DNA of 64,000 nt, taken from positions 96,001-160,000 of the forward strand of contig JBCCYL010000002.1 in assembly GCA_039189765.1 (NCBI GenBank), in the 5' to 3' direction. Under the pieces are notes generated by a model. That model did no database searches. It was not told where the DNA came from and was given only the letters and a program-made list of their open reading frames with translations. This document shows positions 1 to 64,000 of this stretch, piece after piece. Positions within the stretch are counted from its first letter, which is position 1; each line of letters opens with the position of its first letter. The translations under genes and the position numbers were made by a program. Source of the DNA: Cyanobacteria bacterium P01_F01_bin.150 (GTDB taxonomy: Bacteria > Cyanobacteriota > Cyanobacteriia > CAKZMO01).

Positions 1-446
1 CAGTTCGCAGTTGCCTCATCTAACTGTTGTAAGATAGTGCGGTTGATCTCTTGGCGAGATGAATACATATCCTGCAAGGTCATCGTACCAACCTGCGATC
101 GGAGAGTGGTCATGGCGATCGCCTCCAGCGCCCCTTCCACATCCTCAACCATATAGTAAGCTTGCTGAAGTTCCAGCATTCGCCAATAGACGATAGCATC
201 CACTTCCAAATTTACATTGTCTGTGGTGATAGCCTGTTGGGCCGGAAAATCAAGCAGTTTTTCACGGGTAGTCTCAACACAGACAATCTGATCAAGAATT
301 GGCACAACAAAGTTGACGCCTGGGGTTAATTTTTTATGGTATCGGCCCAAACGTTCCACAATTGCTTCATAACCCTGGGTGATGATGCGTACCGATCCGG
401 CAATACATCCGACAATTAACAAAACAACAATAAGGAAGGTAATCAT
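1..446 (-). CDS. SPFH/band 7 (stomatin-like) protein, 5' part; runs off window start
   Basis: Manual translation from ATG at 446: MITFLIVVLLIVGCIAGSVRIITQGYEAIVERLGRYHKKLTPGVNFVVP...QQAITTDNVNLEVDAIVYW; typical partner of the upstream NfeD gene. Confidence 0.9.
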   Translation of the reverse strand, partial: MITFLIVVLLIVGCIAGSVRIITQGYEAIVERLGRYHKKLTPGVNFVVPILDQIVCVETTREKLLDFPAQQAITTDNVNLEVDAIVYWRMLELQQAYYMVEDVEGALEAIAMTTLRSQVGTMTLQDMYSSRQEINRTILQQLDEATAN

Positions 447-482
447 GACTCGTGTAGGTTAGGGAATGCTCCCTAGATTAGT

Positions 483-929
483 TCAATGTACGCTGTCAGG
501 GAATCGGGTCGGAATGACAATCAGAGTATTCCCCTGACGCCCTACCACATGGACTTGCTCCCCTACAGGAATAGTAATATCTGAAACCTGGCAACGGGCT
601 CTCCAAAGCGATCCTTCATAAGCAACTTCTCCTGCATACCCTTGGGGAATTTCCTTCACCACTTCCCCATCACTAACTGGTCGTAGGTCAGTAGACTCCT
701 TGGGAACCATCCCTCGCAGCAATATAGTAAGAGCCGCAGAGAGAACGCCCCAGATAATAAGCTGTAGAGTAAGCTGCTGAATGGAGATAGCCGCAATCGC
801 CGTAATAATTGCAGCAAGACCAATGGCTGCAATGCCCGGTTCTCCAATAAACATGCCAAAGAGCAACCCTATCAAACCACCGACTAGCCATATATTATGA
901 CTCGGTTGATTGGCTAGAAAATCCTCCAA
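483..929 (-). CDS. NfeD family membrane protein
   Basis: Hydrophobic N-terminus, C-terminal GEVAYEGSLWRAR...VGRQGNTLIV OB-fold; next to SPFH gene. Confidence 0.85.
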   Translation of the reverse strand: MEDFLANQPSHNIWLVGGLIGLLFGMFIGEPGIAAIGLAAIITAIAAISIQQLTLQLIIWGVLSAALTILLRGMVPKESTDLRPVSDGEVVKEIPQGYAGEVAYEGSLWRARCQVSDITIPVGEQVHVVGRQGNTLIVIPTRFPDSVH

Positions 930-1225
930 TTTTTCTTCTCCCTACTAACGCGTCCCGTCATCTGCTATCCATATTAATCAGCCCTATGACCAAAGTGCGC
1001 AAATCTTCGCTCATTTTCAAGCTTTGGCCCAATATATGCAAGTAATCTATAGGGAAGCGATCGCTTATACTAAGCGTATTGGTTTTCTTTTCTTTAGATT
1101 GCGATCGCTTGGGTTCTTTTGATTGGGGGTTAGCATTGGCTATTATTATGCTATCGAGTCTTTCCTCACAGGCTGGATAGCTCTGCCGTAGTTGTTAAGA
1201 ATGCCCTAGACGCAATAGCGTAAAA

Positions 1226-2068
1226 GTGACCTTAAATCATCAGTCTTCTTCAAAGCCTTCCCGTCGTCTTGTCGGTCTACTCCCTGCGGGAGGTAGAGGT
1301 ACGCGGATCTCACCCTTGCCCATGAGCAAAGAACTGTTTCCCATTGGCTTTCAGGAATGGAACCCTCTCCCTGGATTACGACCCAAGGTCGCTTGTCAGT
1401 ATTTACTAGATAATATGCGACAGGCAGGTATTACCGAGGCGTTTATTATTTTACGCCCAGGCAAATGGGATATTCCCGATTACTTGGGGGATGGGTCGTT
1501 TCTAGGGATGAATTTAGCCTACTTAACGATCCACGTCCCCTTTGGTGTGCCTTTTAGTCTTAATCAAGCCTATCCGTTTATTCAAAATTCTACCGTTGCT
1601 ATCGGGTTTCCCGATATTTTGGTTCAGCCCAATAATGCCTACAGCCAATTATTACAGCGGCTGAATCAGACAAAGGCGGATGTCGTGTTGGGCCTTTTTC
1701 CAACCGATCAACCGGAAAAGGTTGGAGTGGTAGATTACGAGCAGAATAGCGGGCGCGTCTCGGGCATTTTTGAAAAATCACCGTTTACCCATTTGCGCTA
1801 CATGTGGGCGATCGCCCTCTGGCAGCCTACCTTTACCGAGTTTCTAAACCAGTTTATTCAAGCTAAATTACAGCAGTTGATTGGAGGGCGATCGCCCCAA
1901 ACCCTCACCGAAATCCCTGCCTACACTGAAGTTCCCATCGGTGACGTTATTCAAGCCGCCATTGAGGATGGACTCCACGTCAATAGCCACCCGTTTGAAT
2001 CCGGAAGTTACCTGGACATTGGCACCCCCGAAAACCTACAGCAAGCTATTCGTGAGCACCTACCCTAG
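1226..2068 (+). CDS. Sugar-phosphate nucleotidyltransferase (glucose-1-phosphate thymidylyltransferase-like)
   Basis: GLLPAGGRGTRISPLPMSKELFP and YLDIGTPENL motifs. Confidence 0.85.
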   Translation: MTLNHQSSSKPSRRLVGLLPAGGRGTRISPLPMSKELFPIGFQEWNPLPGLRPKVACQYLLDNMRQAGITEAFIILRPGKWDIPDYLGDGSFLGMNLAYLTIHVPFGVPFSLNQAYPFIQNSTVAIGFPDILVQPNNAYSQLLQRLNQTKADVVLGLFPTDQPEKVGVVDYEQNSGRVSGIFEKSPFTHLRYMWAIALWQPTFTEFLNQFIQAKLQQLIGGRSPQTLTEIPAYTEVPIGDVIQAAIEDGLHVNSHPFESGSYLDIGTPENLQQAIREHLP

Positions 2069-2084
2069 GGAGTCGCCTCCCCCT

Positions 2085-3686
2085 GACAAGTTCTTAGTGA
2101 TTGATACCGAAGGCGGAGAAACAATCACGGAAATATCCACTGCTTCTATTTCGAACTATGGGAAAAGAGGGCACCTAAACCAATCGGTCTAATTGGAACC
2201 GCCTGATTAGATCGATTGAGCCATGGTGGATTCAAAACTATTCGGCAGCAGGATACTCTTGGCAGATCCTAAAAGGGATGATGCAGTACTGCCGCTATAA
2301 AGATGAGCGGTTAAAGTCGATTATTATTCGCTGGCTGTCAGCTCAGCCTGTAGACGAAGAAGATTTAGAGCGTGTTAAACTCGCGATTGGGAGAACGACT
2401 TAAGCCGTGAAGCCTTCTCGCTGGAGGCGATCGCCGTTCTCAGCAAATTATCGCTTCTAGACGAACCCCTCATTATTATTTTCGATCAGCTTGAAGGATT
2501 AGGTCGGCCCCAAAATCGCATTGTTCTAGAAAATTTTGGAGAAACTGTCAAAGAGCTATTTACCCATGTCCCCAATAGCCTAATTATCTTCAATCTATTT
2601 CCTGATCGCTGGCAACAGATGAGAACAGAAATCTTTGACGGTTCAATCATCGATCGGATTTCGCAATATGTTGTACAGCTTGATCGACCTAATAGTGCCG
2701 TTCTAAAAAATATTCTATGGTGCAGGCTAGATAAAAGTAACTTAAATTTGGAAGATATTTTCAGTAGGCAAGACCTTGATGATATTTTAAATCAACCATC
2801 TATTCGCGCTGTTATTAACCGCGCAGCGTCTTACTATCGGCATAACGTTGAAGGCCTGCCATTACCTTACCCAGCATCAGGCTCAAATCAAGCAAAAGAG
2901 AATCTTAAGGCTTCAACACAGGATAATCTTTCTAGTCGATTAAATAGTATCGAATCATCTCTTTATGAGTTAACAGAACGGATCAAAATTATAGAATACT
3001 TTATTGATAGTAGTTTAAATCAAAAGCCATTATCGAAAAATCCTTCCTCTCTTGATGAAAATATTCCCTTAAGTAGATCTCTAAAAACAGATAGAGATAC
3101 TTGTCTCGATCCAGACATTGAACTAGTCAAGCATTATCTAAAGACCGAGAAGTTATTTTTAACTAAAAAATATAGCGATCCTACTATTATTTCTGCAAGT
3201 GATGATATTGGAAAACTAATAGCCATCGTTTCTGAGTTGCAAACATTTACTGAATTTGATATTCAAGAATTAAGACTGGGAAAAAATCTTGTATTGCCAG
3301 ATCATATATTAATTCAAAAATCAGAACAAGGAAATGTTTTAGGATTTCTTCACGTTGGAGGAAATTCTTTTACTTCTCAACTCAAGAACTTTAATCAGCT
3401 TGTAATCAGCAACAAGAACCTGGATTTTGTTTTGATGCGGGACGAAAGAGAATCCAATATCACTGGCGGAATTGGTAGGCAAGAAATCGAGAAGCTAAAT
3501 CATGCAGAATCAGGGTGCTTTAAGATCCTAAGCCGTGAAGATAGAATACAACTTGAGCTGCTTTATTCTATAATTGTGGCTATCCAAAATAGAGATTTGG
3601 ATATTGATATTGCGAAGGCAATTCAGATATTTGAACAGCAGAATCCTGAATATTGGTTACTTGAAAAGCTAATGTTGAATTCATAG
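2085..3686 (+). pseudogene. Decayed exonuclease-like/P-loop ATPase gene
   Basis: FLVIDTEG fragment near 2090-2115; in-frame TAA at 2176-2178; frame change near 2385 into DWENDLSREAFSLEAIAVL...IIIFDQLEGLG (Walker B-like), continuous with ORF 2619-3686; no Walker A left. Confidence 0.65.
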
Positions 3687-4441
3687 CGACTATCCGTTAT
3701 GTACTCCTATGATTATTCTCTAATGCCGTCAATATTGTAACTATTGCTATGTCAAGCTCAATAAGCCTACTCCTGTCTTGGCACAAGATTGCATAATCGC
3801 AAATCTTTGTATGTAAGCTAAACAATGCTCAACCTACGCATTCGTCGTGCCATCATAGAGTGGGAAGGGAGTATTAAATGAAACCAATATCCTTTGAATT
3901 CTGGGTTAAGCTCTCTGATGACCTTGTTAATAGCAAGCACTATCGGGATCATATCTTTGCCATTATGCAGGGTCGAGCGATGATGCATTTTGGATCGCGG
4001 GGGGCGATCGCACCCGATCTTTCGAAGAACCTGGCATCCTATAAAAAAGCCAAATCCCTCTCCCCAGAGTAGAGGTACCCCCTCCTCACCCAAATCGATC
4101 TCCCAGATAAACTTCTGGATCTTGGGTATAGCGTTATGGTGATGGCCTTTTCCGAATTTAACTGATTTATTGAAAGATAATTACCGCAGGTCATTCCTAG
4201 GCTTAAATGTAGTTGAAGATTCCGTTTTTATCTATTCACAACAATAAAAATAAGTAGATAAATGAGTCTTATGATACAGCCTCAAATATTTTTAATAGTT
4301 ATGATAATAGATACTAATTCGCATGTTGCCAAAATTAAGATGAAGCAGAGTTGGTGGTATTGACTAGGCTCTGTGCCTCCACTATTCATCTGAATCGGTA
4401 CCTCAATTTTTAACAGGCATTTATCTATTTGGAGAAGCATT

Positions 4442-4804
4442 ATGAGAAACGCTATAGATCCCTTAGTTCAAGGCATTTCCGGTCAAATTACCTGTCATTA
4501 TGTAAACAGTACAAGCAAACTTCAAATTGTACGTATTGAGAACGTTGCCAACTGGTATTTTGAGCGAGTTGTTTTTCCTGGGCAACACTTAGTGTTTCAG
4601 GCCCTGTCAGAGGCTGTTTTAGAAGTACATACGTCGGAAATGGCAACTACTATTCTTGCCGACCGCATTCCTTGCACTACTTTACGCTACACAGAGGTTT
4701 TAGAACCCCTTCCTCCTTACTATGTTTCCCACTCTGACGGTGATGCTAGTCAAGCAGATGATGAAACATCGCAGTCTAAGACTGTTGATGAAATTGGCTT
4801 TTGA
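4442..4804 (+). CDS. DUF1830 domain protein
   Basis: CHYVNSTSKLQIVRIENVANWYFERVVFPGQHLVF pattern typical of this cyanobacterial family. Confidence 0.85.
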   Translation: MRNAIDPLVQGISGQITCHYVNSTSKLQIVRIENVANWYFERVVFPGQHLVFQALSEAVLEVHTSEMATTILADRIPCTTLRYTEVLEPLPPYYVSHSDGDASQADDETSQSKTVDEIGF

Positions 4805-4891
4805 TATCGGGTATTTCAAATGTGTAAGGATATGTAAATATTCGAATATGTTTGAAATAATTAAGTGTCAGCATAGCAAGACTCCGTTCAA

Positions 4892-4926
4892 AAGAACCTT
4901 GGGGACATTAGCCTCGGGGTTCTTTT
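4892..4926 (+). terminator. Hairpin after DUF1830 gene, possible terminator
   Basis: AAAGAACCTTGGGG...CCTCGGGGTTCTTT imperfect inverted repeat. Confidence 0.5.
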
Positions 4927-5122
4927 GAGCGATCGCCACACAACTTTTCAAGACTCTTCCACCGACTTTCCACGCAGGTCACTTGAAAAATTGATGGCTC
5001 GTGGCATGACGGCTACCTTACAATGTCTTCGTAGAAACACTGCACTGCGCCACGGTTATTCGTTGAATGTTCTTTGAAGAGCTGTCTCTCCTCTGTGGCC
5101 TTATTGGTTTTGAGATTTAACT

Positions 5123-6565
5123 ATGCGATCGCCATCTTCACAAGCTCAGTCTTCTGCTCAAGCTTATTTACCTATTCCCATTCCATCCTTTGATAGCTTA
5201 AAGCATCGTCGTCAACAGTTAGCCCAAATTTTTCCCCACCCCGTTATCCTCTGGTCCGGAGCCAGTGCCGCACGCAATTTTCCGGCAAATGTATATCCGC
5301 TTAGAAGCAACAGCAACTTTATTTATTTTGCTGGATATCCATTGGAAAATGCAGCCATTCGCTTGGAGGATGGTCACCTTGAACTTTATCTAGATAATCC
5401 GGCTCCAGATAGTGCTCTATGGCATGGTCCTGAACCCTCACGCCATGAAATTGCTGATGCGATTGGAGCTAAGCAGGCTTTTCCCATGGTTGAGCTGAAG
5501 GGACGAGCCGATGGTGCAGCGACGATTTTAGTTCAGGATGGAGCCACGCAGCAGAAACAACGGTCTGTCCTTAACCGTTCGGTGGAGGTAGCTTCCCATG
5601 CTGATGGACTAGATCACGACTTGGTATTGGCGATCGCCTCTCTTCGCCTAACCCATGACGATGATGCCCTCAGCGAAATTCGTAAAGCAGTGTCTATTAC
5701 AATAGAGGCCCATAAAGCTGGCATGAGGGCGACAGGTCAGCAGACCCATGAATCAGGGGTCAGAGCTGCAATAGAGCAAGTGATTCTAGCCCATGATATG
5801 ACCTGCGCGTATAACAGCATTGTGACCGTGCATGGGGAGGTACTGCACAATAATCATTACTATCACTCTATTCAACCAGGGGATTTATTGTTGGCAGATG
5901 TAGGTGCCGAAACCGCATCTGGTTGGGCAGCAGATGTGACCCGAACGTGGCCAGTATCAGGGCGATTTTCGGATAGTCAGCGAGCTATTTATCGAGTGGT
6001 ATTAGAGGCCCATGATGCTTGCATCGCTGCGACTAAACCAGGAGTAGAGTACCGTGAGATTCATATGATAGCGGCACAGGTAATTGCAGAGGGGCTGAAG
6101 GATTTGGGGATTTTACGAGGGAATCCAGAAATACTAGTGGAGCAGGATGCCCATGCCCTATTTTTTCCTCATGGAGTCGGTCATCTGCTAGGGTTAGACG
6201 TTCACGATATGGAAGATTTGGGAGATTTTGCTGGTTATGCACCGGGGCGAACCCGCAGCGATCGCTTTGGTCTCAGCTATCTGCGTCTAGACCGTCCTTT
6301 GCAAGCAGGCATGTTGGTGACCATTGAGCCAGGCTTCTATCAGGTTCCAGCAATCTTAAATCATCCAGAGTGGCGACAGCGTTATCAGGATATGGTCAAT
6401 TGGGAACGACTGGCTGACTTTGCCGATGTGCGGGGCATTCGCATCGAGGATGATGTACTGGTAACGGCAACGGGATATGAGGTGCTGACGCGATCGCTTC
6501 CTACGGGCATCACGGACATTGAGTCTCTAGTTAAGAACTCCGGAACTGCTTCTCTAAAAGGTTAA
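5123..6565 (+). CDS. pepP: Xaa-Pro aminopeptidase (M24B)
   Basis: ADVTRTWP, HGVGHLLGLDVHD, TIEPGFY, GIRIEDDVLVT motifs. Confidence 0.93.
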   Translation: MRSPSSQAQSSAQAYLPIPIPSFDSLKHRRQQLAQIFPHPVILWSGASAARNFPANVYPLRSNSNFIYFAGYPLENAAIRLEDGHLELYLDNPAPDSALWHGPEPSRHEIADAIGAKQAFPMVELKGRADGAATILVQDGATQQKQRSVLNRSVEVASHADGLDHDLVLAIASLRLTHDDDALSEIRKAVSITIEAHKAGMRATGQQTHESGVRAAIEQVILAHDMTCAYNSIVTVHGEVLHNNHYYHSIQPGDLLLADVGAETASGWAADVTRTWPVSGRFSDSQRAIYRVVLEAHDACIAATKPGVEYREIHMIAAQVIAEGLKDLGILRGNPEILVEQDAHALFFPHGVGHLLGLDVHDMEDLGDFAGYAPGRTRSDRFGLSYLRLDRPLQAGMLVTIEPGFYQVPAILNHPEWRQRYQDMVNWERLADFADVRGIRIEDDVLVTATGYEVLTRSLPTGITDIESLVKNSGTASLKG

Positions 6566-7310
6566 CGATGGCTGCACGGGGCATAAATCGCGGAAGGTTG
6601 ACAATCAGCTGATTAAGGGGGCCGCCATTAACAAGGCTTGGTGCCTCCGCATCCATTGCCTTCAGTGCTTCTTGAACTACGGCATCCGATGTCATCATTT
6701 GGGGAGCCTGATAGCTCATTGTGTCGCTAAAGTTCGCCACCTGAAAGAATTGAGTATCCGTGGGGCCGGGACAAAGGGCCAGAACTTTGATGCCATCGGC
6801 TTTCACTTCCGCCCAGAGGGCTTCACTAAAGCTAAGTACAAAGGCTTTAGTGGCCGCATACACAGATAGATAGGGCATCGGCTGAAAGGCTGCAATTGAG
6901 GCAATATTAATAATGTGACCACTTTTTTGCGTCACCATGTTTGGCAAAAACAAGTGAGTTAAATCGGTCAGAGTCAAAATATTGAGGCGAATCATGTCGA
7001 GCTGTTTGGTGCGATCGCTCTCTCCAAACGCCCCATAATCCCCAAACCCAGCGTTATTAATCAATACATCGACTACTATCCCCAGACTGTTGACCTTTTG
7101 GAAAACAGTACTGGCCCCGTCGGGGTGAGCCAGGTCTTGCACAATAACCTCGGTGCGGATATCGTGCTGGGAGTGAAGGCGCTGGGCGATCGCTTGCAAT
7201 TTATCCTGCGATCGCGCTACTAAAATTAGGTCATTTCCCTTAGCCGCCAGGGTGTTGGCAAAGGCTTCTCCAATACCAGAGGAAGCCCCCGTAATCAGTG
7301 TGGTGGTCAT
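6531..7310 (-). CDS. Short-chain dehydrogenase/reductase
   Basis: TGASSGIG, NNAG and YAATK motifs. Confidence 0.93.
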   Translation of the reverse strand: MTTTLITGASSGIGEAFANTLAAKGNDLILVARSQDKLQAIAQRLHSQHDIRTEVIVQDLAHPDGASTVFQKVNSLGIVVDVLINNAGFGDYGAFGESDRTKQLDMIRLNILTLTDLTHLFLPNMVTQKSGHIINIASIAAFQPMPYLSVYAATKAFVLSFSEALWAEVKADGIKVLALCPGPTDTQFFQVANFSDTMSYQAPQMMTSDAVVQEALKAMDAEAPSLVNGGPLNQLIVNLPRFMPRAAIVNLLEKQFRSS

Positions 7311-7428
7311 ACAGTCTAATGTAAATCTGATCGATACGAGTGTTTATAATCGTTAGACTTTACTGTTACATATTTCCCCATGTCATGCAGAGTAGACATA
7401 AACATAAATGGGGGCGTTAAAGAACTTT

Positions 7429-8223
7429 CTAAAATATGGTCTTAGTGTGAACTTGTCCATTGAGGTTAACAACGGTAACCGATTGTTCTGGAAGGGACTG
7501 CCAAGTTGCATCCATTAGAGGCTCTGAGGCGATTAGAACGCCTTGCTCTTGTTGCAACCAATAGAGGGTTGGGACTGGCTCTTTGTTGGCCGCACGGCTT
7601 ACAATCAAATGGGTACCGGTACTAAGAACCATATTTGCCCCCACCTTCAAATCTAGGGGTTGAGCGAGTTGAAAGATAAATTGAATCATTTGGCTAAGGG
7701 CGATCGCTAGCGATTCTGGGTCATTTGGCGGTCCCCCCAGCTGGTCTAAAAATTGGAGAATAAGCACAAATAGATGTTCGGAGTCTGTTGTGCCATGAAT
7801 AGATTGGTAAAGGCGATCGCACAACTTTTCTCTGATTGGGCGATATAGGGTTTGACGAAAATCTTCAATGTAGCCATTGTGGATTGCCAATAAAGAACCC
7901 GACTTAAAGGGCTGACAATTACCCAAATCAACTGCTAGGCCAGGAGTGGCGCTGCGAACATAAGCCACCATGCAATGGGAATTTACATATCGGGCTAAAT
8001 CCACTAAGTTGATGTCATTCCAAATGGGCAGAATATTTTTATAGCAGAAGGGCTGTGTCGATTGCTCTGTATGATACCAGCCAATGCCAAAACCATCCGC
8101 ATTCAGCAACCCAGCAGTCATTTCTTGGGGCTGATAGCTTTGAACAATTAAAGAATGGGAAGGTTTATATAATAACTCCTCTAAGGGAAGGGGGACGCCC
8201 AAGTAGGCCATCAATCGACACAT
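7429..8223 (-). CDS. egtC: Class II glutamine amidotransferase, EgtC-like
   Basis: N-terminal MCRL, NADGFGIGWY, VRSATPG, HNG, GTTDSE. Confidence 0.75.
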   Translation of the reverse strand: MCRLMAYLGVPLPLEELLYKPSHSLIVQSYQPQEMTAGLLNADGFGIGWYHTEQSTQPFCYKNILPIWNDINLVDLARYVNSHCMVAYVRSATPGLAVDLGNCQPFKSGSLLAIHNGYIEDFRQTLYRPIREKLCDRLYQSIHGTTDSEHLFVLILQFLDQLGGPPNDPESLAIALSQMIQFIFQLAQPLDLKVGANMVLSTGTHLIVSRAANKEPVPTLYWLQQEQGVLIASEPLMDATWQSLPEQSVTVVNLNGQVHTKTIF

Positions 8224-8363
8224 AATTCGCCTGATTTAATTTGAAAAAGTTTTTTCTAGACCAATGTTAATAACAATCTAACGTCTTGAAGGACGCATTG
8301 GTGAAACTTAATAAAGGGGAGTGCCTTTGCTTAAGGCTAAAGACTACAGGGCGCTACGGGAGT

Positions 8364-10667
8364 CTATGCAGATTCATTCCCATGCAAAGATCTGGGAGAG
8401 CCTGAGGATTCATCGACAGTTGCTGCTTCCAAATGAGAAAGGCTCAAAGCTTTTTCATTTGGAAGCTTATGTTTAGAAGACTCTAAAGGAATAATGATGG
8501 TAAACTTTGTGCCTTTTCCTACTGTAGATACACATTCCAACTGACCACCATGCTTCTCAACAATGATTTGATAACTAATAGAAAGCCCTAACCCAGTTCC
8601 TTTGCCAATAGGTTTCGTTGTAAAAAATGGATTAAAAATTTGCCGCTGATCGTCTGGATTAATACCTGGACCGTTATCTTCAATCTCAACAATGATATTA
8701 TCATCGGCTTTAGAGGTGTAAATTCTAATATGGGCAGGTTTGCCCGCCCGTCGCTGATCTTCAAGGGCATCTAAGGCATTGACCAGCAAATTCATAAAGA
8801 CCTGATTGAGCTGACTGGCATAGCAAAACACGTCTGGAATGGAGCCGTAGTCTCGAATAATCTCAAGAGCTCCTAGAGAACCCACCGCTTTGACTCGATT
8901 TTGCAAAATAATCAGCGTACTATCCAGTCCTGTGTGAATATTAATATCTTTTTTCTCTGCTTCATCTAAACGAGAAAAGTTGCGCAAGGAAGTAACAATA
9001 TTGGTAATGCGCTCTGCTCCGTTTTCCATGGAAACCAGCACTTTTTCTAAATCAGGAATCAGAAAATCAAGGTCAACAGAGGTCAGCAAAGCCTGAATCT
9101 CTGGAATAGGTTTTGGATAGTTTTTTTGATAAAGACTAACAAGCTGAATCAAGCTTTGGGCATACCCTTTAACGTGATCAAGATTTCCGTAGATAAAGCT
9201 AACAGGGTTATTAATCTCGTGGGCAATACCGGCTACCATCTGACCTAGCCCAGACATCTTTTCTGTCTGAATAAGTTGGGTTTGCGTTTTTTTAAGCTTA
9301 GTAAGAGTCGCTTCGATTTCCTGTTTAGCCTTCTCTAATCGGCTATTTCTATCTGCTAGCTGCTGACGCTGATACTTTTCCTGTTCTAGCAATTTAGCTT
9401 GGGATAGGGCAATGCCCACTTGAATCGCCACTTCTTCTAACAGTTTGACTTCGCCAATACTCCATTCCCTAAATCGATCGCACTGATCCAAGGAAATTAC
9501 CCCATTTACGTGACCTTTGTAAGCCGTTTGCACAATCAGTAGGGACTTGAGCTGATTTTTGTGACACAACGGATGAATACTTTCCAGTAATGGCTCCTCA
9601 AAGACATTACTAGAGGCTAAAGGATGAGGTTGCGATAGTAATTGATGGAAAAACAGGGTGTCTTCCACAGAAATCTCGATTTGGCCATAGTTAGGAAACT
9701 CTGGTAAGTAGTCTTCTGCAACTAAAATGCATCGCGGTTGAGGATACTCATCGTAAATGAAAATATTACAGCGACTTGCACTGAAAGCATGGCGAACTTC
9801 TGTGGCTGTTCGTTGAAAAATAGCCTGTACATCCAAGTCCTGACGAATATGTTGAGTGATAAGGCTTAGAAGCTGTTCTCGCCAAAGTTGTTGTTCCAGT
9901 GCAATTTCTGCCTGCTTCCGTTCTGCCTCAGTGCGTTTTCGATTGGTGATATTGAGTTCATTGACCAGTATGGCGGTTTGGCCAGTTAACGGGTCACGGG
10001 CATATCTCACATCAATTTCATGCCACTGGATACCTTGAAGTGTAGTGACTTGAGCCTCAATTTTGAAAAAATGTCCTGACTTGACCCATGTCATTACCTG
10101 GTACGCTACGCGAGGATCCGTGAAACGGCGAATAAAAGTATCTGAGGCGGGAGAATACTCTTTGTCATTCCCATAACATTCCAGAGCTGCTGGGTTTTGG
10201 AGAATGGATTGACCTTGCAAATCGTATAGCGAGATCATTACCGTAGTATGTCGTAGTGCTTCTAATGAGCAAAGAATATGAGAGTCTACTTGGTCAATGC
10301 TTTGGGGAATACCTTCAACCAACATTGCCAGACGGCCAAATTCAATCCAGATCGCTGAAAAAGTGCAGCTTACGGAAATAGCGGATTCTGCTTGAGGATA
10401 AAATGTCCATTGTTCTGTGACAGTATGGCCCTGATTGAACTGACTAAGATAGTCCTGGAAACGAACTTGGGTCGCGTCAGAGTAGTCGTTCCAATCCCGA
10501 TCAAGTAGTTCCTGTAAGCAATCGGCATTCCACAGACGAATTGCTGATTGATTGGCCCACCACATCCGCATGTAGTCCACATCAAAAATCCACACAGGAG
10601 TCTGCAAACAGTTGAACCGTGCTAGATCAGATGGCGTAACGACTGACTGATTGAGGAATCCTGCCAT
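8364..10667 (-). CDS. PAS-like/GAF sensor histidine kinase
   Basis: GAF region (LDQCDRFREW), H-box AHEINNP, NQVFMNLLVNA, DNGPGI, FFTTKPIGKGTGLGL. Confidence 0.92.
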   Translation of the reverse strand: MAGFLNQSVVTPSDLARFNCLQTPVWIFDVDYMRMWWANQSAIRLWNADCLQELLDRDWNDYSDATQVRFQDYLSQFNQGHTVTEQWTFYPQAESAISVSCTFSAIWIEFGRLAMLVEGIPQSIDQVDSHILCSLEALRHTTVMISLYDLQGQSILQNPAALECYGNDKEYSPASDTFIRRFTDPRVAYQVMTWVKSGHFFKIEAQVTTLQGIQWHEIDVRYARDPLTGQTAILVNELNITNRKRTEAERKQAEIALEQQLWREQLLSLITQHIRQDLDVQAIFQRTATEVRHAFSASRCNIFIYDEYPQPRCILVAEDYLPEFPNYGQIEISVEDTLFFHQLLSQPHPLASSNVFEEPLLESIHPLCHKNQLKSLLIVQTAYKGHVNGVISLDQCDRFREWSIGEVKLLEEVAIQVGIALSQAKLLEQEKYQRQQLADRNSRLEKAKQEIEATLTKLKKTQTQLIQTEKMSGLGQMVAGIAHEINNPVSFIYGNLDHVKGYAQSLIQLVSLYQKNYPKPIPEIQALLTSVDLDFLIPDLEKVLVSMENGAERITNIVTSLRNFSRLDEAEKKDINIHTGLDSTLIILQNRVKAVGSLGALEIIRDYGSIPDVFCYASQLNQVFMNLLVNALDALEDQRRAGKPAHIRIYTSKADDNIIVEIEDNGPGINPDDQRQIFNPFFTTKPIGKGTGLGLSISYQIIVEKHGGQLECVSTVGKGTKFTIIIPLESSKHKLPNEKALSLSHLEAATVDESSGSPRSLHGNESA

Positions 10668-11057
10668 AAAAGAGTCCTGATGTTGTTATTGACGCAAAGG
10701 GATAAAGCTTGTCATGGACTAGACAAGGGGCATTCCTTATACGATTGGCAATCGTAGTGAGCGCCAAAGGACACTTGCCGATAATAGACATAAATCGTAA
10801 AATGCACCACTACCAGATATTAGGACAGAATACCCATTCTAGGAACTCTTGATATCTGCAAATTACCTTTTCAACCTTGATTTCAACCTTCTAGATAAAG
10901 TATCCGCATAGTTTACTATTGTGAACGATAAACAGTTGAAATAGTGTCCACATTTCAACGTTATTAGATTAAATTAGCCGATAACGTAAGAGAAATTGAT
11001 GAATCCTCCGTCTTCCCCGACCATGTGTTGGGGTTTTTCTTATTGGTTATCTGGGAT

Positions 11058-11387
11058 TCAATTTTTCTTCTTGCTAATCTCAGATTTTTGACTAGGGCTT
11101 ATGTCAGATATCGCATCTTTTAGGGCAGTTTGCCCAACGATATGCAGCCCTGGGTAAGAGGTTGGAACCGGATCATATCCTCCTTGGTGAAATGGATGAC
11201 ACCGCAGCAATCGCCGCAAGCCCAGTCGTCCCCCTTTCCACACACCGTAACGCTGAACAGCATCAATCATATATTGGGAACAGGTGGGTTGATATCGACA
11301 AACGGGTAAAAATAGTGGGGAAATTACCATTCGATATCCTCGGATCAAGCTGATAAGTATAGTTTTGCCTGATATCTTCATCACCAC
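11058..11387 (-). CDS. yidD: Membrane protein insertion efficiency factor
   Basis: [10 protein letters not shown]...[14 protein letters not shown]. Confidence 0.92.
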
Positions 11388-11541
11388 TCCATATCAGTAT
11401 CTAGCTGTTTAACCTCTAGGTAGTGGGGGCTAGAGCATTTTCACTACCATTTATTTTATGTCGCCTTAAAATAACAAGCCTTTGTGGGAACGTTCTGAGC
11501 AAGGAACTTTTGTGGCTACAGGGATAGGCTTTAACATGCAC

Positions 11542-12336
11542 TTAAGGGATCGCACATTGCTTCATCTTTAGTTCGTCTAAGAAAGATAAAGGCTGGCTCA
11601 TGGTTTCAGAAAAAGTGAGAATACCGCGATCGCGATATTCATAAAGCGTATTACCCTCATCATCAAATAGGAAAGTGCCCCCCCTCTGGGTCAAATATGT
11701 TGAATCAGGGACATAAGTATTCCATTTACCCAGGGATTCTGCCATATTTCTCAGTCTCAGCGTTGCTAGTTCAAATGGCCGCTGAAAGCCGCTCCCGCCT
11801 GCCAAATTAAAGAAGGCCCCTTTTAAGGGGGGTAATGGTGCAGCTTGAACCACTTCATCCTCGCCAATTAACTGGGGAGAGGTGCGATCGCCCTTATATC
11901 CTCGAAACACCTCTGCCAGCGTTCCCGGACTACCAATACCTGCGCACATTAGCATTAGGTTTAGCCATGCGTTTTGCCCTGGAGACAATCCCGGCATTTT
12001 GAAGGCAAGACCTGCATAAAGATTAAGCTGACGATGGATCTCCGCATTGGAGTCAGTAAACAGCCATTCGTTTGGAAAGCCCGTGTACTCACAGAATTGG
12101 GTTCCGGCGGCGCGATCGCCAATTCCCACTGCACGAATGGTGATATTGTTTTCCCTTAACCTATCTGCCTCTCGCCGCAGCCACCAAGCATATTCCATAC
12201 TGTCAAAGTCGCCAAGTTGTGACCAAATAAGGACAAGTAAGCGAGATGCGGTTTCACAGCCTTTGAAAATTGGTATCATTTCGCCATCGCTGACGCGTTG
12301 GCGTTGGGTTTGCGTCAGAATATTAAAAGCAGTCAT
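11542..12336 (-). CDS. Peroxiredoxin-like (AhpC/TSA-related) protein
   Basis: QLGDFDSMEYA, MCAGIGSPGTL, RPFELATLRL, TQRGGTFLF. Confidence 0.75.
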   Translation of the reverse strand: MTAFNILTQTQRQRVSDGEMIPIFKGCETASRLLVLIWSQLGDFDSMEYAWWLRREADRLRENNITIRAVGIGDRAAGTQFCEYTGFPNEWLFTDSNAEIHRQLNLYAGLAFKMPGLSPGQNAWLNLMLMCAGIGSPGTLAEVFRGYKGDRTSPQLIGEDEVVQAAPLPPLKGAFFNLAGGSGFQRPFELATLRLRNMAESLGKWNTYVPDSTYLTQRGGTFLFDDEGNTLYEYRDRGILTFSETMSQPLSFLDELKMKQCAIP

Positions 12337-12353
12337 GGGTAGCCAACAACCAG

Positions 12354-12740
12354 ATGGATATTATTCAAGCACTAAAAACAGATTATCAAAACTTTCCAAA
12401 GAACCAGACATTCTCACTGTATGCAAAGGATGTTTTCTTTAAAGATCCAATGACGGAGTTTAGAGGATGCGATCGCTACAAAGAAATGATTGGTTTTATC
12501 GATCAGTGGTTTGTGAACCCCCAACTCGACTTGCATAAGATTAAACAGAGTGATTGCCACATTCGTACCGATTGGACACTACAGTGGACCACCCCTTTGC
12601 CGTGGAAACCTCGCGTTAGTATCAGTGGTTGGAGTGAACTAGAGCTAAACGAGGAAGACTTGATTGTATCCCATGTGGATTATTGGCACTGCTCTAGGCT
12701 AGAGGTACTTAAGCAGCTCCTCCCATTTACTAAAAAGTGA
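12354..12740 (+). CDS. DUF2358 / NTF2-like protein
   Basis: YAKDVFFKDP, WTTPLPWKP, IVSHVDYW. Confidence 0.8.
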   Translation: MDIIQALKTDYQNFPKNQTFSLYAKDVFFKDPMTEFRGCDRYKEMIGFIDQWFVNPQLDLHKIKQSDCHIRTDWTLQWTTPLPWKPRVSISGWSELELNEEDLIVSHVDYWHCSRLEVLKQLLPFTKK

Positions 12741-12985
12741 GGGATAGAAAAATCCCTCACCTACAACTTATTGTCCTCACCTGTATTATTCACCAGGACT
12801 CGGGACGTAGGATGGGCAAAGAACGCAAGGACGTGCCCATCACACGAGTCGCCCTGATTGGCCCCCATTGTTTTGCCCATCTTACATGGCTCCTTCCCGA
12901 ATTATCCAATATTGTCATGAATAATTCGGGCTAATAAACAATTGGTGTCTCGGCCAACCACCACATTAAAGGCCCTGATTTAGGA

Positions 12986-13567
12986 TTATGGACTAATCGG
13001 CGTTTTGAATTCGGGTTTAGGATTAAATGCCTCTACTGGTGGTCCAACCGTTCCTGCCGCAGGTTCATCATCGGCTACAAGATAAACAGACTGGACCTGA
13101 TCACCATCGTTTGGAAGGGCCACAAAGCGACCTTCATCAATTAAATAGGTCACCACTTCTCCTTGAATACTATTGCCGTCCTGTAGAATATACACGTCGC
13201 CATTAAGGACGATCCGGCCTTCGCGACTATAGTACTGAGCCTGAACTGCGGTAGCTTGCATATTGCGAGCCGGATAAAAAATTTGAACGTTACCTCGGGC
13301 TGTCACAACTCCAGTAATGGCGTTGGCTTCTTGAACGTCAGCCAATAGGGTCATGGGTTGACCCGTCGGGATTGCCTCTTCAGCATTCACCCGTCGCACT
13401 TCAGAGACCAAAGCCCCGCCAATCACAGTGCCGCCCACGATAAATGACAGCCCCCAAGACATCGCATTGCGATATCGAAAAAATGGTTTGTCCGCCGAAT
13501 GCATGAGCAGATGAGCTGGATTTAACAGAGAAAATAAGCGATTCATAACATTCACAGAGCTACTCAA
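12986..13567 (-). CDS. lptA: LptA/OstA family protein
   Basis: ADVQEANAITGVVTARGNVQI...AQYYSREGRIVLNGDV; true start probably downstream of the ORF start. Confidence 0.75.
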   Translation of the reverse strand: MSSSVNVMNRLFSLLNPAHLLMHSADKPFFRYRNAMSWGLSFIVGGTVIGGALVSEVRRVNAEEAIPTGQPMTLLADVQEANAITGVVTARGNVQIFYPARNMQATAVQAQYYSREGRIVLNGDVYILQDGNSIQGEVVTYLIDEGRFVALPNDGDQVQSVYLVADDEPAAGTVGPPVEAFNPKPEFKTPISP

Positions 13568-13730
13568 CAGTTCTAACTAGGCTAACTTAAGGCCGCTCAT
13601 CAGGTTTGGAATGCTGCGTCCTAGCTCCTCAAGCATAGCAATTACAGGGTGATTTCTCCACCACCTTTACGTTATTTTCCTGCTAGGGAATGGATGTCAG
13701 AAGAACAGCATAATGCATTTGTTCTAGACA

Positions 13731-14198
13731 CTATATTATCCGAGCAATAGTAGGTGCTCGCAGCCTTAATTGTGGCAGTTGTTCAACCGTTCCGTTAGAG
13801 GATTGACTATTGTCTTCAACCGTTTCATTCCCAGCATGAACTTGACTGGCCAGAGATTCTACATTCTCTGGCCCAGCCTGCTGTATGGCTTGCAAAAGAT
13901 ACTGAACTGATTCTATAAAAGGAGTTACCTCAATCTCGAAATAGTCAGGTTGATATGCTCCTAAGCGCTGAAGACCTTCGCCCATTAGAATGACACAGCC
14001 TTGCCAGTTGTGGTTGCGGAGATGGTAGAGTCCTACGGCAATTTGGATTAATCCTTGATAAAAGTTGCGATCGACTTCTATTGCCTCTAGCCAAATAGCT
14101 TCCCATGTATCATGGCAGGCATAAAAATCTTTGGTGTTGAATTCTTCGACCCCTTGCCAAAATTCTGGGGGAATATCGGAACGCCTATCTGTGGTCAT
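13731..14198 (-). CDS. DUF309 domain protein
   Basis: FYACHDTWEAIW...YQGLIQIAVGLYH. Confidence 0.85.
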   Translation of the reverse strand: MTTDRRSDIPPEFWQGVEEFNTKDFYACHDTWEAIWLEAIEVDRNFYQGLIQIAVGLYHLRNHNWQGCVILMGEGLQRLGAYQPDYFEIEVTPFIESVQYLLQAIQQAGPENVESLASQVHAGNETVEDNSQSSNGTVEQLPQLRLRAPTIARII

Positions 14199-14606
14199 AT
14201 GTTGCAACTGTTAGTTTCGTAGCTAATTGCCATAAATCCCTTGGCAAAAAGTGGGCATCAGAATTCGCTCAAGTAGGATTATCTTATCCTCTGAGTATCA
14301 CTTTTGAACATCAAGCATTTCAAACGCAACATTTGCTCGTGCCATCCTTCGCGTTCCTGTATTTGAGTGCAGACAATCCATTCAGACGCCTAGAGAAGCG
14401 GACTGTTTGAGAAGCATGATAGCTGAAGGTATGCAAAGAACTGAATGGGACGTGAATTGTTCTGGCCAAACCGTTACATTTAGAGATGGGCGCATTCACG
14501 ATCTATCAATCGCAATTCAAAATGGTCAACCATCCCGTGCTGATTTTTTAAATTTCCATACCTATCAGTATGCCTGCCAGTAGCTTGCTACCGCAATCAC
14601 TTCTCA

Positions 14607-16244
14607 TTATCTATTTCGTGGTAGAGCACTGGCAACAACGGCTCTACCATATTGAGACGGAACTTTTTCATCCCAATTGGTCGATAGATGTAAACGGTTA
14701 AGCGCCTGCATATAGGCATGGGCAGAAGCTACTACCACATCAGTATTGGCAGAGTGACCAGAGTAAATGCGGCCTTCGTGACGCAGGCGAATCGTAACTT
14801 CGCCGATGGCATCAATCCCTGCGGTTACAGACTGGACCGAAAATTCAATAAGCTGATTAGGAATTTGCACAACTCGGTTAATCGCTTTATATATGGCATC
14901 TACAGGACCAGTGCCAATAGCAGCATCGGTTAGTTCCTTGCCATTCGGGGTCAATACCGTCACGGTCGCTGTAGGACAAGAATGATCGCCACAGGAAACC
15001 TGCACATGTTCTAGGCTGTAACCTTCAGCAGTTTGCCGGGTTTCATCATTAACGATCGCTTCCAAATCCCAATCGGTGATTTCTTTCTTTTTATCCGCCA
15101 CATCTTTAAAGCGGGCAAATGCCTTGTTCAGTTCTTGATCGGCTAATTCAAAGCCCAATTCCTTTAGACGAGTGCGGAACGCATTACGACCGGAGTGCTT
15201 ACCTAAAACAATTTGATTGTCGGTTAAGCCAATGGATTGGGCATCCATAATTTCATAGGTGAGTTTGTTCTTTAGAACACCATCCTGATGAATTCCCGAC
15301 TCATGGGCAAAGGCGTTAGCTCCCACAATTGCCTTGTTCGGCTGCACAAACATTCCTGTGAGATTGGAGACCATGCGGGAGGTCTTATAGATTTGGCGTG
15401 TATCGATACTGGTTAGTGGTGCTTCCGATTCCGTTGGCCGACCGAAAAACCGATTAAAATACTGTCGCCGCACATGCAGCGCCATCACTAATTCTTCAAG
15501 GGCTGCATTGCCAGCTCGTTCTCCAATCCCGTTGATAGTACATTCAAGCTGCCGCGCGCCATTTTTGATAGCTTCTAGAAAATTGGCAACCACTAAGCCC
15601 AAATCGTTATGACCGTGGACTGAAATAATCGCTTGGTTAATATTTGGGACATTTTCCTTAATGCCTTTAATCAATGCACCAAATTCTGCTGGAGTTGTGT
15701 AGCCAACAGTGTCAGGAATATTAACCGTAGTGGCTCCAGCCGCAATCGCCCGTTCCAGTACCTGATACATAAATTCTGGATCAGAACGCCCGGCATCCTC
15801 AGGAGAAAATTCTACATCATCCACAAACGATTTAGCGTAACTCACCATTTCAGGCACGATATCCAACACCTCTTGACGAGTCTTTTTCAACTTGTACTGG
15901 AGATGGATGTCGGATGTAGCAATAAATGTATGGATACGTCCGTGGGCTGCGGGCTTAAGAGCATCGGCCGCTGTTTTAATATCCTGTTTGGTAGCGCGGG
16001 CCAATCCACAAATAGTGGGGCCACCTTCCGTACCCACTAGCTCAGCAATCTGGTTCACCGCTTCGAAATCCCCTGGGCTGGCAAACGGAAATCCGGCTTC
16101 AATAACATCAACCCCTAACCGCGCAAGCTGACGCGCAATACTTAGCTTTTCATCTACATTTAGGGTCGCTCCTGGAGACTGTTCACCATCTCGCAGGGTT
16201 GTATCGAAAATAATGATGCGATCAGACTGAGATGACGTGTTCAT
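14607..16244 (-). CDS. leuA: 2-isopropylmalate synthase
   Basis: [35 protein letters not shown]-terminal regulatory domain. Confidence 0.97.
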
Positions 16245-16448
16245 GGCAGGACAATAAACCCTTATGATGAGCTAGTGATAATAAACAGTTTGCGTCTAAT
16301 CTGCTCTCTCAACAAGGCGATCGCCTCCAGCAGACTGCTTACCATCAATTGTCGACTATTGTACTTTCGCTAGTGAAGTTTGTGGAGGTTTGCCACGGAA
16401 TCGCAACGTTCAGGCGAATTTGACACGGTGATCGGTATAAAAATAATT

Positions 16449-16979
16449 TCAGTAGCCGTTATCGCTCTTTTCGATATAGTCTCGAATGCTATTGAGGTCA
16501 ATGTAGCGATCTGTCGCATTACGTAATTCGCGAGCAATCATGCCTTCTGTTGAAACCACCGTGATATGAGTACTTTTAGAACGGAGCAACTCAATAGCTC
16601 GTTCAAAATCACCATCACCACTAAATAAGATGACTCGGTCATACTGATCAACAGTGTTAAACATATCCACTACAATCTCAATATCCAGGTTTGCTTTTTG
16701 AGAATATCGGCCTGAATTATCGTCGTAATATTCCTTCAGCACTTTAGTCCGTACTGTGTAACCAAGACTGATAAGGGCGTCTCGAAATCCTCGCTGGTCT
16801 TGAGCATCTTTTAATCCCGTATACCAAAATGCATTTATAAGTTGGGTATGGGGACTGCCCGTAAAATATTGCAACACACGCTTGGGATCAAAGAACCAAC
16901 CATTTTTTTGCTGTGCGTAAAACATATTGTTACCGTCTACGAAAATCGAGAGACGAGTAATCAGAGGTCTCAAAACCAT
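16449..16979 (-). CDS. labA: NYN domain protein, LabA family
   Basis: IFVDGNNMFYAQQKNGWFFDP, LFSGDGDF. Confidence 0.75.
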   Translation of the reverse strand: MVLRPLITRLSIFVDGNNMFYAQQKNGWFFDPKRVLQYFTGSPHTQLINAFWYTGLKDAQDQRGFRDALISLGYTVRTKVLKEYYDDNSGRYSQKANLDIEIVVDMFNTVDQYDRVILFSGDGDFERAIELLRSKSTHITVVSTEGMIARELRNATDRYIDLNSIRDYIEKSDNGY

Positions 16980-17700
16980 ATCTTAAAGTTTTTTGTAAGT
17001 GAGAATAATAATATGCAGGCTAGGACACCATTTAATGGTGTAAGACGCTGTTGATAGATAGACGAATAAACATTGAGGTTAATGGTCGCACATCATTGCC
17101 CAAACTTTAGTTAACGTTTAAGCAGATAGTACGGGCATAAAGTGTTCCAACTAGCCTCTATTCGAGTTCACTATGCGGCAAAAACCATCAACCCTATATA
17201 TAAGGGTTTACCTATAGATGACATAGAGCAAGTGAATGTGCTTAAACCCGGCCTTAGGGAAAACCAAGATAAGGTTCTGCAAAAAAGCCAATAAATTAAT
17301 AGAAATAGACTAAAAAACTAGGGAACTAACCTAGCAACTCAACTGAATCACTAGGTAGCAATCGACCGAGTAGCTATTATCATCATTGAACCAGGAAGCA
17401 ATTTGTCTACTACCCTCTGGTCATAACTGTTAGAAATACTAACGATAGTATTAAAACAGGTCAAAACTAAACCATAAAAAAACATAAAGTATATCCTAGT
17501 AGGATCAATATAGATCTGAATATATGGAGACCTTAATTGGCATAAAACGTACACAGTACACATATATACAACCTATTATAGAGCCTCAACCTCGCAATTC
17601 AGAAGATATGCTCATAATGTCTATCCATTATCTCGTAAAGGCTTGATGAAGTCTGAGTCCTTAGTGTCATTGTTCGAGTCAGTTATCTAATTTAGCCATC

Positions 17701-18393
17701 ATGCGTTTTGTATCTGCGATTGAAGATGAATCCGCTACACATGTTTCCTTATCTTCGTTACAGGCTCCTACGGTCCAATCTCCAGCTATTTTGTCTTTAA
17801 TGGAGGCTCATTTCAAGGCTCCGTCTCTACGATTGGGAATTATGGCCTCAGGCTCTGGAAGTAATTTTGAGGCGATCGCCCAGGCTATTGCTCAAAAACA
17901 GCTCAATGCTCAGATCCAGGTGGTCATTTATAACAACCCCGATGCAGGGGTTGTGGAGCGAGCAAAACAATGGGGGATTCCAGCGATATTAATCAACCAT
18001 AGAGATTTTGAGAATCGAGAGAGCTTAGATCAAGAAATTGTAACGACCCTCCAAACCTATCAGGTGGACTGGGTAATTATGGCAGGATGGATGCGATGCG
18101 TTACCGAGATTTTGATTAACGCGTTTCCGAAACGGGTATTAAATATCCATCCCAGCCTTTTGCCCAGTTTTCCAGGGCTTCATGCCGTCAAACAAGCATT
18201 GGATGCTGGGGTCACACTGGCAGGCTGCACAGTACATCACGTCGTGTTGGCAGTGGATAGTGGTCCCATTGTGATGCAGGCGGCGGTTCCCGTCTTGCCC
18301 AACGATACTGAGGAGACCTTGCATAACCGCATTCATAACCAAGAGCACGCTATTTACCCGATGGCGATCGCTTTAGCGGCTGCATCTAGCTAG
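17701..18393 (+). CDS. purN: Phosphoribosylglycinamide formyltransferase
   Basis: ASGSGSNF, NIHPSLLPSFPG, GCTVH, VDSGPI. Confidence 0.95.
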   Translation: MRFVSAIEDESATHVSLSSLQAPTVQSPAILSLMEAHFKAPSLRLGIMASGSGSNFEAIAQAIAQKQLNAQIQVVIYNNPDAGVVERAKQWGIPAILINHRDFENRESLDQEIVTTLQTYQVDWVIMAGWMRCVTEILINAFPKRVLNIHPSLLPSFPGLHAVKQALDAGVTLAGCTVHHVVLAVDSGPIVMQAAVPVLPNDTEETLHNRIHNQEHAIYPMAIALAAASS

Positions 18394-18612
18394 AGTTCAG
18401 GCTGGCTACATTACATTAACCTTGACGATTTTCCAGATACAAACATCCACCAAAAACTTCTGCCAAGTTAGCAGGTATCAGGAGTAGTGATGTTTACGAT
18501 GACTAGATATAGATTGGAGGCATCACAGCGTCACCGCAGACTAGCAATGTCGCTTTTTTCTCAATCACAATCCATAATTTTTACTTATTAAAAATACTGA
18601 AATGATAATTTT

Positions 18613-18652
18613 TGCCCTGAGGGGGGTGACACCCCCCACCCCCCTCAGGGCA
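18613..18652. repeat. GC-rich intergenic inverted repeat
   Basis: TGCCCTGAGGGGGG ... CCCCCCTCAGGGCA perfect 14-bp arms. Confidence 0.7.
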
Positions 18653-18919
18653 TACTATGTTAAGTAGATGCACCCTGATGGTTGGGAGAGTTTCCAAATG
18701 GCTCTCCCTTTTTTTACGTCTATAATATAGTCCGTTTGATCTATGCTTGCGAAGGGGCCTAATCATCGCACTTTTCAATAAGGCTGAACATAAGAGGGAT
18801 TTGTCCTGCTTGAAGCCCAGAGTGAGTACTTGCAGCATCTCAATTTCTGAATATCAGATTTCGCCAAGAAGCGAAAGACTACTAAAATGTAAAAAGTAAG
18901 TCTTTTGTGGGAAGCCTAA

Positions 18920-20416
18920 ATGTTTGACGCCTTATCGGAACGCCTTGAATCTGCCTGGAAAAGCTTGAGAGGTCATGACAAGATCTCTGACTCCAATATT
19001 CAAGATGCGCTGAGAGAGGTTCGACGCGCTTTGCTAGAGGCGGATGTCAACCTACAGGTGGTGAAAGGCTTCATTGCAGATGTGCAAGAAAAGGCTCAGG
19101 GCGCTGATGTTGTCGCAGGAGTACGTCCTGATCAGCAGTTCATCAAAATTGTTTATGACGAGCTGCTGAAACTGATGGGGGAAACTAATGCCCCTCTAGC
19201 CCATGCGGAATCAGCTCCTACCATAGTTTTGATGGCGGGACTGCAAGGAACGGGTAAAACCACCGCATCGGCCAAACTGGCGCTTCATCTCCGCAAGCAG
19301 AATCGTAGTTCTCTACTTGTCGCCACGGACGTTTACCGCCCTGCAGCAATTGATCAGCTACAAACCCTGGGGAAACAGATTAACATCCCGGTCTTTGACA
19401 TGGGGAGCGACGCTAATCCAGTAGAAATTGCTCGTCACGGTATAGAGAAAGCTAAAGCTGACGGCATTGACACAGTGATTATTGATACTGCCGGTCGCTT
19501 GCAGATTGATGCAGACATGATGGGAGAGCTAGCTGAAGTAAAGCGGGTTGCCAAGCCTGACGATGTCTTGCTAGTGGTTGATGCGATGACCGGTCAAGAG
19601 GCTGCCAACCTAACCCATACGTTTCACGACCAAATAGGCATCACTGGCGCTATCCTCACCAAGATGGACGGCGATACCCGAGGCGGAGCAGCCCTCTCCG
19701 TTCGCCAAATTTCAGGCCAACCCATTAAATTTATTGGGGTTGGAGAAAAGGTTGAAGCGCTTCAGCCGTTTTATCCCGATCGTATGGCATCCCGTATTTT
19801 GGGCATGGGGGATGTGCTAACTCTAGTTGAAAAGGCTCAAGAAGAGGTCGATTTTGCTGAAGCTGAGAAAATGCAAGAGAAAATTCTCTCTGCTCAGTTC
19901 GATTTCAACGATTTTCTTAAGCAGAGCCGTCTGATGAAGACCATGGGATCGTTTGGTGGTTTAGCCAAGATGATTCCTGGGATGAATAAGATTTCTGGTG
20001 ACCAGCTAGAAAAAGCAGAAGTGCAGCTTAAGCGGTGCGAGGCAATGATTGGTTCTATGACCGTAGAAGAGCGCCGCAATCCTGAGCTGCTATCTCAGTC
20101 TCCAAGTCGCCGTAAGCGTATCGCGAAGGGGTCAGGACATACCCTAAACGATGTTAGTAAGTTAGTAAGTGATTTTCAGAAGATGCGATCGCTCATGCAA
20201 CAGATGGGCCAGGGTAACTTTGGCATGCCAGGAATGGGCGGTGGTATGCCAGGAATGGGTGGTGGCATGCCGGGAATGGGTGGCCTCGGCAATATGTTTG
20301 GTGGCATGCCAGGGATGGGGGGAGGTGCTCAGCCAGGCTTTAGGGGATATCAAAACCCCATGTCTCGTAAGAAGAAGAAAAAAGCTAAGAAGAAAAAAGG
20401 ATTTGGCAGCCTTTAA
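18920..20416 (+). CDS. ffh: Signal recognition particle protein
   Basis: GLQGTGKTT, DTAGR, TKMDGD; M domain with GMPGMGG tail repeats. Confidence 0.98.
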   Translation: MFDALSERLESAWKSLRGHDKISDSNIQDALREVRRALLEADVNLQVVKGFIADVQEKAQGADVVAGVRPDQQFIKIVYDELLKLMGETNAPLAHAESAPTIVLMAGLQGTGKTTASAKLALHLRKQNRSSLLVATDVYRPAAIDQLQTLGKQINIPVFDMGSDANPVEIARHGIEKAKADGIDTVIIDTAGRLQIDADMMGELAEVKRVAKPDDVLLVVDAMTGQEAANLTHTFHDQIGITGAILTKMDGDTRGGAALSVRQISGQPIKFIGVGEKVEALQPFYPDRMASRILGMGDVLTLVEKAQEEVDFAEAEKMQEKILSAQFDFNDFLKQSRLMKTMGSFGGLAKMIPGMNKISGDQLEKAEVQLKRCEAMIGSMTVEERRNPELLSQSPSRRKRIAKGSGHTLNDVSKLVSDFQKMRSLMQQMGQGNFGMPGMGGGMPGMGGGMPGMGGLGNMFGGMPGMGGGAQPGFRGYQNPMSRKKKKKAKKKKGFGSL

Positions 20417-20744
20417 TGTTGCATTGACTTTAATATTCAGCAAAAGAGAGTATCAACTTTGGTTGGGTTGTGGGGCTGCGTCGCGCCCTCAGAAACGTTT
20501 ATATTTTTCGCCTTAAAGAAACCCGCAGAAAATCTTGTAAGATTTTCCACGCATTTGTAAGAGTTACTGATTAATTGGTTGAAGTTGCACGCCGAGCAGT
20601 GATATGATTTATAGCCTGCGTGTTTACGTAGCGTAGAAATTCTCATCATGGAGCGTCCTGCAACGGTCTAGTTCTTCGTTGTGTGCGTTGGAATGATGTT
20701 TCAAGTAATGCAATTTAGGTTTTTTAGGAGATAGTTTTCCGAAA

Positions 20745-20996
20745 ATGGTTAAGTTAAGACTTAAGCGGTACGGCAAAAAGCGTGAAGTTAGTTACCGAAT
20801 TGTGGCAATGAACAGTCGCTCTCGCCGTGACGGTCGGCCATTGGAAGAGCTGGGTTTCTATAATCCTCGTACAGATGAGACTCGCCTAAACGTTCCTGCT
20901 ATTGTTAAGCGCTTAAAAGATGGTGCTCAGCCCACTGATACAGTACGTGCTATCCTGACGAAAGCTAACGTATTTGAGCAAGTGCAAGCAGGCTAG
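20745..20996 (+). CDS. rpsP: 30S ribosomal protein S16
   Basis: [12 protein letters not shown]...[16 protein letters not shown]. Confidence 0.98.
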
Positions 20997-21234
20997 CTTA
21001 TGTCTAGGATGCTGTAGATTGAGTGCGATACTTAACATGCCAGATGATTGGATGGTCAGTTTGCTCAGTGCGCAGTCTATTCAACAGTTAACTTATCTCT
21101 TAGTGAGTATTTAAATTGTTTGAGGGGCTGGCTATTGATATAGCTGAGCTTCTGGCTTGTTCTGTAAGTACGATCAGTATGGCAAGTCTAAAGATAGAAG
21201 AAGCACCACAAGTGTTTCTTAGGAGATACCTGAT

Positions 21235-21642
21235 ATGACCTCTGAAAGCACCCCCTCTGACACCATTGCATTATCTTCGGGTGAGGACAAGTCAGTTGAT
21301 TATGCCGAAGTCATTCGTTTTCTAATTGGACCTTTTTTGGACTCTCCCGATTCACTACGCCTTAATTGTGAAACTAATCCTAGGAATGGGCGAGTGTTAA
21401 TTCGCCTCGCTATTGAGGGTGAAGATAAGGGAAAAGTGTTTGGACGTGGTGGACGAAACATACAGGCTGTCCGAACAACGTTGCAAGCTGTGTCGGTTGC
21501 AATGAACCAGAAAGTACATTTGGAGATTTACGGTAGTGACTCAGGGCGACGGAAAAGCGATCGCCCGTCTAATGGGGGGGGACGGCGTTCATCACCTAAT
21601 CCTCCTCGACGCAACTCCCGTCCGCGCCCTAATCTCTCTTAA
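21235..21642 (+). CDS. khpA: KH-domain RNA-binding protein
   Basis: DKGKVFGRGGRNIQAVR; conserved position after rpsP. Confidence 0.85.
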   Translation: MTSESTPSDTIALSSGEDKSVDYAEVIRFLIGPFLDSPDSLRLNCETNPRNGRVLIRLAIEGEDKGKVFGRGGRNIQAVRTTLQAVSVAMNQKVHLEIYGSDSGRRKSDRPSNGGGRRSSPNPPRRNSRPRPNLS

Positions 21643-22596
21643 ATGACCTATACTCAATCGATTGATCTTCTTAGTGCGGAAAATGCGATCGCGTTAACAG
21701 GCGATCGCCACGATCCCGTCAAGCAGCTTGCTCAACTTACTGGAGCAACCGTTGTCATGAGAGGCCAGGACCTGTTAATTTCAGGAACTGAAAGCGCTGT
21801 CAACCAGTGTGTTCGCCTGGTTCAGGCATTGGAACCTTACTGGAGTAAAGGCCAACCCATCACAGGGGTTGAAATTTTAACGGCACGCCACGCCTTAAAC
21901 ACCAAGCGTCAAGATGATTTAAGGGCATTACAGGATGATGTCTTGACGCGTACCCGCAAGGGACAGGTGGTTCGAGCCAAAACATTTCATCAACGACAGT
22001 ATGTTCAGGCTATTCGCAATCATGATCTGACCTTTTGTATTGGTCCAGCGGGAACGGGTAAAACTTATCTAGCCGCCATATTGGGGGTTCAAGCTCTATT
22101 GGATGAAGAATTTGAGCGTTTGATTTTGACGCGCCCTGCGGTGGAAGCAGGGGAAAAGCTAGGATTTCTGCCTGGTGATCTTCAGGAAAAGATTAATCCT
22201 TATCTACGTCCCCTCTATGATGCGCTATATGAGCTAATTGATCCACTTAAGGTTCCTAGTCTGATGGAGAAAGGAACGATTGAAATTGCTCCTCTTGCCT
22301 ACATGCGAGGCCGTACCCTCTCTAACGCCTTCGTGATTTTGGATGAGGCCCAAAATACAACTCCAGCGCAAATGAAGATGGTTCTCACTCGTCTGGGATT
22401 TAACTCTCGCATGGTGGTAACGGGTGATGTCACCCAAACCGACCTTCCTTCTTCGCAAAAGTCTGGACTATTTGTTGCCCAATCGGTTCTTCGAAATATT
22501 GATGACATTGCATTCTGCAAACTGACTCAGGCTGATGTAGTCCGTCATCCTCTCGTTCAGAAAATTGTCAAAGCTTATGAGGAACATCGTGCCTAG
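21643..22596 (+). CDS. phoH: PhoH family ATPase
   Basis: GPAGTGKT, RPAVEAGEKLGFLPGD, YMRGRT, LDEAQN. Confidence 0.93.
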   Translation: MTYTQSIDLLSAENAIALTGDRHDPVKQLAQLTGATVVMRGQDLLISGTESAVNQCVRLVQALEPYWSKGQPITGVEILTARHALNTKRQDDLRALQDDVLTRTRKGQVVRAKTFHQRQYVQAIRNHDLTFCIGPAGTGKTYLAAILGVQALLDEEFERLILTRPAVEAGEKLGFLPGDLQEKINPYLRPLYDALYELIDPLKVPSLMEKGTIEIAPLAYMRGRTLSNAFVILDEAQNTTPAQMKMVLTRLGFNSRMVVTGDVTQTDLPSSQKSGLFVAQSVLRNIDDIAFCKLTQADVVRHPLVQKIVKAYEEHRA

Positions 22597-22611
22597 GTAA
22601 TGCCTCAAAGT

Positions 22612-22644
22612 GATTTTGGCATGACCAGCCATCATGCCAAAATC
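22612..22644. terminator. Hairpin between convergent genes
   Basis: GATTTTGGCATGA / TCATGCCAAAATC perfect 13-bp stem. Confidence 0.6.
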
Positions 22645-22734
22645 GCGATAATTTGTCGAAGGCTCGGCGAAGCTGCGCTCTCAATAAAAAACGTTCCGAT
22701 TCTATTGCGTGAGCGTTCCTTGGCAATAATAGCT

Positions 22735-23532
22735 TTAGAAAGCTTTACCAGATTCCACATGATTTAGAATTCCCCGTAAAACGCCACTTTTGCCCTTGCA
22801 GTTTAGCTGGAGTACTTCGCCCGCCAATGCCCCTGCATCTTTTAAGCTGAACACGATCTCGGTTAATCGATGGCTCATATATCCAGTAATTAACACGACT
22901 AAATTACACCGATATATTTTGGACTTAACGCGATTGCGAGTCGTATTCGCTTCATTCATGCGAGGAATTTCAACAAAATGCTTAAGGCCATAATGGGCCT
23001 GTAATTCTTGAATAACCCCTCGACGAGTACTTGGATGGCCACCAACAAGGGCTAAACGAAAATCTGAAAGGTCTAGAGATGAGGGTGGAATCGAAGAGTC
23101 ACCAGACTGAAAAGAAGATATGGCTTCACTGCTTGCCCCATCATTCTGTCTCGGCTCTATTATCACTCCTTGATGGGTAGAATCCAAGGAAGTTGAAGGT
23201 TCCAGAGAAGACTGAGCGGCTAAAGCACTTAAGTCTTCCTCTAAAATTAAAACCTGTAACTGTAACTCATCCCGTTCCTGAATGATTCGTTCAGTTTCTT
23301 GCTTGGCCTTCTGTAATTCCCCATCAGTATATTGCAATAGTTCCTGCATTTCCTGGTGGAGGCGAGCGCATTCGGCTTCCGCTATTTCCAATGCGGCCCT
23401 AAGTAGCTGCACTTTACGACGATCCTTGCCGCTTAAGCCACCAATCGCTTGGCTAAGCATGGATGAAATCGGGTTAACAATAGCTCTTGGCCAATTAGTC
23501 GGTTTAAAGCGCTTCATCCTCTCACCCTCCAT
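22735..23532 (-). CDS. Coiled-coil protein with C-terminal DUF2325-like domain
   Basis: Coiled-coil stretch then LALVGGH...VVLITGYMSH. Confidence 0.65.
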   Translation of the reverse strand: MEGERMKRFKPTNWPRAIVNPISSMLSQAIGGLSGKDRRKVQLLRAALEIAEAECARLHQEMQELLQYTDGELQKAKQETERIIQERDELQLQVLILEEDLSALAAQSSLEPSTSLDSTHQGVIIEPRQNDGASSEAISSFQSGDSSIPPSSLDLSDFRLALVGGHPSTRRGVIQELQAHYGLKHFVEIPRMNEANTTRNRVKSKIYRCNLVVLITGYMSHRLTEIVFSLKDAGALAGEVLQLNCKGKSGVLRGILNHVESGKAF

Positions 23533-23772
23533 TTTACAAAGCAGGTATCATCTTTACCATCGCAAACACCTTTTTAACAGAGAGCGATTTAGACCTGTAA
23601 AGCATAGATTTTAAAAAATCGACCCCACAGGTAAAGTCAAGCGTATAAGATCGGCCTGCCACCGATTTTTACCAGACAATGCTGCTGAACTGATACCAAA
23701 TAAATGCGGTTTATCTTAAGCATATTTCTTGAGTATAGCGATCTCTATTGGAAACGGAGTAAGACCAATACA

Positions 23773-24447
23773 ATGAATTTACCTAAACTACGTTTTTTTC
23801 TGGATACAGCAAACGTAGATGCATGGAAAATATGGTTACCCACTGGATTATTTTACGGGGTGACAACAAATCCATTGTTGCTAGAGCGAGCTGACGCACC
23901 ATGTACTGTGGAATCCTTGAAAAGCGTGGCAGACATAGCCTTCAATCTGGGTGCTCAAAATGTTCAGCTACAAACCTGGGGTACAACAGTAGAGAAAATG
24001 GTTTCAACAGGGAAGGCGTTAGCAGCGGTTAGTAATCGCATCACAGTAAAAGTCCCTTTAACCCAGGTTGGTATTCAAGCAACCCGTGAATTGCGCTGTG
24101 CCAAGATTAGCATTACATTAACGGCCTGCTATGCTCACCACCAGGTAATTATCGCAGACGCTGCCTCTGCCGATTATGTTGCGCCTTATCTGGGGAGAAT
24201 GAACGATCTGGAGATGGACGGACGCAAGGAAATTAGCAACATGCAACGATCCTTGAGTGCTTTGCATAGCCGTACTCGTATTTTAGTCGCTAGCATTAGA
24301 TCCGTAGATGACATTACAGCTTTGACAATGAATGGCTTAGATACGTTTACGTTTTCGCCAGCGATCGCCCAAGCTCTTTTTGATGTTCCACCTACGCAAA
24401 AGGCTGCAGCGGATTTTCAACGTGCAGCCCAAGCGATGCAGAAATGA
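23773..24447 (+). CDS. Transaldolase/fructose-6-phosphate aldolase family protein
   Basis: FFLDTAN, GVTTNP, VKVP, YVAPYLGR, LVASIR. Confidence 0.88.
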   Translation: MNLPKLRFFLDTANVDAWKIWLPTGLFYGVTTNPLLLERADAPCTVESLKSVADIAFNLGAQNVQLQTWGTTVEKMVSTGKALAAVSNRITVKVPLTQVGIQATRELRCAKISITLTACYAHHQVIIADAASADYVAPYLGRMNDLEMDGRKEISNMQRSLSALHSRTRILVASIRSVDDITALTMNGLDTFTFSPAIAQALFDVPPTQKAAADFQRAAQAMQK

Positions 24448-24448
24448 C

Positions 24449-24685
24449 TTAGCATTTATTTAGGTCAATGCCAGCCTGCTTAGCCATCGCTTCAATGCCT
24501 TTATTCTTTAAGGTTTTAATCGCTTTGGTGGACAGGCGTAATTTGACCCATTTGTTGCCTTGGGGCCACCATACCCGCTTGTACTGTAGATTTACACCCT
24601 GCAATTTCTTAGTACGACGGTGAGAGTGGGATACCGCATATCCGTTATTTGCTTTTTTTCCAGTCAGTTGACAAACCCGAGACAT
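24449..24685 (-). CDS. rpmB: 50S ribosomal protein L28
   Basis: [27 protein letters not shown]. Confidence 0.98.
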
Positions 24686-24948
24686 AGTCAGATCTCCAGC
24701 AGCTTAATTTCATTAAATAGCACAGTCTCTGATTGTACCTTAAACCCTACCGTAGAACCAGTTGAAAATAAGTCTAGTGCGTCTTCAAGTTTTAATTTTG
24801 AGGTAAATCCCAGGGGATTTATCTCAACTCTCAAGATTTAAAGAGCACTGGTGAGGCTAGAGAGCCTCAAGATATGTGGAACCGCGATCGCATCCTACAA
24901 TGAGGGGGCGATCGCGGTTCAATTACTCGCAAGGACTACTTTTGCTCG

Positions 24949-27900
24949 TTAATTAGGCTGAGTTGTATTGTCAGTGTCGTCTTTTTTAAGACCCAATGCC
25001 CATAACTCTCGACCAATGCTCTCGCGATCCTCTATCGGAACAACAGTAGGAGTCGTGCCTCTCGCAGTAAAGAACAGGCGATTTCCGACATTAATAAAGT
25101 CACTTGGATTTGAACCACTGTTGTCTGTTTCATATATCCCATTCGCATTTACTATTGGAACCTCTACTTCCTCACTCTCATCATTAATTTCCGTTGTGGT
25201 CTGTACAATTGGCCGATAGATATCCTCAACCATCTGCGTCCCATCTGCTGTCCCATCACTCTTCCATAGCTCCTGTCCGAATACCCCATCATTAGCGGAG
25301 AAGTATAAAACGCCATCAATTGCAATAAAGCTTTCCAATGATGATGAACTATCCGGATTGATATTTTTCACCAATAAAGGATCGTGGAAATTGGCACTAT
25401 CGGCAGGATTAATATTGATTGACCAGAGTTCTTTATCATTACTCGCATCCCGTGCTGCAAACATTAGCTTATCACCAAGAACTGTTAGCTCTTCTATAAG
25501 AGGAGAACTGTCTCCTGCTAAGTCTGTAATCCGTCTGGCCACATCATCATTGGTATCAACCGTTCCATTTTGATCGACGTACCATAGTTCAATTTGCTTC
25601 TCGCTGTTTATCTCGCTTTCAGCCAAGAAGTAAAGCGTTTGACTGTTGTCGGGTGCTGTCACTTGGAGGAAAGAACCATCGTTAAATCCAGTAATCACTT
25701 CAGAGGTTGCTAGAGTTTGGATATTATCGGGGACCGTTTGATCCTTCTGAATCCGCTTTAAGGCATTATCGTCTGTAAAATACAGCGTATCACCCACTGC
25801 AGTTAGATTCTCCGGTGAAGCAACAGACGTCAATAATATTTCCGCACCATCTTTGACGTCTGTTTCCTTGGAGTCATAACGGTACAGCGACTTACTTTTA
25901 TCTAGGAAATAGAGAATATCATCGACTACCGTTAACCCACTAAGCGTGTTGTTTATCGAGAGGTCGTCATCTGTTGTTACATTTGTTTTGACAGTGAGAG
26001 TAGAGCCGGTGACTCCCCATAACTCAGAACCTTTTGCCGTTGTTACTTGTACTGCCTGATCATTATCCTTGCCAAATGATGTAGCAGTGAAATAAAGAGT
26101 ATTGTCCACAACTGTAAACTCTGAAGCGGTAAAATCAAATACGGCATCATTTTCGGCATCAGTTGCCCCGTCTCCTGCAAGCATCTCTAAACCAGATGCA
26201 CCTTCTGTCCAAAGCGCCTGCTTACCGTTGATCGTCCCCAAGAAGTAAAGCTGGTTATTCACCACCGACAAGTTAGAAATAGATTCAAAGTCTTGGGGAT
26301 TTTCAAAGGCCACTTTGACAGTAGTTTCTTCAGAGCTATCCTCACTGGCTCCACTGGACTTCCAAATCGCTTCTCCGTTACCATCGTTGGCGACAAAAAA
26401 TACATCAGTGTCAATACTAACCATTTTATCGGCCTTAACTCCGTCTCCAAAGCCTGCGTTAATATCCTTGGTGAGCGCAGGAACGTCATTTAGAGGGAAT
26501 AGGGCCAACTCCAAGTGATAGTAAGACGCATTATCTGGATCAGGAGTATTGGTACCTGTGAAGGGTGCAGGATAGACATTGAGGTAATAGGTTCCAGCCT
26601 CTAAGTTCCCCCCTGCTGATTCCACTAAATCTCCTGGTTTGGCAGATAGACTCACTGACTCAGTGGTTATTGGGTTTGTACCAACTTGTCTAAGTAACTC
26701 CACATCTAGATTACTATCTATCGTCCCTTCGATATCAGGATCAAATATATCTACCAAGTCAACGCCAAGGTAGCTTTTTTCATCTAAGACAATTTTGTAA
26801 TAATCACTTGGGTCCTCTCCTCCAACCCATAGTGCCTCATCGGGATCGTCACCAAAGATGACTCTATTTGTGTAGGTTGTATCAACCAAGGCATCAAGAG
26901 CCTCCTGGGGCAACGTTCTTGCTTCAGCAAGGGTATCACCGGCCTCAAAACTATCTGCCTGTTCTGGAATGGCGGCTAGATTTAATGTGTAGTCTTTGGA
27001 TACGATTCCTGCACTAGCGGCTTCCACCTTGAGTAAGTAGGAGCCTGCGGCCAAATCAGTGGAAAAGTTTTCCGCTGGAGTGATAATTTCATCGCCTATC
27101 CCAACACCAGGATTCTGGGGTAAAAGCTCTATCGCAGAGCCATCTTGGCTCAAGATGGACATGTTGAGATCGCCCGCTAAATCGGTGAGGGTAAAGCGAA
27201 TTTCAGAATCACGGGAAAGTTCAAAGGCAAAGTAATCGACTGGATCGTCAGCATCAATTGAGAAGGGAGCATCGCTAAAATTCGCATGATTGTTATCAAG
27301 GAGGGTGGACCTGAAGCTTAGAAAAGGCAGTTGGTCAGCTGTTGCGGGCGTGTCATTATCATCTCGTGATAGAGCAGATCCGGTAATAGAATAATTGCTT
27401 TCAGTCCCCGCGAGAGGCTGAAAAACATGTAAATAGTAGTTCCCAGCTTCTAAGGTTTCCGAAAAGGTTTCGCTGGTCGTTCCTCCATTGTCAGATGTCT
27501 GGACTAGAGCATTATTGCTGTCTAATAATTGAACATCAATGTCTGCCGTTAAATTACCAATGCTCAGATCGACGTTTGCCCGACTCGCTAATGAAAAGGA
27601 ATAATAGTCAGCAGTATCGGAATCGCTGATAGAAAAGGGTTCAGAGCCTGATGGTAATCCGGTTAGATCCGCAGCCGTGTATGTCTTAGACGTTTCGGAT
27701 AAAGTTAACCCTAACGCTGTCTGAAATGTTTCATTCCCATCTGCCACAACAACTGGCGTAGGGGTTACTGACGGAGTTGGCGTAGCTACAGTAGGGGTTA
27801 CTGACGGGGTTGGCGTAGCTACAGTAGGGGTTACTGACGGGGTTGGCGTAGCTACAGTAGGGGTTACTGACGGGGTTGGCGTTACCGATGGCGTAGGAGT

Positions 27901-28398
27901 AAGGTCAGGCGTAGCCTCGATTTCCGTGCTGGCTACATCAATCCTGTACTTCACTTTATTTTTTTTACTGGCTCCTTTGTTGGGTCTAACCCGAATAAAG
28001 TATTCACCTGCTTCTAGGGATTGAATAATGCTTTCATCTTTTTTGCCACCCCTTTTAGAGATGGCAAGTCGAGTCAGGCTTCTGTTGAAATGCTTTTTAA
28101 ATTTACTTTGCAGCTTTAATTTCTTACTAAAAGGGTTGGTAAAAAGATCACTGAACTCTCTTCTTTTAATTTTATTGAAAGAATTTTTAGGGCCAGCTTC
28201 TTTCCGCTGATAAAGCTCAACGTCCACGTTGCTGCTAAGGTCTGTCAACGATAAATCGATGTTACTGCTTTTCCCCAGGGAGAAAGTGTACAAATCAGTT
28301 AGGTCTTTTTTCCCGACCCTATCTTTATTGCTGAAACTTTCACCAGATGATGAGAATACGATATCCGTTGCTTTTTTAAGCGAATGATCCTTCGGCAT
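24949..28398 (-). CDS. Large acidic surface/secreted-type protein with PPC-like domains and ELWxxDGT repeats
   Basis: Repeated D(Y)Y.F.L...LEAGxYY units, Thr/Pro linker, GQELWKSDGTADGT-type repeats. Confidence 0.75.
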   Translation of the reverse strand: MPKDHSLKKATDIVFSSSGESFSNKDRVGKKDLTDLYTFSLGKSSNIDLSLTDLSSNVDVELYQRKEAGPKNSFNKIKRREFSDLFTNPFSKKLKLQSKFKKHFNRSLTRLAISKRGGKKDESIIQSLEAGEYFIRVRPNKGASKKNKVKYRIDVASTEIEATPDLTPTPSVTPTPSVTPTVATPTPSVTPTVATPTPSVTPTVATPTPSVTPTPVVVADGNETFQTALGLTLSETSKTYTAADLTGLPSGSEPFSISDSDTADYYSFSLASRANVDLSIGNLTADIDVQLLDSNNALVQTSDNGGTTSETFSETLEAGNYYLHVFQPLAGTESNYSITGSALSRDDNDTPATADQLPFLSFRSTLLDNNHANFSDAPFSIDADDPVDYFAFELSRDSEIRFTLTDLAGDLNMSILSQDGSAIELLPQNPGVGIGDEIITPAENFSTDLAAGSYLLKVEAASAGIVSKDYTLNLAAIPEQADSFEAGDTLAEARTLPQEALDALVDTTYTNRVIFGDDPDEALWVGGEDPSDYYKIVLDEKSYLGVDLVDIFDPDIEGTIDSNLDVELLRQVGTNPITTESVSLSAKPGDLVESAGGNLEAGTYYLNVYPAPFTGTNTPDPDNASYYHLELALFPLNDVPALTKDINAGFGDGVKADKMVSIDTDVFFVANDGNGEAIWKSSGASEDSSEETTVKVAFENPQDFESISNLSVVNNQLYFLGTINGKQALWTEGASGLEMLAGDGATDAENDAVFDFTASEFTVVDNTLYFTATSFGKDNDQAVQVTTAKGSELWGVTGSTLTVKTNVTTDDDLSINNTLSGLTVVDDILYFLDKSKSLYRYDSKETDVKDGAEILLTSVASPENLTAVGDTLYFTDDNALKRIQKDQTVPDNIQTLATSEVITGFNDGSFLQVTAPDNSQTLYFLAESEINSEKQIELWYVDQNGTVDTNDDVARRITDLAGDSSPLIEELTVLGDKLMFAARDASNDKELWSININPADSANFHDPLLVKNINPDSSSSLESFIAIDGVLYFSANDGVFGQELWKSDGTADGTQMVEDIYRPIVQTTTEINDESEEVEVPIVNANGIYETDNSGSNPSDFINVGNRLFFTARGTTPTVVPIEDRESIGRELWALGLKKDDTDNTTQPN
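27757..27900 (-). repeat. 33-bp coding tandem repeat (VATPTPSVTPT)
   Basis: About 3 near-identical copies plus partial copies. Confidence 0.85.
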
Positions 28399-28557
28399 TT
28401 GTTCGAAGTTCCTTTTTGTGGTAGTGCTGCCTCCATCCTGTCTTTTGTTAGAAAAAAAAGAGTCGTTAGTTTTGTCGATTTTTACCTGGAACTCTGCGTA
28501 TCTGTCGGTAAAAATACGCTATTCTCCTATTTCCAACCCTTATAAAGAGGAGTTTCG

Positions 28558-28638
28558 GGCTTAAAACTTAAGCCGGGACGCATTTAACGGGATACTGGGG
28601 CGCTCCGCACCCCAGTATCCCGCCTTAAAATACAAGCC
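28558..28638. mobile_element. 81-bp MITE-like element with 9-bp target-site duplication
   Basis: Imperfect TIRs GGCTTAAAACTTAAG / CTTAAAATACAAGCC; GGAGTTTCG direct repeat at 28549-28557 and 28639-28647; internal hairpin. Confidence 0.75.
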
Positions 28639-28663
28639 GGAGTTTCGTTTTAATGTGAAACAG

Positions 28664-28708
28664 ACTTAATAGGATTGTGGGCGCGACGCGCCCACAATCC
28701 TATTAAGT
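28664..28708. repeat. Long perfect inverted repeat
   Basis: ACTTAATAGGATTGTGGGCGCG-A-CGCGCCCACAATCCTATTAAGT. Confidence 0.8.
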
Positions 28709-29195
28709 TGCTATCCACAAAGAGTCCGATCATCGGCTTATTCTTTAAGCTGGGATTAAGCTGGGATTAAGCTAACAGTGCTATGAGGTATGGAGCGTAC
28801 TACAACACTGTCTTGAAATACAGGCCCGATCCTTAACATGTAATTGCGAAACGGATGCTTAACCCACGATGGTCTCTGTTGCGATCGCCACCTTGACTAA
28901 GATATTTTTTGTTGAATTAGCAAGTGATTTTACGGATCGTCATTTGAAGTTACTGTAAAGCGTCAGATAATGCTGCAAAGGAGCGATAAAGTGGTGTGAG
29001 AGGCTACCTTCAATCCACTTGACGTTATCATCGTTACGTTGTGGATTAAGAGAGTAGGGGTGCTTGCTCAAGTTATTTCTTCACTGCATGTCCTAAATAT
29101 TTTCCAGAATAGGGCTTATGCGGGGTTGAAGGGATTGAGGGAACATAACAGATTGTGCATTAGTGTTGTTGGCGCTGTGTAAGGAGTCCGTAAAG

Positions 29196-30953
29196 ATGCT
29201 TCGTAGGCATACTGCATTCATTGGAATTATCTGTGGTTTAGTTGGTTGGCTGGGAGAAAGTTCTATTGCCCAGGCGGATACTCCTTTGACTCACGCAGAT
29301 ATCCAGCAAATTCGCAATCAGGTTGACTTTATTCCAGAGAATGGCTCTGCTCGTCTTGCTGAACTCTCAGATCGGCTGATTCCAGGAGATGCCCTTTCAA
29401 CTCGTCAGTCTTCGTTCGCTGAGCTGGAGTTCAATGATGGAACTTTAGCTCGTGTTGGTGAATTTGTACTCTTTCGCTTTCAACCCAACACTCGCACTGT
29501 TGATCTGGAAAATGGCACGTTGTTACTCCTTATTCCACCGGATCAAGGAACGACTAATTTGCGTACACCCAATGCAAATGCAGGAATTAGAGGTTCTGGG
29601 CTATTTGTTCGCTACATTGAAGGCGATACTCCCGAGCAGTCTACCACTCTGATTGGAGCCTTAACGACCAGCGGTATTACTGTTGCCAATACAACTGAGT
29701 CTCTTGTTTGGAATGATGAGAGCGATTCATTTACATCTGTGGAGGACAGTCACTCAACTCCCACCGTCGTTGAGTTGGAAGCTGGGCATATGGCCGTTAT
29801 TGTCGGCAATAGTACACCCCAAGTCTTTTCATTTGAACTTGACCTGTTCTATCAAACCAGTACCTTGGTGTCGGGGTTGGACTTAGATGGCGATGGCGAT
29901 ACCTCAGTGGCAATTTGGAGAGAGGAACCCCGTGATGGCGAACATCTCCTCTCTGTCCCAGCTACCAGCACCAACGGTGAACGGGATGCGATCGCCCTTG
30001 TTAGGGAAGAAACAAAAGACGGTCTTTTTGCCCAAGCCGGAACCCTTACTACTCCCTACATTGATAATCCTCCATTTGTATACGGTGGTGACTGGCAGCC
30101 CTCGACTGCTTGGTTGCCATTAGCTCCTCAGCAAAATCCAAGTTACGGTGAAGCTGTCGATAATATGATTGATGCCGCAGAGCTGCAAACTCCTCAATCG
30201 AATCTGGGAACAGTGCCTTCTGGGGAGAGAATTGCGCCTCCTCCCATTGAGCAACCACATATTGTAGGACCCATGCCAACGGTTGGGCCAAGGCCAGATC
30301 GAGGAATAGATATTCCACCTCCACTAACCCCTCCAACGATACCATCCCCACCCTCTGTTCCATCTCCACAACCCCCTACTGCATTCCCTCCCCAGGCCCC
30401 ATTGCCAAGTCCCTTACCCCCTACAACCCCAATCTTTCAGCCAACGCCGAGTCCAATGCCTCCAGAGCCAACGCCGAGTCCAATGCCTCCAGAACCAACG
30501 CCGAGCCCAATGCCTCCAGAGCCAGCGCCGAGTCCAATGCCTCCAGAACCAACGCCGAGTCCGATGCCTCCAGAACCAACGCCGAGTCCAGAACCCCCTG
30601 AGCCAACTCCAAATCCTGGCCCCTTGCCTGACCCACCCACTATCCCATTTCCACAAGGCAATCCTGAAGCCCCAGATAGCGATCCTCCTGAGATGACACC
30701 AAGTCCACCTGAAGGGACCAACTCTCCTCCTCCCTCAGAGGCTCAAAGTCCGAATGAAACCCAACAGCCGGAACAACCTAATACTCCACCCGAACCCAGT
30801 ACTCCTTCGATAGATGATGGGCAAGTTACACAGCAACCGGATTTTGATATATTTGGGGGCGATTCTGGAGAAGGGGCATCAGACGATGGTGATAATATCC
30901 CATCTGGTCCTATGCTGCCATCTGAAGGAAGTATTGACGTCAACCGTGAGTAA
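29196..30953 (+). CDS. FecR-domain protein with proline-rich C-terminus
   Basis: Signal-like N-terminus; AELEFNDGTLARVG...TPNANAGIRGS FecR-like motif; PEPTPSPMP repeats. Confidence 0.8.
   Translation: MLRRHTAFIGIICGLVGWLGESSIAQADTPLTHADIQQIRNQVDFIPENGSARLAELSDRLIPGDALSTRQSSFAELEFNDGTLARVGEFVLFRFQPNTRTVDLENGTLLLLIPPDQGTTNLRTPNANAGIRGSGLFVRYIEGDTPEQSTTLIGALTTSGITVANTTESLVWNDESDSFTSVEDSHSTPTVVELEAGHMAVIVGNSTPQVFSFELDLFYQTSTLVSGLDLDGDGDTSVAIWREEPRDGEHLLSVPATSTNGERDAIALVREETKDGLFAQAGTLTTPYIDNPPFVYGGDWQPSTAWLPLAPQQNPSYGEAVDNMIDAAELQTPQSNLGTVPSGERIAPPPIEQPHIVGPMPTVGPRPDRGIDIPPPLTPPTIPSPPSVPSPQPPTAFPPQAPLPSPLPPTTPIFQPTPSPMPPEPTPSPMPPEPTPSPMPPEPAPSPMPPEPTPSPMPPEPTPSPEPPEPTPNPGPLPDPPTIPFPQGNPEAPDSDPPEMTPSPPEGTNSPPPSEAQSPNETQQPEQPNTPPEPSTPSIDDGQVTQQPDFDIFGGDSGEGASDDGDNIPSGPMLPSEGSIDVNRE
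30441..30610 (+). repeat. 27-bp coding tandem repeat (PTPSPMPPE)
   Basis: About 6 copies of CCAACGCCGAGTCCAATGCCTCCAGAG-like unit. Confidence 0.85.
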
Positions 30954-31052
30954 AAGAAGAATAGGTTTCCTTGCAAAATCCTATTGAGCCAGCCAATATG
31001 GGTGATGTCCTACTGCCAATTTGACCCTTATGGCTAGCGAATAAAGAGTCTG

Positions 31053-31145
31053 TAAGCACCCAGACAAAATTATTTTTATCGGAGTGTGCGCCTCTTCGAG
31101 GCGCACACTCCAATTTTCATTAAATTAATTATGTCCACCTGCTTA
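31053..31145. mobile_element. 93-bp MITE-like element with TA ends
   Basis: Imperfect TIRs TAAGCACCCAGACAAAATTA / TAATTATGTCCACCTGCTTA; internal hairpin GGAGTGTGCGCCTC-TTC-GAGGCGCACACTCC. Confidence 0.6.
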
Positions 31146-31224
31146 TAAAGCTAGTATCGCGTCAGCTTTATTGTGAGGGGAAAATCCCTCGCGATTTTCC
31201 CCTCATTTATTTCTTGATAGAGTA

Positions 31225-32268
31225 CTAGACTCCTTTGAAAGTAACCGATTCGCTTTTGTCGATTTGGCAAGAAGTTGCTTCTTGGCTGAGCCGAGGTTTA
31301 ATACGTTGGACTCCGATTTGGTTTAGGGCAATTCCTCCGAGGATGACGATGCCACCAATGTACTGGCCTAGGGTAGGCACGTCGCCTAGTAGGAGGTAAG
31401 CGGCAAGAACGCCTGCTAGGGGATTAAAGGCTGTGGCGAGGGAAATCTCGCTGGCGTTGCTAAGTTTTAGGCCGTTAAACCAGGCGAGTTGACCACCCAC
31501 TACAATCACTGCGCTGTAGAATAACATCCATTTCCATAGGAAAGGAGAGGCGGTATCCATTAGGTGACTGGGGCCAAATAAAACAATCACCGTTACAAAA
31601 AATACGACAGTGCCCAATGCCACACGGTAAACATTGAAAATGCCCAGGGGGATTTGCTGGAGGCTGACTTTGCTAATCACGTTGGAGATGGCCTTAAAGA
31701 CGGCTGCGGCTAAGGTAAGGATCTCACCGAGGCCAATTTCCATCCCACCCATCGACACCATCTCGTCGCTCGGAGGGGCGATGATAACGGTTAGGGCCAC
31801 GCCGATAAAGGCGAGAATGGCTCCGGCAATCACCCAGCGGTTGATGCGATCGCCCAGAAACCACACTGATAGAGCTAGAACTAAAGGCGTATCAAGTTGA
31901 CCAATCAGAATCACGTTATTAACGGAGGTTATGGCAAGGGCGCTAAAGATAAGGGTGGGGACGACGGCGGAGCTAAGGATGGCGACAATGGTGAGGATAG
32001 TCCATTGTTTAACCGTAATTTTCTTCAGAATGGCGGGTCGCCATTGGTTTTGATACAGGCCAATCAACAAAATCAGGGCGCAAAGGTTGCCGACAAACAG
32101 AACGTTGCAAAAGGAGATTGGATTGCGCCCGTCAATTAAGTTTTCGGCCCCAAGGTCGGTGAGCTTGCGGGTTACTGCGTTGGCGGCTCCAAAGATAAGG
32201 ATTGCCACCATCAAGTAGATACGGCCAGAGGGCTGAAACGGTAGGGAAGGTTTCATCGGGATTTCCAA
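31225..32268 (-). CDS. DMT/EamA family transporter
   Basis: About 10 hydrophobic segments in two EamA-like halves. Confidence 0.85.
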   Translation of the reverse strand: MEIPMKPSLPFQPSGRIYLMVAILIFGAANAVTRKLTDLGAENLIDGRNPISFCNVLFVGNLCALILLIGLYQNQWRPAILKKITVKQWTILTIVAILSSAVVPTLIFSALAITSVNNVILIGQLDTPLVLALSVWFLGDRINRWVIAGAILAFIGVALTVIIAPPSDEMVSMGGMEIGLGEILTLAAAVFKAISNVISKVSLQQIPLGIFNVYRVALGTVVFFVTVIVLFGPSHLMDTASPFLWKWMLFYSAVIVVGGQLAWFNGLKLSNASEISLATAFNPLAGVLAAYLLLGDVPTLGQYIGGIVILGGIALNQIGVQRIKPRLSQEATSCQIDKSESVTFKGV

Positions 32269-32484
32269 AGTTGCTTAAGCGACGGTAGCACAGTAAGCAA
32301 CGGTAGGGACGAGCAGCAAAACTTAAAGCAACAGATCTTAAAGCTGAAGGACCTTATTTTAATAAGGCTGTGGGGCAAAATTCCTAGAATCTCGACTTGG
32401 CAAAGTTCATTAGGGAATGAGGGTTTGAAATACACAACGCGCCTCCCAAAACCTCATTTCACATGGCTAACGTGATTGGTAATC

Positions 32485-32805
32485 CTAAGCTTGCTCCAGG
32501 GGAGCCATGGTTAAGCCCGCTCGACTAAGCTGCTCATGATAAAGTTCGGCTTGCTCCATGGGGCCTACCCAAACAATTGCTAGTCCTTCGTTGTGGATTT
32601 GATGGGCCAGGTCCCAGGCGCGATCGCTCACCATCCCTGGAATATATTTCACCAAGGTTTCTACAACGTGTTGAAACGTATTGACATCATCATTTAGAAC
32701 AATAATCTTATAGTTCGGATAGGGAACAGAAACAGTTTGCCCCGCCCGCTCTATTGTTGTACTTGGAGATGAGCCAATTGCAGAAATTGGTGTTCTAGAT
32801 ACCAT
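32485..32805 (-). CDS. clpS: Clp protease adaptor ClpS
   Basis: YKIIVLNDDVNTFQHV...IHNEGLAIVW. Confidence 0.92.
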   Translation of the reverse strand: MVSRTPISAIGSSPSTTIERAGQTVSVPYPNYKIIVLNDDVNTFQHVVETLVKYIPGMVSDRAWDLAHQIHNEGLAIVWVGPMEQAELYHEQLSRAGLTMAPLEQA

Positions 32806-32866
32806 TGTTCTCTCTTGTCAAACCCGACTAATTTACCCCGCTTTACACTCACCTATACCTAGAAAT

Positions 32867-32948
32867 GGCTTAAAACTTAAGCCGGAAAGGATTTAACTGG
32901 AAACTGGAGCGCTTCCGCGCCTCCGTTTCCAGCCTTAAAATACAGGTC
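32867..32948. mobile_element. Second, more diverged copy of the 81-bp MITE
   Basis: GGCTTAAAACTTAAGCCGG...CCTTAAAATACAGGTC; flanks CCTAGAAAT / CCTATAGAT match 7 of 9. Confidence 0.65.
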
Positions 32949-33113
32949 CCTATAGATGAGTCTATGCACTCTATAATTATGCACAGTTTCCAGCGTTGCG
33001 TCAGCCCTATTCCTTGGAGAGATTGCGTCTCAAAGCAAAGCATAAAGAGGCTTGGTCTTTGTTCCGACAGGCAATTTCCGTTGGAAATTGCCCGTCATCT
33101 AGTAAAACTAGCC

Positions 33114-34193
33114 TTAGACGGCAACAGTCTGCGTGAATGTAGCCGTTAATTCACCAGCCGCATACTTAGCCGCATACACGTCTAAGGATTGCTGCTTGAT
33201 GCGAGTACCATAACCCGCTGCTCCAAACGCATCATAACGGGCAGCACAAACCTGTTTCATATACTTGATAGAGGGCTTCAGAAAATGACGGGGGTCGAAG
33301 TTAGATGGATCTTTGATCGCTGCTTCACGAATAGCCGCAGTAATGGCCAAACGATTATCAGTATCGATATTCACCTTACGAACACCGCTTTTGATCCCCT
33401 TCTGAATTTCTTCCACAGGCACACCGTAGGTTTCGGGAATCTCACCTCCAAATTCATTGATCATCGCTAACCACTCTTGGGGCACGGAAGACGACCCGTG
33501 CATGACCAAATGGGTGTTTGGAAGACGCTGGTGAATCTCTTCAATGCGGCTAATTGCTAAGATTTCACCAGTGGGCTTACGAGTGAACTTATAAGCTCCG
33601 TGGCTAGTGCCAATGGCAACAGCCAGCGCATCCACTTGAGTTGCTTCTACAAACTGAACGGCTTCATCGGGATCGGTCAATAGCTGATCCTTCTCTAACG
33701 TTCCTTCAAAGCCATGGCCATCCTCTGCTTCCCCTTGGCCTGTTTCCAAAGAACCCAGACAGCCTAATTCTCCCTCTACACTAGCTCCAACAGCATGGGC
33801 CACTTTAACCACTTCAGCGGTTACGGCAACGTTGTACTCAAAACTAGCGGGGGTCTTAGCGTCCGCTTCCAGAGATCCATCCATCATCACGCTAGTAAAG
33901 CCGTTACGAATTGCTGAGTAGCATGTTGCAGGGCTATTACCGTGATCTTGGTGCATGGCAATAGGAATATGGGGATAAGACTCAACCGCAGCTTGGACTA
34001 AATGACGCAGGAAGTTTTCTCCAGCGTATTTACGCGCACCACGGGACGCCTGTAGGATGACAGGGCTGTTGGTTTCATCTGCCGCCTGCATAATGGAGAT
34101 AATCTGCTCCATATTGTTCACGTTGTAGGCAGGAATTCCATAACCATTTTCAGCTGCATGGTCAAGCAGTAGCCGCATCGGTACGAGCGCCAT
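33114..34193 (-). CDS. fba: Class II fructose-bisphosphate aldolase
   Basis: [34 protein letters not shown]. Confidence 0.97.
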
Positions 34194-34382
34194 AACTATT
34201 CTCCTAAATTGCGTTCAATCCTAAATAATGCTTTTTGATGCAGGTCAGTCTAGATAGACGTTATGCATCCTAATAATCCTAGGATAATTCCTGTACGTAG
34301 GGAAATATTCCGGTGAAATTCGATAGTGGAATGCTCAAAATTAGTTCATTTTCACTAATTTTGAGCCAGTGCCAACCGTGAT

Positions 34383-35219
34383 GTGAATGCTGACTGTAGT
34401 GCAGATGCTGACTATTATTATATTGAGGTTCGAAGATTGAGCTTAAGCAACTACTCTATGAATTTTGTCTATTTAAAGGGATGGACATTTGGTACATTAA
34501 TAGCGATCGCGCCCAGTTGGTTAACCCCCAGCCACTTTATTATGGCTGCACTGTTGTTGGGGTTTGCCATTGCCCACAGTGGACTAGCCGCATTACGCAT
34601 GAGAGCAGAGAAAATCGTTGGAGCACGGATTTACCGAATATTCTTCGCTCTGGTCAGCATTCCCTTCGCCACGATTCTGATTACCTACTTTTTTAATCAC
34701 CGCTATGACGGTATCCAGTTTTGGAGTGTGCAGGGCATTCCCGGTATGGTGCCTTTCATCTGGATACTATCGGCAATCTCTTTTATTTTTCTCTATCCGG
34801 CGACCTTTAACCTTCTAGAAATTGCCGCCGTTCAAAAGCCTCAAGTCCATCTGTATGAAACCGGGATCATTCGCATTACCCGTCACCCCCAAATGGTGGG
34901 TCAAGTCATCTGGTGTATTGCCCATACCCTCTGGTTAGGGACCAGTTTCACCATCGTGACCTCCTTGGGATTGATTCTGCACCATCTATTTGCCGTGTGG
35001 CATGGCGATCGCCGTCTCTCGATTCGATATGGAGATGCTTTTGCTGCGGCAAAAGTCCGCACATCCATCATTCCTTTTCTAGCTGTTATAGATGGAAGGC
35101 AATCTCTCAAGCTAGAGGAGTTCCTACGGCCTGCCTATGTGGGAATTGCCGTTTTTGTTGGGTTGTTCTGGTGGCTTCACCCCAGCCTAATTCGCTGGAC
35201 AAGCATGGCAAGATTTTAG
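34383..35219 (+). CDS. NnrU family / zeta-carotene isomerase-like membrane protein
   Basis: HSGLAALR, GIIRITRHPQMVG, WHGDRRL; start uncertain. Confidence 0.85.
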   Translation: MNADCSADADYYYIEVRRLSLSNYSMNFVYLKGWTFGTLIAIAPSWLTPSHFIMAALLLGFAIAHSGLAALRMRAEKIVGARIYRIFFALVSIPFATILITYFFNHRYDGIQFWSVQGIPGMVPFIWILSAISFIFLYPATFNLLEIAAVQKPQVHLYETGIIRITRHPQMVGQVIWCIAHTLWLGTSFTIVTSLGLILHHLFAVWHGDRRLSIRYGDAFAAAKVRTSIIPFLAVIDGRQSLKLEEFLRPAYVGIAVFVGLFWWLHPSLIRWTSMARF

Positions 35220-35387
35220 AATCGCTGAGCTTATGGGATCAGCATTGGACAATCATTGAACGCCCACCGTGGTGACTTTGGAGATACATTGACACCAAGT
35301 CCATATGCCCTAGTGACGAAGTCCAGACATAAGCACTATCTAATGTGATATTTGTACTTCTACTTGGTTCCTTGATCCCTTAAGATA

Positions 35388-35774
35388 ATGCAAAAGGCTA
35401 ATTATTTAAAAAATCTTGTTATGACAATCGTTGTTAGCGATAAAACATTTACAAATGAAGTTTTAGGCTGCTCTGGCCCCGTAGTGGTACATTTCTGGGC
35501 ACCCTGGTGTGGTCTGTGTCGTATGATCGATCCCCTTATTTCTCGGCTACGACCCCAAATAAAAGGTCAGGTTAAATTTGTCCGCGTGAATGCGGATGAA
35601 AGTCTCAAGTTAGCCAATACATATAGATTGAAAGCATTGCCCACTATTCTTGTGTTCTACCACGGCAATGTGCTGCATCGCTTTGATCAATTTAATACAG
35701 GGGATGACTTACGGAGAGTATTTGGTGATCTAAAGATCGCCCTAGAGCAACATATGTTGAGCTTCTCCGCTTGA
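35388..35774 (+). CDS. Thioredoxin-like protein (WCGLC type)
   Basis: HFWAPWCGLC active-site motif. Confidence 0.85.
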   Translation: MQKANYLKNLVMTIVVSDKTFTNEVLGCSGPVVVHFWAPWCGLCRMIDPLISRLRPQIKGQVKFVRVNADESLKLANTYRLKALPTILVFYHGNVLHRFDQFNTGDDLRRVFGDLKIALEQHMLSFSA

Positions 35775-35828
35775 CGCTTGCTCCTCTGAACTGCACCTGT
35801 ACTGAATCATATTCTGTTTGAACTTGCC

Positions 35829-37352
35829 ATGACCATCGAACCACTCTCTGGGCCATCTGCGAAAGGCCAATCTTCGTCGGATGATGTTAATGCTGAGTCT
35901 ACTTTTAATCCGTCTGATGATAGTGGACCCTTGAGTGCCACCCTTCCCACCATTTCTCTATTTACCATGTTTCGGCTGGGGCTATTCCAGATGGGCTTGG
36001 GCATAATGTCCGTTCTTACCCTGGGGATCCTTAATCGTATCTTGATTGATGAGTTGAAAGTTCCGGCTTTACTGGCTGCGGGGGCGATCGCCATGCATCA
36101 ATTTGTGGCTCCTGCCCGTCTCTGGTTTGGTCAACTCTCCGATGCTAAACCTATTTTTGGTATGCACCGTACGGGATATGTCTGGATTGGCAGTATTTTA
36201 TTTACTGCGACCGCTTTTTTTGCCGTTCAAGTCGTGTGGCGTCTTAACGCTAGTATGCAGGACGTTGGATGGTCCTCTGCCAGCTACATTTGGATTGGAA
36301 TACTCGGTCTTGTTTTTGCATTTTATGGTTTGGCTTTGAGTGCTAGCTCTACCCCGTTTGCCGCTATGTTGGTGGATATTACCGAGGAAGACATGCGCTC
36401 TAAGTTAGTGAGCACGGTGTGGTCCATGTTGATGGTGGGCATCGTAATTGGGGCTATTTCTGGCAGCATTTTGCTGAAGCCCCTTGATCTAGATGCTCCC
36501 ATCGATCAGGTCCAAGCTGCGGTTAATCGATTATTTTTATTTGTTCCCGCAGTGGTTGTTGGCATGACGTTTCTTGGGACGGTTGGCGTCGAGCGCAAGT
36601 ATTCTCGCTACGGGGCACGAACAGTGACAACTGAGCGTGAAGATCAGATCACTCTGCGTCGAGCTGTTCGAGTTTTGACCGCCAGTCGTCAAACCGGGAT
36701 TTTCTTTACCTTCCTGATTGTGATGACCATCAGTCTCTTTATGCAGGAGGCGGTGTTGGAACCCTATGGGGGTCAGGTCTTTGGCATGCAGATTTCAGAT
36801 ACCACCAAGCTCAACTCATATTGGGGTATTGGGACCTTAATCGGGATTGCTTCCACCGGATTCTTAATCGTTCCCCGGATTGGAAAAAAACGGACGGCTC
36901 GGTTGGGATGTCTGCTGGTTGCTGGCTGCTTCGTACTGGTTATTGGCTCTGGCTTTACCCAGAACCCCAAGTTTCTCCAATTTGCCATTTTCCTCTTTGG
37001 CGTTGGAGCAGGGGTCACCACCAATGGGGCCATTAGCCTGATGCTGGATCTGACTGCTGCGGAAACCGCAGGTACATTTATTGGTGCATGGGGACTGGCC
37101 CAGGCGATCGCCCGTGCCTTGGCAACGGTTTCTGGAGGATTAATCCTAGACATTGGTCGGGGCATCCTTGAGGCGTTCAAAGGGGGTCCCGTTGTGGATG
37201 CTGAGCTGTTTCCTGCCTATGCGTTGGTGTTTGCAGCCCAGGCGATTGGCATGATTATTGCGGTGGGTTTACTAAGCCGAGTCAATGTTAAGGAGTTTCA
37301 GGTCAATTCCAAACAGGCGATCGCTGCTGTCCTAGCCAATGATCTGGATTAG
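35829..37352 (+). CDS. BCD/PucC family MFS transporter
   Basis: FRLGLFQMGLG, LNRILIDEL, AGTFIGAWGLAQA. Confidence 0.88.
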   Translation: MTIEPLSGPSAKGQSSSDDVNAESTFNPSDDSGPLSATLPTISLFTMFRLGLFQMGLGIMSVLTLGILNRILIDELKVPALLAAGAIAMHQFVAPARLWFGQLSDAKPIFGMHRTGYVWIGSILFTATAFFAVQVVWRLNASMQDVGWSSASYIWIGILGLVFAFYGLALSASSTPFAAMLVDITEEDMRSKLVSTVWSMLMVGIVIGAISGSILLKPLDLDAPIDQVQAAVNRLFLFVPAVVVGMTFLGTVGVERKYSRYGARTVTTEREDQITLRRAVRVLTASRQTGIFFTFLIVMTISLFMQEAVLEPYGGQVFGMQISDTTKLNSYWGIGTLIGIASTGFLIVPRIGKKRTARLGCLLVAGCFVLVIGSGFTQNPKFLQFAIFLFGVGAGVTTNGAISLMLDLTAAETAGTFIGAWGLAQAIARALATVSGGLILDIGRGILEAFKGGPVVDAELFPAYALVFAAQAIGMIIAVGLLSRVNVKEFQVNSKQAIAAVLANDLD

Positions 37353-37418
37353 TGCTAGGCTCATACATATGAACTAAATTTCCTGTTTTTCTCATATGTG
37401 TTTTGGGTAGGTAAAACT

Positions 37419-38294
37419 ATGGTAACCGTCCCCCTTCAGCAATCTTCAGCGGCATCTCCCGATCTTTCACAGGCGGATCTTTCACAGGCGGATCTTTCCG
37501 AGGCGGATCGCTCACAGATAGATTCGTCTGTCGCCAATGAAACCATATCTCAGCATGTGTCTTGGCCAATGAGGAATACGGATGGCGTCAGGATTGAATG
37601 GAAGAAGCTGCCCGCCGACTTTGAATTACCGGATGATCCTGTGGACAATCTTGCTCAGCCTGCTCTGGCTGCGGCCCTAACTGATAGCCTAAATCAGGCG
37701 GGGCTAGTATCTGATACTGGTTTTACGATGACTAACTATGGGCTGTGTGCCGATCTGAACGGCCATACTGTGGTTAAGGCTCCTGATTGGGCCTATGTGG
37801 ATCGGATTACTGTCCCCCGTGAAGATATTGTGCGAAGCTATACCCCTTACCTGGAGGGGGACACTCCATGCATCGTTATTGAGTTTCTATCCGAAACTCC
37901 AGGAGGAGAATATTCCGTTAAGCCGACCCATCCCCCTGGAAAATGGTATTTCTATGAAGCGGTTCTGAAGGTGCCCTATTATGTTCTTTTTGAGCCGACC
38001 TCTGGAGATTTAGAGGTTTATAGTTTTCAGGAAGGGATCGTCCATAAAAATGTGATCATGGAAAATAACGGTCGCTACTGGATTGAATCCATGCAGCTTT
38101 TTTTAGGGGTATGGCAGGGCGATCGCCAAGATCGTAGCGGATATTGGCTGCGCTGGTGGGATAAGGATGATAATCTCTTGCTCTGGGGGTTTGAAAAAGC
38201 CGAACAGGAAGCCCAACGAGCCGAACAGGCAGAAAATGATGTTGAGAAGCTGCGAGAACAATTACGAGCGGCTGGCATTGAACCTGATGTTTAA
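37419..38294 (+). CDS. Uma2 family endonuclease-fold protein
   Basis: KAPDWAYV, VIEFLSET, WLRWWD, C-terminal AEQEAQRAEQ coil. Confidence 0.88.
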   Translation: MVTVPLQQSSAASPDLSQADLSQADLSEADRSQIDSSVANETISQHVSWPMRNTDGVRIEWKKLPADFELPDDPVDNLAQPALAAALTDSLNQAGLVSDTGFTMTNYGLCADLNGHTVVKAPDWAYVDRITVPREDIVRSYTPYLEGDTPCIVIEFLSETPGGEYSVKPTHPPGKWYFYEAVLKVPYYVLFEPTSGDLEVYSFQEGIVHKNVIMENNGRYWIESMQLFLGVWQGDRQDRSGYWLRWWDKDDNLLLWGFEKAEQEAQRAEQAENDVEKLREQLRAAGIEPDV

Positions 38295-38296
38295 AG

Positions 38297-39112
38297 TCAG
38301 AGACGACGGTAAACGGTATAGGCGATCGCAATCAAACTAAATGAAAACAGCGTCGTTAATGTCCCAACGGCATACAACGCAGGCGACGTCACGTTCGTTG
38401 TCATGCCAAAAATTTCCAGCGGTAGGGTGTTGTATTGACCAGAAACTAGAGATGTACGGGTGAATTCATCGTAGGATAGGGTAAAAGTAAGCAGCCCCAC
38501 TCCCACCAGACTCGGTGCAATTAGCGGTAATACAATTTCGCTAAAGGTTCTCGTGTCTCCCGCCCCTAAATCATTAGCCGCTTCTTCATAGGTGGGATTA
38601 AAGCGATTAAAAATTCCTAACATAATTAAAAAGGCAATGGGCAGGGTCCAGGTCAGGTGAGCACCCAAACCGGAGGTTAGCCAATTGGTGGACCAGCCCA
38701 TGACTTGAAACATAACGCCTAATCCTAGGGAAATCAGAATACTGGGCACGATTAAACTGGCAATGGTGAGATAAAACAAAACGGTGGACCCTCGAAATTT
38801 AGCTCGAAAGGCCATTGCTGATAGGACTGCCATCGTCGCCGTTAGAACCGTAACGATGCCGCCGAGGATCAGCGATCGCTGAAATGGTTCGACAAAATTC
38901 CCCACTCGCTGCTCCTGAAACACTTGACCCAACCAGTAAAATCCAAAGCTACGCACTGGAAACGTCAGCGTACCGTCTGGTCCCTGAAGCGACAGGATAA
39001 AGATGGTAATCATGGGTCCGTAGAGAAATAAAACAAACAGACCAAAAAAAACAGCGAGGATATAGAAGGAGGGCGATCGCCGAAGGAATGGCAAGACTAA
39101 ACGCTTTTTCAT
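38297..39112 (-). CDS. ABC transporter permease (PotC-like)
   Basis: YEEAANDLGA EAA loop; FTLSYDEF. Confidence 0.9.
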   Translation of the reverse strand: MKKRLVLPFLRRSPSFYILAVFFGLFVLFLYGPMITIFILSLQGPDGTLTFPVRSFGFYWLGQVFQEQRVGNFVEPFQRSLILGGIVTVLTATMAVLSAMAFRAKFRGSTVLFYLTIASLIVPSILISLGLGVMFQVMGWSTNWLTSGLGAHLTWTLPIAFLIMLGIFNRFNPTYEEAANDLGAGDTRTFSEIVLPLIAPSLVGVGLLTFTLSYDEFTRTSLVSGQYNTLPLEIFGMTTNVTSPALYAVGTLTTLFSFSLIAIAYTVYRRL

Positions 39113-39122
39113 TGAATTTAAC

Positions 39123-40094
39123 CTACAGCTCTTTACGAATATTGACGACCCGAAGGATAGAGAAAACAACGGTCAGGGTAACCATCAACAGCACAATGGC
39201 ATTCGCAGCGGCAAGGGGATACTGTAGGCTACCAATTTGGGTTTGAATCAGCTTGCCGACGGACGCTACCTGACCGCCTCCCATTAAGCGCACTGTAATA
39301 AATTCCCCCATTACCAGGGTGACAATAAAGATAGAGCCAATGGCAATGCCCGGAGCCGACAGGGGCAAAATCACCTCTCTAAATACGCCAAAGCCCGACG
39401 CTCCCATATCCTCTGCGGCAGTAATAAGAGTGCGATCGATCCGCATTAGACTATTAAAGATAGGCGCAATCATAAAAATCACATAGAGATGGACCATGCC
39501 CAGCACCACCGCAAAGTCTGAATAGAGCAAGAATTCTAGAGGCTGGTCAATAATGCCACTGCCTAGAAGAATCTGATTGACCAGTCCTTGCTTGCCCAGC
39601 AGCGGCAACCAAGAAATCATCCGAATAATATTGGAGGTCCAAAATGGGATGGTGCAGACTAAAAACAGCAACACCTGCCACCGCAGTTTAGGTACGTGAA
39701 ACGATAGAAAATAGGCCACTGGATAGCCAATCAGCAGCGTGAACGTCCACACCAGCCCTACAAACTTGAATGTGTTTAAATACGTCTTAAGGGTGACATC
39801 AGAGGTAAAAACGCTAATGTAGTTATCTAACGTAAATGCTGGTGTCATGGTGTAGCCGTTAAATTCCCAAAAGCTCACCACCCCAATTAGAAGAATGGGA
39901 AAAATCAGGAACAGGGAAAGGGCGATCGCCTGAGGACTCGCCAGCACGTAAGGTTTTAGAAGATTCCAGGACTTGGCCACAACTAAATCATGAAATAGAA
40001 AGGACTTTTCTTGAGGTGCCCCTCTGCGTATGCGTTTAGCGTCATCTCGACAAACGCACTCCCTAACCCTCTTGAGAGAGGGAGAATTGGACAT
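39123..40094 (-). CDS. ABC transporter permease (PotB-like)
   Basis: IPFWTSNIIR, LITAAEDMGA; true start probably near 39990. Confidence 0.88.
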   Translation of the reverse strand: MSNSPSLKRVRECVCRDDAKRIRRGAPQEKSFLFHDLVVAKSWNLLKPYVLASPQAIALSLFLIFPILLIGVVSFWEFNGYTMTPAFTLDNYISVFTSDVTLKTYLNTFKFVGLVWTFTLLIGYPVAYFLSFHVPKLRWQVLLFLVCTIPFWTSNIIRMISWLPLLGKQGLVNQILLGSGIIDQPLEFLLYSDFAVVLGMVHLYVIFMIAPIFNSLMRIDRTLITAAEDMGASGFGVFREVILPLSAPGIAIGSIFIVTLVMGEFITVRLMGGGQVASVGKLIQTQIGSLQYPLAAANAIVLLMVTLTVVFSILRVVNIRKEL

Positions 40095-40256
40095 CTGCGG
40101 GAAAGGACTGCCAAATATTCACAGCAAATAGCAATCAAATGTTCTCGCTAGTGACACGTTCCCCTCCTGGGAGGGGCTAGGGGTGGGCCTAGCCGACACG
40201 CTGCGCGGAGGGGGCACCTCATCCTAGCCGTTAGCAGTATGGGATGGCCTTATGGG

Positions 40257-41564
40257 CTATGACGCAATAAATTCGTTCCACTTTTGAACTAGATATGTAT
40301 TCTCTTCCATTGTGGAATTCCAGCAAACAATATTGCCAAAACGCTCCTTAAAAGATCCACCGTCGCGGACAGCACCAGCCTTGGCTAAGGTTTTCTCAAA
40401 GGGATCCACCATATCTTCAGATGCAGCCTTACCTTCGTACCAAAAATCCCACTCGGCATCGCTCATATATTTCTTGGCCGTATCGGGAGCTGCGCTGTAG
40501 TAGCCCTGACGCCCGAGGAACGCACCAACCCAGCCTTCTAGCATCCAGTTGAGATACTCATAGGCCGCATCTAGCTCAATACCGCTCAGATTTTTAGAGA
40601 GACCGACACCACCGCCCCAGCCTCGGTAGCCTTCCTTCAGGGGGGCATAAATACAATCAATACCCTTTGACTGAACCGCCGTCACCGCAGGAGACCACAT
40701 AGATTGCAGCACCACCTCGCCAGAGGACATCAGGTTTACCGACTCGTCAAACGTCTTCCAGAAGGCTCGAAACTGGCCTTTTGCCTTTTGTTCTTTCAAA
40801 ATATCGGTAATTTGGTCAATCTCAGCACGGGTCATATTCCCCTTATCGCCAAAGGTCATTAGGCCCAGCGCCTCAGCTACCATTGCCGCATCCATAATGC
40901 CAATTTGGGGAATATCAAGGATGGACGTTTTGCCACTGAATTCTTCATTAAACAATTCACCCCAGCTTTCGATAGTGCGACCGACCAGGTCAGGACGGTA
41001 GCCCAAGGTATCGGCATTGTACTGGAACGGAATTAACGTGGCGTAATCGGTGGGGGTTGTGGAGAACTCGGTGGAATCTGCCCCCTGCAAATACATCACC
41101 TTGTAGGGAGCCGTTCCCTGGGATTTTTCCACCGGCATTCCTTCAAACTTACCCGTGGTGAAAAAGGGCACAATCTTATCCCAAGCAGTAATCTTCGCAA
41201 CTTCAATCGGCTGGAGATTTCCAGAGGGAATAACAAGGGGCAGACTAAAGTACTCACCATCAAAAATGTCGTATTGGTCAGGCTGGGTGATGGCAATTTG
41301 ATTATTTTCTTCCGTACTCAAAGCCCGCATTTCCAGCTTGAAACCTAAGTCTTCTTGGGCTTTATCGCGAATTTCGTTAATTTGAGAAACTCCAGTGCCA
41401 ATTAGCCGCAGCGTCACGTCTTTAATTTGATTGGTATTGACCTGGGGACCGGGCGCAGGATTATTAGGGGTTCCACTGGGAGACGTAGTACAGCGAGCGG
41501 CAACCAAGCCAGCTCCAGCAGCTAAGCTCGTTTTTATGAGACGACGACGGGATAATCCAGCCAT
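40257..41564 (-). CDS. ABC transporter substrate-binding lipoprotein (PotD/PotF-like), Tat-type signal
   Basis: LSRRRLIK twin-arginine, AARC lipobox-like, SMWSPAV, KEGYRGW. Confidence 0.85.
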   Translation of the reverse strand: MAGLSRRRLIKTSLAAGAGLVAARCTTSPSGTPNNPAPGPQVNTNQIKDVTLRLIGTGVSQINEIRDKAQEDLGFKLEMRALSTEENNQIAITQPDQYDIFDGEYFSLPLVIPSGNLQPIEVAKITAWDKIVPFFTTGKFEGMPVEKSQGTAPYKVMYLQGADSTEFSTTPTDYATLIPFQYNADTLGYRPDLVGRTIESWGELFNEEFSGKTSILDIPQIGIMDAAMVAEALGLMTFGDKGNMTRAEIDQITDILKEQKAKGQFRAFWKTFDESVNLMSSGEVVLQSMWSPAVTAVQSKGIDCIYAPLKEGYRGWGGGVGLSKNLSGIELDAAYEYLNWMLEGWVGAFLGRQGYYSAAPDTAKKYMSDAEWDFWYEGKAASEDMVDPFEKTLAKAGAVRDGGSFKERFGNIVCWNSTMEENTYLVQKWNEFIAS

Positions 41565-41671
41565 AATTTATACTCCTCATTTATTGATTCAGGGGCTTGA
41601 AACGTTAGTGATGGATGCGTTTGGCCAAGTACCTGTGGCTTAATAATCTATACGGATTAGTACCCTATGGA

Positions 41672-42937
41672 CTAATAGGGCAAAAACACACAGTCACGGG
41701 CTAACCATTGCAGGATGACAGATTGGCCCTCCTGGACATTGGCAGCGAACCAGTCTTGGGTGCGAACTTTGTAGAGTAGCTCCTGCCCATTAGCTTCGGA
41801 CAAGAGGCTGACTCGGGTAACGTACCCGGTCAATTCCACGTCGACAATACGAGCGGAAAGCTGATTGAGATGATCGTTTGAAACGCTTGAAGAATTGCCA
41901 GGGGAACGATCTGCTGGCACAATCATCGTCAATAAATCGGGACGTACAGAACAAGCGGCCATAACTCCGGGCTGCATCCCATACCCCTGGCACAGGATTG
42001 GGCCAATCCCCTCAACCTCCAGCTCAATTAAATCTTTAGGTGGGGATGTGTAAGAACCAGAGTTGGCAGGCTCCGTTTTAATGTAGCCTTCTGTACAGCC
42101 AATAACCTTGCCTTTAAGAATATTATTTTCTCCCATAAACCCTGCGACAAACTGGGAGGCAGGAGTACTAAACAGTTCTGCTGGACTGGCAACCTGTTCA
42201 ATGTGGCCGTGGTTCATCACCACAATCTGATCGGATAGGGCAAAGGCTTCTTCTACATGGTGGGTGACTTGGATAAAGGTAAGGCCAAACTGCTTTTGGA
42301 TTTTGCGCAATTCCCCCCGCATGCGCACTCGTAAATTCTCATCCAGAGCACTAAGGGGTTCATCCAACATTAGCACCTGGGGCCGGGTTACCAAGGCCCG
42401 TGCCAAAGCAATACGCTGCTGTTGTCCGCCACTAAGCATGTGAGGCTTACGGTCGGCGGTATGGCTTAATCCCACTAGGTCTAGAATATCGCCCACCCGC
42501 TGGTGTCGCTCAGCCTTGGATACTCGCTGCATCTTGAGTCCAAAGTCCACATTTTGCCAGATCGTTTTGTGGGGAAATAGGGCATAGTTTTGAAACATCA
42601 TGGCGGTGTTGCGTTTAGCTGGAGGGAGGTCGTTAACGGGGCGATCGCCAATCAAAACGTCTCCTTCTGTCACCGACTCATGGCCAGAAATAATTCTTAA
42701 AGCCGTAGTTTTACCACACCCGCTAGGACCCAACAGACAGCAGTATTGTCCTGCTGGAATATCGAGGGTCATATTCTCCAAGGCAACGACAGAACCATAG
42801 TTTTTTGTGACAGAGCGCAGGGAGACTCCGGCTGCCACAGCAGATGATCGCTTACCCGTGACCATGTCATCAGGATGGCCCATAGAATCAAGCTGCGTAG
42901 ACATTGATGATGAAGGCTGGTCTGTGCTAACCGCCAT
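41672..42937 (-). CDS. ABC transporter ATP-binding protein (PotA-like)
   Basis: GPSGCGKT, LSGGQQQR, LDEPLS. Confidence 0.93.
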   Translation of the reverse strand: MAVSTDQPSSSMSTQLDSMGHPDDMVTGKRSSAVAAGVSLRSVTKNYGSVVALENMTLDIPAGQYCCLLGPSGCGKTTALRIISGHESVTEGDVLIGDRPVNDLPPAKRNTAMMFQNYALFPHKTIWQNVDFGLKMQRVSKAERHQRVGDILDLVGLSHTADRKPHMLSGGQQQRIALARALVTRPQVLMLDEPLSALDENLRVRMRGELRKIQKQFGLTFIQVTHHVEEAFALSDQIVVMNHGHIEQVASPAELFSTPASQFVAGFMGENNILKGKVIGCTEGYIKTEPANSGSYTSPPKDLIELEVEGIGPILCQGYGMQPGVMAACSVRPDLLTMIVPADRSPGNSSSVSNDHLNQLSARIVDVELTGYVTRVSLLSEANGQELLYKVRTQDWFAANVQEGQSVILQWLARDCVFLPY

Positions 42938-43240
42938 AATTTCCTACCATGACAACCACGACACCGAAACTAAATTGATTTCCTTATCTCTGGACTGCCT
43001 TTTTTGCCCAATTTAATTCACAGCAAATATAACCTAGAATGTCGCCTAGATAACAGATGGACACTACCAGGCTTTGAGAATTTTGTTGGGAAAGATCAGT
43101 AAAACTTTAGATCTCCTTAACAAGCTGCTCTTGACCCATTTCATCCACAAAGTTGAGAAACCAATTGGCTTTCTGAGATATAGATTAACCATAGTGTCGA
43201 AAGAGGCATGGAAGAGTACGATCCGATACATTTTTGAGAT

Positions 43241-44674
43241 TCAAGAACAGCGATAGTGCTTATCCAACTCCAACAGTGTATGTAGCAACACATTAGCGCC
43301 GTCAATACAGTGTTCGGGAGACGTGTATTCTTTTTCAGAATGGCTAATGCCATCCTTACTAGGAACAAAAATCATGCCCATTTCAGTAATATTGGCCATG
43401 TTTTGAGCATCGTGGCTGGCGCGACTGGGCAAGCTACAGGTTTCTAGGCTGAGGCGATCGCACACTTTTGAAATCGCGTTAAAGATATGGGAACTTACGG
43501 CTACCGGTTCATTGCGTAGCTGGGGTTTAATTTGAATATCAGTACCGGAGGTAGAGGCGATCGCCGCCATCTCTTGCTTTAATTCCTCTAATATTTTGTC
43601 TAAACAATCGTTGGATAAATCACGGATATCCAAGGTCATCTCCACCCGGCCAGGAATCGTATTGGCCACATTCGGAAACAGCTTCATTGCCCCCACCGTT
43701 GCCACCTGTTCCCCCGTTAGATGCTCGTCCTGCATTTGCCCAAGCTGATTGACCGCCAACACGACCTGGGATGCCGCCACTAGTGCATCTTGACGCATAG
43801 ACATGGGTGTCGTTCCAGCATGACTCGCTTGTCCGTCCACGGTAATAATAAAGCGTCGCTGGCCCACAATGCCGGTTACCAGTCCCATGGGATTCTTTGC
43901 CGCTTCCAGCACCGGCCCCTGCTCCACATGTAGTTCGATAAACGCAGTAAGACTGCCCCTTTCTCGCTGAGCCGACCCAAGCTGGTCCCAGTCTCCGCCA
44001 ATCTGGGCCAGGCTGGGCCGAATTGGCTCGTAGTTGGGATGGTCATAAAATGCTGGGTCGAGATTGGCGATTCCTGCCATCGCCTTACTACCGATCATTG
44101 TTCGCTCTTCATCGGCAAAGATAATCACCTCCAAAGGGTGATCTAAACGCACATTGTTTTCATGGAGTGTGCGGACCACTTCTAGGCCAACCAACACTCC
44201 ATAGGTGCCATCGTAAATGCCTGCGTTGGGCACCGTATCCAGATGGGAACCCGTAGCAAGGGCCGGGGCTTGATCAAATTTGCCTGGGTAGTGGCCAATC
44301 ATATTACCCGATGCATCAATTCGCACCGTCATCCCTGTTGCTTCCATCCAGTGCTGAAGTCGTGTTCGCGCCTGTACGTCTTCTGGGCTAAAGGCCAAAC
44401 GTCGGACACCAGTATTAATTGACTTGCCAGTATTAGGTAAAGCGCCAATGGCACCGATATCAAAGAGGGTATTTATAAGGCGATCGCCATTCACTCGCAG
44501 TGACGATGCAGACGTTGAATCCTGCGCATCCATCAGCCCGTTGAGAGGACTTTCGGGCTGAATCGGCAGCTCTTCTGGTGCTAATGTCAGTGTCAACTCT
44601 GGCACCAAGGTTGACACTGGCATCGAGCTTGAAGTGAGAGAAGCTTGTACTGCTATATTATCCTGCTGCATCAA
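43241..44674 (-). CDS. M20 Zn amidohydrolase (allantoate amidohydrolase / N-carbamoylase family)
   Basis: GSHLDTV, ADEE, ELHVEQGP, HAGTTP, HDA, GISH. Confidence 0.9.
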   Translation of the reverse strand: MMQQDNIAVQASLTSSSMPVSTLVPELTLTLAPEELPIQPESPLNGLMDAQDSTSASSLRVNGDRLINTLFDIGAIGALPNTGKSINTGVRRLAFSPEDVQARTRLQHWMEATGMTVRIDASGNMIGHYPGKFDQAPALATGSHLDTVPNAGIYDGTYGVLVGLEVVRTLHENNVRLDHPLEVIIFADEERTMIGSKAMAGIANLDPAFYDHPNYEPIRPSLAQIGGDWDQLGSAQRERGSLTAFIELHVEQGPVLEAAKNPMGLVTGIVGQRRFIITVDGQASHAGTTPMSMRQDALVAASQVVLAVNQLGQMQDEHLTGEQVATVGAMKLFPNVANTIPGRVEMTLDIRDLSNDCLDKILEELKQEMAAIASTSGTDIQIKPQLRNEPVAVSSHIFNAISKVCDRLSLETCSLPSRASHDAQNMANITEMGMIFVPSKDGISHSEKEYTSPEHCIDGANVLLHTLLELDKHYRCS

Positions 44675-44822
44675 TGACTCCTAAAGGCGTTTCCTAAATA
44701 AGCAAATTGAATGGTTCAGACAGTTGCACACCCTTCATTTGCCAATCCGCATTAGCCCATTCGACAAAGCAGAGTGAACACTGCCACTAAGATTGTGAAC
44801 ACGATAGTTTTATTTTTAACTG

Positions 44823-44866
44823 AGTATATTTGTGTAGATGCCTCTACTTCTGTAACGCAGCGTACA
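44823..44866 (-). promoter_or_regulatory. Putative NtcA-activated promoter with tandem NtcA boxes
   Basis: GTA-N8-TAC at 44834-44847 and TGTA-N8-TACA at 44851-44866; minus-strand TATACT (44828-44823) lies 23 nt downstream of the latter GTA-N8-TAC core. Confidence 0.7.
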
Positions 44867-44953
44867 GCGAACAATTGACATTTCATCACTGCCCTGTGCA
44901 AAAATCTGTGTACTGCCGAATATCAGGTTCATGAAAAAAAGGAGCAAAGAATT

Positions 44954-45361
44954 ATGGCTGGGACTGGAGATAAGGTTGTATTTATCTGTGGGTCTGCACT
45001 GCGAGGACAGCCTGATCATGGCAATCTACAATCTGCCGTTTTTATAAAAGAAGCTAAAACAGCCGCCAATTATCGCCTCCATTCGGTGCAAGACGGTTGG
45101 CATCCTGGCATTTACAAAGTGGAAGCAGAGGCGACTAACGGCATTTCCATTCCGGGGGAGCTTTATCAGCTTACTGCCGAACAGTATGAGTACCTGGTGT
45201 CTACGGAGCCGCCCCATATGTACCCAGAAGAGGTCATGTTAGATGATGGGGGAACAGCGATCGCCATGCTCTATCCCCAAACGTTAATCCAAGAAAACAA
45301 CTGGCCCGATATTTCCGATATCGGTGGTTGGGCCGCCTATAAAGCTCAGCTACTAGCATAG
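44954..45361 (+). CDS. Gamma-glutamylcyclotransferase-like protein (allophanate hydrolase C-terminal-like)
   Basis: VFICGSALRGQPDH, YRLHSV, IPGELY, DISDIGGWAAY. Confidence 0.7.
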   Translation: MAGTGDKVVFICGSALRGQPDHGNLQSAVFIKEAKTAANYRLHSVQDGWHPGIYKVEAEATNGISIPGELYQLTAEQYEYLVSTEPPHMYPEEVMLDDGGTAIAMLYPQTLIQENNWPDISDIGGWAAYKAQLLA

Positions 45362-45367
45362 AAATAT

Positions 45368-48037
45368 TCAAGAAACATCATTGAAATATTCACAGTTGAG
45401 AGATTGATAGATTTCTAGGAATTTAGGCTCATTGCGAATGTTATCTAAATCGCGATCAACAGTAAGAGCATCTTTAATTTTTTGGGCACCCAGCGCAACA
45501 GCTTTTTCAAGGCTTTGCAATGCTAAATCCACTTCTCCCTTCAATGCATAACAGCATGCCTTATTGTAATAGGGAAGAGGATTTCTGGGTTCAATTGATA
45601 TGGCCTTTTCATAACTTTCAATCGCTAGCTCATAGTCTTTAAGAGCTACTAGAGTTAGACCTTGATTATTCCAAATATCGCAGCATTCAGAATTAGTTAG
45701 TATAGCCTTATTATAGCTATCAAGAGCTTCTTCATATTGCATTAGGTGGCGTAAGCTGTTACCTCGGTTAAACCAAGATTTCCAGGCCTTATCATTCTCC
45801 TCATCATTTATAATCGCCTTCTCAAAAGAGATTAGCGCATCCTCATGACGCTGTAGTTTGGCTGAAATATAACCTCGATTAAACCAAGCAAGCTTGTTAT
45901 CTGGATCAATTTCAATAGCTTGATTTAGATAATTTATTGCTACTTCATGATCACCTAAAAATTCAGAAATAACACAGCCTAAATTATTTAAAGATAGGAT
46001 ATCGTCAGCTTTAATCTGAAGAGCCTTACTATAAAATTGAATTGATTGCTCCATTAACTCAGACTTGTAACAAAATGTCCCTATGCCATCTCTGTATAGA
46101 CGATTCACAAGACTTTTATCAACTTTTTTTTCCAACCTTGACATTGTTTCGTCTAGTTGACGAATGGCTGAATCTTTCCGAGAAGAAGTACAGAACCGTA
46201 GTTCAATAAAGAGTAGTAGTACGCCTATTAAGTCTTCCACTTGATCAAACTTAGAAAATAAGTGTTTAGACAGTAGCTCATAAATCTCATACTTTTTAAG
46301 TGCGACCGATCTAAAACTCAAATAATCCTTAATATCAAATACATTGTCTTTCAAAATGGCAGAAACAGGTTCATAAATAAGCTTAATTTCATCTAAAAAA
46401 AGATGTATTTTCTGAGGTAATAAATAGGCGTTAGTTCTATTCTCAACATATATTGAATTAATGACATTTAAAAATAGTTCATCTTGTTTAAAGTAGCAAG
46501 TTCCAATCCAAAACTCTATATAGATTTTATATACTTCTTTGGTATGACAAAAGACTAAATAGTAAAGACTCTCTGCTATTAATTTGCACCAATCATCATC
46601 CTCAAAACTATCGGAGATATCTTCAGATTTAGTATCAATTATTTTTTCAGCCTGACTCTTGAGGTAAGCTGATATTGCCATGTGAATATCACGAAAATCC
46701 TTTTGGCTCTCTTGCCATAGAGAACGCCTAAGTATATCCCTTGCGACGTCATTTAAACGATATGATTTCTCAGAAAATTCAACAAAGCTTTGATCCTTAA
46801 TCCAATTAAAGGAATCTAATTCTTTTTCATCTTTTATGAATAATGGAATTTCAAAATACCTTGTTATCTCTACTAACATCTCACGATTAAACCATCGACA
46901 ACAAGCTGCAATCTGAATTATTTTTTTCTGAGACTTAGAGTAATGAGAATCTAATATTAAGCTGGCAACGATTTCATTCCCGATTGAGAAATCGATTTTT
47001 CGTCCTAGAATCAGCTCATCTTTTACCCACTTTAAATAGTAAGGTAATCCTTTCGTTGTTTGAAAAATGGTATTAATTTTAGATTTATCCAAGGTATTAA
47101 CTTGGCTAAGATAGTGCTGAGTCTGTTCTAAATTGAATCTGCTGAGACGAGTTGAATAGATCATCTCACTATCCTGCTGCAATTTCCTCCACCCTTTCTT
47201 CTCCATGAGTGACAATCTACTAGAAATAATGACAAAAATATTATGTTTTAGTCTTGTAAGAAAAGAGTTTCTGAGCAAGAAATACAAAGCCCAAATATCA
47301 AAATCAGTACCGGCTTTTTCATAAGTATCTAGAGCCAAAACTATTGGGTAATTTTTTGATTTTTTCACAAGCACTTGAATAAATGCATGTGTTAGCTCTG
47401 ACAGTGGACTTTGCAATAGCTTCTGCAATTGCTTATTCTTCTTAGTGGCTTGGTGTCTTTGAAGAAACTGCTGAATCCTATCTTTTTCTGAAAGGAGCAT
47501 TGACGAGCTATCTACAACAAGGTCAGAAACGAGAGTGTGTATCTCATTTGGTAAACTTCCAGGAATAAAAAAACTACTTGCAAAGCTAGAAGTTTGCTTG
47601 ACTAACTGCTTGACTATCTTAATCTGATCTGAGTCAACAGAAGATTTTCCCTCAACTGGCTGCATTTCTAACTGAGTAAGTACCGATTCATACTGATTAA
47701 TTTTCAGACAAAAAGAATCAGGCTTAGGAAATAATTCTTTGTGTAGGATATTTGGCTTAGGAGCATACATCCCTAACTCTTCGTATAATTTTTTCATCAG
47801 CTGGATAGGTGTCTCTATCCCTATTTTGGAATCAAAGGAGGTATACAGTACACATGCTTGAGAAGAAAAGGATTTTTGTATGCGTTTCAAAAGATATGTT
47901 TTACCAACTCCACCGACTCCATATACATGAAAAACAAATGGCCTATCTTGTCCATTTTGTTTTTCTAGGCTTGCCGAAAAAGTATCCAGAAATAGCTGAT
48001 CTTGATTTCTAAAAACATATAGGGGCTTAGCATTCAT
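45368..48037 (-). CDS. P-loop NTPase (STAND-like) with C-terminal TPR repeats
   Basis: GVGGVGKT, LALDTYE, GLPYYL (GxP), TPRs WFNRG...YNKACCYAL; visibly AT-rich. Confidence 0.82.
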   Translation of the reverse strand: MNAKPLYVFRNQDQLFLDTFSASLEKQNGQDRPFVFHVYGVGGVGKTYLLKRIQKSFSSQACVLYTSFDSKIGIETPIQLMKKLYEELGMYAPKPNILHKELFPKPDSFCLKINQYESVLTQLEMQPVEGKSSVDSDQIKIVKQLVKQTSSFASSFFIPGSLPNEIHTLVSDLVVDSSSMLLSEKDRIQQFLQRHQATKKNKQLQKLLQSPLSELTHAFIQVLVKKSKNYPIVLALDTYEKAGTDFDIWALYFLLRNSFLTRLKHNIFVIISSRLSLMEKKGWRKLQQDSEMIYSTRLSRFNLEQTQHYLSQVNTLDKSKINTIFQTTKGLPYYLKWVKDELILGRKIDFSIGNEIVASLILDSHYSKSQKKIIQIAACCRWFNREMLVEITRYFEIPLFIKDEKELDSFNWIKDQSFVEFSEKSYRLNDVARDILRRSLWQESQKDFRDIHMAISAYLKSQAEKIIDTKSEDISDSFEDDDWCKLIAESLYYLVFCHTKEVYKIYIEFWIGTCYFKQDELFLNVINSIYVENRTNAYLLPQKIHLFLDEIKLIYEPVSAILKDNVFDIKDYLSFRSVALKKYEIYELLSKHLFSKFDQVEDLIGVLLLFIELRFCTSSRKDSAIRQLDETMSRLEKKVDKSLVNRLYRDGIGTFCYKSELMEQSIQFYSKALQIKADDILSLNNLGCVISEFLGDHEVAINYLNQAIEIDPDNKLAWFNRGYISAKLQRHEDALISFEKAIINDEENDKAWKSWFNRGNSLRHLMQYEEALDSYNKAILTNSECCDIWNNQGLTLVALKDYELAIESYEKAISIEPRNPLPYYNKACCYALKGEVDLALQSLEKAVALGAQKIKDALTVDRDLDNIRNEPKFLEIYQSLNCEYFNDVS

Positions 48038-48479
48038 GAGAGATCCTTAATGAACTAGTGAGCAAGAGTTGATGAGAACATAAAAGTTTAGTGTAAGAAA
48101 CTTATAAGATAAGCTTTATGTAAAGATCCTTTAAGCAGATGACCCTTGTATCTTTTGTGGTTTTTAAAATTCTCAACAGAATACAATCTAAAATTTTAAA
48201 AAACTTAACCTAAGAGGATTTTAATTCTCTTAATGCAGCTTATAAATATATTGATGAATTTTCATCTCTAAAGTTTTGCGAGTATGTGTAGATATAATTT
48301 CAATAGTATATTGATGTGTGTGTAATTGGGTCAGCTTAAATGCCTTAATCTAAATATCCAAACACCTCATTAAAAGTTCTTACTGAAAAAGAAAAAATTG
48401 AAGAAATTGGTGATTGGCTTGAATCATATGTTGCTCCACTAGTAAATTATCATATAAGTTTTCCTGTGTAGTAAATCAT

Positions 48480-49424
48480 ATGAGATCAAGGTTTTCCTCA
48501 GTGTCAAAAAAAATACAGAGTATTATCGGTCGATACATTCGGGTCAAGCCATTGCTCGCGTCATTTTCCATTGGTGCTACCGTAGCTTTTGCCCCTGTGT
48601 TTTTTTCTAGAGCATTGCAAGTTGGTGATAGTGGAGCAGGAGTTACGGAAGTTCAAGTGGCTCTGACGAATGCAGGGTATTATTCTGGGCCTATTTCTGG
48701 CTTTTATGGGGAGCTTACACAGGCTGCAATATTCAGGTATCAATTAGATAGAGGTCTATTTGTAGACGGAATAGCTGGCCCCAACACTTTATCCTCGCTT
48801 GGTTTGGATGATTTGGCTGAGAATAGTCGAATTGTTGGAGACTCTTCTAGTATTGATCGCAATAGAGTTGAAGACTTGCAAAGTAGATTACAAGTTGCAG
48901 GCTTCTACAGTGGTCCTATTGATGGTGAATATGGTTCGGCAACACGAGATGCTGTTTTCCAATTTGCAGAAAGGTATCTATTTACTATTCAAGAAGTAGA
49001 AAGAGCGCTTGGGTTGCCTGAAAGTGGTATCTATAGTGAAGAGATAAGGGATGCAATCATATCTTTTCAGATAGAAGAAGGTCTAGTCGCTGATGGTATT
49101 GTTGGTCCTGTAACCCGTGAGCGATTAGCTGCAAGATTAGCAGGTTTTAATCAATCTATTGTCAATGGCTACAGACCTCAAAGCAAATCTTTAGAGGATG
49201 AAATTCGTGAGTTTCAAGAAATGAACCGCCTAGAAGTTGATGGAATTATTGGCCGAGCAACCTTTGGCAGTCTCATCGAGCAAATTACTCGTTTTTCTGC
49301 AAAATCAGAGGAGCGGTTCCCTTCTTGTAACCCTGGCATAGCGTCGGGCAATTCATCTAACGGTGTTAAAGCCTTTTGCCTTTTCCAAGCAGTTATGCGA
49401 GAGGGGGTGCTGGGTATAAGTTAA
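48480..49424 (+). CDS. Peptidoglycan-binding domain protein
   Basis: Several PG_binding_1-like units (DGIAGPNT, DGIVGPVT, DGIIGRAT). Confidence 0.8.
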   Translation: MRSRFSSVSKKIQSIIGRYIRVKPLLASFSIGATVAFAPVFFSRALQVGDSGAGVTEVQVALTNAGYYSGPISGFYGELTQAAIFRYQLDRGLFVDGIAGPNTLSSLGLDDLAENSRIVGDSSSIDRNRVEDLQSRLQVAGFYSGPIDGEYGSATRDAVFQFAERYLFTIQEVERALGLPESGIYSEEIRDAIISFQIEEGLVADGIVGPVTRERLAARLAGFNQSIVNGYRPQSKSLEDEIREFQEMNRLEVDGIIGRATFGSLIEQITRFSAKSEERFPSCNPGIASGNSSNGVKAFCLFQAVMREGVLGIS

Positions 49425-49475
49425 GCACAAGAAGGAGTAGCGGATATTACTACATTTCAGATAACTCTAAGTTGT

Positions 49476-49571
49476 GGTCTTAGGACGCATTTTGTACTGA
49501 TTAATGATGTGAAGAGTCGAATAGGTCTTAGGACGCATTTTGCACTGATTAATGATGTGAAGAGTCGAATA
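49476..49571. repeat. 48-bp direct tandem duplication
   Basis: GGTCTTAGGACGCATTTTG(T/C)ACTGATTAATGATGTGAAGAGTCGAATA twice, one mismatch. Confidence 0.9.
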
Positions 49572-49595
49572 ATTGATATTAGATTGATTGCTCTA

Positions 49596-49633
49596 AAACC
49601 CAGGAATTTGTGTAGTGGCAAATTCCTGGGTTT
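49596..49633. terminator. Hairpin between convergent genes
   Basis: AAACCCAGGAATTTG / CAAATTCCTGGGTTT perfect 15-bp stem. Confidence 0.6.
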
Positions 49634-49798
49634 CTATAAATGTGCTCTCTGTTGCTCAGGTAGAGGCTTTGAATAGTGCAAAAGTAAGGGTGTCAAGAGT
49701 GGGTTTTCAGTTATGGCCCAGGCACGAGATTCTAGACTAAATGACAATCTTTTGCTAATGAGTGTTGATATTGAGCACCATGAATCAAGATAAACTTA

Positions 49799-50926
49799 TT
49801 AAGCTGCCAGTGCAGGATAATCAATATATCCTTCTGGCCCAGGGGTGTAGAAAGTATTTTGATCCGCTTCATTTAGGGCTGCACCCTGCTTAAATCGCTT
49901 TACCAGGTCAGGGTTAGAAATAAAAGGAATGCCATAGGCGATCGCATTCGCTTCCCCATTCCGAATTGCCGCAGCGCCCAAAGGCGCGTCATAGCCACCG
50001 TTCAAAATAATCGGACCGTTAAACTCGCGCTGCATATGAGGCGCAGCGCGCTCAACGCCTTCTACACTGAAGAAATGACCCGGCAACGGTTCCATAATAT
50101 GGAGATAGGCCAGATTAAACCGCCGTAGTTCTTGTGCAGCATAGGTAAATGTAGAAATGGGGGCACTATCGTTCATATCGTTAAACGGATTGTAGGGCGA
50201 TAATCGAACGCCAACGCGGTCATTACTCCATTCCTGCACCACGGCTTCAGTCACTTCCAATAAGAACCGAGCACGATTTTCCACCCTGCCACCATACACA
50301 TCAGTACGCTGGTTTGAGCCATCTCGCAGAAATTGGTCAATCAAATAGCCGTTGGCACCATGAATCTCTACGCCATCAAATCCAGCCAATTTTGCATTAC
50401 GAGTTGCCAAAACATACTGTTCAATCACCCCTAGAATTTCATCTAATCTCAGGGCACGAGGGGTTTCATGGGGCTTTTTACCACTGGGCGTATGAATTTC
50501 ACCGGCTGGCCGAATAGCCGAGGCCGATACTGGAAGTTGTCCTCCAGGCTGAAAATCCGGATGAGATGCTCGTCCCATATGCCATAGCTGAAGGACAATT
50601 TTTCCCCCTTTATGGTGAACCGCTTCGGTCACTGACTTCCATCCTTCCACTTGCTCTGGAGTGTGGATGCCAGGACTTTGATTCCAGCCTGCCCCCTGTT
50701 CCGATATTTGGGTAGCTTCCGAAATAATCAGACCAGCGCTGGCCCGTTGAGCATAATACTGGCGCATCAGATCATTGGGTATACGGGACACTCCCGCACG
50801 GCCACGGGTCAGAGGTGCCATAATCATCCGATTGGGAAGGGCGATCGCTCCCATTTGCAGGGGCTGGAATAGGGCGTCGAGGGAAGAATTAGATGAAGAA
50901 GGCGAGGAAGGTGTAGCGATAGACAT
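49799..50926 (-). CDS. Old yellow enzyme family alkene reductase (NemA-like)
   Basis: MAPLTRGRA, QLWHMGR, EIHGANGYLIDQF, FY...GYIDYP. Confidence 0.93.
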   Translation of the reverse strand: MSIATPSSPSSSNSSLDALFQPLQMGAIALPNRMIMAPLTRGRAGVSRIPNDLMRQYYAQRASAGLIISEATQISEQGAGWNQSPGIHTPEQVEGWKSVTEAVHHKGGKIVLQLWHMGRASHPDFQPGGQLPVSASAIRPAGEIHTPSGKKPHETPRALRLDEILGVIEQYVLATRNAKLAGFDGVEIHGANGYLIDQFLRDGSNQRTDVYGGRVENRARFLLEVTEAVVQEWSNDRVGVRLSPYNPFNDMNDSAPISTFTYAAQELRRFNLAYLHIMEPLPGHFFSVEGVERAAPHMQREFNGPIILNGGYDAPLGAAAIRNGEANAIAYGIPFISNPDLVKRFKQGAALNEADQNTFYTPGPEGYIDYPALAA

Positions 50927-51003
50927 GATGTCCTCCTTTGTTCATTTGTTCAATAATTTCGAACAATAGGACTATAGCGTATCCCTATGGCATAATGCAA
51001 GGT

Positions 51004-51327
51004 ATGAAACCGCTTTATCATCCAACCACTGATCAAATCACCCTAGCTGGCGTACTTTATGCTCTGGGAGACCCCGCTCGACTCCATATTGTTGAGCTGC
51101 TGGCCGCTGGAGACGAACAGCCTTGCAGCGCCTTTAATTGCAACTTGGCAAAATCGACCGTTTCCCATCACTTTAAAATTTTGAGGGAGTCAGGGGTTAT
51201 TTGTTCTCGTAAGGCAGGCACCCAGCATCTGAATTCACTGCGCCGAGATGACCTGGAGCAGCTGTTTCCAGGGCTTTTAGATGCTGTTCTTCACAATTGC
51301 AGCGTCTCTGCCCAGGAGTCGCCGTAA
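51004..51327 (+). CDS. ArsR/SmtB family transcriptional regulator
   Basis: ALGDPARL, KSTVSHHFKILRESG; divergent from the reductase. Confidence 0.9.
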   Translation: MKPLYHPTTDQITLAGVLYALGDPARLHIVELLAAGDEQPCSAFNCNLAKSTVSHHFKILRESGVICSRKAGTQHLNSLRRDDLEQLFPGLLDAVLHNCSVSAQESP

Positions 51328-51498
51328 CCTGAATTGCGCGGCTTACTCGTTCCATGGCAAAGCCTGGATTCCTCCTATAACTTTTGGGTCATGCCAGAAA
51401 CAAAAAAACGATGGTTTCCATGCTGTGAGGAACGCCATCGCTTTGACATTATGGAATTATTGATGCACTAGCAAACAAAGGATTGCAGCTGATAGCCG

Positions 51499-51726
51499 CT
51501 ATGCAACAGGTTGCTTAAATATAGAATCTAAGTAAACGCGAGCCGTACGACGATAGTTGCGAGAAGATTCCATCGTATTGGAACCACCGTTTTGCAACAA
51601 AAATAATGATAAGGCCGCAGAAAACGCCCGATCTTGGTCCCAATCGGGGTGACCGTCTAAATAGCCTTTTAAGGAAATATGTAAATCTTCAGGAATTTCA
51701 GCCAAGATACTGACAGTTGAGCTCAT
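51499..51726 (-). CDS. DUF2811 domain protein
   Basis: LAEIPEDLH...HPDWDQDRAFSAALSLFLLQNG. Confidence 0.85.
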   Translation of the reverse strand: MSSTVSILAEIPEDLHISLKGYLDGHPDWDQDRAFSAALSLFLLQNGGSNTMESSRNYRRTARVYLDSIFKQPVA

Positions 51727-52044
51727 GAGAAACCTCACTAATCGGTTGCGGTTAGATACCCAAACCTCACGTTAGACATCAGAGCTGTGGGGCAAAATAA
51801 GCATCCACAAAAAAGCACGTCACAAGGTTTGTCGCATCATTGTGCGCTATTCAGGGGTGGTATTGTCAATAGGCATGCTCTCATCAATTTATTTAAGATT
51901 GATTTAAGGCTTACAAAGGAATAGGGATTACAGCCATTTTTTTGTGTACAAATATAACAGAAATGCCTTTTCTCTCATAAAATTGGGCGACTGTTAGAAA
52001 ACCCCCAGAAAATCAGTCAAACCCTTTTTCTCTCGTTGATCGGC

Positions 52045-52128
52045 TGTGGAAAATTAATAAGGGGCTGTGGAAAACCTGTTAGTCTTTTGAAAAAGGGTGT
52101 GGAAAGGATGTGGAAGAAGTGGGGAAAA
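52045..52128. promoter_or_regulatory. Cluster of DnaA-box-like 9-mers (TTTTCCACA type)
   Basis: TGTGGAAAA at 52045 and 52066; variants at 52098, 52109, 52120. Confidence 0.55.
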
Positions 52129-52311
52129 GCGGCGCAAAAAATAAGAATTGAGAAAGCTGAAAATTTTGCTTCCCTATCGATATTTGTGTTGATTCGAATG
52201 TTCTATTGTACGAGTTTGAATTTGCCTGTAATCGTCTCTAGATAATGGTTTTAGGAGTCTGATGGATGTTGGGCCAATTATTAACATTCTTAGCATGTTG
52301 AACTGTTAAGC

Positions 52312-52356
52312 TTTTGCTGGCTTATTTTTTGCTGGTCTATTTTTTGCTGGCTTATT
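52312..52356. repeat. 3 x 15-bp T-rich tandem repeat
   Basis: TTTTGCTGGCTTATT / TTTTGCTGGTCTATT / TTTTGCTGGCTTATT. Confidence 0.8.
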
Positions 52357-52727
52357 AGAGTACAGCGGTTGGGAAACGCAGGAGTATCTGAAAGGATTGT
52401 TTTCCGTTTTCCACAGGCTCGCGTGCGTACATCCCAGGCAACATGAACAATATTGCAGAGGTAAACGATTGGCTGTTTCATGGGGCAACGTTGAGTACGT
52501 TGCCGATGTCCGGCAAATGTGACCTTTAGCCACAGCGCTGAAATGAATAAAGACTTTTAAAATATCCTCCAAAGCATCTTCCCAGCTCGATAGACTTAGA
52601 AGAAGTTCGTTTTAGGTGAAACTAAAATAATCTGGTGGTAGTATAGTTGCTCTGTGCCCACACTATTCACCTAAATGTGGATCGCTCAAAAGTGATATCT
52701 GACGTTAACTTAAAATTACATAGATTT

Positions 52728-53057
52728 ATGACAACCTACTACTACATCGCGGCCAGTAAGAAGTTTCTAGAGGAAGAAGCGCTGCAAAAAGAGGTGCTTA
52801 AAGAGCGGAAGCGGAACTATACGGAAAAAGAGAAGGAAATCGACTTTTGGATGGTTGAACAGCCTGCCTTTTTAGACGCTCCTGAGTTAGCAACCCAAAA
52901 GGCGAAATGTCCTCAACCTGCGGCGGCTGTCATATCGACTAATCCAACCTTTATTAACTGGCTAAAACTAAGGCTAGAATATGTGCTGAAAGGAAGCTTT
53001 GAAGCTCCTTCTGAGCATATTCCAGACCCATTGGCCTCTCTAGCGACTAAGGCATAA
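52728..53057 (+). CDS. ycf54: MgPME cyclase auxiliary protein Ycf54
   Basis: YYYIAASKKFL, KEIDFW, FINWLKLRLEYV. Confidence 0.92.
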   Translation: MTTYYYIAASKKFLEEEALQKEVLKERKRNYTEKEKEIDFWMVEQPAFLDAPELATQKAKCPQPAAAVISTNPTFINWLKLRLEYVLKGSFEAPSEHIPDPLASLATKA

Positions 53058-53061
53058 TGGT

Positions 53062-53874
53062 TTGCTCAGTGAAAAAAGCAGCAAGAAAAAACAGCGAGGA
53101 AGATTAACAGTGAGACGTAACAGGTTGGCTTTCAATAGCTCCGTTCTATTTGTCCCTGCTGTGGGTACAGCCCTAATTGCTGTGATGGGTGGACTGTTTT
53201 TAGAAATTCCTCAAATAACTGGTTTATTGGGGCAGGCGTTGAGTGGCTCGCTAGTGGCGATCGCTCAATCCCTGCCAACTTGTGAACCCCCTGAATCAGA
53301 TGAGCATCTGGTGCTAGTTGATCAGCAAACCCCTGAGGAATTGGAGCAGCTCAAAGAAGTGTTGCCCAACGGTAGCACTACAACTATCTGTCAGTATTTA
53401 GACGATACTGTGATTCGAGTGGGGGGATTTGCGAATGAAGAAGTGGCGATGGCCTGGGCAGAGTACCTTAGTAAAACAGTTCAAGTGCCAACGGCGGTTG
53501 TTAATCCGGCTAGGGCTTTTTCTGGTGTTGATGGTGCGACAGCCGAACCACCTGCTGAAGACAATGCAACTGCTGCTGTTCCTGATGAACCCTCCTATCC
53601 TGATTATGAGCCTCAGATATTAGCGGAAGGCTTTGCGGTGTTGGTGGACTATGCTGATCGAACTGATTTGGCGATCGCAGTTCAATCAGAATTAGAGGAA
53701 TCCGTTGGTTTGGCGGTCTATCGTCAAAAGCCCTATCTGATTACGTTTCAATCAGATGACTTTAAGGATGCAGGCAAAGTACTGCGCCAGCTTATTGAAG
53801 CAGATTTTGATGCAATTCTGGTTGATAGTCGTCAGGTGGTGTTAATGACCCCTGCCGTTGCGATTACGCCCTAG
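53062..53874 (+). CDS. Conserved cyanobacterial hypothetical protein (SPOR-like segments)
   Basis: Long ORF with hydrophobic N-terminal segment; start uncertain. Confidence 0.6.
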   Translation: MLSEKSSKKKQRGRLTVRRNRLAFNSSVLFVPAVGTALIAVMGGLFLEIPQITGLLGQALSGSLVAIAQSLPTCEPPESDEHLVLVDQQTPEELEQLKEVLPNGSTTTICQYLDDTVIRVGGFANEEVAMAWAEYLSKTVQVPTAVVNPARAFSGVDGATAEPPAEDNATAAVPDEPSYPDYEPQILAEGFAVLVDYADRTDLAIAVQSELEESVGLAVYRQKPYLITFQSDDFKDAGKVLRQLIEADFDAILVDSRQVVLMTPAVAITP

Positions 53875-53947
53875 TTCTTTAGAACAAGCCAGAGTTCATT
53901 AAGTTTGGTAACATTTGAGAGTTGTCTCTTGCTCTCACCATCTCCCC

Positions 53948-54502
53948 ATGAATCGATTCTGGTCCTTACTGACTACCTTTTTTATTAGCAGCACTTTAAT
54001 ACTGGGAGCTACTTTGATGGCTCCATCTTTGGCTTTGGCTTTGGGGGGTCCCCAGCCAGAGCTGAATCAATTAGCCCCTGATTTTACGCTGCCAACCAAC
54101 ACAGGAGACGGCTCCATCTCTTTGGATGATTATCGAGGAGAATGGGTTGTTGTGTATTTCTATCCTAAGGATTTCACTCCTGGATGTACATTAGAGGCCC
54201 GGCGTTTTCAACAGGACTTGCTGAAATATCAAAAGCGCAATGCCACTATTTTGGGCATTAGCGTGGATGATGTTGATTCCCATGCAGAGTTCTGTGATTC
54301 CGAAGGGTTAAAGTTTCCCCTGTTGGCTGATGTCGATGGAGCGGTTAGCAAATCCTACGGGTCTTGGCTAGGAATGAATTCCCTTCGCCACACCTATATT
54401 GTGGACCCCGATGGCCTTCTGCAGGCGCGATTTTTAGGGGTACAGCCTTCTGTTCATAGTCGTGAAGTTTTGAAGACTCTGGACAAACTACAAACGATTT
54501 AA
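53948..54502 (+). CDS. Peroxiredoxin (BCP/PrxQ)
   Basis: YFYPKDFTPGCTLEA. Confidence 0.92.
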   Translation: MNRFWSLLTTFFISSTLILGATLMAPSLALALGGPQPELNQLAPDFTLPTNTGDGSISLDDYRGEWVVVYFYPKDFTPGCTLEARRFQQDLLKYQKRNATILGISVDDVDSHAEFCDSEGLKFPLLADVDGAVSKSYGSWLGMNSLRHTYIVDPDGLLQARFLGVQPSVHSREVLKTLDKLQTI

Positions 54503-54579
54503 CTGGCCTATTTGGAGGGCGATGCCTGCTCTACGAGATGGCTAATTGGGCCTCTGGATTTATGGTTTGATTGAGCAAT

Positions 54580-54610
54580 AAGTGGAGCGATCGCCCCGAT
54601 CGCTCCACTT
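54580..54610. repeat. HIP1-containing hairpin upstream of the conflict operon
   Basis: AAGTGGAGCGATCG-CCC-CGATCGCTCCACTT. Confidence 0.7.
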
Positions 54611-54713
54611 GTTTATTCTCTGACGAGGGTGCTTTGATAAAAAAACGTCCAGATTCTGGGCAAAATCGCCTGTATCCACCAAAATAAATGAAGCTCCTTT
54701 TCCCTAGATAGAG

Positions 54714-56681
54714 ATGTCAAACTTTCGTGCAGTGATTCTTACCGCACTTCCTGTTGAATTTGAGTCTGTGCGAGAGTTCTTGCCTAAGAGTGAGGAAGTT
54801 TGTCATCCAGCCGGAAACATTTATGAGCGTGGGGAGTTCCAAGGGAATCACTGCCTCTGGGATGTGGGCATTGCAGAAGTGGGAATGGGAGATGCGGGAG
54901 CTGCTTTTGAGACGGAACGAGCGATCTCTTTTTTTAATCCCGACGTTATTTTATTTGTGGGGGTTGCAGGTGGAATCAAAGATGTTGAGATTGGAGATGT
55001 CGTTGCGTCCACCAAAGTTTATAACTATGAGTCTGGAAAGGCGAAAGAAACGTTTAATCCCCGACCAGAGACAGGATTAAGCTCCTATGCACTGATTCAG
55101 CGGGCTATGGCAGAGCGCCGAAGTCGTGGTCAGGAGTGGCTGAGCCGTCTTAAATCTAAGCCCCAAAAACTGCCTAAGGTGAAGGTCGGGCCGATCGCTG
55201 CTGGAGAGAAAGTGATTGCCTCTAAGAAATCAGAGGTATATAAGCTTGTGGAAAAGCAATATGGTGATGCTCTGGCGGTTGATATGGAGGGGTATGGCTT
55301 TCTAAAGGCCGCTCATGCCAATGAACATCGAGCCGTGGCAATGGTGGTGCGGGGTATTTCTGATCTAATTGAGGGCAAGAACGATGAGGAGAATCAGGAA
55401 CCAGAAGACATTCGCCAAGAAAAAGCATCTCGACATGCCAGTGCATTTGCATTCCAGCTACTGGCAAATTTCACCCCGCAAGGAAGGTTAATTGAGGCTC
55501 CCTCAGAGGCTCAGCAGGTATCACCTCAACCTTGGGATTCGCTCTTCAACAGTTTTGATAATGTTGATCCTGAAAGGCTTCAAACGTTTGCATCTTGCTT
55601 GGAAGAGGTATTGCCGCCTTTACAACGAGATCTTTTCCCGGAATTGAGTCAGAAGACGACGATGAATCTTAAAACACTTCTTTCTGTAGTGGAGCGTCTT
55701 AATAGTGTAGAGCGTCTTGATAGTGTGGGTCTGCTTGTGAAATGGGTAGAGCTTATTGTGCGTGAGCCAGAAGAGCGATCTGATGATGAATTATCGGGAC
55801 TTGGTTTATCTGATTTACAAGCATGGTGCGACAAACATCGTCCTTCTGTTAGGGAGCCAGAGCCAGAGCCGGAGCCAGAGAGATTGGAGTATCTGCTGAT
55901 TACCCTGGAACCCAGGGATGATGACGATACAGTGTTTCTGACCGCAGAAATTCAGGCTACGAATGGCAAGTTACTCAGTAATAATCTTTTGCCTCCGGGT
56001 CAAAAATGTTCTATCGATGACCCATCTGAATCGTTATCTGAAGCCATTAATAAAGCGGGGAAAGTTAAAGCCGTTGAAATTTTCTTATCATGGCGGCATT
56101 TTCGCAAACCAATTCATGAGTGGAAAATCAATCGAGGTTTGGACGATATACATCTGAACGTGTTCAGAAATGTATTGCTGCGATCGCTTGATAGGTGTCT
56201 AGAAAAGAAATACAAGTATTTGGTAGCTGAATGGACCGAAAGGCTCCGTAGTCAGTGGGAACAACTACCCTCCTGTGAGAATCGGGTCTTAGAAGATTAT
56301 TGCCATAATGTGACGGCGTTGGATTTGGATTTTTTAAGGAGTACCTTGGTCCCAGAAGAATCTAAATATCTGATTTTGCACTTCTTGGATGAACTGCCAG
56401 AAGAACTTGACGAGTTAAGGAAGCTAGTTAGTATCTTAATGGAGTCAGGCATTCCTATCTGCTTATGGCCGCGTGATGAGCCGATTCAATCTGAGAGCGT
56501 TCCAGAATCCCTTGCAACACTTCTTTGCGATATGAACGTGCTGCGCCAGCCAAGCCGCTTGGCGGCTAGTATTCGAAAACTCGATACTCCTTTGTCAAAT
56601 TTAGGTTTACTATGCGAGTGTCCTTACCGATTACCTGGTTTGGTGGATTGGAAAAGTGGCCGTTTGCGCCAGCCTGCTTAG
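54714..56681 (+). CDS. N-terminal PNP/MTA-SAH nucleosidase domain fused to a VMAP-like C-terminal region
   Basis: ILTALPVE, FVGVAGG, GDVV, DMEG, VRGISD; C-terminal YLLITLEP...VEIFL...GIPICLWPR...LLCECPYRLP; directly upstream of MoxR. Confidence 0.8.
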   Translation: MSNFRAVILTALPVEFESVREFLPKSEEVCHPAGNIYERGEFQGNHCLWDVGIAEVGMGDAGAAFETERAISFFNPDVILFVGVAGGIKDVEIGDVVASTKVYNYESGKAKETFNPRPETGLSSYALIQRAMAERRSRGQEWLSRLKSKPQKLPKVKVGPIAAGEKVIASKKSEVYKLVEKQYGDALAVDMEGYGFLKAAHANEHRAVAMVVRGISDLIEGKNDEENQEPEDIRQEKASRHASAFAFQLLANFTPQGRLIEAPSEAQQVSPQPWDSLFNSFDNVDPERLQTFASCLEEVLPPLQRDLFPELSQKTTMNLKTLLSVVERLNSVERLDSVGLLVKWVELIVREPEERSDDELSGLGLSDLQAWCDKHRPSVREPEPEPEPERLEYLLITLEPRDDDDTVFLTAEIQATNGKLLSNNLLPPGQKCSIDDPSESLSEAINKAGKVKAVEIFLSWRHFRKPIHEWKINRGLDDIHLNVFRNVLLRSLDRCLEKKYKYLVAEWTERLRSQWEQLPSCENRVLEDYCHNVTALDLDFLRSTLVPEESKYLILHFLDELPEELDELRKLVSILMESGIPICLWPRDEPIQSESVPESLATLLCDMNVLRQPSRLAASIRKLDTPLSNLGLLCECPYRLPGLVDWKSGRLRQPA

Positions 56682-56703
56682 CCCTATATGTTTTGTAAGT
56701 TCT

Positions 56704-57918
56704 ATGTCTAACTGGAAATTTTTTACTGGTCAACTAAAGCAAGATAATACGCCTCGGCAATCTCCATTGGAGCCAATTGGGGAGCGACCGGCTTGGCGGC
56801 AGTTTATGGCTAAGGACGAGTTTGAAAAAACGTGGGCAAAGGCAAGTAAGGCTCGATGGAAGGCATTGCGGAGTGAGGGGCGACTGGACACGCGATCACG
56901 AGAAAAGGGGCAGAGCTTTCGGATTCGGCAAATGGATAATGGCCAGTCTGAGATTCAGACGGCGGTGAATTCGGCATTGGCTTTGCGGCGTCCACTATTG
57001 ATTACGGGCAATCCAGGGTCGGGGAAGACATCGTTGGCCTATGCGATCGCCTACGAACTCAATCTAGGCCCTGTCTTGCTATGGCCCATTACTACCCGCA
57101 CCAGGTTATCGGATGCGCTCTATCAGTATGATGCGATCGCCCGTTTGCAGGATACTCAGTTTGATAAGGCGGAACTGGAGTTACAACTGCTATTGGCGAA
57201 GGCGGACGATAAAACGCCAGATCGCACCAAAATCGAAGCGCTTAAAAAAGGCCGCAACCTGGGCGATTATATTCAGCTTGGGCCCGTGGGAACTGCGTTT
57301 CTGCCGTCCCATTTACCCCGTGTGTTGTTAATTGACGAGATTGACAAGAGCGAGTTAAACCTGCCCAATGATCTGCTGAATTTGTTTGAGGAAGGCAGCT
57401 ACAACATTCCAGAATTGGCCCGACAAAAGAGTAGTGCAAAGGTGTCGGTGCGGACGGCAGATGATGAGCTATCGGCGGATATTGTTAAGGGCAAGGTGAC
57501 CTGTTACGAATTTCCATTGGTTATTTTGACCAGTAATGGGGAACGGGACTTTCCTCCAGCGTTTCTGCGTCGCTGTTTGCGGATTAATATGCCTGACCCC
57601 ACGGAAAGTGATGTGCTGGAGCGTATTGTTGGGGCACACTTTGAATGCGCTGAACATCTGGAGGGAGAGCGTTCCTGGCCTGAATTAAAAGAGGATATTC
57701 GACCGCTGATTGAGGCGTTTGCTAAGGACCTTGGACGCAAGAAATCGTCTTTAGCGACGGATCAACTGCTGAATTTAATCTATATGGTGCGTCAGTCCCA
57801 AATTAGTGTCACTGAGGCCATGGGTGATGAGAGCCAGCACAAGGAAAAAACAGCGGAATTAGACACTCTCAAAGCCATCTTGCTGCGTCGTCTCACAGGG
57901 GAAGCGGGTCGCAAATGA
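56704..57918 (+). CDS. MoxR family AAA+ ATPase
   Basis: LRRPLLITGNPGSGKT, LLIDEIDK, TSNGERDFPPAFLRRC. Confidence 0.92.
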   Translation: MSNWKFFTGQLKQDNTPRQSPLEPIGERPAWRQFMAKDEFEKTWAKASKARWKALRSEGRLDTRSREKGQSFRIRQMDNGQSEIQTAVNSALALRRPLLITGNPGSGKTSLAYAIAYELNLGPVLLWPITTRTRLSDALYQYDAIARLQDTQFDKAELELQLLLAKADDKTPDRTKIEALKKGRNLGDYIQLGPVGTAFLPSHLPRVLLIDEIDKSELNLPNDLLNLFEEGSYNIPELARQKSSAKVSVRTADDELSADIVKGKVTCYEFPLVILTSNGERDFPPAFLRRCLRINMPDPTESDVLERIVGAHFECAEHLEGERSWPELKEDIRPLIEAFAKDLGRKKSSLATDQLLNLIYMVRQSQISVTEAMGDESQHKEKTAELDTLKAILLRRLTGEAGRK

Positions 57919-60854
57919 GCACAGAGCAGTTTGTCGCAGCATTGAGTGAGTGTGACCTCAATCCCACAGAGATCGCGGATATTCTCTGGCTAGCGCTGCG
58001 TCAACTGGATTCTGCTGAGCAATTTGGTGAGGATAAGACTAATGATGGCCAGGAGGATGGGGCTAGAGGCGATGATGGCCAGGAGGATGGGGCTGGAGAC
58101 GATGATGGCCAGGAGGATGAGGCTGGAGACGATGATGGCCAGGAGGATGAGGCTGGAGACGATGATAGCCAGGAGGATGGGGCTGAAGACGATGATGGCC
58201 AAAACGCTGTAGAAGATGGCGCGGCTGGTGGTGATCTTCCCCCTGGCGATGACGATGAAGAAGAGAGCGGAGAAGAAACCGGGGACGAGGATAAGGATGA
58301 CGGCTCTGACCAACAGTCGTCCTTTGATATTGCTGCACAGGATGCTTCGGGGGTCTTGCCAGAAAAAGCGGTCCCCATTTCGGTTCCTGATGCAGGTTTT
58401 CTAGAGGAAACGTTACCGCTGGTGCGGGCCTTGCGACCCATCCTAAAGCAAATTGCCTCTGAGACCGTTAGCTATGTGGATGAGGCGGCAACGGTGGATC
58501 GGATTGCGGAGACAAATATCTGGTCGCCGGTGCTGCAACCGGATTATGAACCGTGGTTTGATGTAGCCTTTGTAATCGATAGCAGTGCTTCCATGCATTT
58601 ATGGGAGCGGTTGATTCAGGATATTCAGCGGTTGTTGCGCTGCTATGGGTCATTTCGAGACTTTCGAGTTTGGCAGTTGAAGGTGACAGAAGGCCAGGTG
58701 GGTATTTGTGCGGTGCCGGATCAGGTTATGCGCCATCCAAGGGCGTTGCTTGCGCCGGATGGTCGTCGGCTGACGTTGGTGTTTAGTGACTGTACGGCGG
58801 AATATTGGTGGGATGGAACGCTTCAGCCGATGCTGGCCCTGTGGGGAGAGTCCATGCCGACATCAATTTGGCAGGTGCTGCCCGATTGGATGTGGAAGCG
58901 TACGGCGTTGGGGGTTGGGGAGTATGTGGCGATTCGAAATCGGATTCCTGGGGCGACAAATGGAGAGCTAAACCCGATCTTTTTATCATTACGTCCATCG
59001 ATTTTATCGCCAGCGGAGCCGTCTCAGGCGGCAGATAGTTTGGTTGGGGCTTCACCAGCTAAGCCGATTTGTGTGCCTGTGATTACTACGGAGTCCGAGT
59101 CCCTGAGTGCTTGGAGTCGAATGGTGGCAGGGGATCGGCGGTCGTCAACGCCGGGGTTTGTGTTGCCGGAGAGGGGCTGGGAGAAGGAGCGGCCAACGCC
59201 ATCAGATGATTTACAAGGGGATGCCGATCAGCAAGAGGTTGCAGACCAACAGTTGGAGCAATTTCGCTTACGAGCGACCCCTGAGGCCCGTCGATTGGCG
59301 GCGTTATTATCGGCTGCGCCGGTGATTACCTTGCCGATTATGCGGTTGATTCGAGCGTCCATGTTGTCTGGCACGTCTCCATTGCCGGTGGCTGAGGTCT
59401 TTTTAGGCGGGTTGTTAAAGCGGACATCCACCCCAGGGCAGACGCCAGATAAGCCGATAGATACTGAGCTGGTCCAGTATGATTTGCCGATTGAAACGCG
59501 GAATCGCCTGTTGGATGTGTTGCCAAAGGTGGAGGCGATTGAGGTGATCGAGGCGGTGTCCCAACATATTTCTGAGCAGTTGGGGCTGACTCTGATGGAT
59601 TTTCGGGCATTGCTGTTATCTCTTGACTTAAAACAGGAGGCGGATCAGTATGACCTAAAAGCGTTTGCCCGTGTGACGGCCCAGATTTTACGAAAGTTGG
59701 GGAAGGAGTATGCGGCCTTAGCGGACCAATTTGAGGTTCCTCTGGAGCCTGATATCCCTCGGACACAGAAATGGTTGGATCTGCCCCTGGAGGAGTTTGA
59801 GCACGAATCGGCTAGGCTTGTGGCTTTGCCTAGTGAGCCGAGGGCGATCGCCCTTACCATAGTTACGTTAAGCATTCAGCCAGACTATGCTGCGGGGCTG
59901 GAAGAGGTGGAAGACCGTCAGGCTGAAGTTGTGACGCTGGTGGTTGACGAAGCAGAGCAACCATCAGTATTTGATCAGTTAGAACCGTTTCCAATTCAGA
60001 TTGCAACGGTTGAACGTCAAGGGTCTGAGTGGGTGGTTAACTATACCGAATCAGAGGCCGATCGCTATATTGAGACCTTGCCAGGGGGAATTTCTTTGGA
60101 ATTAGCAAGGATTCCATCTGGGGGCTTTATGATGGGGGCACCAGAGGATGAACCAGAGCGCCATGGGCGGGAAACTCAGCATCGAGTGACGATCGCTTAT
60201 GACTTTTTGATGGGGCGCTATCCCGTGACTCAGGCTCAGTGGCGGGTGGTTGCATCCTCCCTGCCTCAGATTGTTCGGAATCTAAAACCAGCCCCATCTA
60301 AATTTAAAGAGGAGAAGCGTCCGGTTGAACGAGTCAGTTGGCATGAGGCGATAGAGTTTTGTAATCGCCTTAATCGCTATTTTGAGGGGCGCTCTATCCC
60401 GGAGGGGTACGAATATCGCTTACCGAGCGAAATTGAATGGGAATATGCCTGTCGTGCAGAAACCACTACTCCCTTTTATTTTGGGCCAATGATTACGACC
60501 GAGGTAGCAAATTATAGCGGTAGCTCCTATGACGATGGACCTACTGGAAAAAGGCGAGGAGAAACCACCCCAGTTACCGAGTTTAACCATGCCAATCAAT
60601 TTGGCCTATCGGATATGCATGGCAATGTTTGGGAATGGTGCTTAGATGAGTGGTGGCATCAGAATTACAGGGGTGCCACCCTCGATGGCAGTACGTGGCT
60701 AGAGAACACCCCACAAAGTAATAATAGGCATGTTAGGCGTGGCGGGTCTTGGATCTCTCGTCCGAGGTACTGTCGGTCTGCCTATCGTCTCCACGACCAC
60801 TCCGACCTTCGCTCCGACTCTCTTGGTTTTCGGGTTGTTCTCGCCCCTCAATGA
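57915..60854 (+). CDS. vWA (SAV_2336-like) protein with C-terminal FGE-sulfatase/CLec-fold domain
   Basis: EIADILWLA, VDEAATV, MIDAS DSSAS, VFSDC; C-terminal YRLPSEIEWEYACRA, DMHGNVWEW, RGGSW...GFRVV; ATGA overlap with MoxR stop. Confidence 0.88.
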   Translation: MSTEQFVAALSECDLNPTEIADILWLALRQLDSAEQFGEDKTNDGQEDGARGDDGQEDGAGDDDGQEDEAGDDDGQEDEAGDDDSQEDGAEDDDGQNAVEDGAAGGDLPPGDDDEEESGEETGDEDKDDGSDQQSSFDIAAQDASGVLPEKAVPISVPDAGFLEETLPLVRALRPILKQIASETVSYVDEAATVDRIAETNIWSPVLQPDYEPWFDVAFVIDSSASMHLWERLIQDIQRLLRCYGSFRDFRVWQLKVTEGQVGICAVPDQVMRHPRALLAPDGRRLTLVFSDCTAEYWWDGTLQPMLALWGESMPTSIWQVLPDWMWKRTALGVGEYVAIRNRIPGATNGELNPIFLSLRPSILSPAEPSQAADSLVGASPAKPICVPVITTESESLSAWSRMVAGDRRSSTPGFVLPERGWEKERPTPSDDLQGDADQQEVADQQLEQFRLRATPEARRLAALLSAAPVITLPIMRLIRASMLSGTSPLPVAEVFLGGLLKRTSTPGQTPDKPIDTELVQYDLPIETRNRLLDVLPKVEAIEVIEAVSQHISEQLGLTLMDFRALLLSLDLKQEADQYDLKAFARVTAQILRKLGKEYAALADQFEVPLEPDIPRTQKWLDLPLEEFEHESARLVALPSEPRAIALTIVTLSIQPDYAAGLEEVEDRQAEVVTLVVDEAEQPSVFDQLEPFPIQIATVERQGSEWVVNYTESEADRYIETLPGGISLELARIPSGGFMMGAPEDEPERHGRETQHRVTIAYDFLMGRYPVTQAQWRVVASSLPQIVRNLKPAPSKFKEEKRPVERVSWHEAIEFCNRLNRYFEGRSIPEGYEYRLPSEIEWEYACRAETTTPFYFGPMITTEVANYSGSSYDDGPTGKRRGETTPVTEFNHANQFGLSDMHGNVWEWCLDEWWHQNYRGATLDGSTWLENTPQSNNRHVRRGGSWISRPRYCRSAYRLHDHSDLRSDSLGFRVVLAPQ
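58041..58201 (+). repeat. 30-bp coding tandem repeat (DDGQEDGAGD), about 5.3 copies
   Basis: GATGATGGCCAGGAGGATG(G/A)GGCTGGAGAC units. Confidence 0.9.
60738..60854 (+). other. Putative DGR variable region VR-A
   Basis: 117-bp scaffold shared with the other FGE 3' ends; differences mainly at codon positions 1-2 of NNC/NNT codons. Confidence 0.75.
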
Positions 60855-60925
60855 CTCCTTTTGTAATTTGCCTTATTTCATTTTATTTTCTACATATAAA
60901 AATAATAAAATCTCATTGATTAGAA

Positions 60926-61762
60926 ATGGCGACATCCTCCAGTACGGCTCCTAGGAAAATTCGGGAAGAACGTGAGACGACGACGTTTCGGTTTGGGCAA
61001 GAGCGGTTGAATGATGAGGTTCTGCTGAATTTGGTGCGGATTCTGGCTGGGGGTTTCATTATGGGGTCGCCAGAGGGAGAAGAGGGGCGTTCTGATGCTG
61101 AAGGTCCTCAGCGCTTGGTGTCAGTGTCGGAGTTCTGGATGGGGCAGTATCCCGTGACTCAGCAAGAATGGCGGATTGTGGCTGGATATACCAAGGTTGA
61201 ACGAGATATGGAGCTTGACCCATCTCATTTTAAGGGAGGCCGTCGTCCGGTCGAGAGAGTATCCTGGGATGATGCGGTGGAGTTTTGTCAACGCCTCTCG
61301 CAGCATACAGGCCGTAACTACCGCTTACCTTCGGAAGCTGAATGGGAATATGCCTGTCGGGCGGAAACTAAGACCCCCTTTCATTTGGGTCTAACCCTTT
61401 CAGCCAAATACTCTAACTACGACGCCAGGGAAGTGTATGGTCTTGGGACACAGGGAGAATATCGAAGGGGAACTGTGGATGTAGATCACTTTCAGGTGAC
61501 CAATAACTTTGGATTGGTCGGGATGCATGGCAATGTGTGGGAATGGTGCCAGGACCACTGGCATGAAAGCTATAAGGGTGCCCCCCTCAATGGTAGTGCA
61601 TGGATGGAGAACACCTCACATAGTAAGAATAGGGACTGCGTATTTCGTGGCGGGGCTTGGTTAACTCGTCCGAGAGACTGTCGGTCTGCCTTTCGTGGCC
61701 ACAATCTTCCCGCCTATCGCCGCCGCAATCTCGGTTTTCGGGTAGTTCTCGCCCCCCAATGA
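60926..61762 (+). CDS. Stand-alone FGE-sulfatase/CLec-fold protein (putative DGR target; VR 61646-61762)
   Basis: FIMGS, YPVTQ, YRLPSEAEWEYACRA, MHGNVWEW, RGGAW...GFRVVLAPQ. Confidence 0.9.
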   Translation: MATSSSTAPRKIREERETTTFRFGQERLNDEVLLNLVRILAGGFIMGSPEGEEGRSDAEGPQRLVSVSEFWMGQYPVTQQEWRIVAGYTKVERDMELDPSHFKGGRRPVERVSWDDAVEFCQRLSQHTGRNYRLPSEAEWEYACRAETKTPFHLGLTLSAKYSNYDAREVYGLGTQGEYRRGTVDVDHFQVTNNFGLVGMHGNVWEWCQDHWHESYKGAPLNGSAWMENTSHSKNRDCVFRGGAWLTRPRDCRSAFRGHNLPAYRRRNLGFRVVLAPQ

Positions 61763-61799
61763 CTCCTTTGCTTTTTCTTTTTTGTCTTTTTGCCTTTGC

Positions 61800-61858
61800 C
61801 CCGGTGCCCAGACTCTGGCTCCCGGAGCATTCCCAGCCAGAGTCTGGGAATCAGGGGG
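61800..61858. repeat. REP-like palindromic repeat, short copy
   Basis: GGTGCCCAGACTCTGGCT ... CATTCCCAGCCAGAGTCTGGGAAT. Confidence 0.65.
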
Positions 61859-61878
61859 ATCAGAGGGGCGGCTGAGGA

Positions 61879-62007
61879 TCAGGCATCAAGCAAGTCAAAC
61901 AGAATCTGCACCAGTTTAGGAGCGCTAAAAATTGGAATCCATTTGGTGGTTGTGCAGGTGACAAAGTGGGGCTGGTTGCCCACAGTCCGATATTGAGAAC
62001 GATCCAT
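61879..62007 (-). pseudogene. Truncated REP-associated tyrosine transposase (RAYT) N-terminal fragment
   Basis: MDRSQYRTVGNQPHFVTCTTTKWIPIFSAPKLVQILFDLL resembles RAYT N-termini (HF.TCT...W.P.F); stops before the HUH motif; flanked by REP-like repeats. Confidence 0.65.
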
Positions 62008-62099
62008 ACTGAAGATTAAATAATGTGGTCTTAACGTTCCCAATTGAATTGGAAGATTGCATACTGAAAGGCAGATATGTTCGCATTCCTCCAGTCCAC

Positions 62100-62210
62100 C
62101 CTGGTGCCCAGACTCCGGCTGGGTGCAATGGACGAGACTCTGGCTCGTCTGCCTTTGTTTTTGGAGCCGGAGTCTCCAAGAGGATTCCCAGCTAGAGTCT
62201 GGGAATGAGG
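62100..62210. repeat. REP-like palindromic repeat, long copy
   Basis: GGTGCCCAGACTCCGGCTGGG...GAGACTCTGGCTC...GAGCCGGAGTCTC...TTCCCAGCTAGAGTCTGGGAAT nested inverted repeats. Confidence 0.65.
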
Positions 62211-62248
62211 TGTGTAAGAGTTGTAAGTTGATTGGAGTATTCCCTTCA

Positions 62249-63100
62249 ATGGTTGTTTTCATCCCCAAAAAACGAACGCACACCGACCAGCGCTTTTTTG
62301 AAGCCTTGGGGAATAACCAACGATTGGAAATGGTGTTAATTCAGGAGGGAACCTTTACGATGGGATCTCCTGATAATGAGGAAAAACGCAGAGATGCGGA
62401 AGGTCCACAGCGTGAGGTAACGGTTTCAACTTTTCTGATGGGCCGTTATCCCGTGACCCAATCCCAGTGGCGGCAAGTGTCTAAATTTGACCCCGTTGAC
62501 CCGGATATTGAATTTCCCCCTAATCCATCTCGCTTCAAGAATAAGCAAGATAGCGATCATCGTCCGGTGGAGCAGGTGAATTGGCATCAGGCCAATGAGT
62601 TCTGTGCTCGCCTCAATCAGTTTCTTGAATCCCGCTCCAGCACTCCATTGAATCGAGCCTATCGCTTACCGTCCGAAGCAGAGTGGGAATATGCTTGTCG
62701 AGCTGGAACTACCACTCCTTTTTATTGCGGCGAAACCATCTCCACAGACGTCGCCAATTATGATGGCAACTACACCTACGGTAGAGGGCCAAAAGGCCGA
62801 TATCGAGAAGAAACTACCCCTGTCGGCTCTTTGGAGTCTGGCAATTCCTGGGGACCGTGTGATATGCATGGCAATGTTTGGGAATGGTGCCAAGACCACT
62901 GGCATGAAAATTACAAGTATGCCCCCCTCGATGGCAGTGCATGGCTGGAGAACACCCCACAAAGTGAGAATAGGCGGGTGAACCGTGGCGGGTCTTGGCT
63001 CGCTCGTCCATGGTTCTGTCGGTCTGCCTGTCGCAACCGCTACCACCCCGACGGTCGCGACGCCTATCTTGGTTTTCGTGTTGTTCTCGCCCCCCAATGA
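62249..63100 (+). CDS. Stand-alone FGE-sulfatase/CLec-fold protein (putative DGR target; VR 62984-63100)
   Basis: Likely start MVVFIPKKR after GGAG; FTMGS, YRLPSEAEWEYACRA, RGGSW...GFRVVLAPQ. Confidence 0.9.
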   Translation: MVVFIPKKRTHTDQRFFEALGNNQRLEMVLIQEGTFTMGSPDNEEKRRDAEGPQREVTVSTFLMGRYPVTQSQWRQVSKFDPVDPDIEFPPNPSRFKNKQDSDHRPVEQVNWHQANEFCARLNQFLESRSSTPLNRAYRLPSEAEWEYACRAGTTTPFYCGETISTDVANYDGNYTYGRGPKGRYREETTPVGSLESGNSWGPCDMHGNVWEWCQDHWHENYKYAPLDGSAWLENTPQSENRRVNRGGSWLARPWFCRSACRNRYHPDGRDAYLGFRVVLAPQ

Positions 63101-63206
63101 TTCCCCTTTGCCATCTGCTTTTTTGCCTTTCGCTTTCTTCAAGAAATATTCAGTTAAACCTTTCGATAAATTAACTAGAAATTATTCAGAGTAAAATCCT
63201 TCGCCG

Positions 63207-64000
63207 ATGGTTTCCTCCCCTCCCACCGAATCCAATCCCAAATGCCATATTGACCGAGAACCGATTGAGGTGATATCGGTTCAGCAGCCGTTAAATAACG
63301 ACGTGAGTTTGGTCTTGGTGCAGATTCCAGAGGGGGATTTTATGATGGGGTCCCCAGAAGATGAACTCGAACGAAGCGATGCAGAAGGGCCGCAGCACCC
63401 GGTGCATATTCAGGAATTTTGGATGGGGCAATATCCCGTAACCCAGGCAGAATGGCGCATTGTGGCCAGCTATCGCAAAGTAAACCATGACTTAGCGGCT
63501 GCCCCCTCCGAATTCAAAGGAGATCGATTGCCCGTCGAGAACGTGTCTTGGGATGATGCGGTGGAGTTTTGTCAGCGCCTCTCCCAAAACACCGGATTGA
63601 ACTATCGCCTCCCCACCGAAGCCGAATGGGAATACGCCTGTCGAGCTAAAACCACAACCCCCTTCCATTTTGGCAAAACCATCACCACTGAGTATGCCAA
63701 CTATCGAGGAACCGATGATGAGTATGGAAATTCTGGTTCCTATGGGGGTGGCCCCAAAGGGGGCTATCGAGAGGAAACAACTTCTGTAGGCTCCTTTGAG
63801 GTCACTAACCACTTTGGCCTTGCCGATATGCACGGCAATGTGTGGGAGTGGTGCCAGGACCACTGGCATGACAACTATAAGGATGCCCCCTCCGATGGCA
63901 GTGCTTGGCTGGGCAACACCCCACAAAGTATTAATATGCGTGTAATTCGTGGCGGGTCTTGGCTCGATCGTCCATGGTACTGTCGGTCTGCCTATCGTGG
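63207..64000 (+). CDS. Stand-alone FGE-sulfatase/CLec-fold protein, truncated by window end (VR begins 63948)
   Basis: Manual translation MVSSPPTESNPK...FMMGSPEDE...YRLPTEAEWEYACRA...DMHGNVWEW...RGGSWLDRPWYCRSAYR; not in the ORF track because no stop lies in the window. Confidence 0.9.
   Translation, partial: MVSSPPTESNPKCHIDREPIEVISVQQPLNNDVSLVLVQIPEGDFMMGSPEDELERSDAEGPQHPVHIQEFWMGQYPVTQAEWRIVASYRKVNHDLAAAPSEFKGDRLPVENVSWDDAVEFCQRLSQNTGLNYRLPTEAEWEYACRAKTTTPFHFGKTITTEYANYRGTDDEYGNSGSYGGGPKGGYREETTSVGSFEVTNHFGLADMHGNVWEWCQDHWHDNYKDAPSDGSAWLGNTPQSINMRVIRGGSWLDRPWYCRSAYR

Follow-up and report, generated by a model that had tools for sequence, protein, structure and literature searches.

A cyanobacterial nucleosidase-VMAP, MoxR and vWA-FGE operon as a likely VMAP-type ternary conflict system

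A nucleosidase gene directly followed by genes for an ATPase of MoxR-like type, for a vWA protein and for a row of FGE domains raises the question of whether such a locus serves cellular conflict or ordinary metabolism, and how its parts might work together. The locus lies at one end of the window, the 64 kb stretch of DNA analysed here. Positions 54714-64000 encode, on the + strand, a nucleosidase-VMAP protein (gene 1, 54714..56681, 655 aa; Pfam PNP_UDP_1 and VMAP-C), a MoxR-like AAA+ ATPase (gene 2, 56704..57918, 404 aa; AAA_5, E 7e-9) and a vWA-FGE protein (gene 3, 57915..60854, 979 aa; FGE-sulfatase and NCBIfam SAV_2336_NTERM), followed by three stand-alone FGE genes, the third of which, with the fourth FGE domain overall, is cut by the window end.

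Architecture and class of the operon

The gene 1 stop codon (TAG, 56679-56681) is followed by 22 nt and then by the ATG of gene 2, and the start of gene 3 overlaps the stop of gene 2 (ATGA). The co-directional, tightly packed operon claimed in the earlier note was confirmed in its coordinates, strand, gap and overlap, and the three stand-alone genes found by Pfam agree with its claim of at least three FGE genes after vWA-FGE. A longer frame for gene 2 (GTG from 56656) is unlikely, because relatives likewise start MSN...W. Upstream, a sequence scan detected a terminator-like hairpin of 17 pairs holding GCGATCGC palindromes (54577..54613, + strand); since it sits between the gene for an AhpC-type peroxiredoxin (53915-54502) and the operon, the transcription unit likely has its upstream boundary there, the hairpin being a consensus match only, with terminator-like sites in the region not in excess (13 versus a shuffle mean of 10.5).

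Within gene 1, a PNP-family nucleosidase domain (54729..55442, + strand; residues 6-243, PNP_UDP_1 E 1.3e-26) precedes an all-helical middle region at the VMAP-M position (55524..55838, + strand; residues 271-375, DSSP helices in the AF2 model), for which a Pfam search returned no VMAP-M family match, and a VMAP-C domain (56031..56564, + strand; residues 440-617). The profile search suggested earlier for this C-terminus thus returned VMAP-C, at 53.5 bits, where the cut-off is 27, and over profile positions 42-200 of 226; the alpha+beta region of the AF2 model covers approximately residues 392-634. The protein closes with a conserved tail (56631..56678, + strand; residues 640-655, ending ...GRLRQPA), whose L651, R652 and P654 are kept in at least 90% of the homologue alignment and whose pLDDT stays below 50 in a model of the protein on its own. 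Alignment to MTA/SAH nucleosidases revealed the MTAN-equivalent catalytic residues (E15, M191-E192, S216-D217); across 42 sequences, M191, E192 and S216 are invariant and E15 and D217 are kept in at least 90%. Judged by these residues, the nucleosidase is catalytically intact. In Foldseek, the best match of the domain was 4x24_A (E 2.2e-13, TM-score on target 0.68).

Gene 2 carries a Walker A (G102-T109), a Walker B (D211-E212), a sensor-1 (T276-S-N278) and a pair of arginines (R289-R290). Its N-terminal motifs W4-K-F-F-T-G9 and P29-A-W-R-Q-F34 correspond to WxhapG and PsWRxa, by which passages of Kaur et al. 2020 (PMC7159879) define the MoxR proteins of ternary systems. In a nine-sequence alignment, both motifs recurred in relatives L002, L009 and L047 and were absent from five other AAA+ genes without a vWA partner. 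The best PDB profile matches were midasin AAA domains (1.7e-13), phmmer against the PDB gave zero matches, and RavA, CbbQ and NorQ were missing from the best 60 profile matches. By its motifs, gene 2 is a ternary-system-specific MoxR-like AAA+ ATPase, and a divergent one.

In gene 3, an acidic 10-residue tandem repeat (58012..58231, + strand; 30-nt unit, about 6-7 copies, repeat family D2) lies in the linker between an N-terminal helix and the vWA domain. The SAV_2336 N-terminal domain (58164..59585, + strand; residues 84-557) scored 368 bits against the NCBIfam cut-off of 200, and the region is a divergent vWA domain with a helical C-terminal extension. Its metal-site residues, D222-S-S224-A-S226 (58578-58592, + strand) and D292 (58788-58790, + strand), lie partly at the ends of model strands sub77-82 (D222) and sub146-152 (D292); both aspartates are kept in 43/43 aligned sequences, S224 in 23/43 and S226 in 30/43, and by this conservation the metal site is intact. 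The vWA assignment proposed earlier thus holds by the SAV_2336_NTERM match and the invariant aspartates; Pfam detected no vWA domain, and the structure search was weak, Foldseek returning 0 matches at E <= 0.001 and, as its best, collagen VI vWA (7e-3) and NorD VWA (9e-3) interspersed with phosphoribosyltransferases. A C-terminal FGE-sulfatase/C-type-lectin-fold domain (60108..60839, + strand; residues 732-975, E 3e-45) completes the protein.

The order VMAP > MoxR > vWA, the MoxR motifs and the vWA aspartates are all shared with the ternary systems of Kaur et al. 2020, and most features of that class tested here were found, in agreement with the earlier assignment. We therefore regard the locus, with very high confidence, as a cyanobacterial VMAP-type MoxR-vWA ternary conflict system. 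Synteny across cyanobacteria, which the earlier note had proposed to examine, points the same way: the full cassette occurs in the same order in Leptolyngbya cf. ectocarpi (L022; 44-71% identity), and the same cassette lies beside a MobF relaxase gene on Acaryochloris marina plasmid pREB2, so the arrangement is not due to chance. The window, L022 and pREB2 each have different flanking genes, which is what a mobile module would lead one to expect. As indirect evidence of co-location, among the 28 nearest vWA-region homologues (P0122-P0149), 16 have a longest contig equal in size to that of a PNP-VMAP homologue. Part of a published account (PMC12691664) reports co-expression of CHAT, MoxR, VWA and a DGR target in Nostoc punctiforme. 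PADLOC holds no model for vWA-FGE or FGE proteins, and the locus is not a catalogued defence system.

Kinship and predicted partner of the nucleosidase

In pairwise BLAST, the nucleosidase matched a Nostoc PNP-SAVED protein in its PNP domain (E 1.9e-25, 37% identity), the gene for that protein adjoining one annotated as a CBASS cyclase, and it matched the PNP domains of two Detocs-like operons (E 1e-21 and 4.6e-17), as against E 0.003 for E. coli MtnN (over 93 residues) and 0.004 for DeoD. By sequence comparison, MtnN and DeoD are much more distant from it than are the PNP domains of CBASS/Detocs-type operons. In the PNP tree, the deep forks are poorly resolved and long-branched. The PADLOC 'PN-superfamily effector' profile cannot part immune from housekeeping proteins, since its score is 54.6 bits for E. 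coli MtnN and 51.9 for the domain in the window. Among the 120 homologues in the matches listed, window protein included, 46 carry both PF01048 and PF20028; the same PNP module, roughly 60% identical, is also fused there to AAA_16/NB-ARC, TIR/SEFIR, TPR and FGE partners, with direct PNP-FGE fusions in 5/120 (P0057, P0083, P0104, P0106, P0113). In Rousset et al. (bioRxiv 10.1101/2023.01.24.525353), the legend of Fig. 2B names NLR, TPR and FGE-S partners of PNP domains, and the same source, in the part consulted, describes Cap17-clade PNP domains as ATP nucleosidases causing abortive infection. In CBASS and Detocs, related PNP domains are terminal ATP-depleting effectors.

Public annotations of relatives suggest a metabolic role instead: homologues bear the source names '5'-methylthioadenosine/S-adenosylhomocysteine nucleosidase' and 'formylglycine-generating enzyme family protein', and the fold and catalytic residues of gene 1 are those of MTAN, as would suit methionine salvage by an MTA/SAH nucleosidase alongside sulfatase-maturing enzymes. 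However, gene 1 is not a housekeeping MtnN enzyme, because it reached 71.7 bits with NCBIfam MtnN, below the cut-off of 169. The marginal BLAST match to E. coli MtnN, the 400 fused residues of VMAP-M/VMAP-C, the lack of a sulfatase gene among the ORFs scanned and the four tandem FGE paralogues, with variation confined to NNY codons, argue against this reading as well, which we consider effectively refuted and extremely improbable.

Structure prediction of VMAP residues 260-655 with residues 140-609 of the vWA protein scored 0.80, the best of three controls reaching 0.00. Of 157 solved complexes, 116 attain the mark used for this score, as do 2 of 215 mismatched pairs; these rates apply only roughly because our own alignments were used. 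Runs shared at least 78% of contacts, with partner pLDDT of at least 76; alignments were unpaired and MoxR was left out of the model. Contacts are predicted to be tightest where VMAP L651-P654 meet S224-S226, D292 and a conserved loop, LPxWMWKRT, of the vWA protein. The model supports binding between the two regions and puts the conserved VMAP C-terminal tail into the metal-site pocket of vWA.

The FGE genes and their variable 3' ends

The stand-alone genes start with FGE gene 2 (60926..61762, + strand; 278 aa, identified by Pfam), which matched PvdO (9e-32), FGE (about 5e-19) and Treponema TvpA (2.4e-15) in the PDB. FGE gene 3 (62057..63100, + strand) is a TTG ORF whose true start is probably the ATG at 62249, giving 283 aa, and FGE gene 4 (63207..64000, + strand) runs into the window end. 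Nothing visible connects the stand-alone FGE proteins with MoxR or vWA.

All four FGE 3' ends show the codon signature of DGR variable regions, in gene 3 of the operon (60738..60854, + strand) and in segments 61646-61762, 62984-63100 and from about 63946 of the stand-alone genes. Over the last 38 codons, the third base is unchanged in 12/16 variable-residue codons versus 19/136 upstream, and conserved-residue codons show synonymous change in 6/21 cases versus 48/86 upstream (p 0.03). Compared with the template repeat of pREB2, the window segments mismatch at 20/29, 22/29 and 15/23 adenines but at only 14/69, 13/69 and 12/56 non-adenines. The 'diversified receptor array' of the earlier note is thus borne out only in part, by its codon signature; the cognate DGR parts it would call for (template repeat, reverse transcriptase, Avd) are absent from the 64 kb window.

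The same parts are absent from 14 kb of L022, and the pREB2 cassette has a template repeat and four variable regions to go with it, only a 34-residue Avd fragment and no reverse transcriptase within 28.8 kb. Since local DGR parts are missing, diversification may be past or may need a distant reverse transcriptase, and the array could be a fossil or trans-dependent target set with fixed specificities, resembling a duplicated family of innate receptors; the differences from related template repeats at 12-14 of 56-69 non-adenines would fit this. Against it, the fourth FGE gene is truncated by the end of the window and a DGR cassette may follow just beyond, relative L002 has Avd, reverse transcriptase and template repeat between its FGE genes, for some systems, sections of Kaur et al. 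2020 (PMC7159879) put the template repeats 'elsewhere in the genome', and the third-base identity in variable codons suggests fairly recent homing from one template. We hold a fossil or trans-dependent array to be a real but minority prospect.

A candidate mechanism and its rivals

Our preferred reading is a VMAP ternary system acting most likely as an abortive-infection-type anti-phage module, and for this whole account, sensor-to-effector steps included, we see the chances as evenly balanced. The FGE translations have no evident signal peptide or membrane segment, and their lectin-fold domains may be cytoplasmic ligand sensors. At rest, the nucleosidase-VMAP protein would be held on the vWA protein through its VMAP-M/VMAP-C surfaces, with the C-terminal tail in the metal-site pocket. 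Upon ligand binding, the MoxR ring would remodel this complex or release it at the cost of ATP, and the freed nucleosidase domains would assemble; enzymes of the nucleosidase (PNP) fold act as oligomers. The assembled enzyme would then cleave adenine from ATP/dATP, as for Cap17 and DtcC, arresting the infected cell. Intact catalytic residues, CBASS/Detocs kinship, PNP-FGE fusions and the predicted VMAP-vWA binding count toward this sequence of steps, which taken separately seems to us about equally apt to be right or wrong.

A different division of labour follows from Kaur et al. 2020, in which the nucleosidase frees a base as second messenger, FGS/lectin domains on the vWA protein neutralise invaders and MoxR-vWA sets a threshold. 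Portions of that paper (PMC7159879) class PNPase with 'nucleotide-derived signal' domains and FGS as the 'primary effectors' of cyanobacteria, and the lectin domains here lack their own enzymatic partner. In L022 and pREB2, moreover, a conserved gene in divergent orientation for a 184-aa membrane protein (66% identity) lies beside gene 1 and could encode the real, signal-gated downstream effector. That gene is missing from the window, however, and its product matches neither SLATT nor any other Pfam family at E <= 1; the related CBASS and Detocs domains are not signal makers, and direct PNP-FGE fusions would be more natural for a sensor paired with an effector than for two effectors. This division of labour therefore seems rather unlikely. 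Still less probable is a role apart from phage, in which lectins bind endogenous ligands for filament self/non-self or developmental signalling (kin recognition, programmed cell death), although signal transduction and cell death were earlier speculated for DGRs of this cyanobacterial clade, as part of Doré et al. (PMC10907252) relates, and the operon in the window is flanked by housekeeping genes, with no adjoining phage or defence gene and no defence island. The nearest kin of the nucleosidase in CBASS/Detocs-type operons speak against it, as do the integrase, TIR protein and WYL regulator surrounding the L002 system, and the conjugative-plasmid site of the A. marina cassette, together with neighbourhoods that vary by genome, typifies mobile defence modules.

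The class of the locus is already known from comparative genomics, PNPase-VMAPs and cyanobacterial vWA-FGS fusions with DGRs being described in passages of Kaur et al. 2020 (PMC7159879), and the literature searched contained no bench test of any VMAP ternary system. Nor is the sensor-remodelling-effector idea of our preferred reading new: sensing lectin domains, MoxR/vWA remodelling and a nucleosidase effector form the alternative model of Doré et al. 2024 (PMC10907252), as given in the part of that article consulted. To this model, the present analysis adds the kinship of the nucleosidase to immune-type PNP domains and the predicted docking of the VMAP tail in the vWA pocket.

Gene order and class of the operon

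Six co-directional genes occupy positions 54714–64000 (+) of the window, downstream of an AhpC-type peroxiredoxin gene (53915–54502) and a terminator-like hairpin directly 3′ of it (54577–54613), which comprises 17 perfect pairs and is built round two GCGATCGC palindromes. We take this octamer to be the HIP1 repeat of cyanobacteria. Gene 1 (54714–56681, +) encodes a 655-residue protein, referred to as PNP-VMAP for its PNP_UDP_1 and VMAP-C matches. Gene 2 (56704–57918, +) encodes an AAA_5-type AAA+ ATPase and starts with an ATG at 56704, 22 nt past the gene 1 stop, while gene 3 (57915–60854, +), encoding 979 residues, overlaps the gene 2 stop by 4 nt in an ATGA. Three stand-alone FGE genes follow on the same strand, at 60926–61762, at 62057–63100 and from 63207 to the window end, by which the last one is cut. 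The ORF of the middle gene opens with TTG; since the first 64 residues of this long frame have no counterpart in the paralogues, the ATG at 62249 is the likeliest start. The gene order, the 22-bp gap, the ATGA overlap and the run of three or more FGE genes are all present as the earlier note had described them.

The remaining window represents ordinary cyanobacterial chromosome (Ycf54, DUF1830, PucC and SRP54, among others), and no Rfam family reached its threshold across the whole window. A promoter scan returned 6 hits against a shuffle mean of 9.8 and a terminator scan 13 against 10.5; because neither count exceeded the shuffles, we infer co-transcription of the operon from gene spacing only. 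GC content was dropped as a sign of transfer, as the background is too variable (operon 0.48–0.55, upstream 0.32–0.50). Further upstream, a gene for an 889-residue TPR-repeat protein (45368–48037, −) shows low GC (0.32–0.36 versus 0.45–0.55 nearby), and a gene for a protein with four PG_binding_1 repeats (48480–49424, +) adjoins a divergent pair encoding an Old-Yellow-Enzyme-type flavin oxidoreductase and an ArsR-family regulator (49799–51327).

Kaur et al. 2020 (eLife, PMC7159879) define the VMAP ternary class by a strict order of VMAP, MoxR and vWA genes and a tripartite VMAP protein, and list PNPase among the N-terminal domain classes of VMAP proteins. They further describe the MoxR N-terminal motifs WxhapG and PsWRxa, vWA aspartates at the ends of strands 1 and 4 with flanking helical extensions, a vWA N-terminal helix motif [D/E]xxx[D/E]xxxa, variable domains C-terminal to the vWA domain and a DGR link in ~80% of cyanobacterial systems. 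The operon shares with these systems the gene order, VMAP-C, the MoxR N-terminal motifs, the two vWA aspartates, the helical extensions and an FGS/FGE domain fused to the vWA protein. It differs from them in that the window contains neither a template repeat nor a reverse transcriptase, and in that acidic, acidic and aromatic positions of the vWA N-terminal helix are spaced by two residues rather than the three of the motif given there. By gene order, MoxR motifs and vWA aspartates, the operon is a VMAP ternary conflict system, and its earlier classification as such is correct.

The tripartite VMAP layout is present in gene 1 as PNP_UDP_1, an all-helical middle region and VMAP-C. The VMAP-like C-terminus, previously only claimed, was recovered as a VMAP-C (PF20028) match at residues 440–617, scoring 53.5 bits against a Pfam cut-off of 27, albeit as a partial match to profile positions 42–200 of 226. 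An AF2 model of gene 1 (mean pLDDT 70.1, pTM 0.43) ordered the protein into a nucleosidase fold, helices at 271–375 and an alpha+beta region at 392–634. The helical middle region 271–375 matched no named VMAP-M Pfam family, and a fold search with the whole PNP-VMAP model (at least 500 matches, with all those listed being MTA/SAH or futalosine nucleosidases) returned nothing on the VMAP-C fold.

In gene 2, the N-terminus (M-S-N-W4-K-F-F-T-G9) and the stretch P29-A-W-R-Q-F34 correspond to the WxhapG and PsWRxa motifs. Both also occur in the ATPases of three relatives' loci (L002, L009 and L047), each located beside a vWA homologue, and both are absent from five other AAA+ genes that lie near FGE genes and have no vWA partner. 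Walker A (G102, G105, G107, K108), Walker B (D211-E212), sensor 1 (T276-S277-N278) and the arginine-finger residues R289-R290 were invariant in nine sequences, and the AAA_5 match covers 193 residues over 137 profile positions, indicating that an insert exists. A phmmer search of the gene 2 ATPase against the PDB gave no match; a profile of the nine ATPase sequences ranked midasin AAA domains first (1.7e-13), ahead of Cdc48/p97-type proteins.

Gene 3 ends in an FGE-sulfatase domain (residues 732–975, E 3e-45). The probable vWA domain assigned to it in the earlier note finds support in a match to the SAV_2336 N-terminal domain (NCBIfam SAV_2336_NTERM) at residues 84–557, with 368 bits against a cut-off of 200, and in the metal-site residues D222 and D292, conserved in 43/43 aligned vWA-region homologues. 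Pfam reported no vWA domain in gene 3, and fold comparison yielded 0 matches at E ≤ 0.001. The full D222-S-S224-A-S226 is present in the window and looser in the family (S224 in 23/43, S226 in 30/43). In an AF2 model of residues 140–700 (mean pLDDT 70.5, pTM 0.60), D222 and D292 directly follow strands at 77–82 and 146–152, counted within the modelled subsequence. Its best fold matches (E 7e-3 to 6e-2) were a collagen VI vWA (7e-3), the NorD VWA in the NorQ complex (9e-3), CMG2 and the MDN1/Rea1 MIDAS, interspersed with phosphoribosyltransferases. The two-residue spacing is that of a conserved E19-x-x-D22-x-x-W25 in the N-terminal helix (family consensus TEIAExLW). This helix and the vWA domain are linked by an acidic decapeptide repeat, D-G-Q-E-D-G/E-A-G-D-D, with a 30-nt unit and ~6–7 copies at 58012–58231. 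Its copy number may vary between strains, as the orthologue in Leptolyngbya cf. ectocarpi LEGE 11479 (locus L022) is 81 residues shorter.

Among characterized MoxR–vWA pairs, NorQ–NorD, RavA–ViaA and midasin with its MIDAS domain appear to resemble the operon in combining an AAA_5/helix-2-insert AAA+ protein with a peptide-capturing metal-site vWA partner. The similarity is weak at the fold level (E 7e-3 to 6e-2), with NorD VWA and MDN1/Rea1 MIDAS among the best vWA fold matches and midasin the best ATPase profile match. Whereas those pairs serve in the assembly or maturation of enzymes and ribosomes, the operon includes VMAP as a third dedicated partner, as well as an enzyme cargo and hypervariable lectin domains.

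Kinship of the nucleosidase domain

PNP_UDP_1 spans residues 6–243 of gene 1 (Pfam, E 1.3e-26), and the gene 1 model superposes on MTAN structures. The N-terminal domain can be aligned to MTA/SAH nucleosidases, placing E15, M191-E192 and D217 at Glu12, Met173-Glu174 and Asp197, and conservation of these residues over 42 homologues indicates that the active-site aspartate is intact. A metabolic reading, in which MtnN would be combined with sulfatase maturation, was nevertheless rejected, as both MtnN models remained below their curated equivalog scores (NCBIfam MtnN NF004079, 71.7 bits against a cut-off of 169; TIGR01704, 33 against 73.8). BLAST of the nucleosidase domain reached E 0.003 to E. 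coli MtnN and 0.004 to DeoD. Together, the model scores far under cut-off and these weak BLAST matches indicate that gene 1 does not encode a housekeeping MtnN.

By pairwise comparison, the domain appears much closer to the PNP domains of defence-type operons than to MtnN or DeoD. It is 37% identical (E 1.9e-25) to a PNP-SAVED protein of a Nostoc plasmid, the gene of which adjoins one annotated as CBASS oligonucleotide cyclase, and 31% and 25% identical (E 1e-21 and 4.6e-17) to the terminal PNP domains of two Detocs-like operons, both assigned to Detocs by architecture only. Only pairwise scores were used for this kinship; an 18-row PNP tree, built without Cap17 and DtcC themselves, had long branches and left the deep forks open, and was set aside. 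The PADLOC PN-superfamily effector profile was likewise discarded: E. coli MtnN scores equally, so that a match does not establish an immune nucleosidase.

According to Rousset et al. 2023 (bioRxiv 10.1101/2023.01.24.525353), the PNP domains of Cap17 and DtcC cleave ATP and dATP and cause abortive infection, and NLR, TPR and FGE-S partners are given for the Cap17 clade. The nucleosidase domain of gene 1 resembles those of Cap17 (CBASS) and DtcC (Detocs) in combining a PNP_UDP_1 fold with an aspartate-dependent active site; D217, aligned here only to MTAN Asp197, would be the counterpart of Cap17 D472 and DtcC D353. As in the Cap17/DtcC clade, where immune-type partners include NLR-like, TPR and FGE-S domains, the same PNP module is found elsewhere, at ~60% identity, fused to AAA_16/NB-ARC, TIR/SEFIR, TPR and FGE domains. 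Cap17 and DtcC are described as being switched on by a cyclic nucleotide or phosphotransfer, in place of which the operon has a MoxR–vWA pair. PNP and VMAP-C co-occurred in 46 of the best 120 gene 1 homologues listed, the window's own protein counted. Five homologous proteins from a large protein collection (P0057, P0083, P0104, P0106 and P0113) carry PNP and FGE domains in a single polypeptide.

Variable FGE segments and sister cassettes

The four FGE genes are paralogues, with ordinary paralogue divergence over most of the domain, and their FGE-type, lectin-fold C-terminal domains carry a 3′ variable region with NNY-type codon variation. Across the three complete FGE genes, variable sites at codon positions 1/2/3 numbered 103/98/156 in 223 codons and 13/11/11 in the last 39 codons. 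In this final segment, the third base was kept in 12/16 residue-changing codons, compared to 19/136 upstream, and codons of conserved residues showed a synonymous difference in 6/21 cases versus 48/86 upstream (Fisher p 0.03). This codon pattern points to repeated replacement from one adenine-rich template. Template repeats of related loci align to exactly the final FGE segments: for the repeat of the Acaryochloris marina MBIC11017 plasmid pREB2, mismatches to the window segments fell on adenines at 20/29, 22/29 and 15/23 positions and on other bases at 14/69, 13/69 and 12/56, and figures for the L002 template repeat were similar. Codon pattern and repeat alignment together argue that the array consists of DGR-type targets, which may or may not still be undergoing diversification.

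The claim of a diversified receptor array therefore stands as far as the variable-region codon signature goes; the other DGR parts, that is template repeat, reverse transcriptase and Avd, are absent from the window. Neither an adenine-bias self-BLAST of the 64 kb nor BLAST with seven foreign repeats and the pREB2 repeat detected a template repeat, and an nhmmer profile of six template repeats found only the four FGE 3′ ends. No RVT_1 match was present in 36 of the 40 upstream ORFs of at least 120 residues, the four left out being overlapping alternative frames, and tblastn of the L002 reverse transcriptase and Avd against the window gave no match. An Avd remnant was considered in the spacer between the second and third FGE genes and rejected, as the minus-strand ORF 61879–62283 had no bAvd match at E ≤ 1 and tblastn with L002 Avd came back empty. 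The 486-nt spacer (61763–62248) carries a palindrome-rich element twice, at ~61803–61865 and 62103–62220 (repeat family D9). Its pREB2 counterpart, unlike the window spacer, holds a template repeat and an Avd fragment.

A scan with the fourth FGE protein, covering one genome per species in a collection outside which the source genome lies, gave 75 loci, the best match being 70% identical. L022 alone carries close homologues of all three core genes (PNP domain 59%, VMAP part 44%, ATPase 71% and vWA region 62% identical), flanked by one FGE gene before and one after. Searching plasmids with the nucleosidase domain (tblastn) located the same cassette on pREB2 (NC_009927.1, AM1_RS31470 to AM1_RS31440), where the genes are annotated as MTA/SAH nucleosidase, AAA family ATPase, SAV_2336 N-terminal domain-related protein and FGE family proteins. 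In both L022 and pREB2, the PNP domains are 58–60% and the vWA region 62% identical to the window. Both have an additional FGE gene and a conserved membrane protein gene upstream, which the window is without, and the window in turn has more downstream FGE genes (at least 3). The plasmid is typed conjugative, with the cassette adjoining a MobF relaxase gene. Neighbours of the cassette differ between window, L022 and pREB2, as expected for a mobile module. Of the 28 closest vWA-region homologues, 16 match a PNP-VMAP homologue in longest-contig size, which points to co-location only in an indirect way.

On pREB2 (locus L077), the template repeat (L077:21900–22022) serves four variable regions in neighbouring FGE genes, with adenine mismatches of 18/21, 20/23, 14/18 and 11/15; the only trace of Avd beside it (L077 21685–22022) is a 34-residue fragment on the other strand, and a reverse transcriptase was not found in 28.8 kb. 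A small gene annotated 'hypothetical protein' overlaps with the repeat. In L022, template repeat, reverse transcriptase and Avd are all absent within 14 kb. The L022 MoxR-like gene (6023–7226) is split into ORFs 6023–6445 and 6504–7226, reflecting either a frameshift, a stop or an assembly error. The upstream protein, a predicted membrane protein of 184 residues (L022 3355–3909, −; L077 13347–13901, −; 66% identical), has its gene directly before that of PNP-VMAP, in divergent orientation. It matched no Pfam family at E ≤ 1, and an Atlas search yielded only unnamed integral-membrane clusters; it may belong to the cassette as an accessory or as an effector.

Domain combinations also vary elsewhere. 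Proteins P0138, P0141 and P0135 include 1201-residue Acaryochloris vWA-FGE proteins that also bear VMAP-C, and a Leptolyngbya sp. PCC 7375 vWA homologue with a terminal Csx3 instead of FGE. Locus L002 (1782–20628) encodes an integrase, a TIR protein, VMAP, MoxR, vWA-FGE, FGE, Avd, reverse transcriptase, template repeat, FGE and a WYL regulator; this complete DGR-coupled VMAP system, with phage-type integrase, TIR and WYL/HTH flanks, looks like an integrated defence island.

The VMAP tail and the sensor-to-effector reading

We predicted a complex of VMAP residues 260–655 with gene 3 residues 140–609 from separate alignments, leaving out MoxR. The VMAP–vWA pair scored 0.80 and the best of 3 controls 0.00. 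In a benchmark, the score mark was reached by 116/157 solved complexes and 2/215 mismatched pairs, counts that are only rough because our own alignments were used. Three runs agreed in at least 78% of contacts, with a partner pLDDT of at least 76. The model supports binding between VMAP and vWA; it does not show it. Expected error was lowest between VMAP L651, R652, Q653 and P654 and S224–S226, D292, an invariant LPxWMWKRT loop and a conserved post-vWA helix.

In the monomer model, the tail (residues 640–655) is disordered (pLDDT < 50). It reads ...LLCECPYR-x12-RLRQPA-COOH in the window, and GRLRQPAA or a near variant is found in most of 42 subfamily sequences. Among 50 distant VMAP-C proteins drawn from 1.84 billion representatives, 37 have a CDCPxR-type motif 14–32 residues before the C-terminus, and 17 carry LxxP inside the last seven residues, compared to 45/2000 random internal positions. 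The family tail can be described as a CDCPxR-type motif plus 14–32 residues, often ending in LxxP-small. Disorder, subfamily conservation and recurrence of CDCPxR/LxxP fit a docking role.

Kaur et al. (PMC7159879) put forward the generic proposal that vWA captures a peptide, which MoxR releases in altered form; the terms 'C-terminal tail' and 'extreme C-termin' have 0 occurrences in their text, and the VMAP tail is not named there. Tentatively, and with the odds rather against it, the predicted complex suggests that the VMAP C-terminal tail is this postulated peptide, captured by the vWA metal-site pocket as a latch that holds an ATP-destroying nucleosidase inactive until a MoxR pull. While docked, the tail would hold the enzyme silent on a sensor whose lectin domain was shaped by DGR-type mutagenesis, and extraction of the tail by the MoxR ring would open the latch.

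The overall scheme from the earlier note, in which hypervariable domains sense and MoxR/vWA remodelling releases the nucleosidase, is not new; Doré et al. 2024 (PNAS, PMC10907252) proposed a chain in which the lectin domain acts as sensor, MoxR as relay and the VMAP N-terminal domain as executor. Their Thiohalocapsa DGR 4, 5 and 7 and the cyanobacterial clade 5E resemble the operon in placing a vWA and lectin-fold DGR target beside MoxR and VMAP. The examples described there carry trypsin-like peptidase, TIR or adaptor domains and have reverse transcriptase and template repeat in place; the word 'nucleosidase' has 0 occurrences in the main text. The main rival is the reading of Kaur et al. (PMC7159879), which reverses the roles: the nucleosidase is the signal maker and the lectin domains are the effectors. 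Three indirect lines of evidence favour the sensor-to-effector reading over it: the nucleosidase is akin to terminal ATP-depleting effectors, PNP and FGE domains occur directly fused to each other, and the enzyme-bearing protein is predicted to be tethered to the sensor-bearing one. In a Nostoc punctiforme transcriptome study (PMC12691664), CHAT, MoxR and VWA are reported to be expressed together with a DGR target. Our literature search found no bench test of a VMAP ternary system or of a DGR-diversified lectin sensor, consistent with the earlier statement that no experimental mechanism is known for this configuration.

VMAP ternary systems and DGR-diversified lectin sensors have been proposed to give multicellular bacteria an immune-like layer in which receptor variation is anticipatory. 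The locus leaves this concept unchanged and adds a compact, complete example with an assayable output domain. Enzymes of this type have an established assay, as with Cap17 and DtcC, that follows the cleavage of ATP/dATP and the release of adenine, and the predicted interface between the VMAP tail and the vWA metal-site pocket is falsifiable. Combining an assayable enzyme with a specific predicted interface makes the subtype a practical entry point for a first mechanistic study, with the sister cassette of A. marina MBIC11017 pREB2 (conjugative plasmid, template repeat, four targets) as named starting material. If true, the tail latch would give VMAP ternary systems their first structural mechanism, and the operon would represent a programmable sensor-to-ATP-depletion immune switch with adenine release as a simple read-out.

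Follow-up and report, generated by a model that had tools for sequence, protein, structure and literature searches.

Probable DGR-type variable regions at the 3' ends of a tandem array of candidate conflict-system sensor genes in a cyanobacterium

Targeted hypermutation driven by a reverse transcriptase (RT) is a known route by which bacteria diversify immune-like receptors. We asked whether it could account for the 3' ends of four neighboring genes in a 64,000-nucleotide stretch of DNA (the window) from Cyanobacteria bacterium P01_F01_bin.150 (JBCCYL010000002.1:96001-160000), in which a first-pass annotation had read a DGR footprint, and what the proteins carrying these ends might do. The four genes are tandem FGE-sulfatase/C-type-lectin (FGE/CLec) genes on the + strand, and the FGE-sulfatase model PF03781 matches all four ORFs (E 3e-45 to 2.5e-54). 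Together with the two genes before them, they are arranged as follows:

54714..56681, + strand: VMAP component, 655 aa, with an N-terminal nucleoside-phosphorylase/nucleosidase-type domain and a C-terminal VMAP-C domain
56656..57918, + strand: MoxR-like AAA+ ATPase; start uncertain, GTG at 56656 or ATG 48 nt downstream
57915..60854, + strand: gene 1, 979 aa, with an acidic repeat, a SAV_2336 N-terminal (vWA-type) region and a C-terminal FGE/CLec sensor domain
60926..61762, + strand: gene 2, stand-alone FGE/CLec, 278 aa (PF03781, 8.4e-49)
62249..63100, + strand: gene 3, stand-alone FGE/CLec, 283 aa from the ATG at 62249 (PF03781, 2.5e-54, obtained on the longer ORF 62057-63100)
63207..64000, + strand: gene 4, FGE/CLec, cut by the window end (PF03781, 2.3e-49 over 264 aa)

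The exact gene 2 protein is present in the protein collection as a singleton cluster, and gene 3 is present in its 283-aa form and not in the 347-aa form that starts at TTG; the 420-aa form of the ATPase is absent.

The 3' ends of the array genes align without gaps, three as complete 117-nt ends and the fourth cut short, at the coordinates that the first-pass annotation had given. Each complete block is the last 39 codons of a gene of CLec/FGE fold, the placement expected of a DGR variable region (VR). The blocks and their flanks are as follows:

60738..60854, + strand: VR-like region 1, the last 39 codons of gene 1, stop included
61646..61762, + strand: VR-like region 2, the most drifted copy (gene 2)
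62984..63100, + strand: VR-like region 3 (gene 3)
63948..64000, + strand: VR-like region 4, first 17 codons only (gene 4; nhmmer 2.6e-11)
60669..60737, + strand: homogenized block upstream of VR1, adenines kept
61574-61645, 62915-62983 and 63879-63947, + strand: equivalents of that upstream block
60855..60894, + strand: pyrimidine-rich tract directly 3' of the gene 1 stop (78% C+T over 40 nt)
61763..61802, + strand: pyrimidine-rich tract after gene 2 (90% C+T, no A)
63101..63140, + strand: pyrimidine-rich tract after gene 3 (88% C+T)

The motif CGTGGCGGNNCTTGG has four exact matches in the window, at 60738, 61646, 62984 and 63948, and a fifth match with two mismatches at 38133 (shuffles, mean 0.83). 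The 3' motif GGTTTTCGNGTNGTTCTCGCCCC occurs in three copies (60825, 61733 and 63071) compared with none in shuffles, and the VR-like regions carry a conserved GTTCTCGCCCC terminus. Behind 39 other window ORFs, the corresponding C+T content averages 0.50, with a maximum of 0.68. No inverted repeat or hairpin was found 3' of VR1 and VR3 (z = -0.71 and +0.37); inverted repeats of the IMH type are reported for only 34% of DGRs (PMC5758913).

Within these blocks, the pattern of substitution departs sharply from that in the rest of the genes. Third-position identity among the paralogues rises from 0.29-0.57 over alignment columns 1-225 to 0.82-0.87 over columns 241-300, dS is only 0.11-0.41 across the 36-codon core (VR1-VR2, 0.22; VR2-VR3, 0.41; VR1-VR3, 0.11) where the gene bodies give 1.59-1.75, and dN/dS is 0.76-2.05 in the core compared with 0.23-0.27 in the body. 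Adenine occupies 1 of 77 invariant core sites, compared with 63 of 258 in the gene body (p=2.6e-7) and 14 of 48 in the block just upstream (p=4.2e-6), and codon choice in the core leans the same way, with CGN for 21 of 23 arginines and TCN for all nine serines. The variable codons form NNC/NNT sets of the AAY type, changing at positions 1 and 2 and free of stops, as in DGR targets, and all seven sets listed in the first-pass annotation are as it gave them. They coincide with the high-entropy columns of the wider family. Of 119 homologues, 96 fit the gap-free frame; in these, K, E, Q, M or W fills only 7 of 1056 residues (0.7%) at the 11 high-entropy columns, against 5180 of 23169 (22.4%) elsewhere in the same proteins. 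The earlier remark that position 3 mostly stays fixed holds in part. Third positions vary in 9 of 36 core codons compared with 135 of 186 in the gene body (p=1.4e-7), but the variable core sites number 12, 10 and 9 at codon positions 1, 2 and 3, and their split (22:9, against 165:135 in the body) is not significant alone (p=0.13). The histories of block and body are discordant, which also counts in favor of a DGR: genes 2 and 4 are the closest pair in the body (0.681) and the furthest in the block (0.767), and genes 3 and 4 are the closest in the block (0.850). On the indirect tests of adenine depletion, a dS collapse confined to the C-terminal block, dN/dS and AAY-type residues together, the DGR footprint is well supported, and we are highly confident that the VR-like regions arose through a DGR.

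What does the array belong to? In the ternary conflict systems of Kaur et al. (2020), VMAP-C follows an N-terminal effector head, the vWA component bears variable C-terminal domains, and the VMAP, MoxR and vWA genes keep a conserved order on one strand. Each of these features is found here. The protein encoded at 54714..56681 has a PF01048 PNP_UDP_1 head (1.3e-26, aa 6-243) and a PF20028 VMAP-C domain (4e-14; 53.5 bits, cut-off 27); it also matches an NCBIfam MTA/SAH nucleosidase-like model under that model's cut-off (6e-20) and, in PADLOC, "Effector PN-superfamily" (2.3e-13) and PDC-M60C (5.5e-23). The AAA+ ATPase gene stands between the VMAP and vWA-type genes, its stop overlapping the start of gene 1, and all three are on the + strand, abutting or overlapping. 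The ATPase matches PF07728 AAA_5, a dynein-related/MoxR-type model (7.2e-9; 36.2 bits, cut-off 22), and no MoxR-specific model or solved relative; its positional equivalents in Microcystis and Acaryochloris are annotated "MoxR family ATPase" or "AAA family ATPase."

Gene 1 matches NF041121 SAV_2336_NTERM over aa 84-557 (6.7e-110) and PF03781 over aa 732-975 (3e-45); homologues are between 291 and 2475 aa long. A DxSxS motif lies at aa 222-226, with its residues kept in 38, 31 and 40 of 43 sequences (D, S and S, respectively). Pfam VWA models gave no match to gene 1. The best PDB fold match of its AF2 model (pLDDT, 85.8) was the VWA domain of NorD from its complex with the MoxR-type NorQ (E 2.9e-4), with the TM-scores of the fold matches low (0.20-0.30) and PRTase folds among them. 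Gene 1 is the vWA-type component of a probable VMAP-MoxR-vWA system. This membership had gone unremarked in the first-pass annotation.

We found no DGR-clade RT, Avd gene or template in the window, as the first-pass annotation had stated for RT and template. Neither RVT_1 nor bAvd matched any of the 43 window ORFs of at least 120 aa or any of 20 further window ORFs (4 others plus 16 of 20 with a length of 85-119 aa; the remaining four of that length overlap genes 1 and 3 in different frames), and the Microcystis RT and Avd controls were recognized. When the window was searched by tblastn with the Microcystis RT and Avd, no match had an E value under 0.38, and nhmmer --max and a position-specific scan for a template repeat returned the four VRs only. 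Scanning a genome-contig collection for the template yielded 18 unrelated single matches, none cyanobacterial and none from the source genome; a search with the Microcystis RT had at least 120 cyanobacterial RTs among the matches listed. Published accounts describe about 80% of cyanobacterial VMAP ternary systems as DGR associated, with the template repeat (TR) close by or at another genomic site (PMC7159879), most cyanobacterial DGRs of RT clade 5E as apparently diversifying putative VMAP-system sensors (PMC10907252; Dore et al. 2024), targets served in trans in Thiohalocapsa (PMC10907252) and remote variable proteins in cyanobacteria (PMC7517822).

These data very probably place the array's 3' ends among DGR-type variable regions and its genes in the sensor arm of a VMAP-MoxR-vWA ternary conflict system. 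An RT would copy a template repeat, misincorporating opposite template adenines, and the cDNA would replace the last ~40 codons of each target gene; AAY-type codons would thereby be randomized on the ligand-binding face of the FGE/C-type-lectin fold and the adenine-free scaffold would stay intact. Gene 1 would combine one hypervariable sensor with a vWA-type module, genes 2-4 would be stand-alone sensor paralogues, the upstream AAA+ ATPase would act as transducer, and the nucleosidase-VMAP protein would be the effector. An Avd-TR-RT module may lie downstream of the window end or at some other genomic site, and the DGR may still serve at least genes 1, 3 and 4. Whether it acts on the array today is a closer call, on which we lean slightly toward yes.

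How strongly this can be read is limited by sites that appear to have changed from bases other than adenine. The 117-nt VR has 32 variable sites (31 in the 36-codon core plus position 3 of codon 301), of which 12 show no A in any copy; about 8 of these look like non-adenine changes, with 4-7 apparently in gene 2, the most drifted copy, and two each in genes 1 and 3. On these grounds, the proposal that one template serves all four genes is doubtful. Core dS, moreover, is 0.11-0.41 rather than about zero. The array core is more divergent than two Microcystis VRs beside an intact TR (1-2 of 97 sites), and less so than an orphan VR on the Microcystis plasmid p1FD4 (15/95 plus a codon indel).

Could the genes instead encode ordinary catalytic enzymes, formylglycine generating or of the PvdO/EgtB type, with C-termini conserved for catalysis? 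The PF03781 matches point that way, as do the best solved relatives (for gene 2, PvdO at 9e-32 and human FGE at 5e-19), but every NCBIfam equivalog score falls far under its cut-off (PvdO, for example, 125-152 bits against 500) and gene 1 has a vWA-type fusion partner within a MoxR/VMAP operon, so we give this explanation almost no credence. The position that we take, from the SUMF1 alignment, to be the first catalytic cysteine is a hypervariable codon here (column 271; S/T/A/D). A SUMF1-type catalytic FGE was rejected on these equivalog scores and this cysteine position. Alternatively, the array might never have met a retroelement, with gene conversion homogenizing the paralogues' 3' ends and point mutation under positive selection diversifying ligand-binding codons. 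Such a history would suit the extent of the homogenized tract, which exceeds the adenine-free core by ~70 nt upstream and ~25-35 nt beyond the stop, and a core dN/dS above 1 in only two of three pairs. It would also suit the discordant histories of block and body. Selection, however, leaves unexplained both the avoidance of adenine at 76 of 77 invariant core sites and the near-absence of K/E/Q/M/W at the hypervariable columns of the 96 homologues, and in Microcystis a bona fide TR serves as template for the same scaffold; an origin with no retroelement is highly improbable. Gene conversion may nonetheless have contributed. The upstream block (dS, 0.28-0.41, compared with 1.6-1.75 in the gene body) has not been adenine mutagenized, because 14 of its 48 invariant sites are A; since these ~70 nt are homogenized yet retain adenine, adenine mutagenesis alone is insufficient, which points to conversion as a contributor to the homogenization.

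A weightier alternative, plausible though not the one we favor, is that a past DGR wrote the VRs and its RT and TR have since been lost or no longer serve the array. The genes would then be a frozen repertoire of germline-encoded, fixed sensor variants, drifting slowly and kept alike by occasional gene conversion. The non-adenine differences, the nonzero core dS, the stronger drift of gene 2 and the adenine-retaining upstream block all fit this account, as do the RT-less arrays of the same architecture on Acaryochloris plasmids pREB2 and pREB7, the former with only a 33-aa Avd fragment. In Nostoc, moreover, a paralogue is described that retains traces of TR-VR homology but has no neighboring RT, and loss of the diversifier after variant selection is suggested (PMC7517822). 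Set against it, synonymous divergence of the scaffold is still 4-15 times below that of the gene bodies, and the roughly two presumed non-A deviations in each of genes 1 and 3 are within the range seen beside an intact TR. Wu et al. (PMC5758913), moreover, report seven non-A-to-N differences in one target of a DGR cassette, and the prevailing DGR association of such cyanobacterial systems (PMC7159879) likewise speaks for a DGR still in service.

The reading of DGR-diversified sensors in a ternary conflict system can be compared with several known loci. DGR-diversified FGE sensors in cyanobacterial vWA-MoxR systems, remote templates included, are already published (PMC7159879, PMC10907252, PMC7517822). 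Like the array, the class of Kaur et al. (PMC7159879) has vWA fused to FGS/CLec, with extra domains always N-terminal, and VMAPs with nucleoside-phosphorylase-superfamily heads; no mention of four or more tandem FGS genes after a vWA fusion was found in text passages of PMC7159879 and PMC10907252.

Plasmid p1FD4 of Microcystis aeruginosa FD4 (NZ_CP046974.1) carries TIR, MoxR, SAV_2336-FGE, Avd, RT, TR and FGE. Its TR reads LRGGSWGNNPNNCRSAIRNNNNRRDNRNNNNGFRVV..., and its VRs mismatch the TR at 17/34 and 14/34 adenines compared with 2/97 and 1/97 other sites. A complete DGR of the array's lineage and architecture thus mutates as a DGR should, which favors the DGR reading of the array. It shares with the array a MoxR ATPase followed by a SAV_2336-N-terminal/FGE fusion target and a stand-alone FGE target, the VR frame RGGSW..P..CRSA.R....GFRVV, and a pyrimidine-rich tract after each target's stop. 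Unlike the array, it has Avd, an RT (RVT_1) and a 131-nt TR locally, an effector that is a TIR protein and not a nucleosidase-VMAP, two targets near the RT rather than four or more in tandem, a variable stretch one codon longer, and no homogenized block upstream of the TR-matching part.

Plasmid pREB2 of Acaryochloris marina MBIC11017 (NC_009927.1) matches the array in gene order and in effector type, with an MTA/SAH-nucleosidase-like gene, an AAA ATPase, a SAV_2336-FGE fusion and then stand-alone FGE genes; it also has homogenized VR scaffolds, and each stop is followed by a pyrimidine tract. The annotation shows no RT within 15 kb, nor did the Microcystis RT give a tblastn match in the locus. 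It differs from the array in being plasmid borne, in its Avd remnant, an indication that a cassette has decayed, and in its scaffold sequence, CGCGGCGGCTCCTGG..., which the window's VR does not match; even between Acaryochloris strains, the DNA identity found was at most 85.6%.

Treponema denticola TvpA (PDB 2y3c) and Bordetella phage BPP-1 Mtd also bear a C-terminal VR on a CLec/FGE-type fold, and TvpA is matched at the sequence level (2.4e-15, with gene 2). Mtd belongs to a phage tail and TvpA is a lipoprotein of the cell surface, whereas the array proteins are proposed to be cytoplasmic conflict-system sensors, and the GC-rich inverted repeat that follows the IMH in BPP-1 has no counterpart after VR1 and VR3. 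DGR loci 4 and 5 of Thiohalocapsa PB-PSB1 are described as trans-diversified targets in VMAP-type systems that, like the array within the window, have no RT or TR of their own; at every non-adenine site their VRs agree with a remote TR, and natural populations are polymorphic for them (PMC10907252).

The final 9.3 kb of the window is a single co-oriented gene cluster on the + strand, made up of the following genes.

54714-56681, + strand: VMAP protein, 655 aa, with a PF01048 nucleoside-phosphorylase/nucleosidase-type head (1.3e-26) and a PF20028 VMAP-C tail (53.5 bits against a cut-off of 27)
56656-57918, + strand: AAA_5-type ATPase
57915-60854, + strand: gene 1, 979 aa, with NCBIfam SAV_2336_NTERM at residues 84-557 (6.7e-110) and an FGE-sulfatase domain at residues 732-975
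60926-61762, + strand: gene 2, stand-alone FGE-sulfatase
62249-63100, + strand: gene 3, stand-alone FGE-sulfatase
63207 to beyond 64000, + strand: gene 4, stand-alone FGE-sulfatase, cut by the window end

This locus fits the VMAP ternary conflict systems (effector, ATPase and vWA-type sensor component) of Kaur et al. (PMC7159879), on account of vWA-type evidence in gene 1, the VMAP-C domain, the AAA_5 ATPase and the gene order. An alignment of gene 1 with 42 relatives of at most 800 aa, picked from the 150 listed among 3,400 representatives at E ≤ 1e-3, shows conservation of a DxSxS motif (gene 1 residues 222-226). An AlphaFold2 model of the gene 1 N-terminal region built on that alignment (pLDDT 85.8) had as its best PDB match, and its sole match at E ≤ 0.001, the NorD VWA domain bound to the MoxR-type ATPase NorQ (E = 2.9e-4). 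TM-scores of the PDB fold matches were low (0.20-0.30), and phosphoribosyltransferase folds were among the weaker ones. The N-terminal region had no match to the Pfam VWA models, and PDB sequence searches with this region and with the ATPase returned no matches. Kaur et al. describe VMAPs with nucleoside-phosphorylase heads and put the share of cyanobacterial and gammaproteobacterial VMAP systems associated with diversity-generating retroelements (DGRs) at ~80%.

All four FGE genes carry a variable-region (VR)-like 3' end (VR1, 60738-60854; VR2, 61646-61762; VR3, 62984-63100; VR4, from 63948 and cut), for which the coordinates, consensus and codon sets of the first-pass annotation were all correct on rechecking. 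The annotation had taken these ends for a DGR hypermutation footprint, a reading that is probably right in view of a collapse in synonymous divergence, adenine-poor invariant sites and an AAY-type residue spectrum. These three independent counts indicate a signal in the C-terminal block beyond chance or ordinary conservation. By sequence comparison, the paralogues are old: their bodies have reached synonymous saturation (dS 1.59-1.75, dN/dS 0.23-0.27), whereas the 36-codon core of the gap-free block has a dS of 0.11-0.41 and a dN/dS of 0.76-2.05. The relationships among the copies are also discordant between the block and the bodies. Third positions vary in 9 of 36 core codons versus 135 of 186 body codons (p = 1.4e-7), and adenine occupies 1 of 77 invariant sites in the core versus 63 of 258 in the body (p = 2.6e-7). 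Of 119 homologues, 96 conform to the gap-free frame (the other 23 were left out); in these, K, E, Q, M or W fill only 7 of 1,056 positions in the hypervariable columns, compared with 22.4% in the remainder of the same proteins, and the variable codons of the window coincide with these columns. A spectrum nearly free of these five residues is expected if AAY codons are randomised at their first two bases only. The description of the codon changes as the reverse of neutral drift was too strong: the split of variable sites by codon position, 22:9 for the core and 165:135 for the body, falls short of significance on its own (p = 0.13), and the real signal lies in the lost synonymous divergence and the adenine pattern.

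No reverse transcriptase (RT) or template repeat (TR), as the annotation had also stated, and no DGR accessory protein (Avd) could be detected in the window by Pfam, tblastn, nhmmer or a position-specific scan. RVT_1 and bAvd had no Pfam match in the 43 window ORFs of at least 120 aa or in 20 further ORFs. Sixteen of these came from the set of 20 ORFs with lengths of 85-119 aa, from which four overlapping genes 1 and 3 in other frames were omitted, and four were others; Microcystis RT and Avd, included as positive controls, were recognised in the same scan as these 20. Querying the window by tblastn with the Microcystis RT and Avd gave no match below E 0.38, and nhmmer at full sensitivity together with the position-specific scan returned only the four VR-like ends. 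A scan of a contig collection with the adenine-free VR core yielded 18 single-match loci, none cyanobacterial, which we treated as chance hits; six ORFs with a Y/F-x-DD motif from these loci, considered as candidate RTs, proved not to be RTs. When VR3 and its flank were compared with plasmids by blastn, 19 records matched the upstream MHGNVWEWC-coding part alone (query 1-96) and the VR was never matched. When the C-terminal 62 aa of gene 3 served as the query in a region-restricted search, only 18 candidates were scored and even genes 2 and 4 were missed, so that the search provides no paralogue count.

A similar system with the diversifier in place is found on the Microcystis aeruginosa FD4 plasmid p1FD4, which we examined over its whole 43.6 kb. 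On one strand, it carries in order a TIR protein, a MoxR ATPase, a SAV_2336-FGE fusion, Avd, an IS5 insertion, the RT, a 131-nt TR and a stand-alone FGE gene. The TR, LRGGSWGNNPNNCRSAIRNNNNRRDNRNNNNGFRVVCVFGRTL, has 16, 15 and 3 adenines at codon positions 1, 2 and 3, respectively. The two adjacent VRs differ from it at 17 of 34 and 14 of 34 adenines, and at 2 of 97 and 1 of 97 other sites. A third VR shows 15 mismatches at 95 non-adenine sites and one codon indel; its cassette has an Avd gene and an IS630 transposase gene downstream, and a TR match of its own is absent.

The p1FD4 VRs also served to calibrate the exceptions to the adenine pattern in the window. Twelve variable sites lack A in every copy; four are first positions of obviously AAY-type codons, and the other eight, at alignment codons 268 (position 1), 281, 284 and 285 (position 3), 286 (position 1), and 293, 296 and 301 (position 3), seem to be true non-adenine changes. 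Two such changes are present in gene 1 and two in gene 3, which places both genes within the range of live-template VRs; gene 2, with four (or seven, including its three private third-position adenines), is intermediate. At codons 270-274, the copies divide into genes 1 and 2 versus genes 3 and 4, which suggests either two templates or that the 5' edge of the rewritten segment has an older history. Both readings are compatible with Wu et al. (PMC5758913), who describe the 5' boundary of mutagenesis as imprecise. Just upstream of the core, each gene has a block of ~70 nt (60669-60737, 61574-61645, 62915-62983 and 63879-63947) that is itself homogenised, with a dS of 0.28-0.41 between paralogues. 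This block retains adenines (14 of 48 invariant sites) and therefore was not adenine-mutagenised, and no equivalent block is present in the Microcystis targets. Its homogenisation is a poor fit to the DGR picture; candidate explanations are that the tandem copies have undergone gene conversion among themselves, or that the template is longer and its 5' part seldom transferred.

The sequence downstream of the VRs has a recurrent feature as well.

60855-60894, 61763-61802 and 63101-63140: pyrimidine-rich tracts directly after stop codons, with repeated CCYTTT-like words

Of 16 VR-bearing FGE genes from the window, Acaryochloris, Nostoc and Microcystis, 14 have at least 70% C+T over the 40 nt after the stop (the other two have 0.40 and 0.45), compared with a mean of 0.50 and a maximum of 0.68 after 39 other window ORFs. 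On p1FD4, the tract is common to the VRs and missing from the TR. A literature search pairing "diversity-generating retroelement" with "pyrimidine-rich" found no report, and "pyrimidine" does not occur in the available part of PMC5758913. A hairpin or inverted repeat of the phage BPP-1 type is absent after VR1 and VR3, a second poor fit to the DGR picture, and a hairpin after gene 2, considered as such an element, was rejected as part of a separate palindromic element. We think it improbable, but conceivable, that the tract acts as a cyanobacterial DGR target-site marker in place of the BPP-1 IMH-hairpin, letting one remote RT/TR rewrite whole sensor arrays in trans, including this array of at least four genes, which would act as a multi-receptor immune sensor for one MoxR/nucleosidase-VMAP effector. 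The palindromic element occurs twice in the 486-nt spacer between genes 2 and 3 (61799-61856 and 62099-62210, 300 nt apart), with arms of 22-25 nt (CCCAGACTCTGGCT / AGCCAGAGTCTGGG) and a DNA fold z of -3.2. All four arm matches in the window fall in this spacer, and the spacer (61763-62248) has no match among plasmids; the element is possibly a MITE-like insertion.

The window is cyanobacterial, as judged from its Ycf54 and PucC-type genes, its excess of the HIP1 palindrome (GCGATCGC; 59 copies versus 0.65 expected) and its best homologues, at no more than 68% identity, in Leptolyngbyaceae-like genomes. In an exact-sequence cluster look-up, genes 1-3 and the VMAP protein were all singletons, which provided no near-identical variants in which to see VR polymorphism. 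HIP1 is missing from the last 4.1 kb, which holds the FGE array (59852-64000; 3.8 sites expected from window density, P = 0.022), and G+C in 1-kb windows from 57000 to 63999 is 0.49-0.54 versus 0.459 for the whole window; on these compositional grounds, the array may have a different history from its surroundings. Near the gene 1 N-terminus, an acidic low-complexity stretch of the DDGQEDGAGD type is encoded by a tandem repeat with a 30-nt unit (58042-58201; 5.3 copies, 94% match). An 889-aa protein 7 kb upstream of the conflict locus (45368-48037, - strand) looks STAND-like, with strong C-terminal TPR repeats and weak N-terminal P-loop NTPase matches (AAA_16, ATPase_2, KAP_NTPase) below Pfam cut-offs. 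The 64-kb window has no Rfam match at gathering thresholds.

With the architecture and sequence signatures established in the window, we propose that a DGR wrote all four gene ends through adenine-specific mutagenic retrohoming, and that the randomised residues would be displayed on the lectin-fold surface of the proteins. Binding, relay and the role of the free paralogues we infer from the literature: the vWA-fused sensor would bind an invader-derived ligand and relay the signal via the AAA+ ATPase to the nucleosidase-VMAP effector, and the free sensors may act as alternative binders or as decoys. Dore et al. (PMC10907252) propose that a vWA-CLec protein is an antigen sensor that signals via MoxR to a VMAP effector. 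The locus is a clean, compact example of a bacterial "antigen-sensor" array, in which hypervariable lectin-fold sensors, one fused to a vWA-type module and three or more free, follow a putative MoxR ATPase and a nucleosidase-type effector. Were its DGR intact, the organism would lend itself to studying how one template serves several targets, how the 5' limit of rewriting is set (the homogenised upstream block retaining its adenines) and what marks a target, for which the pyrimidine tract is one candidate.

Among relatives of gene 3, the two nearest lie on contigs size-matched to DGR RT matches (P0006, 68% identity, 6371 bp, with P0239; P0008, 64%, 7516 bp, with P0158), and the members of a third homologue/RT pair are both 1712 bp; taken by themselves, the matching contig sizes hint that the nearest relatives may reside in DGR cassettes. 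Other arrays are RT-less. Acaryochloris marina MBIC11017 pREB2 has an MTA/SAH-nucleosidase-like protein, an AAA ATPase, a SAV_2336-FGE fusion and then more FGE genes, and A. marina pREB7 has a trypsin-like peptidase, MoxR, one long FGE gene and two short ones. In both, VR scaffolds are homogenised as in the window array, no RT is annotated within 12-15 kb, and none was found in either locus by tblastn with the Microcystis RT. Plasmid pREB2 has five FGE-type matches, with no separate template found, and between two FGE genes (13954-14052 of the locus, - strand) a 33-aa fragment, 64-67% identical to Microcystis Avd proteins, that looks like a remnant of a decayed DGR cassette. Two Nostoc plasmid loci, on N. 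punctiforme pNPUN01 and in Nostoc sp. HK-01, have no annotated RT within 10 kb, and tblastn queries with the RT and Avd of Microcystis were negative there. The architecture thus occurs in public genomes in both live and decayed versions, as the intact p1FD4 and the RT-less Acaryochloris arrays illustrate, and the window alone fits either. A single active template just outside the window, as the annotation had it, is conjectural. Targets diversified in trans are documented in Thiohalocapsa (PMC10907252), and Vallota-Eastman et al. (PMC7517822) report from cyanobacteria both remote variable proteins and paralogues that retain remnant TR-VR homology. As the phenomenon is already described for filamentous cyanobacteria, the present array opens no new question and extends the catalogue of such systems.

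Follow-up and report, generated by a model that had tools for sequence, protein, structure and literature searches.

Spare copies of a hairpin strand in a vWA-FGE protein suggest docking of stand-alone FGE proteins in a cyanobacterial VMAP-type conflict system

Here we report the anatomy of a VMAP-type vWA-MoxR conflict system in a 64,000-nucleotide stretch of cyanobacterial DNA (the window), in which the linker of a vWA-FGE protein carries conserved repeats of a beta-strand motif that is absent from the stand-alone FGE proteins encoded next to it. On balance we favour a reading in which each stand-alone FGE (FGS) protein docks on one spare motif by forming a hairpin in trans, with the scaffold carrying its own cis head and up to three further heads. 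The support for docking is computational, and comes from structure prediction and from comparison with related loci.

Results

Gene order and components of the locus

The locus consists of VMAP, MoxR and vWA-FGE genes followed by three small paralogous FGE genes (Table 1), and by the ORF coordinates the end of the MoxR frame overlaps the vWA start codon. The VMAP product matches the Pfam models PNP_UDP_1 (1.3e-26, aa 6-243) and VMAP-C (PF20028, 4e-14, aa 440-617; 53.5 bits against a cut-off of 27), and is recognised by PADLOC as PDC-M60C with a PN-superfamily effector. Residues 84-557 of the vWA protein match the NCBIfam model SAV_2336_NTERM with 368 bits (cut-off 200) and its C-terminus matches Pfam FGE-sulfatase (PF03781, aa 732-975, 3e-45); no Pfam vWA model matched this protein, and the PADLOC library offered no system name for the vWA or FGE proteins of the window. 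An adjacent MoxR gene, a SAV_2336-type vWA component, VMAP-C with an N-terminal effector and a variable C-terminal domain (FGS) are all present, as in the VMAP-type vWA-MoxR ternary systems with a vWA-FGS fusion that are described in passages of Kaur, Burroughs, Iyer and Aravind (eLife 2020, PMC7159879). Against enzyme equivalogs the FGE proteins score far under the cut-offs (125-144 bits for PvdO, where 500 is required, and likewise for GldK, EgtB, SenA and OvoA), and by this measure the FGE domains of the window have no equivalog-level match to an enzyme family (FGE, PvdO, EgtB).

The C-terminal stretches of these proteins vary as DGR targets of the FGE/C-type-lectin fold do. In the three complete VR-like copies most variable codons, which lie amid invariant ones, differ in their first two positions and keep the third, the comparison being of paralogue with paralogue and not of VR with TR. 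A repeat search of the window found no TR-like copy among its four VR-like copies; Avd and RT genes are present in related loci L007, L008 and L016, and L012 has an ORF in the position of Avd together with an RT gene. The head of the vWA protein and the solo FGS heads are probably all diversified by a DGR.

Table 1. Features of the VMAP-type locus and their positions in the window.
Feature	Position	Strand	Basis
VMAP component, 655 aa: nucleoside-phosphorylase-family effector domain and VMAP-C	54714..56681	+	Pfam, PADLOC
MoxR-type AAA+ ATPase, 420 aa	56656..57918	+	Pfam AAA_5 7.2e-09
vWA component (SAV_2336 N-terminal domain), motif-bearing linker and C-terminal FGE/FGS domain, 979 aa	57915..60854	+	
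Motif M1, putative spare strand-A-like repeat, aa 625-636	59787..59822	+	Aligns with M1 of relatives; cleaned matrix 16.2
Motif M2, putative spare repeat, degenerate here, aa 642-653	59838..59873	+	Same MAFFT columns as M2 of relatives
Motif M3, putative spare repeat, aa 665-676	59907..59942	+	M3 columns of relatives; laid on FGE1 by complex model
Motif M4, predicted strand A of cis beta-hairpin, aa 689-700	59979..60014	+	AF2 strand; matrix score 26.8
Predicted strand B of cis hairpin, aa 705-721	60027..60077	+	AF2 strand, construct residues 100-116
FGE/FGS (C-type-lectin-fold) domain of vWA protein	60108..60839	+	Pfam; Foldseek matches PvdO 5hha, TvpA 2y3c
VR-like 3' end of vWA-FGE gene	60615..60854	+	Repeat families D1, D5, D6
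Stand-alone FGE1, 278 aa, without strand A	60926..61762	+	Pfam, alignment, AF2
Stand-alone FGE2, without strand A	62198..63100	+	Pfam; relative P0173 begins at equivalent Met
Stand-alone FGE3, without strand A, cut by window end	63207..63998	+	Pfam, alignment
Equivalent VR-like stretches	61520-61762, 62861-63100, 63825-63997	+	Repeat families D1, D5, D6

A repeated motif in the linker

A preliminary description of this DNA had pointed to four loosely similar segments in the vWA protein, ahead of its FGE domain; they are present as quoted and span aa 625-700 of its 979 residues. The claimed similarity holds at the level of the family and is marginal within the protein alone. In a shuffle test, the best four non-overlapping 12-mers in aa 623-702, which are the described set moved by one residue, had a BLOSUM62 sum-of-pairs score of 62 against 40 +/- 10.5 for shuffles (reached by 6 of 150), and the exact register first described scored 36, a value reached by 94 of the 150 shuffles. 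A matrix derived from M4 of the relatives gives M4 of the window protein its highest motif score (Table 1), M1 5.2 and M3 -8.7, and M2 is absent from its top 12 matches; M2 and M3 of the window are also undetected by a cleaned matrix built on linkers cut after the vWA core. The relatives, by contrast with this single protein, show four conserved repeats with the consensus LxxFEFxVATL, into whose MAFFT columns M1-M4 of the window fall, and across 56 homologous linkers the M4 matrix found 69 further matches (score at least 3) upstream of M4 where shuffles lead one to expect 1.1. M4 itself is kept in 59 of 60 aligned rows. With the cleaned matrix, the linkers of 69 homologues carry one motif (3 linkers), two (17), three (27) or four (22); a first iterated matrix also took in the conserved helix LRSFAxVTAxILR of the vWA C-terminal extension, and its counts are secondary. 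Judged by these alignments the repeat is real at the family level, and M1-M3 are best described as conserved spare copies of the strand-A motif.

The degeneracy of M2 and M3 in the window and the marginal similarity within its protein favour a different reading, namely that the spare motifs derive from strand A as relics or as duplicates under low constraint in a flexible linker, that the solo FGEs are complete, free-standing, DGR-diversified binders working independently of the vWA protein, and that motif and gene counts reflect shared ancestry. This we consider unlikely, as the position and sequence of the motifs are kept among relatives whose identity over the vWA core (aa 150-622) is 33-73%, and no motif lies past the vWA core in any of seven vWA loci without an FGE, none of which has a small FGE gene either.

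Predicted cis hairpin of the vWA-FGE protein

In an AF2 model of aa 606-979 of the vWA-FGE protein, built from 60 aligned rows, M4 forms a strand (construct residues 85-97) adjacent to strand B (100-116) in a manner consistent with a hairpin, and block-mean pLDDT is 88-97 across construct residues 81-130. The model thus presents M4 as strand A of a confident beta-hairpin that precedes the protein's own FGE domain. Upstream, pLDDT falls below 50 at construct residues 1-31 (M1 included), 40-43 and 62-72, and M2 coincides with a short strand at residues 42-45 with pLDDT about 52. The linker motifs are acidic and lie within this low-confidence linker.

Stand-alone FGE proteins without strand A

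FGE1, FGE2 and FGE3 align to the vWA-FGE protein from strand B onwards, with strand A missing, which bears out the earlier statement that they start after the motif. The strand-B equivalent of FGE1 is aa 10-27 (nt 60953-61006). The probable start of FGE2 is the ATG listed in Table 1, as the longer frame, opening with TTG at 62057, seems not to be coding and contains no motif; the full form of FGE3 is available in the database as P0132 (285 aa). In FGE1 relatives (120 listed), IPxGxFxMG usually lies 30-39 residues from the start, which leaves no room for strand A. We rejected the possibility that strand A is hidden upstream of the solo genes: in stop-to-stop frames, none of the 19 FGE-matching ORFs other than the vWA gene itself, taken from the window and nine related loci (a set that includes a 133-aa TR-like fragment in L012), contains a motif scoring 6 or more, and when the three spacers were scanned in six frames a single weak match appeared (6.9), out of frame with FGE1.

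Where FGE proteins have no donor-bearing neighbour, strand A can be found in cis, as in six such proteins (L020, L022, L023, L025, L026 and L027), an arrangement that tells against the relic explanation. The motif matrix, fitted to the vWA subfamily, misses canonical cis strands, for example in L023, L026 and L027, which were classed by eye. Multi-domain FGE proteins do show the start L..F.FEV.TV, which the preliminary description gave as frequent among FGE domains of cyanobacteria. Of 13 loci whose solo FGE lacks strand A, two have no donor within about 12 kb, and these donor-less proteins are more readily understood if the motifs are relics; one (L024) is an orphan, and the other (L021) adjoins insertion sequences and a 5'-truncated FGE. 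The donor status of L018 is ambiguous.

The predicted structure of FGE1 alone has a mean pLDDT of 92 and a pTM of 0.90, with residues 11-22 modelled as coil. Because this model covers solved FGE-type folds (PvdO, TM 0.75/0.80; TvpA, 0.73/0.73), no core element is absent from FGE1. Furthermore, FGE domains in L011 and L019 show neither strand A nor strand B, and the FGE fold can therefore do without the hairpin. Complete folding without a donor strand was among the outcomes that the preliminary description had listed as counting against its proposal; the confident model of FGE1 alone also sits well with free-standing binders and relic motifs.

Predicted complex of FGE1 with the linker

When FGE1 and linker aa 618-688 (M1-M3) were modelled as a complex, ipSAE was 0.91 in all three runs, against 0.00 for the best of three controls. 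Among solved complexes 116 of 157 attain the mark used for ipSAE, and among mismatched pairs 2 of 215 do; these counts apply only roughly here because our own alignments were used for the FGE1-linker prediction. The runs share at least 90% of contacts, with partner pLDDT of at least 59. In the predicted interface, residues 10-27 and core residues of FGE1 meet linker aa 661-680 (construct residues 56-75; nt 59895-59954), that is M3, with antiparallel pairs FGE1:linker at 19:670, 21:667/668, 23:665-667 and 25:663. Assuming a symmetric two-residue turn, the register of M3 on FGE1 would lie within about one residue of that of M4 in cis.

The modelling covered one motif/FGE pair (M3-FGE1) of three, and for that pair the check proposed in the preliminary description, a complex prediction, was passed in every run. 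Its suggestion that spare strands complement the solo FGEs is supported as regards the predicted pairing of M3 with FGE1 and weakened by the confident folding of FGE1 alone. The specificity of the prediction tells against relic motifs; the high score may nevertheless reflect what the model has learned of this hairpin in cis in relatives, and speaks of fit rather than binding.

The fit of M3 to a strand-B site can also be read in another way, since strand B of the vWA protein would itself be such a site: the motifs might act inside the vWA-MoxR machine, through strand exchange joining subunits, as a switch competing with M4, or as a peptide captured by the vWA/MoxR pair. Capture of a partner's peptide by the vWA domain, with remodelling of the complex by MoxR, is proposed in passages of Kaur et al. 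2020 (PMC7159879), and acidic motifs in a low-confidence linker would suit such a role. However, the cis model places M4 at the site with high confidence, M2 and M3 being modelled with low confidence, and action within the machine explains neither the strand A missing from the solo FGEs nor their number tracking that of the motifs; we regard it as improbable.

Motif and gene counts across related loci

Related loci were taken from annotated plasmid records, with L001 added from genome contigs; a pattern scan of the contigs gave 619 stretches among the matches listed, and L001 was the one related locus confirmed. A small FGE gene lies nearby in 10/10 vWA-FGE loci. Motif number had been expected to track FGE gene number, and by eye the number of motifs minus one equals the number of neighbouring solo FGE genes in all ten, in counts made with the gene counts known (not blind), the window's solo FGE count being a lower bound as the contig runs on past the window end. 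With the blind cleaned matrix the rule holds in 8 of 10 loci at threshold 4, 6 of 10 at 6 and 7 of 10 at 2 (Spearman 0.54-0.69). The window itself breaks the blind rule, with two motifs against at least three solo genes, because its M2 and M3 fail both matrices. The ten loci sort into about five groups of related loci, inside which the counts do not vary, so that the effective n is about 5-6; so small a number of lineages is also what counts shaped by shared ancestry would look like. L017, which has a different MoxR-linked FGE protein, shows two motifs and one solo FGE.

Trypsin-like VMAP components in related loci L006, L007 and L008 raise the further possibility that the system's peptidase cleaves or recognises the motifs and thereby frees the FGE head. 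In the loci with most motifs (the window locus, L001 and L002) the VMAP is of nucleosidase type and a peptidase is lacking, and no evidence of cleavage sites was found; as the window locus has no peptidase, we set this explanation aside as very improbable.

Discussion

The docking that we favour can be set out as follows. In the vWA-FGE family a beta-hairpin of two strands, A followed by B, stands before the FGS domain, and the vWA protein has one full hairpin (M4 and strand B), with M1-M3 spare in a linker that is otherwise disordered. The stand-alone FGS proteins begin at strand B and lack strand A; a spare motif would pair antiparallel with the strand B of one of them and pack on its core, rebuilding the hairpin in trans. 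One vWA subunit could in this way display its own receptor head and up to three separately encoded heads. M1 and M2 would then bind FGE2 and FGE3, docking would take place in cells, and ligand binding at any head would be relayed to vWA-MoxR and the nucleosidase-type VMAP effector. A more far-reaching version, which we put forward tentatively and with some doubt, is that cyanobacterial vWA-MoxR systems build a receptor of many heads with one spare strand per DGR-diversified FGS, in which M1, M2 and M3 are each specific for a paralogue and the very common cyanobacterial solo FGEs of 270-290 aa, rather than being free proteins, are detachable heads needing a donor strand from a signalling scaffold; this would amount to a modular hypervariable receptor array serving a single defence machine.

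In the subunits of chaperone-usher pili, donor-strand complementation supplies a missing element of the fold through a beta-strand of another protein. Those subunits have another fold and no homology to the proteins considered here, and the receiving FGE domain, unlike them, is modelled as stable alone. TvpA is to our knowledge a single protein, and we know of no donor strand described for it; this DGR variable protein of Treponema denticola (PDB 2y3c) shares its fold with FGE1 (TM 0.73). The effector-associated domains (EADs) treated in passages of PMC7159879 resemble our proposal in coupling components from separate genes to a core component via matching adaptor pieces, and differ in that EADs are whole homotypic domains on both partners, whereas the proposed adaptor would be one hairpin split over two proteins. 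Tandem spare first strands, solo FGS genes without strand A and docking go unmentioned in the same passages, and docking of solo FGEs is not described in the literature searched, which included passages of PMC7159879, PMC8195603, PMC7517822 and PMC12642450. The VMAP/vWA-MoxR system itself is known; relative to these sources the split-hairpin feature is new.

In cyanobacteria, many DGR and conflict loci adjoin small FGE-fold genes, whose link to an output is unexplained in the literature searched. If true, split-hairpin docking would provide a mechanism for these genes and name the scaffold to which each belongs, and it predicts a stoichiometry of one cis head plus N trans heads. A single vWA-MoxR machine could then use several independently hypermutated receptors.

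Results

The locus is a VMAP-type vWA-MoxR ternary system as set out by Kaur et al. (2020, PMC7159879), according to whom cyanobacteria are nearly the sole holders of an FGS domain on the vWA component (FGS and FGE denote the same C-type-lectin-fold domain) and a link of this domain to diversity-generating retroelements (DGRs) is usual. In the vWA-FGE protein, aa 84-557 match NCBIfam SAV_2336_NTERM with 368 bits, above the cut-off of 200, and aa 732-975 match Pfam FGE-sulfatase. At the 3′ ends of its gene and of the stand-alone (solo) genes FGE1 and FGE2, constant codons are interspersed with variable ones whose changes fall mostly at positions 1 and 2, as is expected for DGR targets; the 3′ end of the third solo gene, FGE3, falls in the same repeat family and is shortened by the window end. 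No template repeat lies within the window. Avd and RT genes occur in related loci, L012 having an RT gene and an ORF at the position of Avd, and short Asn-rich ORF fragments directly after the RT genes of L012 (16942-17340) and L021 (14930-15166), whose match to the FGE profile is confined to its final ∼40 positions, are probably the template repeats of those plasmids.

Features of the window and of the vWA-FGE protein (nucleotide positions unless marked aa)
Feature	Position	Remark
33-nt tandem repeat	27758-27882	3 copies, within minus-strand ORF 24949-28398
27-nt tandem repeat	30412-30627	6 copies, within ORF 29163-30953
48-nt tandem duplication	49476-49571	perfect-looking (98% identity), directly downstream of ORF 48480-49424
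VMAP component	54714-56681	655 aa; nucleoside-phosphorylase-family domain + VMAP-C
MoxR-type AAA+ ATPase	56656-57918	
vWA-FGE protein ORF	57915-60854	979 aa
30-nt tandem repeat	58012-58231	6 overlapping copies, N-terminal linker of vWA protein; acidic DDGQEDGAG-type decapeptide array
M1	aa 625-636	
M2	aa 642-653	
M3	aa 665-676	
M4	aa 689-700	
FGE1, FGE-sulfatase-domain ORF	60926-61762	
FGE1-FGE2 spacer	61763-62197	435 nt, unusually long
47-nt element with internal palindrome	61819-61865, 62174-62220	two copies, 81% alike
FGE2, FGE-sulfatase-domain ORF	62057/62198-63100	long TTG-started frame (from 62057) crosses second 47-nt copy; looks non-coding
FGE3, FGE-sulfatase-domain ORF	63207-63998	ended by window end
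VR-like 3′ ends of four FGE ORFs	60615-60854, 61520-61762, 62861-63100, 63825-63997	one repeat family

The preliminary description had pointed to four loosely similar segments (M1 to M4) in the linker of the vWA-FGE protein. Within this protein alone they resemble one another only weakly: the highest-scoring set of four, which is the described set shifted by one residue, scores 62 against 40 ± 10.5 in shuffles and is matched by 6 of 150 shuffles, and the exact register first proposed scores 36, a value reached in 94 of 150. The positions were nevertheless confirmed and proved to be conserved in relatives. With aa 150-725 as query, 124 proteins were matched (120 listed), and the linkers of relatives carry clearer tandem motifs (FPLxxFEYEVAEF / PPLExFEFIDAQL / FPPPLQTEEFTIVTFE / LExFEFTVATL), with which the four segments share columns in a MAFFT alignment. 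Over the 130 residues upstream of M4, a matrix built from M4 alone (match threshold, score ≥3) gave 69 further matches across 56 proteins, where shuffling predicts 1.1; a cleaned matrix, rebuilt without the helix of the vWA extension, counted one motif in 3, two in 17, three in 27 and four in 22 of 69 homologous linkers. On the strength of these tandem motifs, shared columns, matches and counts we take the repeat, as judged by sequence comparison, to be real and conserved at the family level, the M2 and M3 of this window being its most degenerate copies. In locus L017, a direct IEIKETH duplication between the two motifs of an FGE protein (18158-19843, minus strand) hints that spare motifs, that is, copies additional to M4, can arise by small tandem duplications.

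In an AF2 model of vWA-FGE aa 606-979 (60 aligned rows; mean pLDDT 81), M4 (construct residues 85-97) and the following segment (100-116) are adjacent strands standing before the core FGE domain, an arrangement consistent with a beta-hairpin of strands A and B; block-mean pLDDT is 88-97 across construct residues 81-130. M2 and M3 appear as short strands (pLDDT ∼52 and <50, respectively), and construct residues 1-31, M1 among them, fall below 50. Foldseek matched this model to PvdO, TvpA and FGEs. In the vWA-FGE proteins of L007 (11689-14625) and L015 (11692-14547) a ∼90-residue segment, by eye possibly a helix-turn-helix, separates the second motif from strand B; these proteins would therefore have either a cis hairpin with an inserted domain or an FGE of their own served in trans-like fashion.

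The solo FGE proteins had been said to start after the motif, and this was upheld: all three align from strand B on, with strand A unmatched, and the motif (score ≥6) is absent from the stop-to-stop frames of all 19 ORFs that match FGE and are separate from the vWA gene, counting the window together with nine related loci and including a TR-like fragment of 133 aa in L012. In the spacers there is a single weak match, out of frame. Among the 120 FGE1 relatives listed, the commonest distances from start to IPxGxFxMG are 30 (31 proteins), 38 (16), 37 (15) and 39 (10) residues, and a lead of mostly 30-39 residues cannot accommodate strand A; a number of longer multidomain relatives have a cis 'FxFEVVTV..G' strand. 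Modelled alone (72 aligned rows), FGE1 reached a mean pLDDT of 92 and a pTM of 0.90, with residues 11-22 as coil and 23-27 as a short strand, and its model covers PvdO (TM 0.75/0.80) and TvpA (TM 0.73/0.73). By these measures FGE1 is predicted to be a complete FGE fold on its own, which speaks against a strict reading of the solo FGEs as incomplete folds. L001 and L002, the two loci closest to that of the window, each have one solo FGE gene of their three (L001 4867-5685, L002 7028-7828) upstream of VMAP, with a small minus-strand gene between the two; in the window all three are downstream.

The preliminary description had also looked to a predicted complex of linker motif and solo FGE, and one was obtained for the single pair FGE1 and linker aa 618-688 (M1-M3, M4 left out; own alignments). 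The complex score was 0.91 in three of three runs, against 0.00 for the best of three controls; of 157 solved complexes 116 attain the score mark, as do 2 of 215 mismatched pairs, rates that apply only roughly here given our own alignments. Contact agreement between runs was at least 90% and partner pLDDT at least 59. The confidently predicted interface joins FGE1 residues 10-27 and core residues (33, 36, 38, 71, 128-131, 152-162, 173-174, 190-196 and 275-278) to M3 (construct residues 53-54 and 56-75, aa 658-659 and 661-680), the closest FGE1/linker pairs being antiparallel (19/670, 21/667-668, 23/665-667 and 25/663). Aligning FGE1 onto the vWA-FGE protein and its cis hairpin, with a symmetric two-residue turn assumed, would put M3 within about one residue of the cis register of M4. 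The model supports rather than demonstrates FGE1-linker binding: it shows M3 fitting the strand-A site of FGE1, as distinct from binding in a cell, and the score may come from the model repeating a cis hairpin learned from relatives.

Related loci comprised L001 from Leptothoe kymatousa, among the matches listed in a genome-contig scan, and 16 cyanobacterial loci (L002-L016) found among PLSDB plasmids by tblastn with the vWA core as query; ORFs were sorted by HMMs made from our own alignments. At least one small FGE gene lies near each of the ten vWA proteins with a terminal FGE and near none of the seven without (L003, L004, L005, L009, L010, L011 and L013), in which the cleaned matrix finds no motif after the vWA core; the sole FGE protein of L011 has 720 aa and lies 4 kb off. 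Motif number had been expected to track solo gene number. By eye, four motifs accompany three solo genes in L001 and L002 and at least three in the window, three accompany two in L006 and L008, and two accompany one in L007, L012, L014, L015 and L016, so that each of the 10 loci has one motif more than it has solo genes, a count that was not blind and takes the window as a lower bound. In a blind count with the cleaned matrix, this rule is followed by 7, 8 and 6 of the 10 loci at thresholds 2, 4 and 6, respectively (Spearman 0.54-0.69, naive p 0.03-0.11), although the failures include L008 and the window itself (two motifs detected). Because the ten loci represent about five groups of relatives, each uniform within itself, the effective sample is ∼5 and these p-values overstate the case.

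A tblastn of plasmids with FGE1 added 11 further loci. L017, a different MoxR-linked system with a 562-aa two-motif FGE protein and one solo FGE, fits the rule, as do L020, L022, L023, L025, L026 and L027, each with one FGE protein bearing a cis strand A and no solo FGE; for three of these six the assignment was made by eye, since strands of the canonical FxFxVVTVD form escape the matrix. In L019, as in L011, the FGE protein has HEAT repeats and is devoid of strands A and B; L018 is ambiguous, and L024 holds an orphan solo FGE. At L021, a solo FGE stands next to a 5′-truncated FGE, insertion sequences, Avd and RT, and no donor was seen there. Overall, a spare-motif neighbour is present in 11 of 13 loci having a strand-A-less solo FGE.

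Discussion

We lean slightly towards docking of solo FGS proteins on the spare motifs as the explanation of this arrangement. Each solo FGS would dock on one spare motif, rebuilding the A/B hairpin in trans. This idea resembles donor-strand complementation in principle, although the window proteins are not of that family. The EAD adaptor principle described by Kaur et al. also works similarly, but the window proteins do not belong to the EAD family. Already known from Kaur et al. (PMC7159879) are the vWA-MoxR system, the vWA-FGS fusion, its beta extension and its link to DGRs; of the spare strand copies, the strand-less solo FGS genes and their proposed docking no description was found in the open-access literature searched. 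With such docking, one vWA subunit would show its own head and up to three others, and by analogy with Kaur et al. the signal may pass from ligand to MoxR and the nucleosidase-type VMAP effector.
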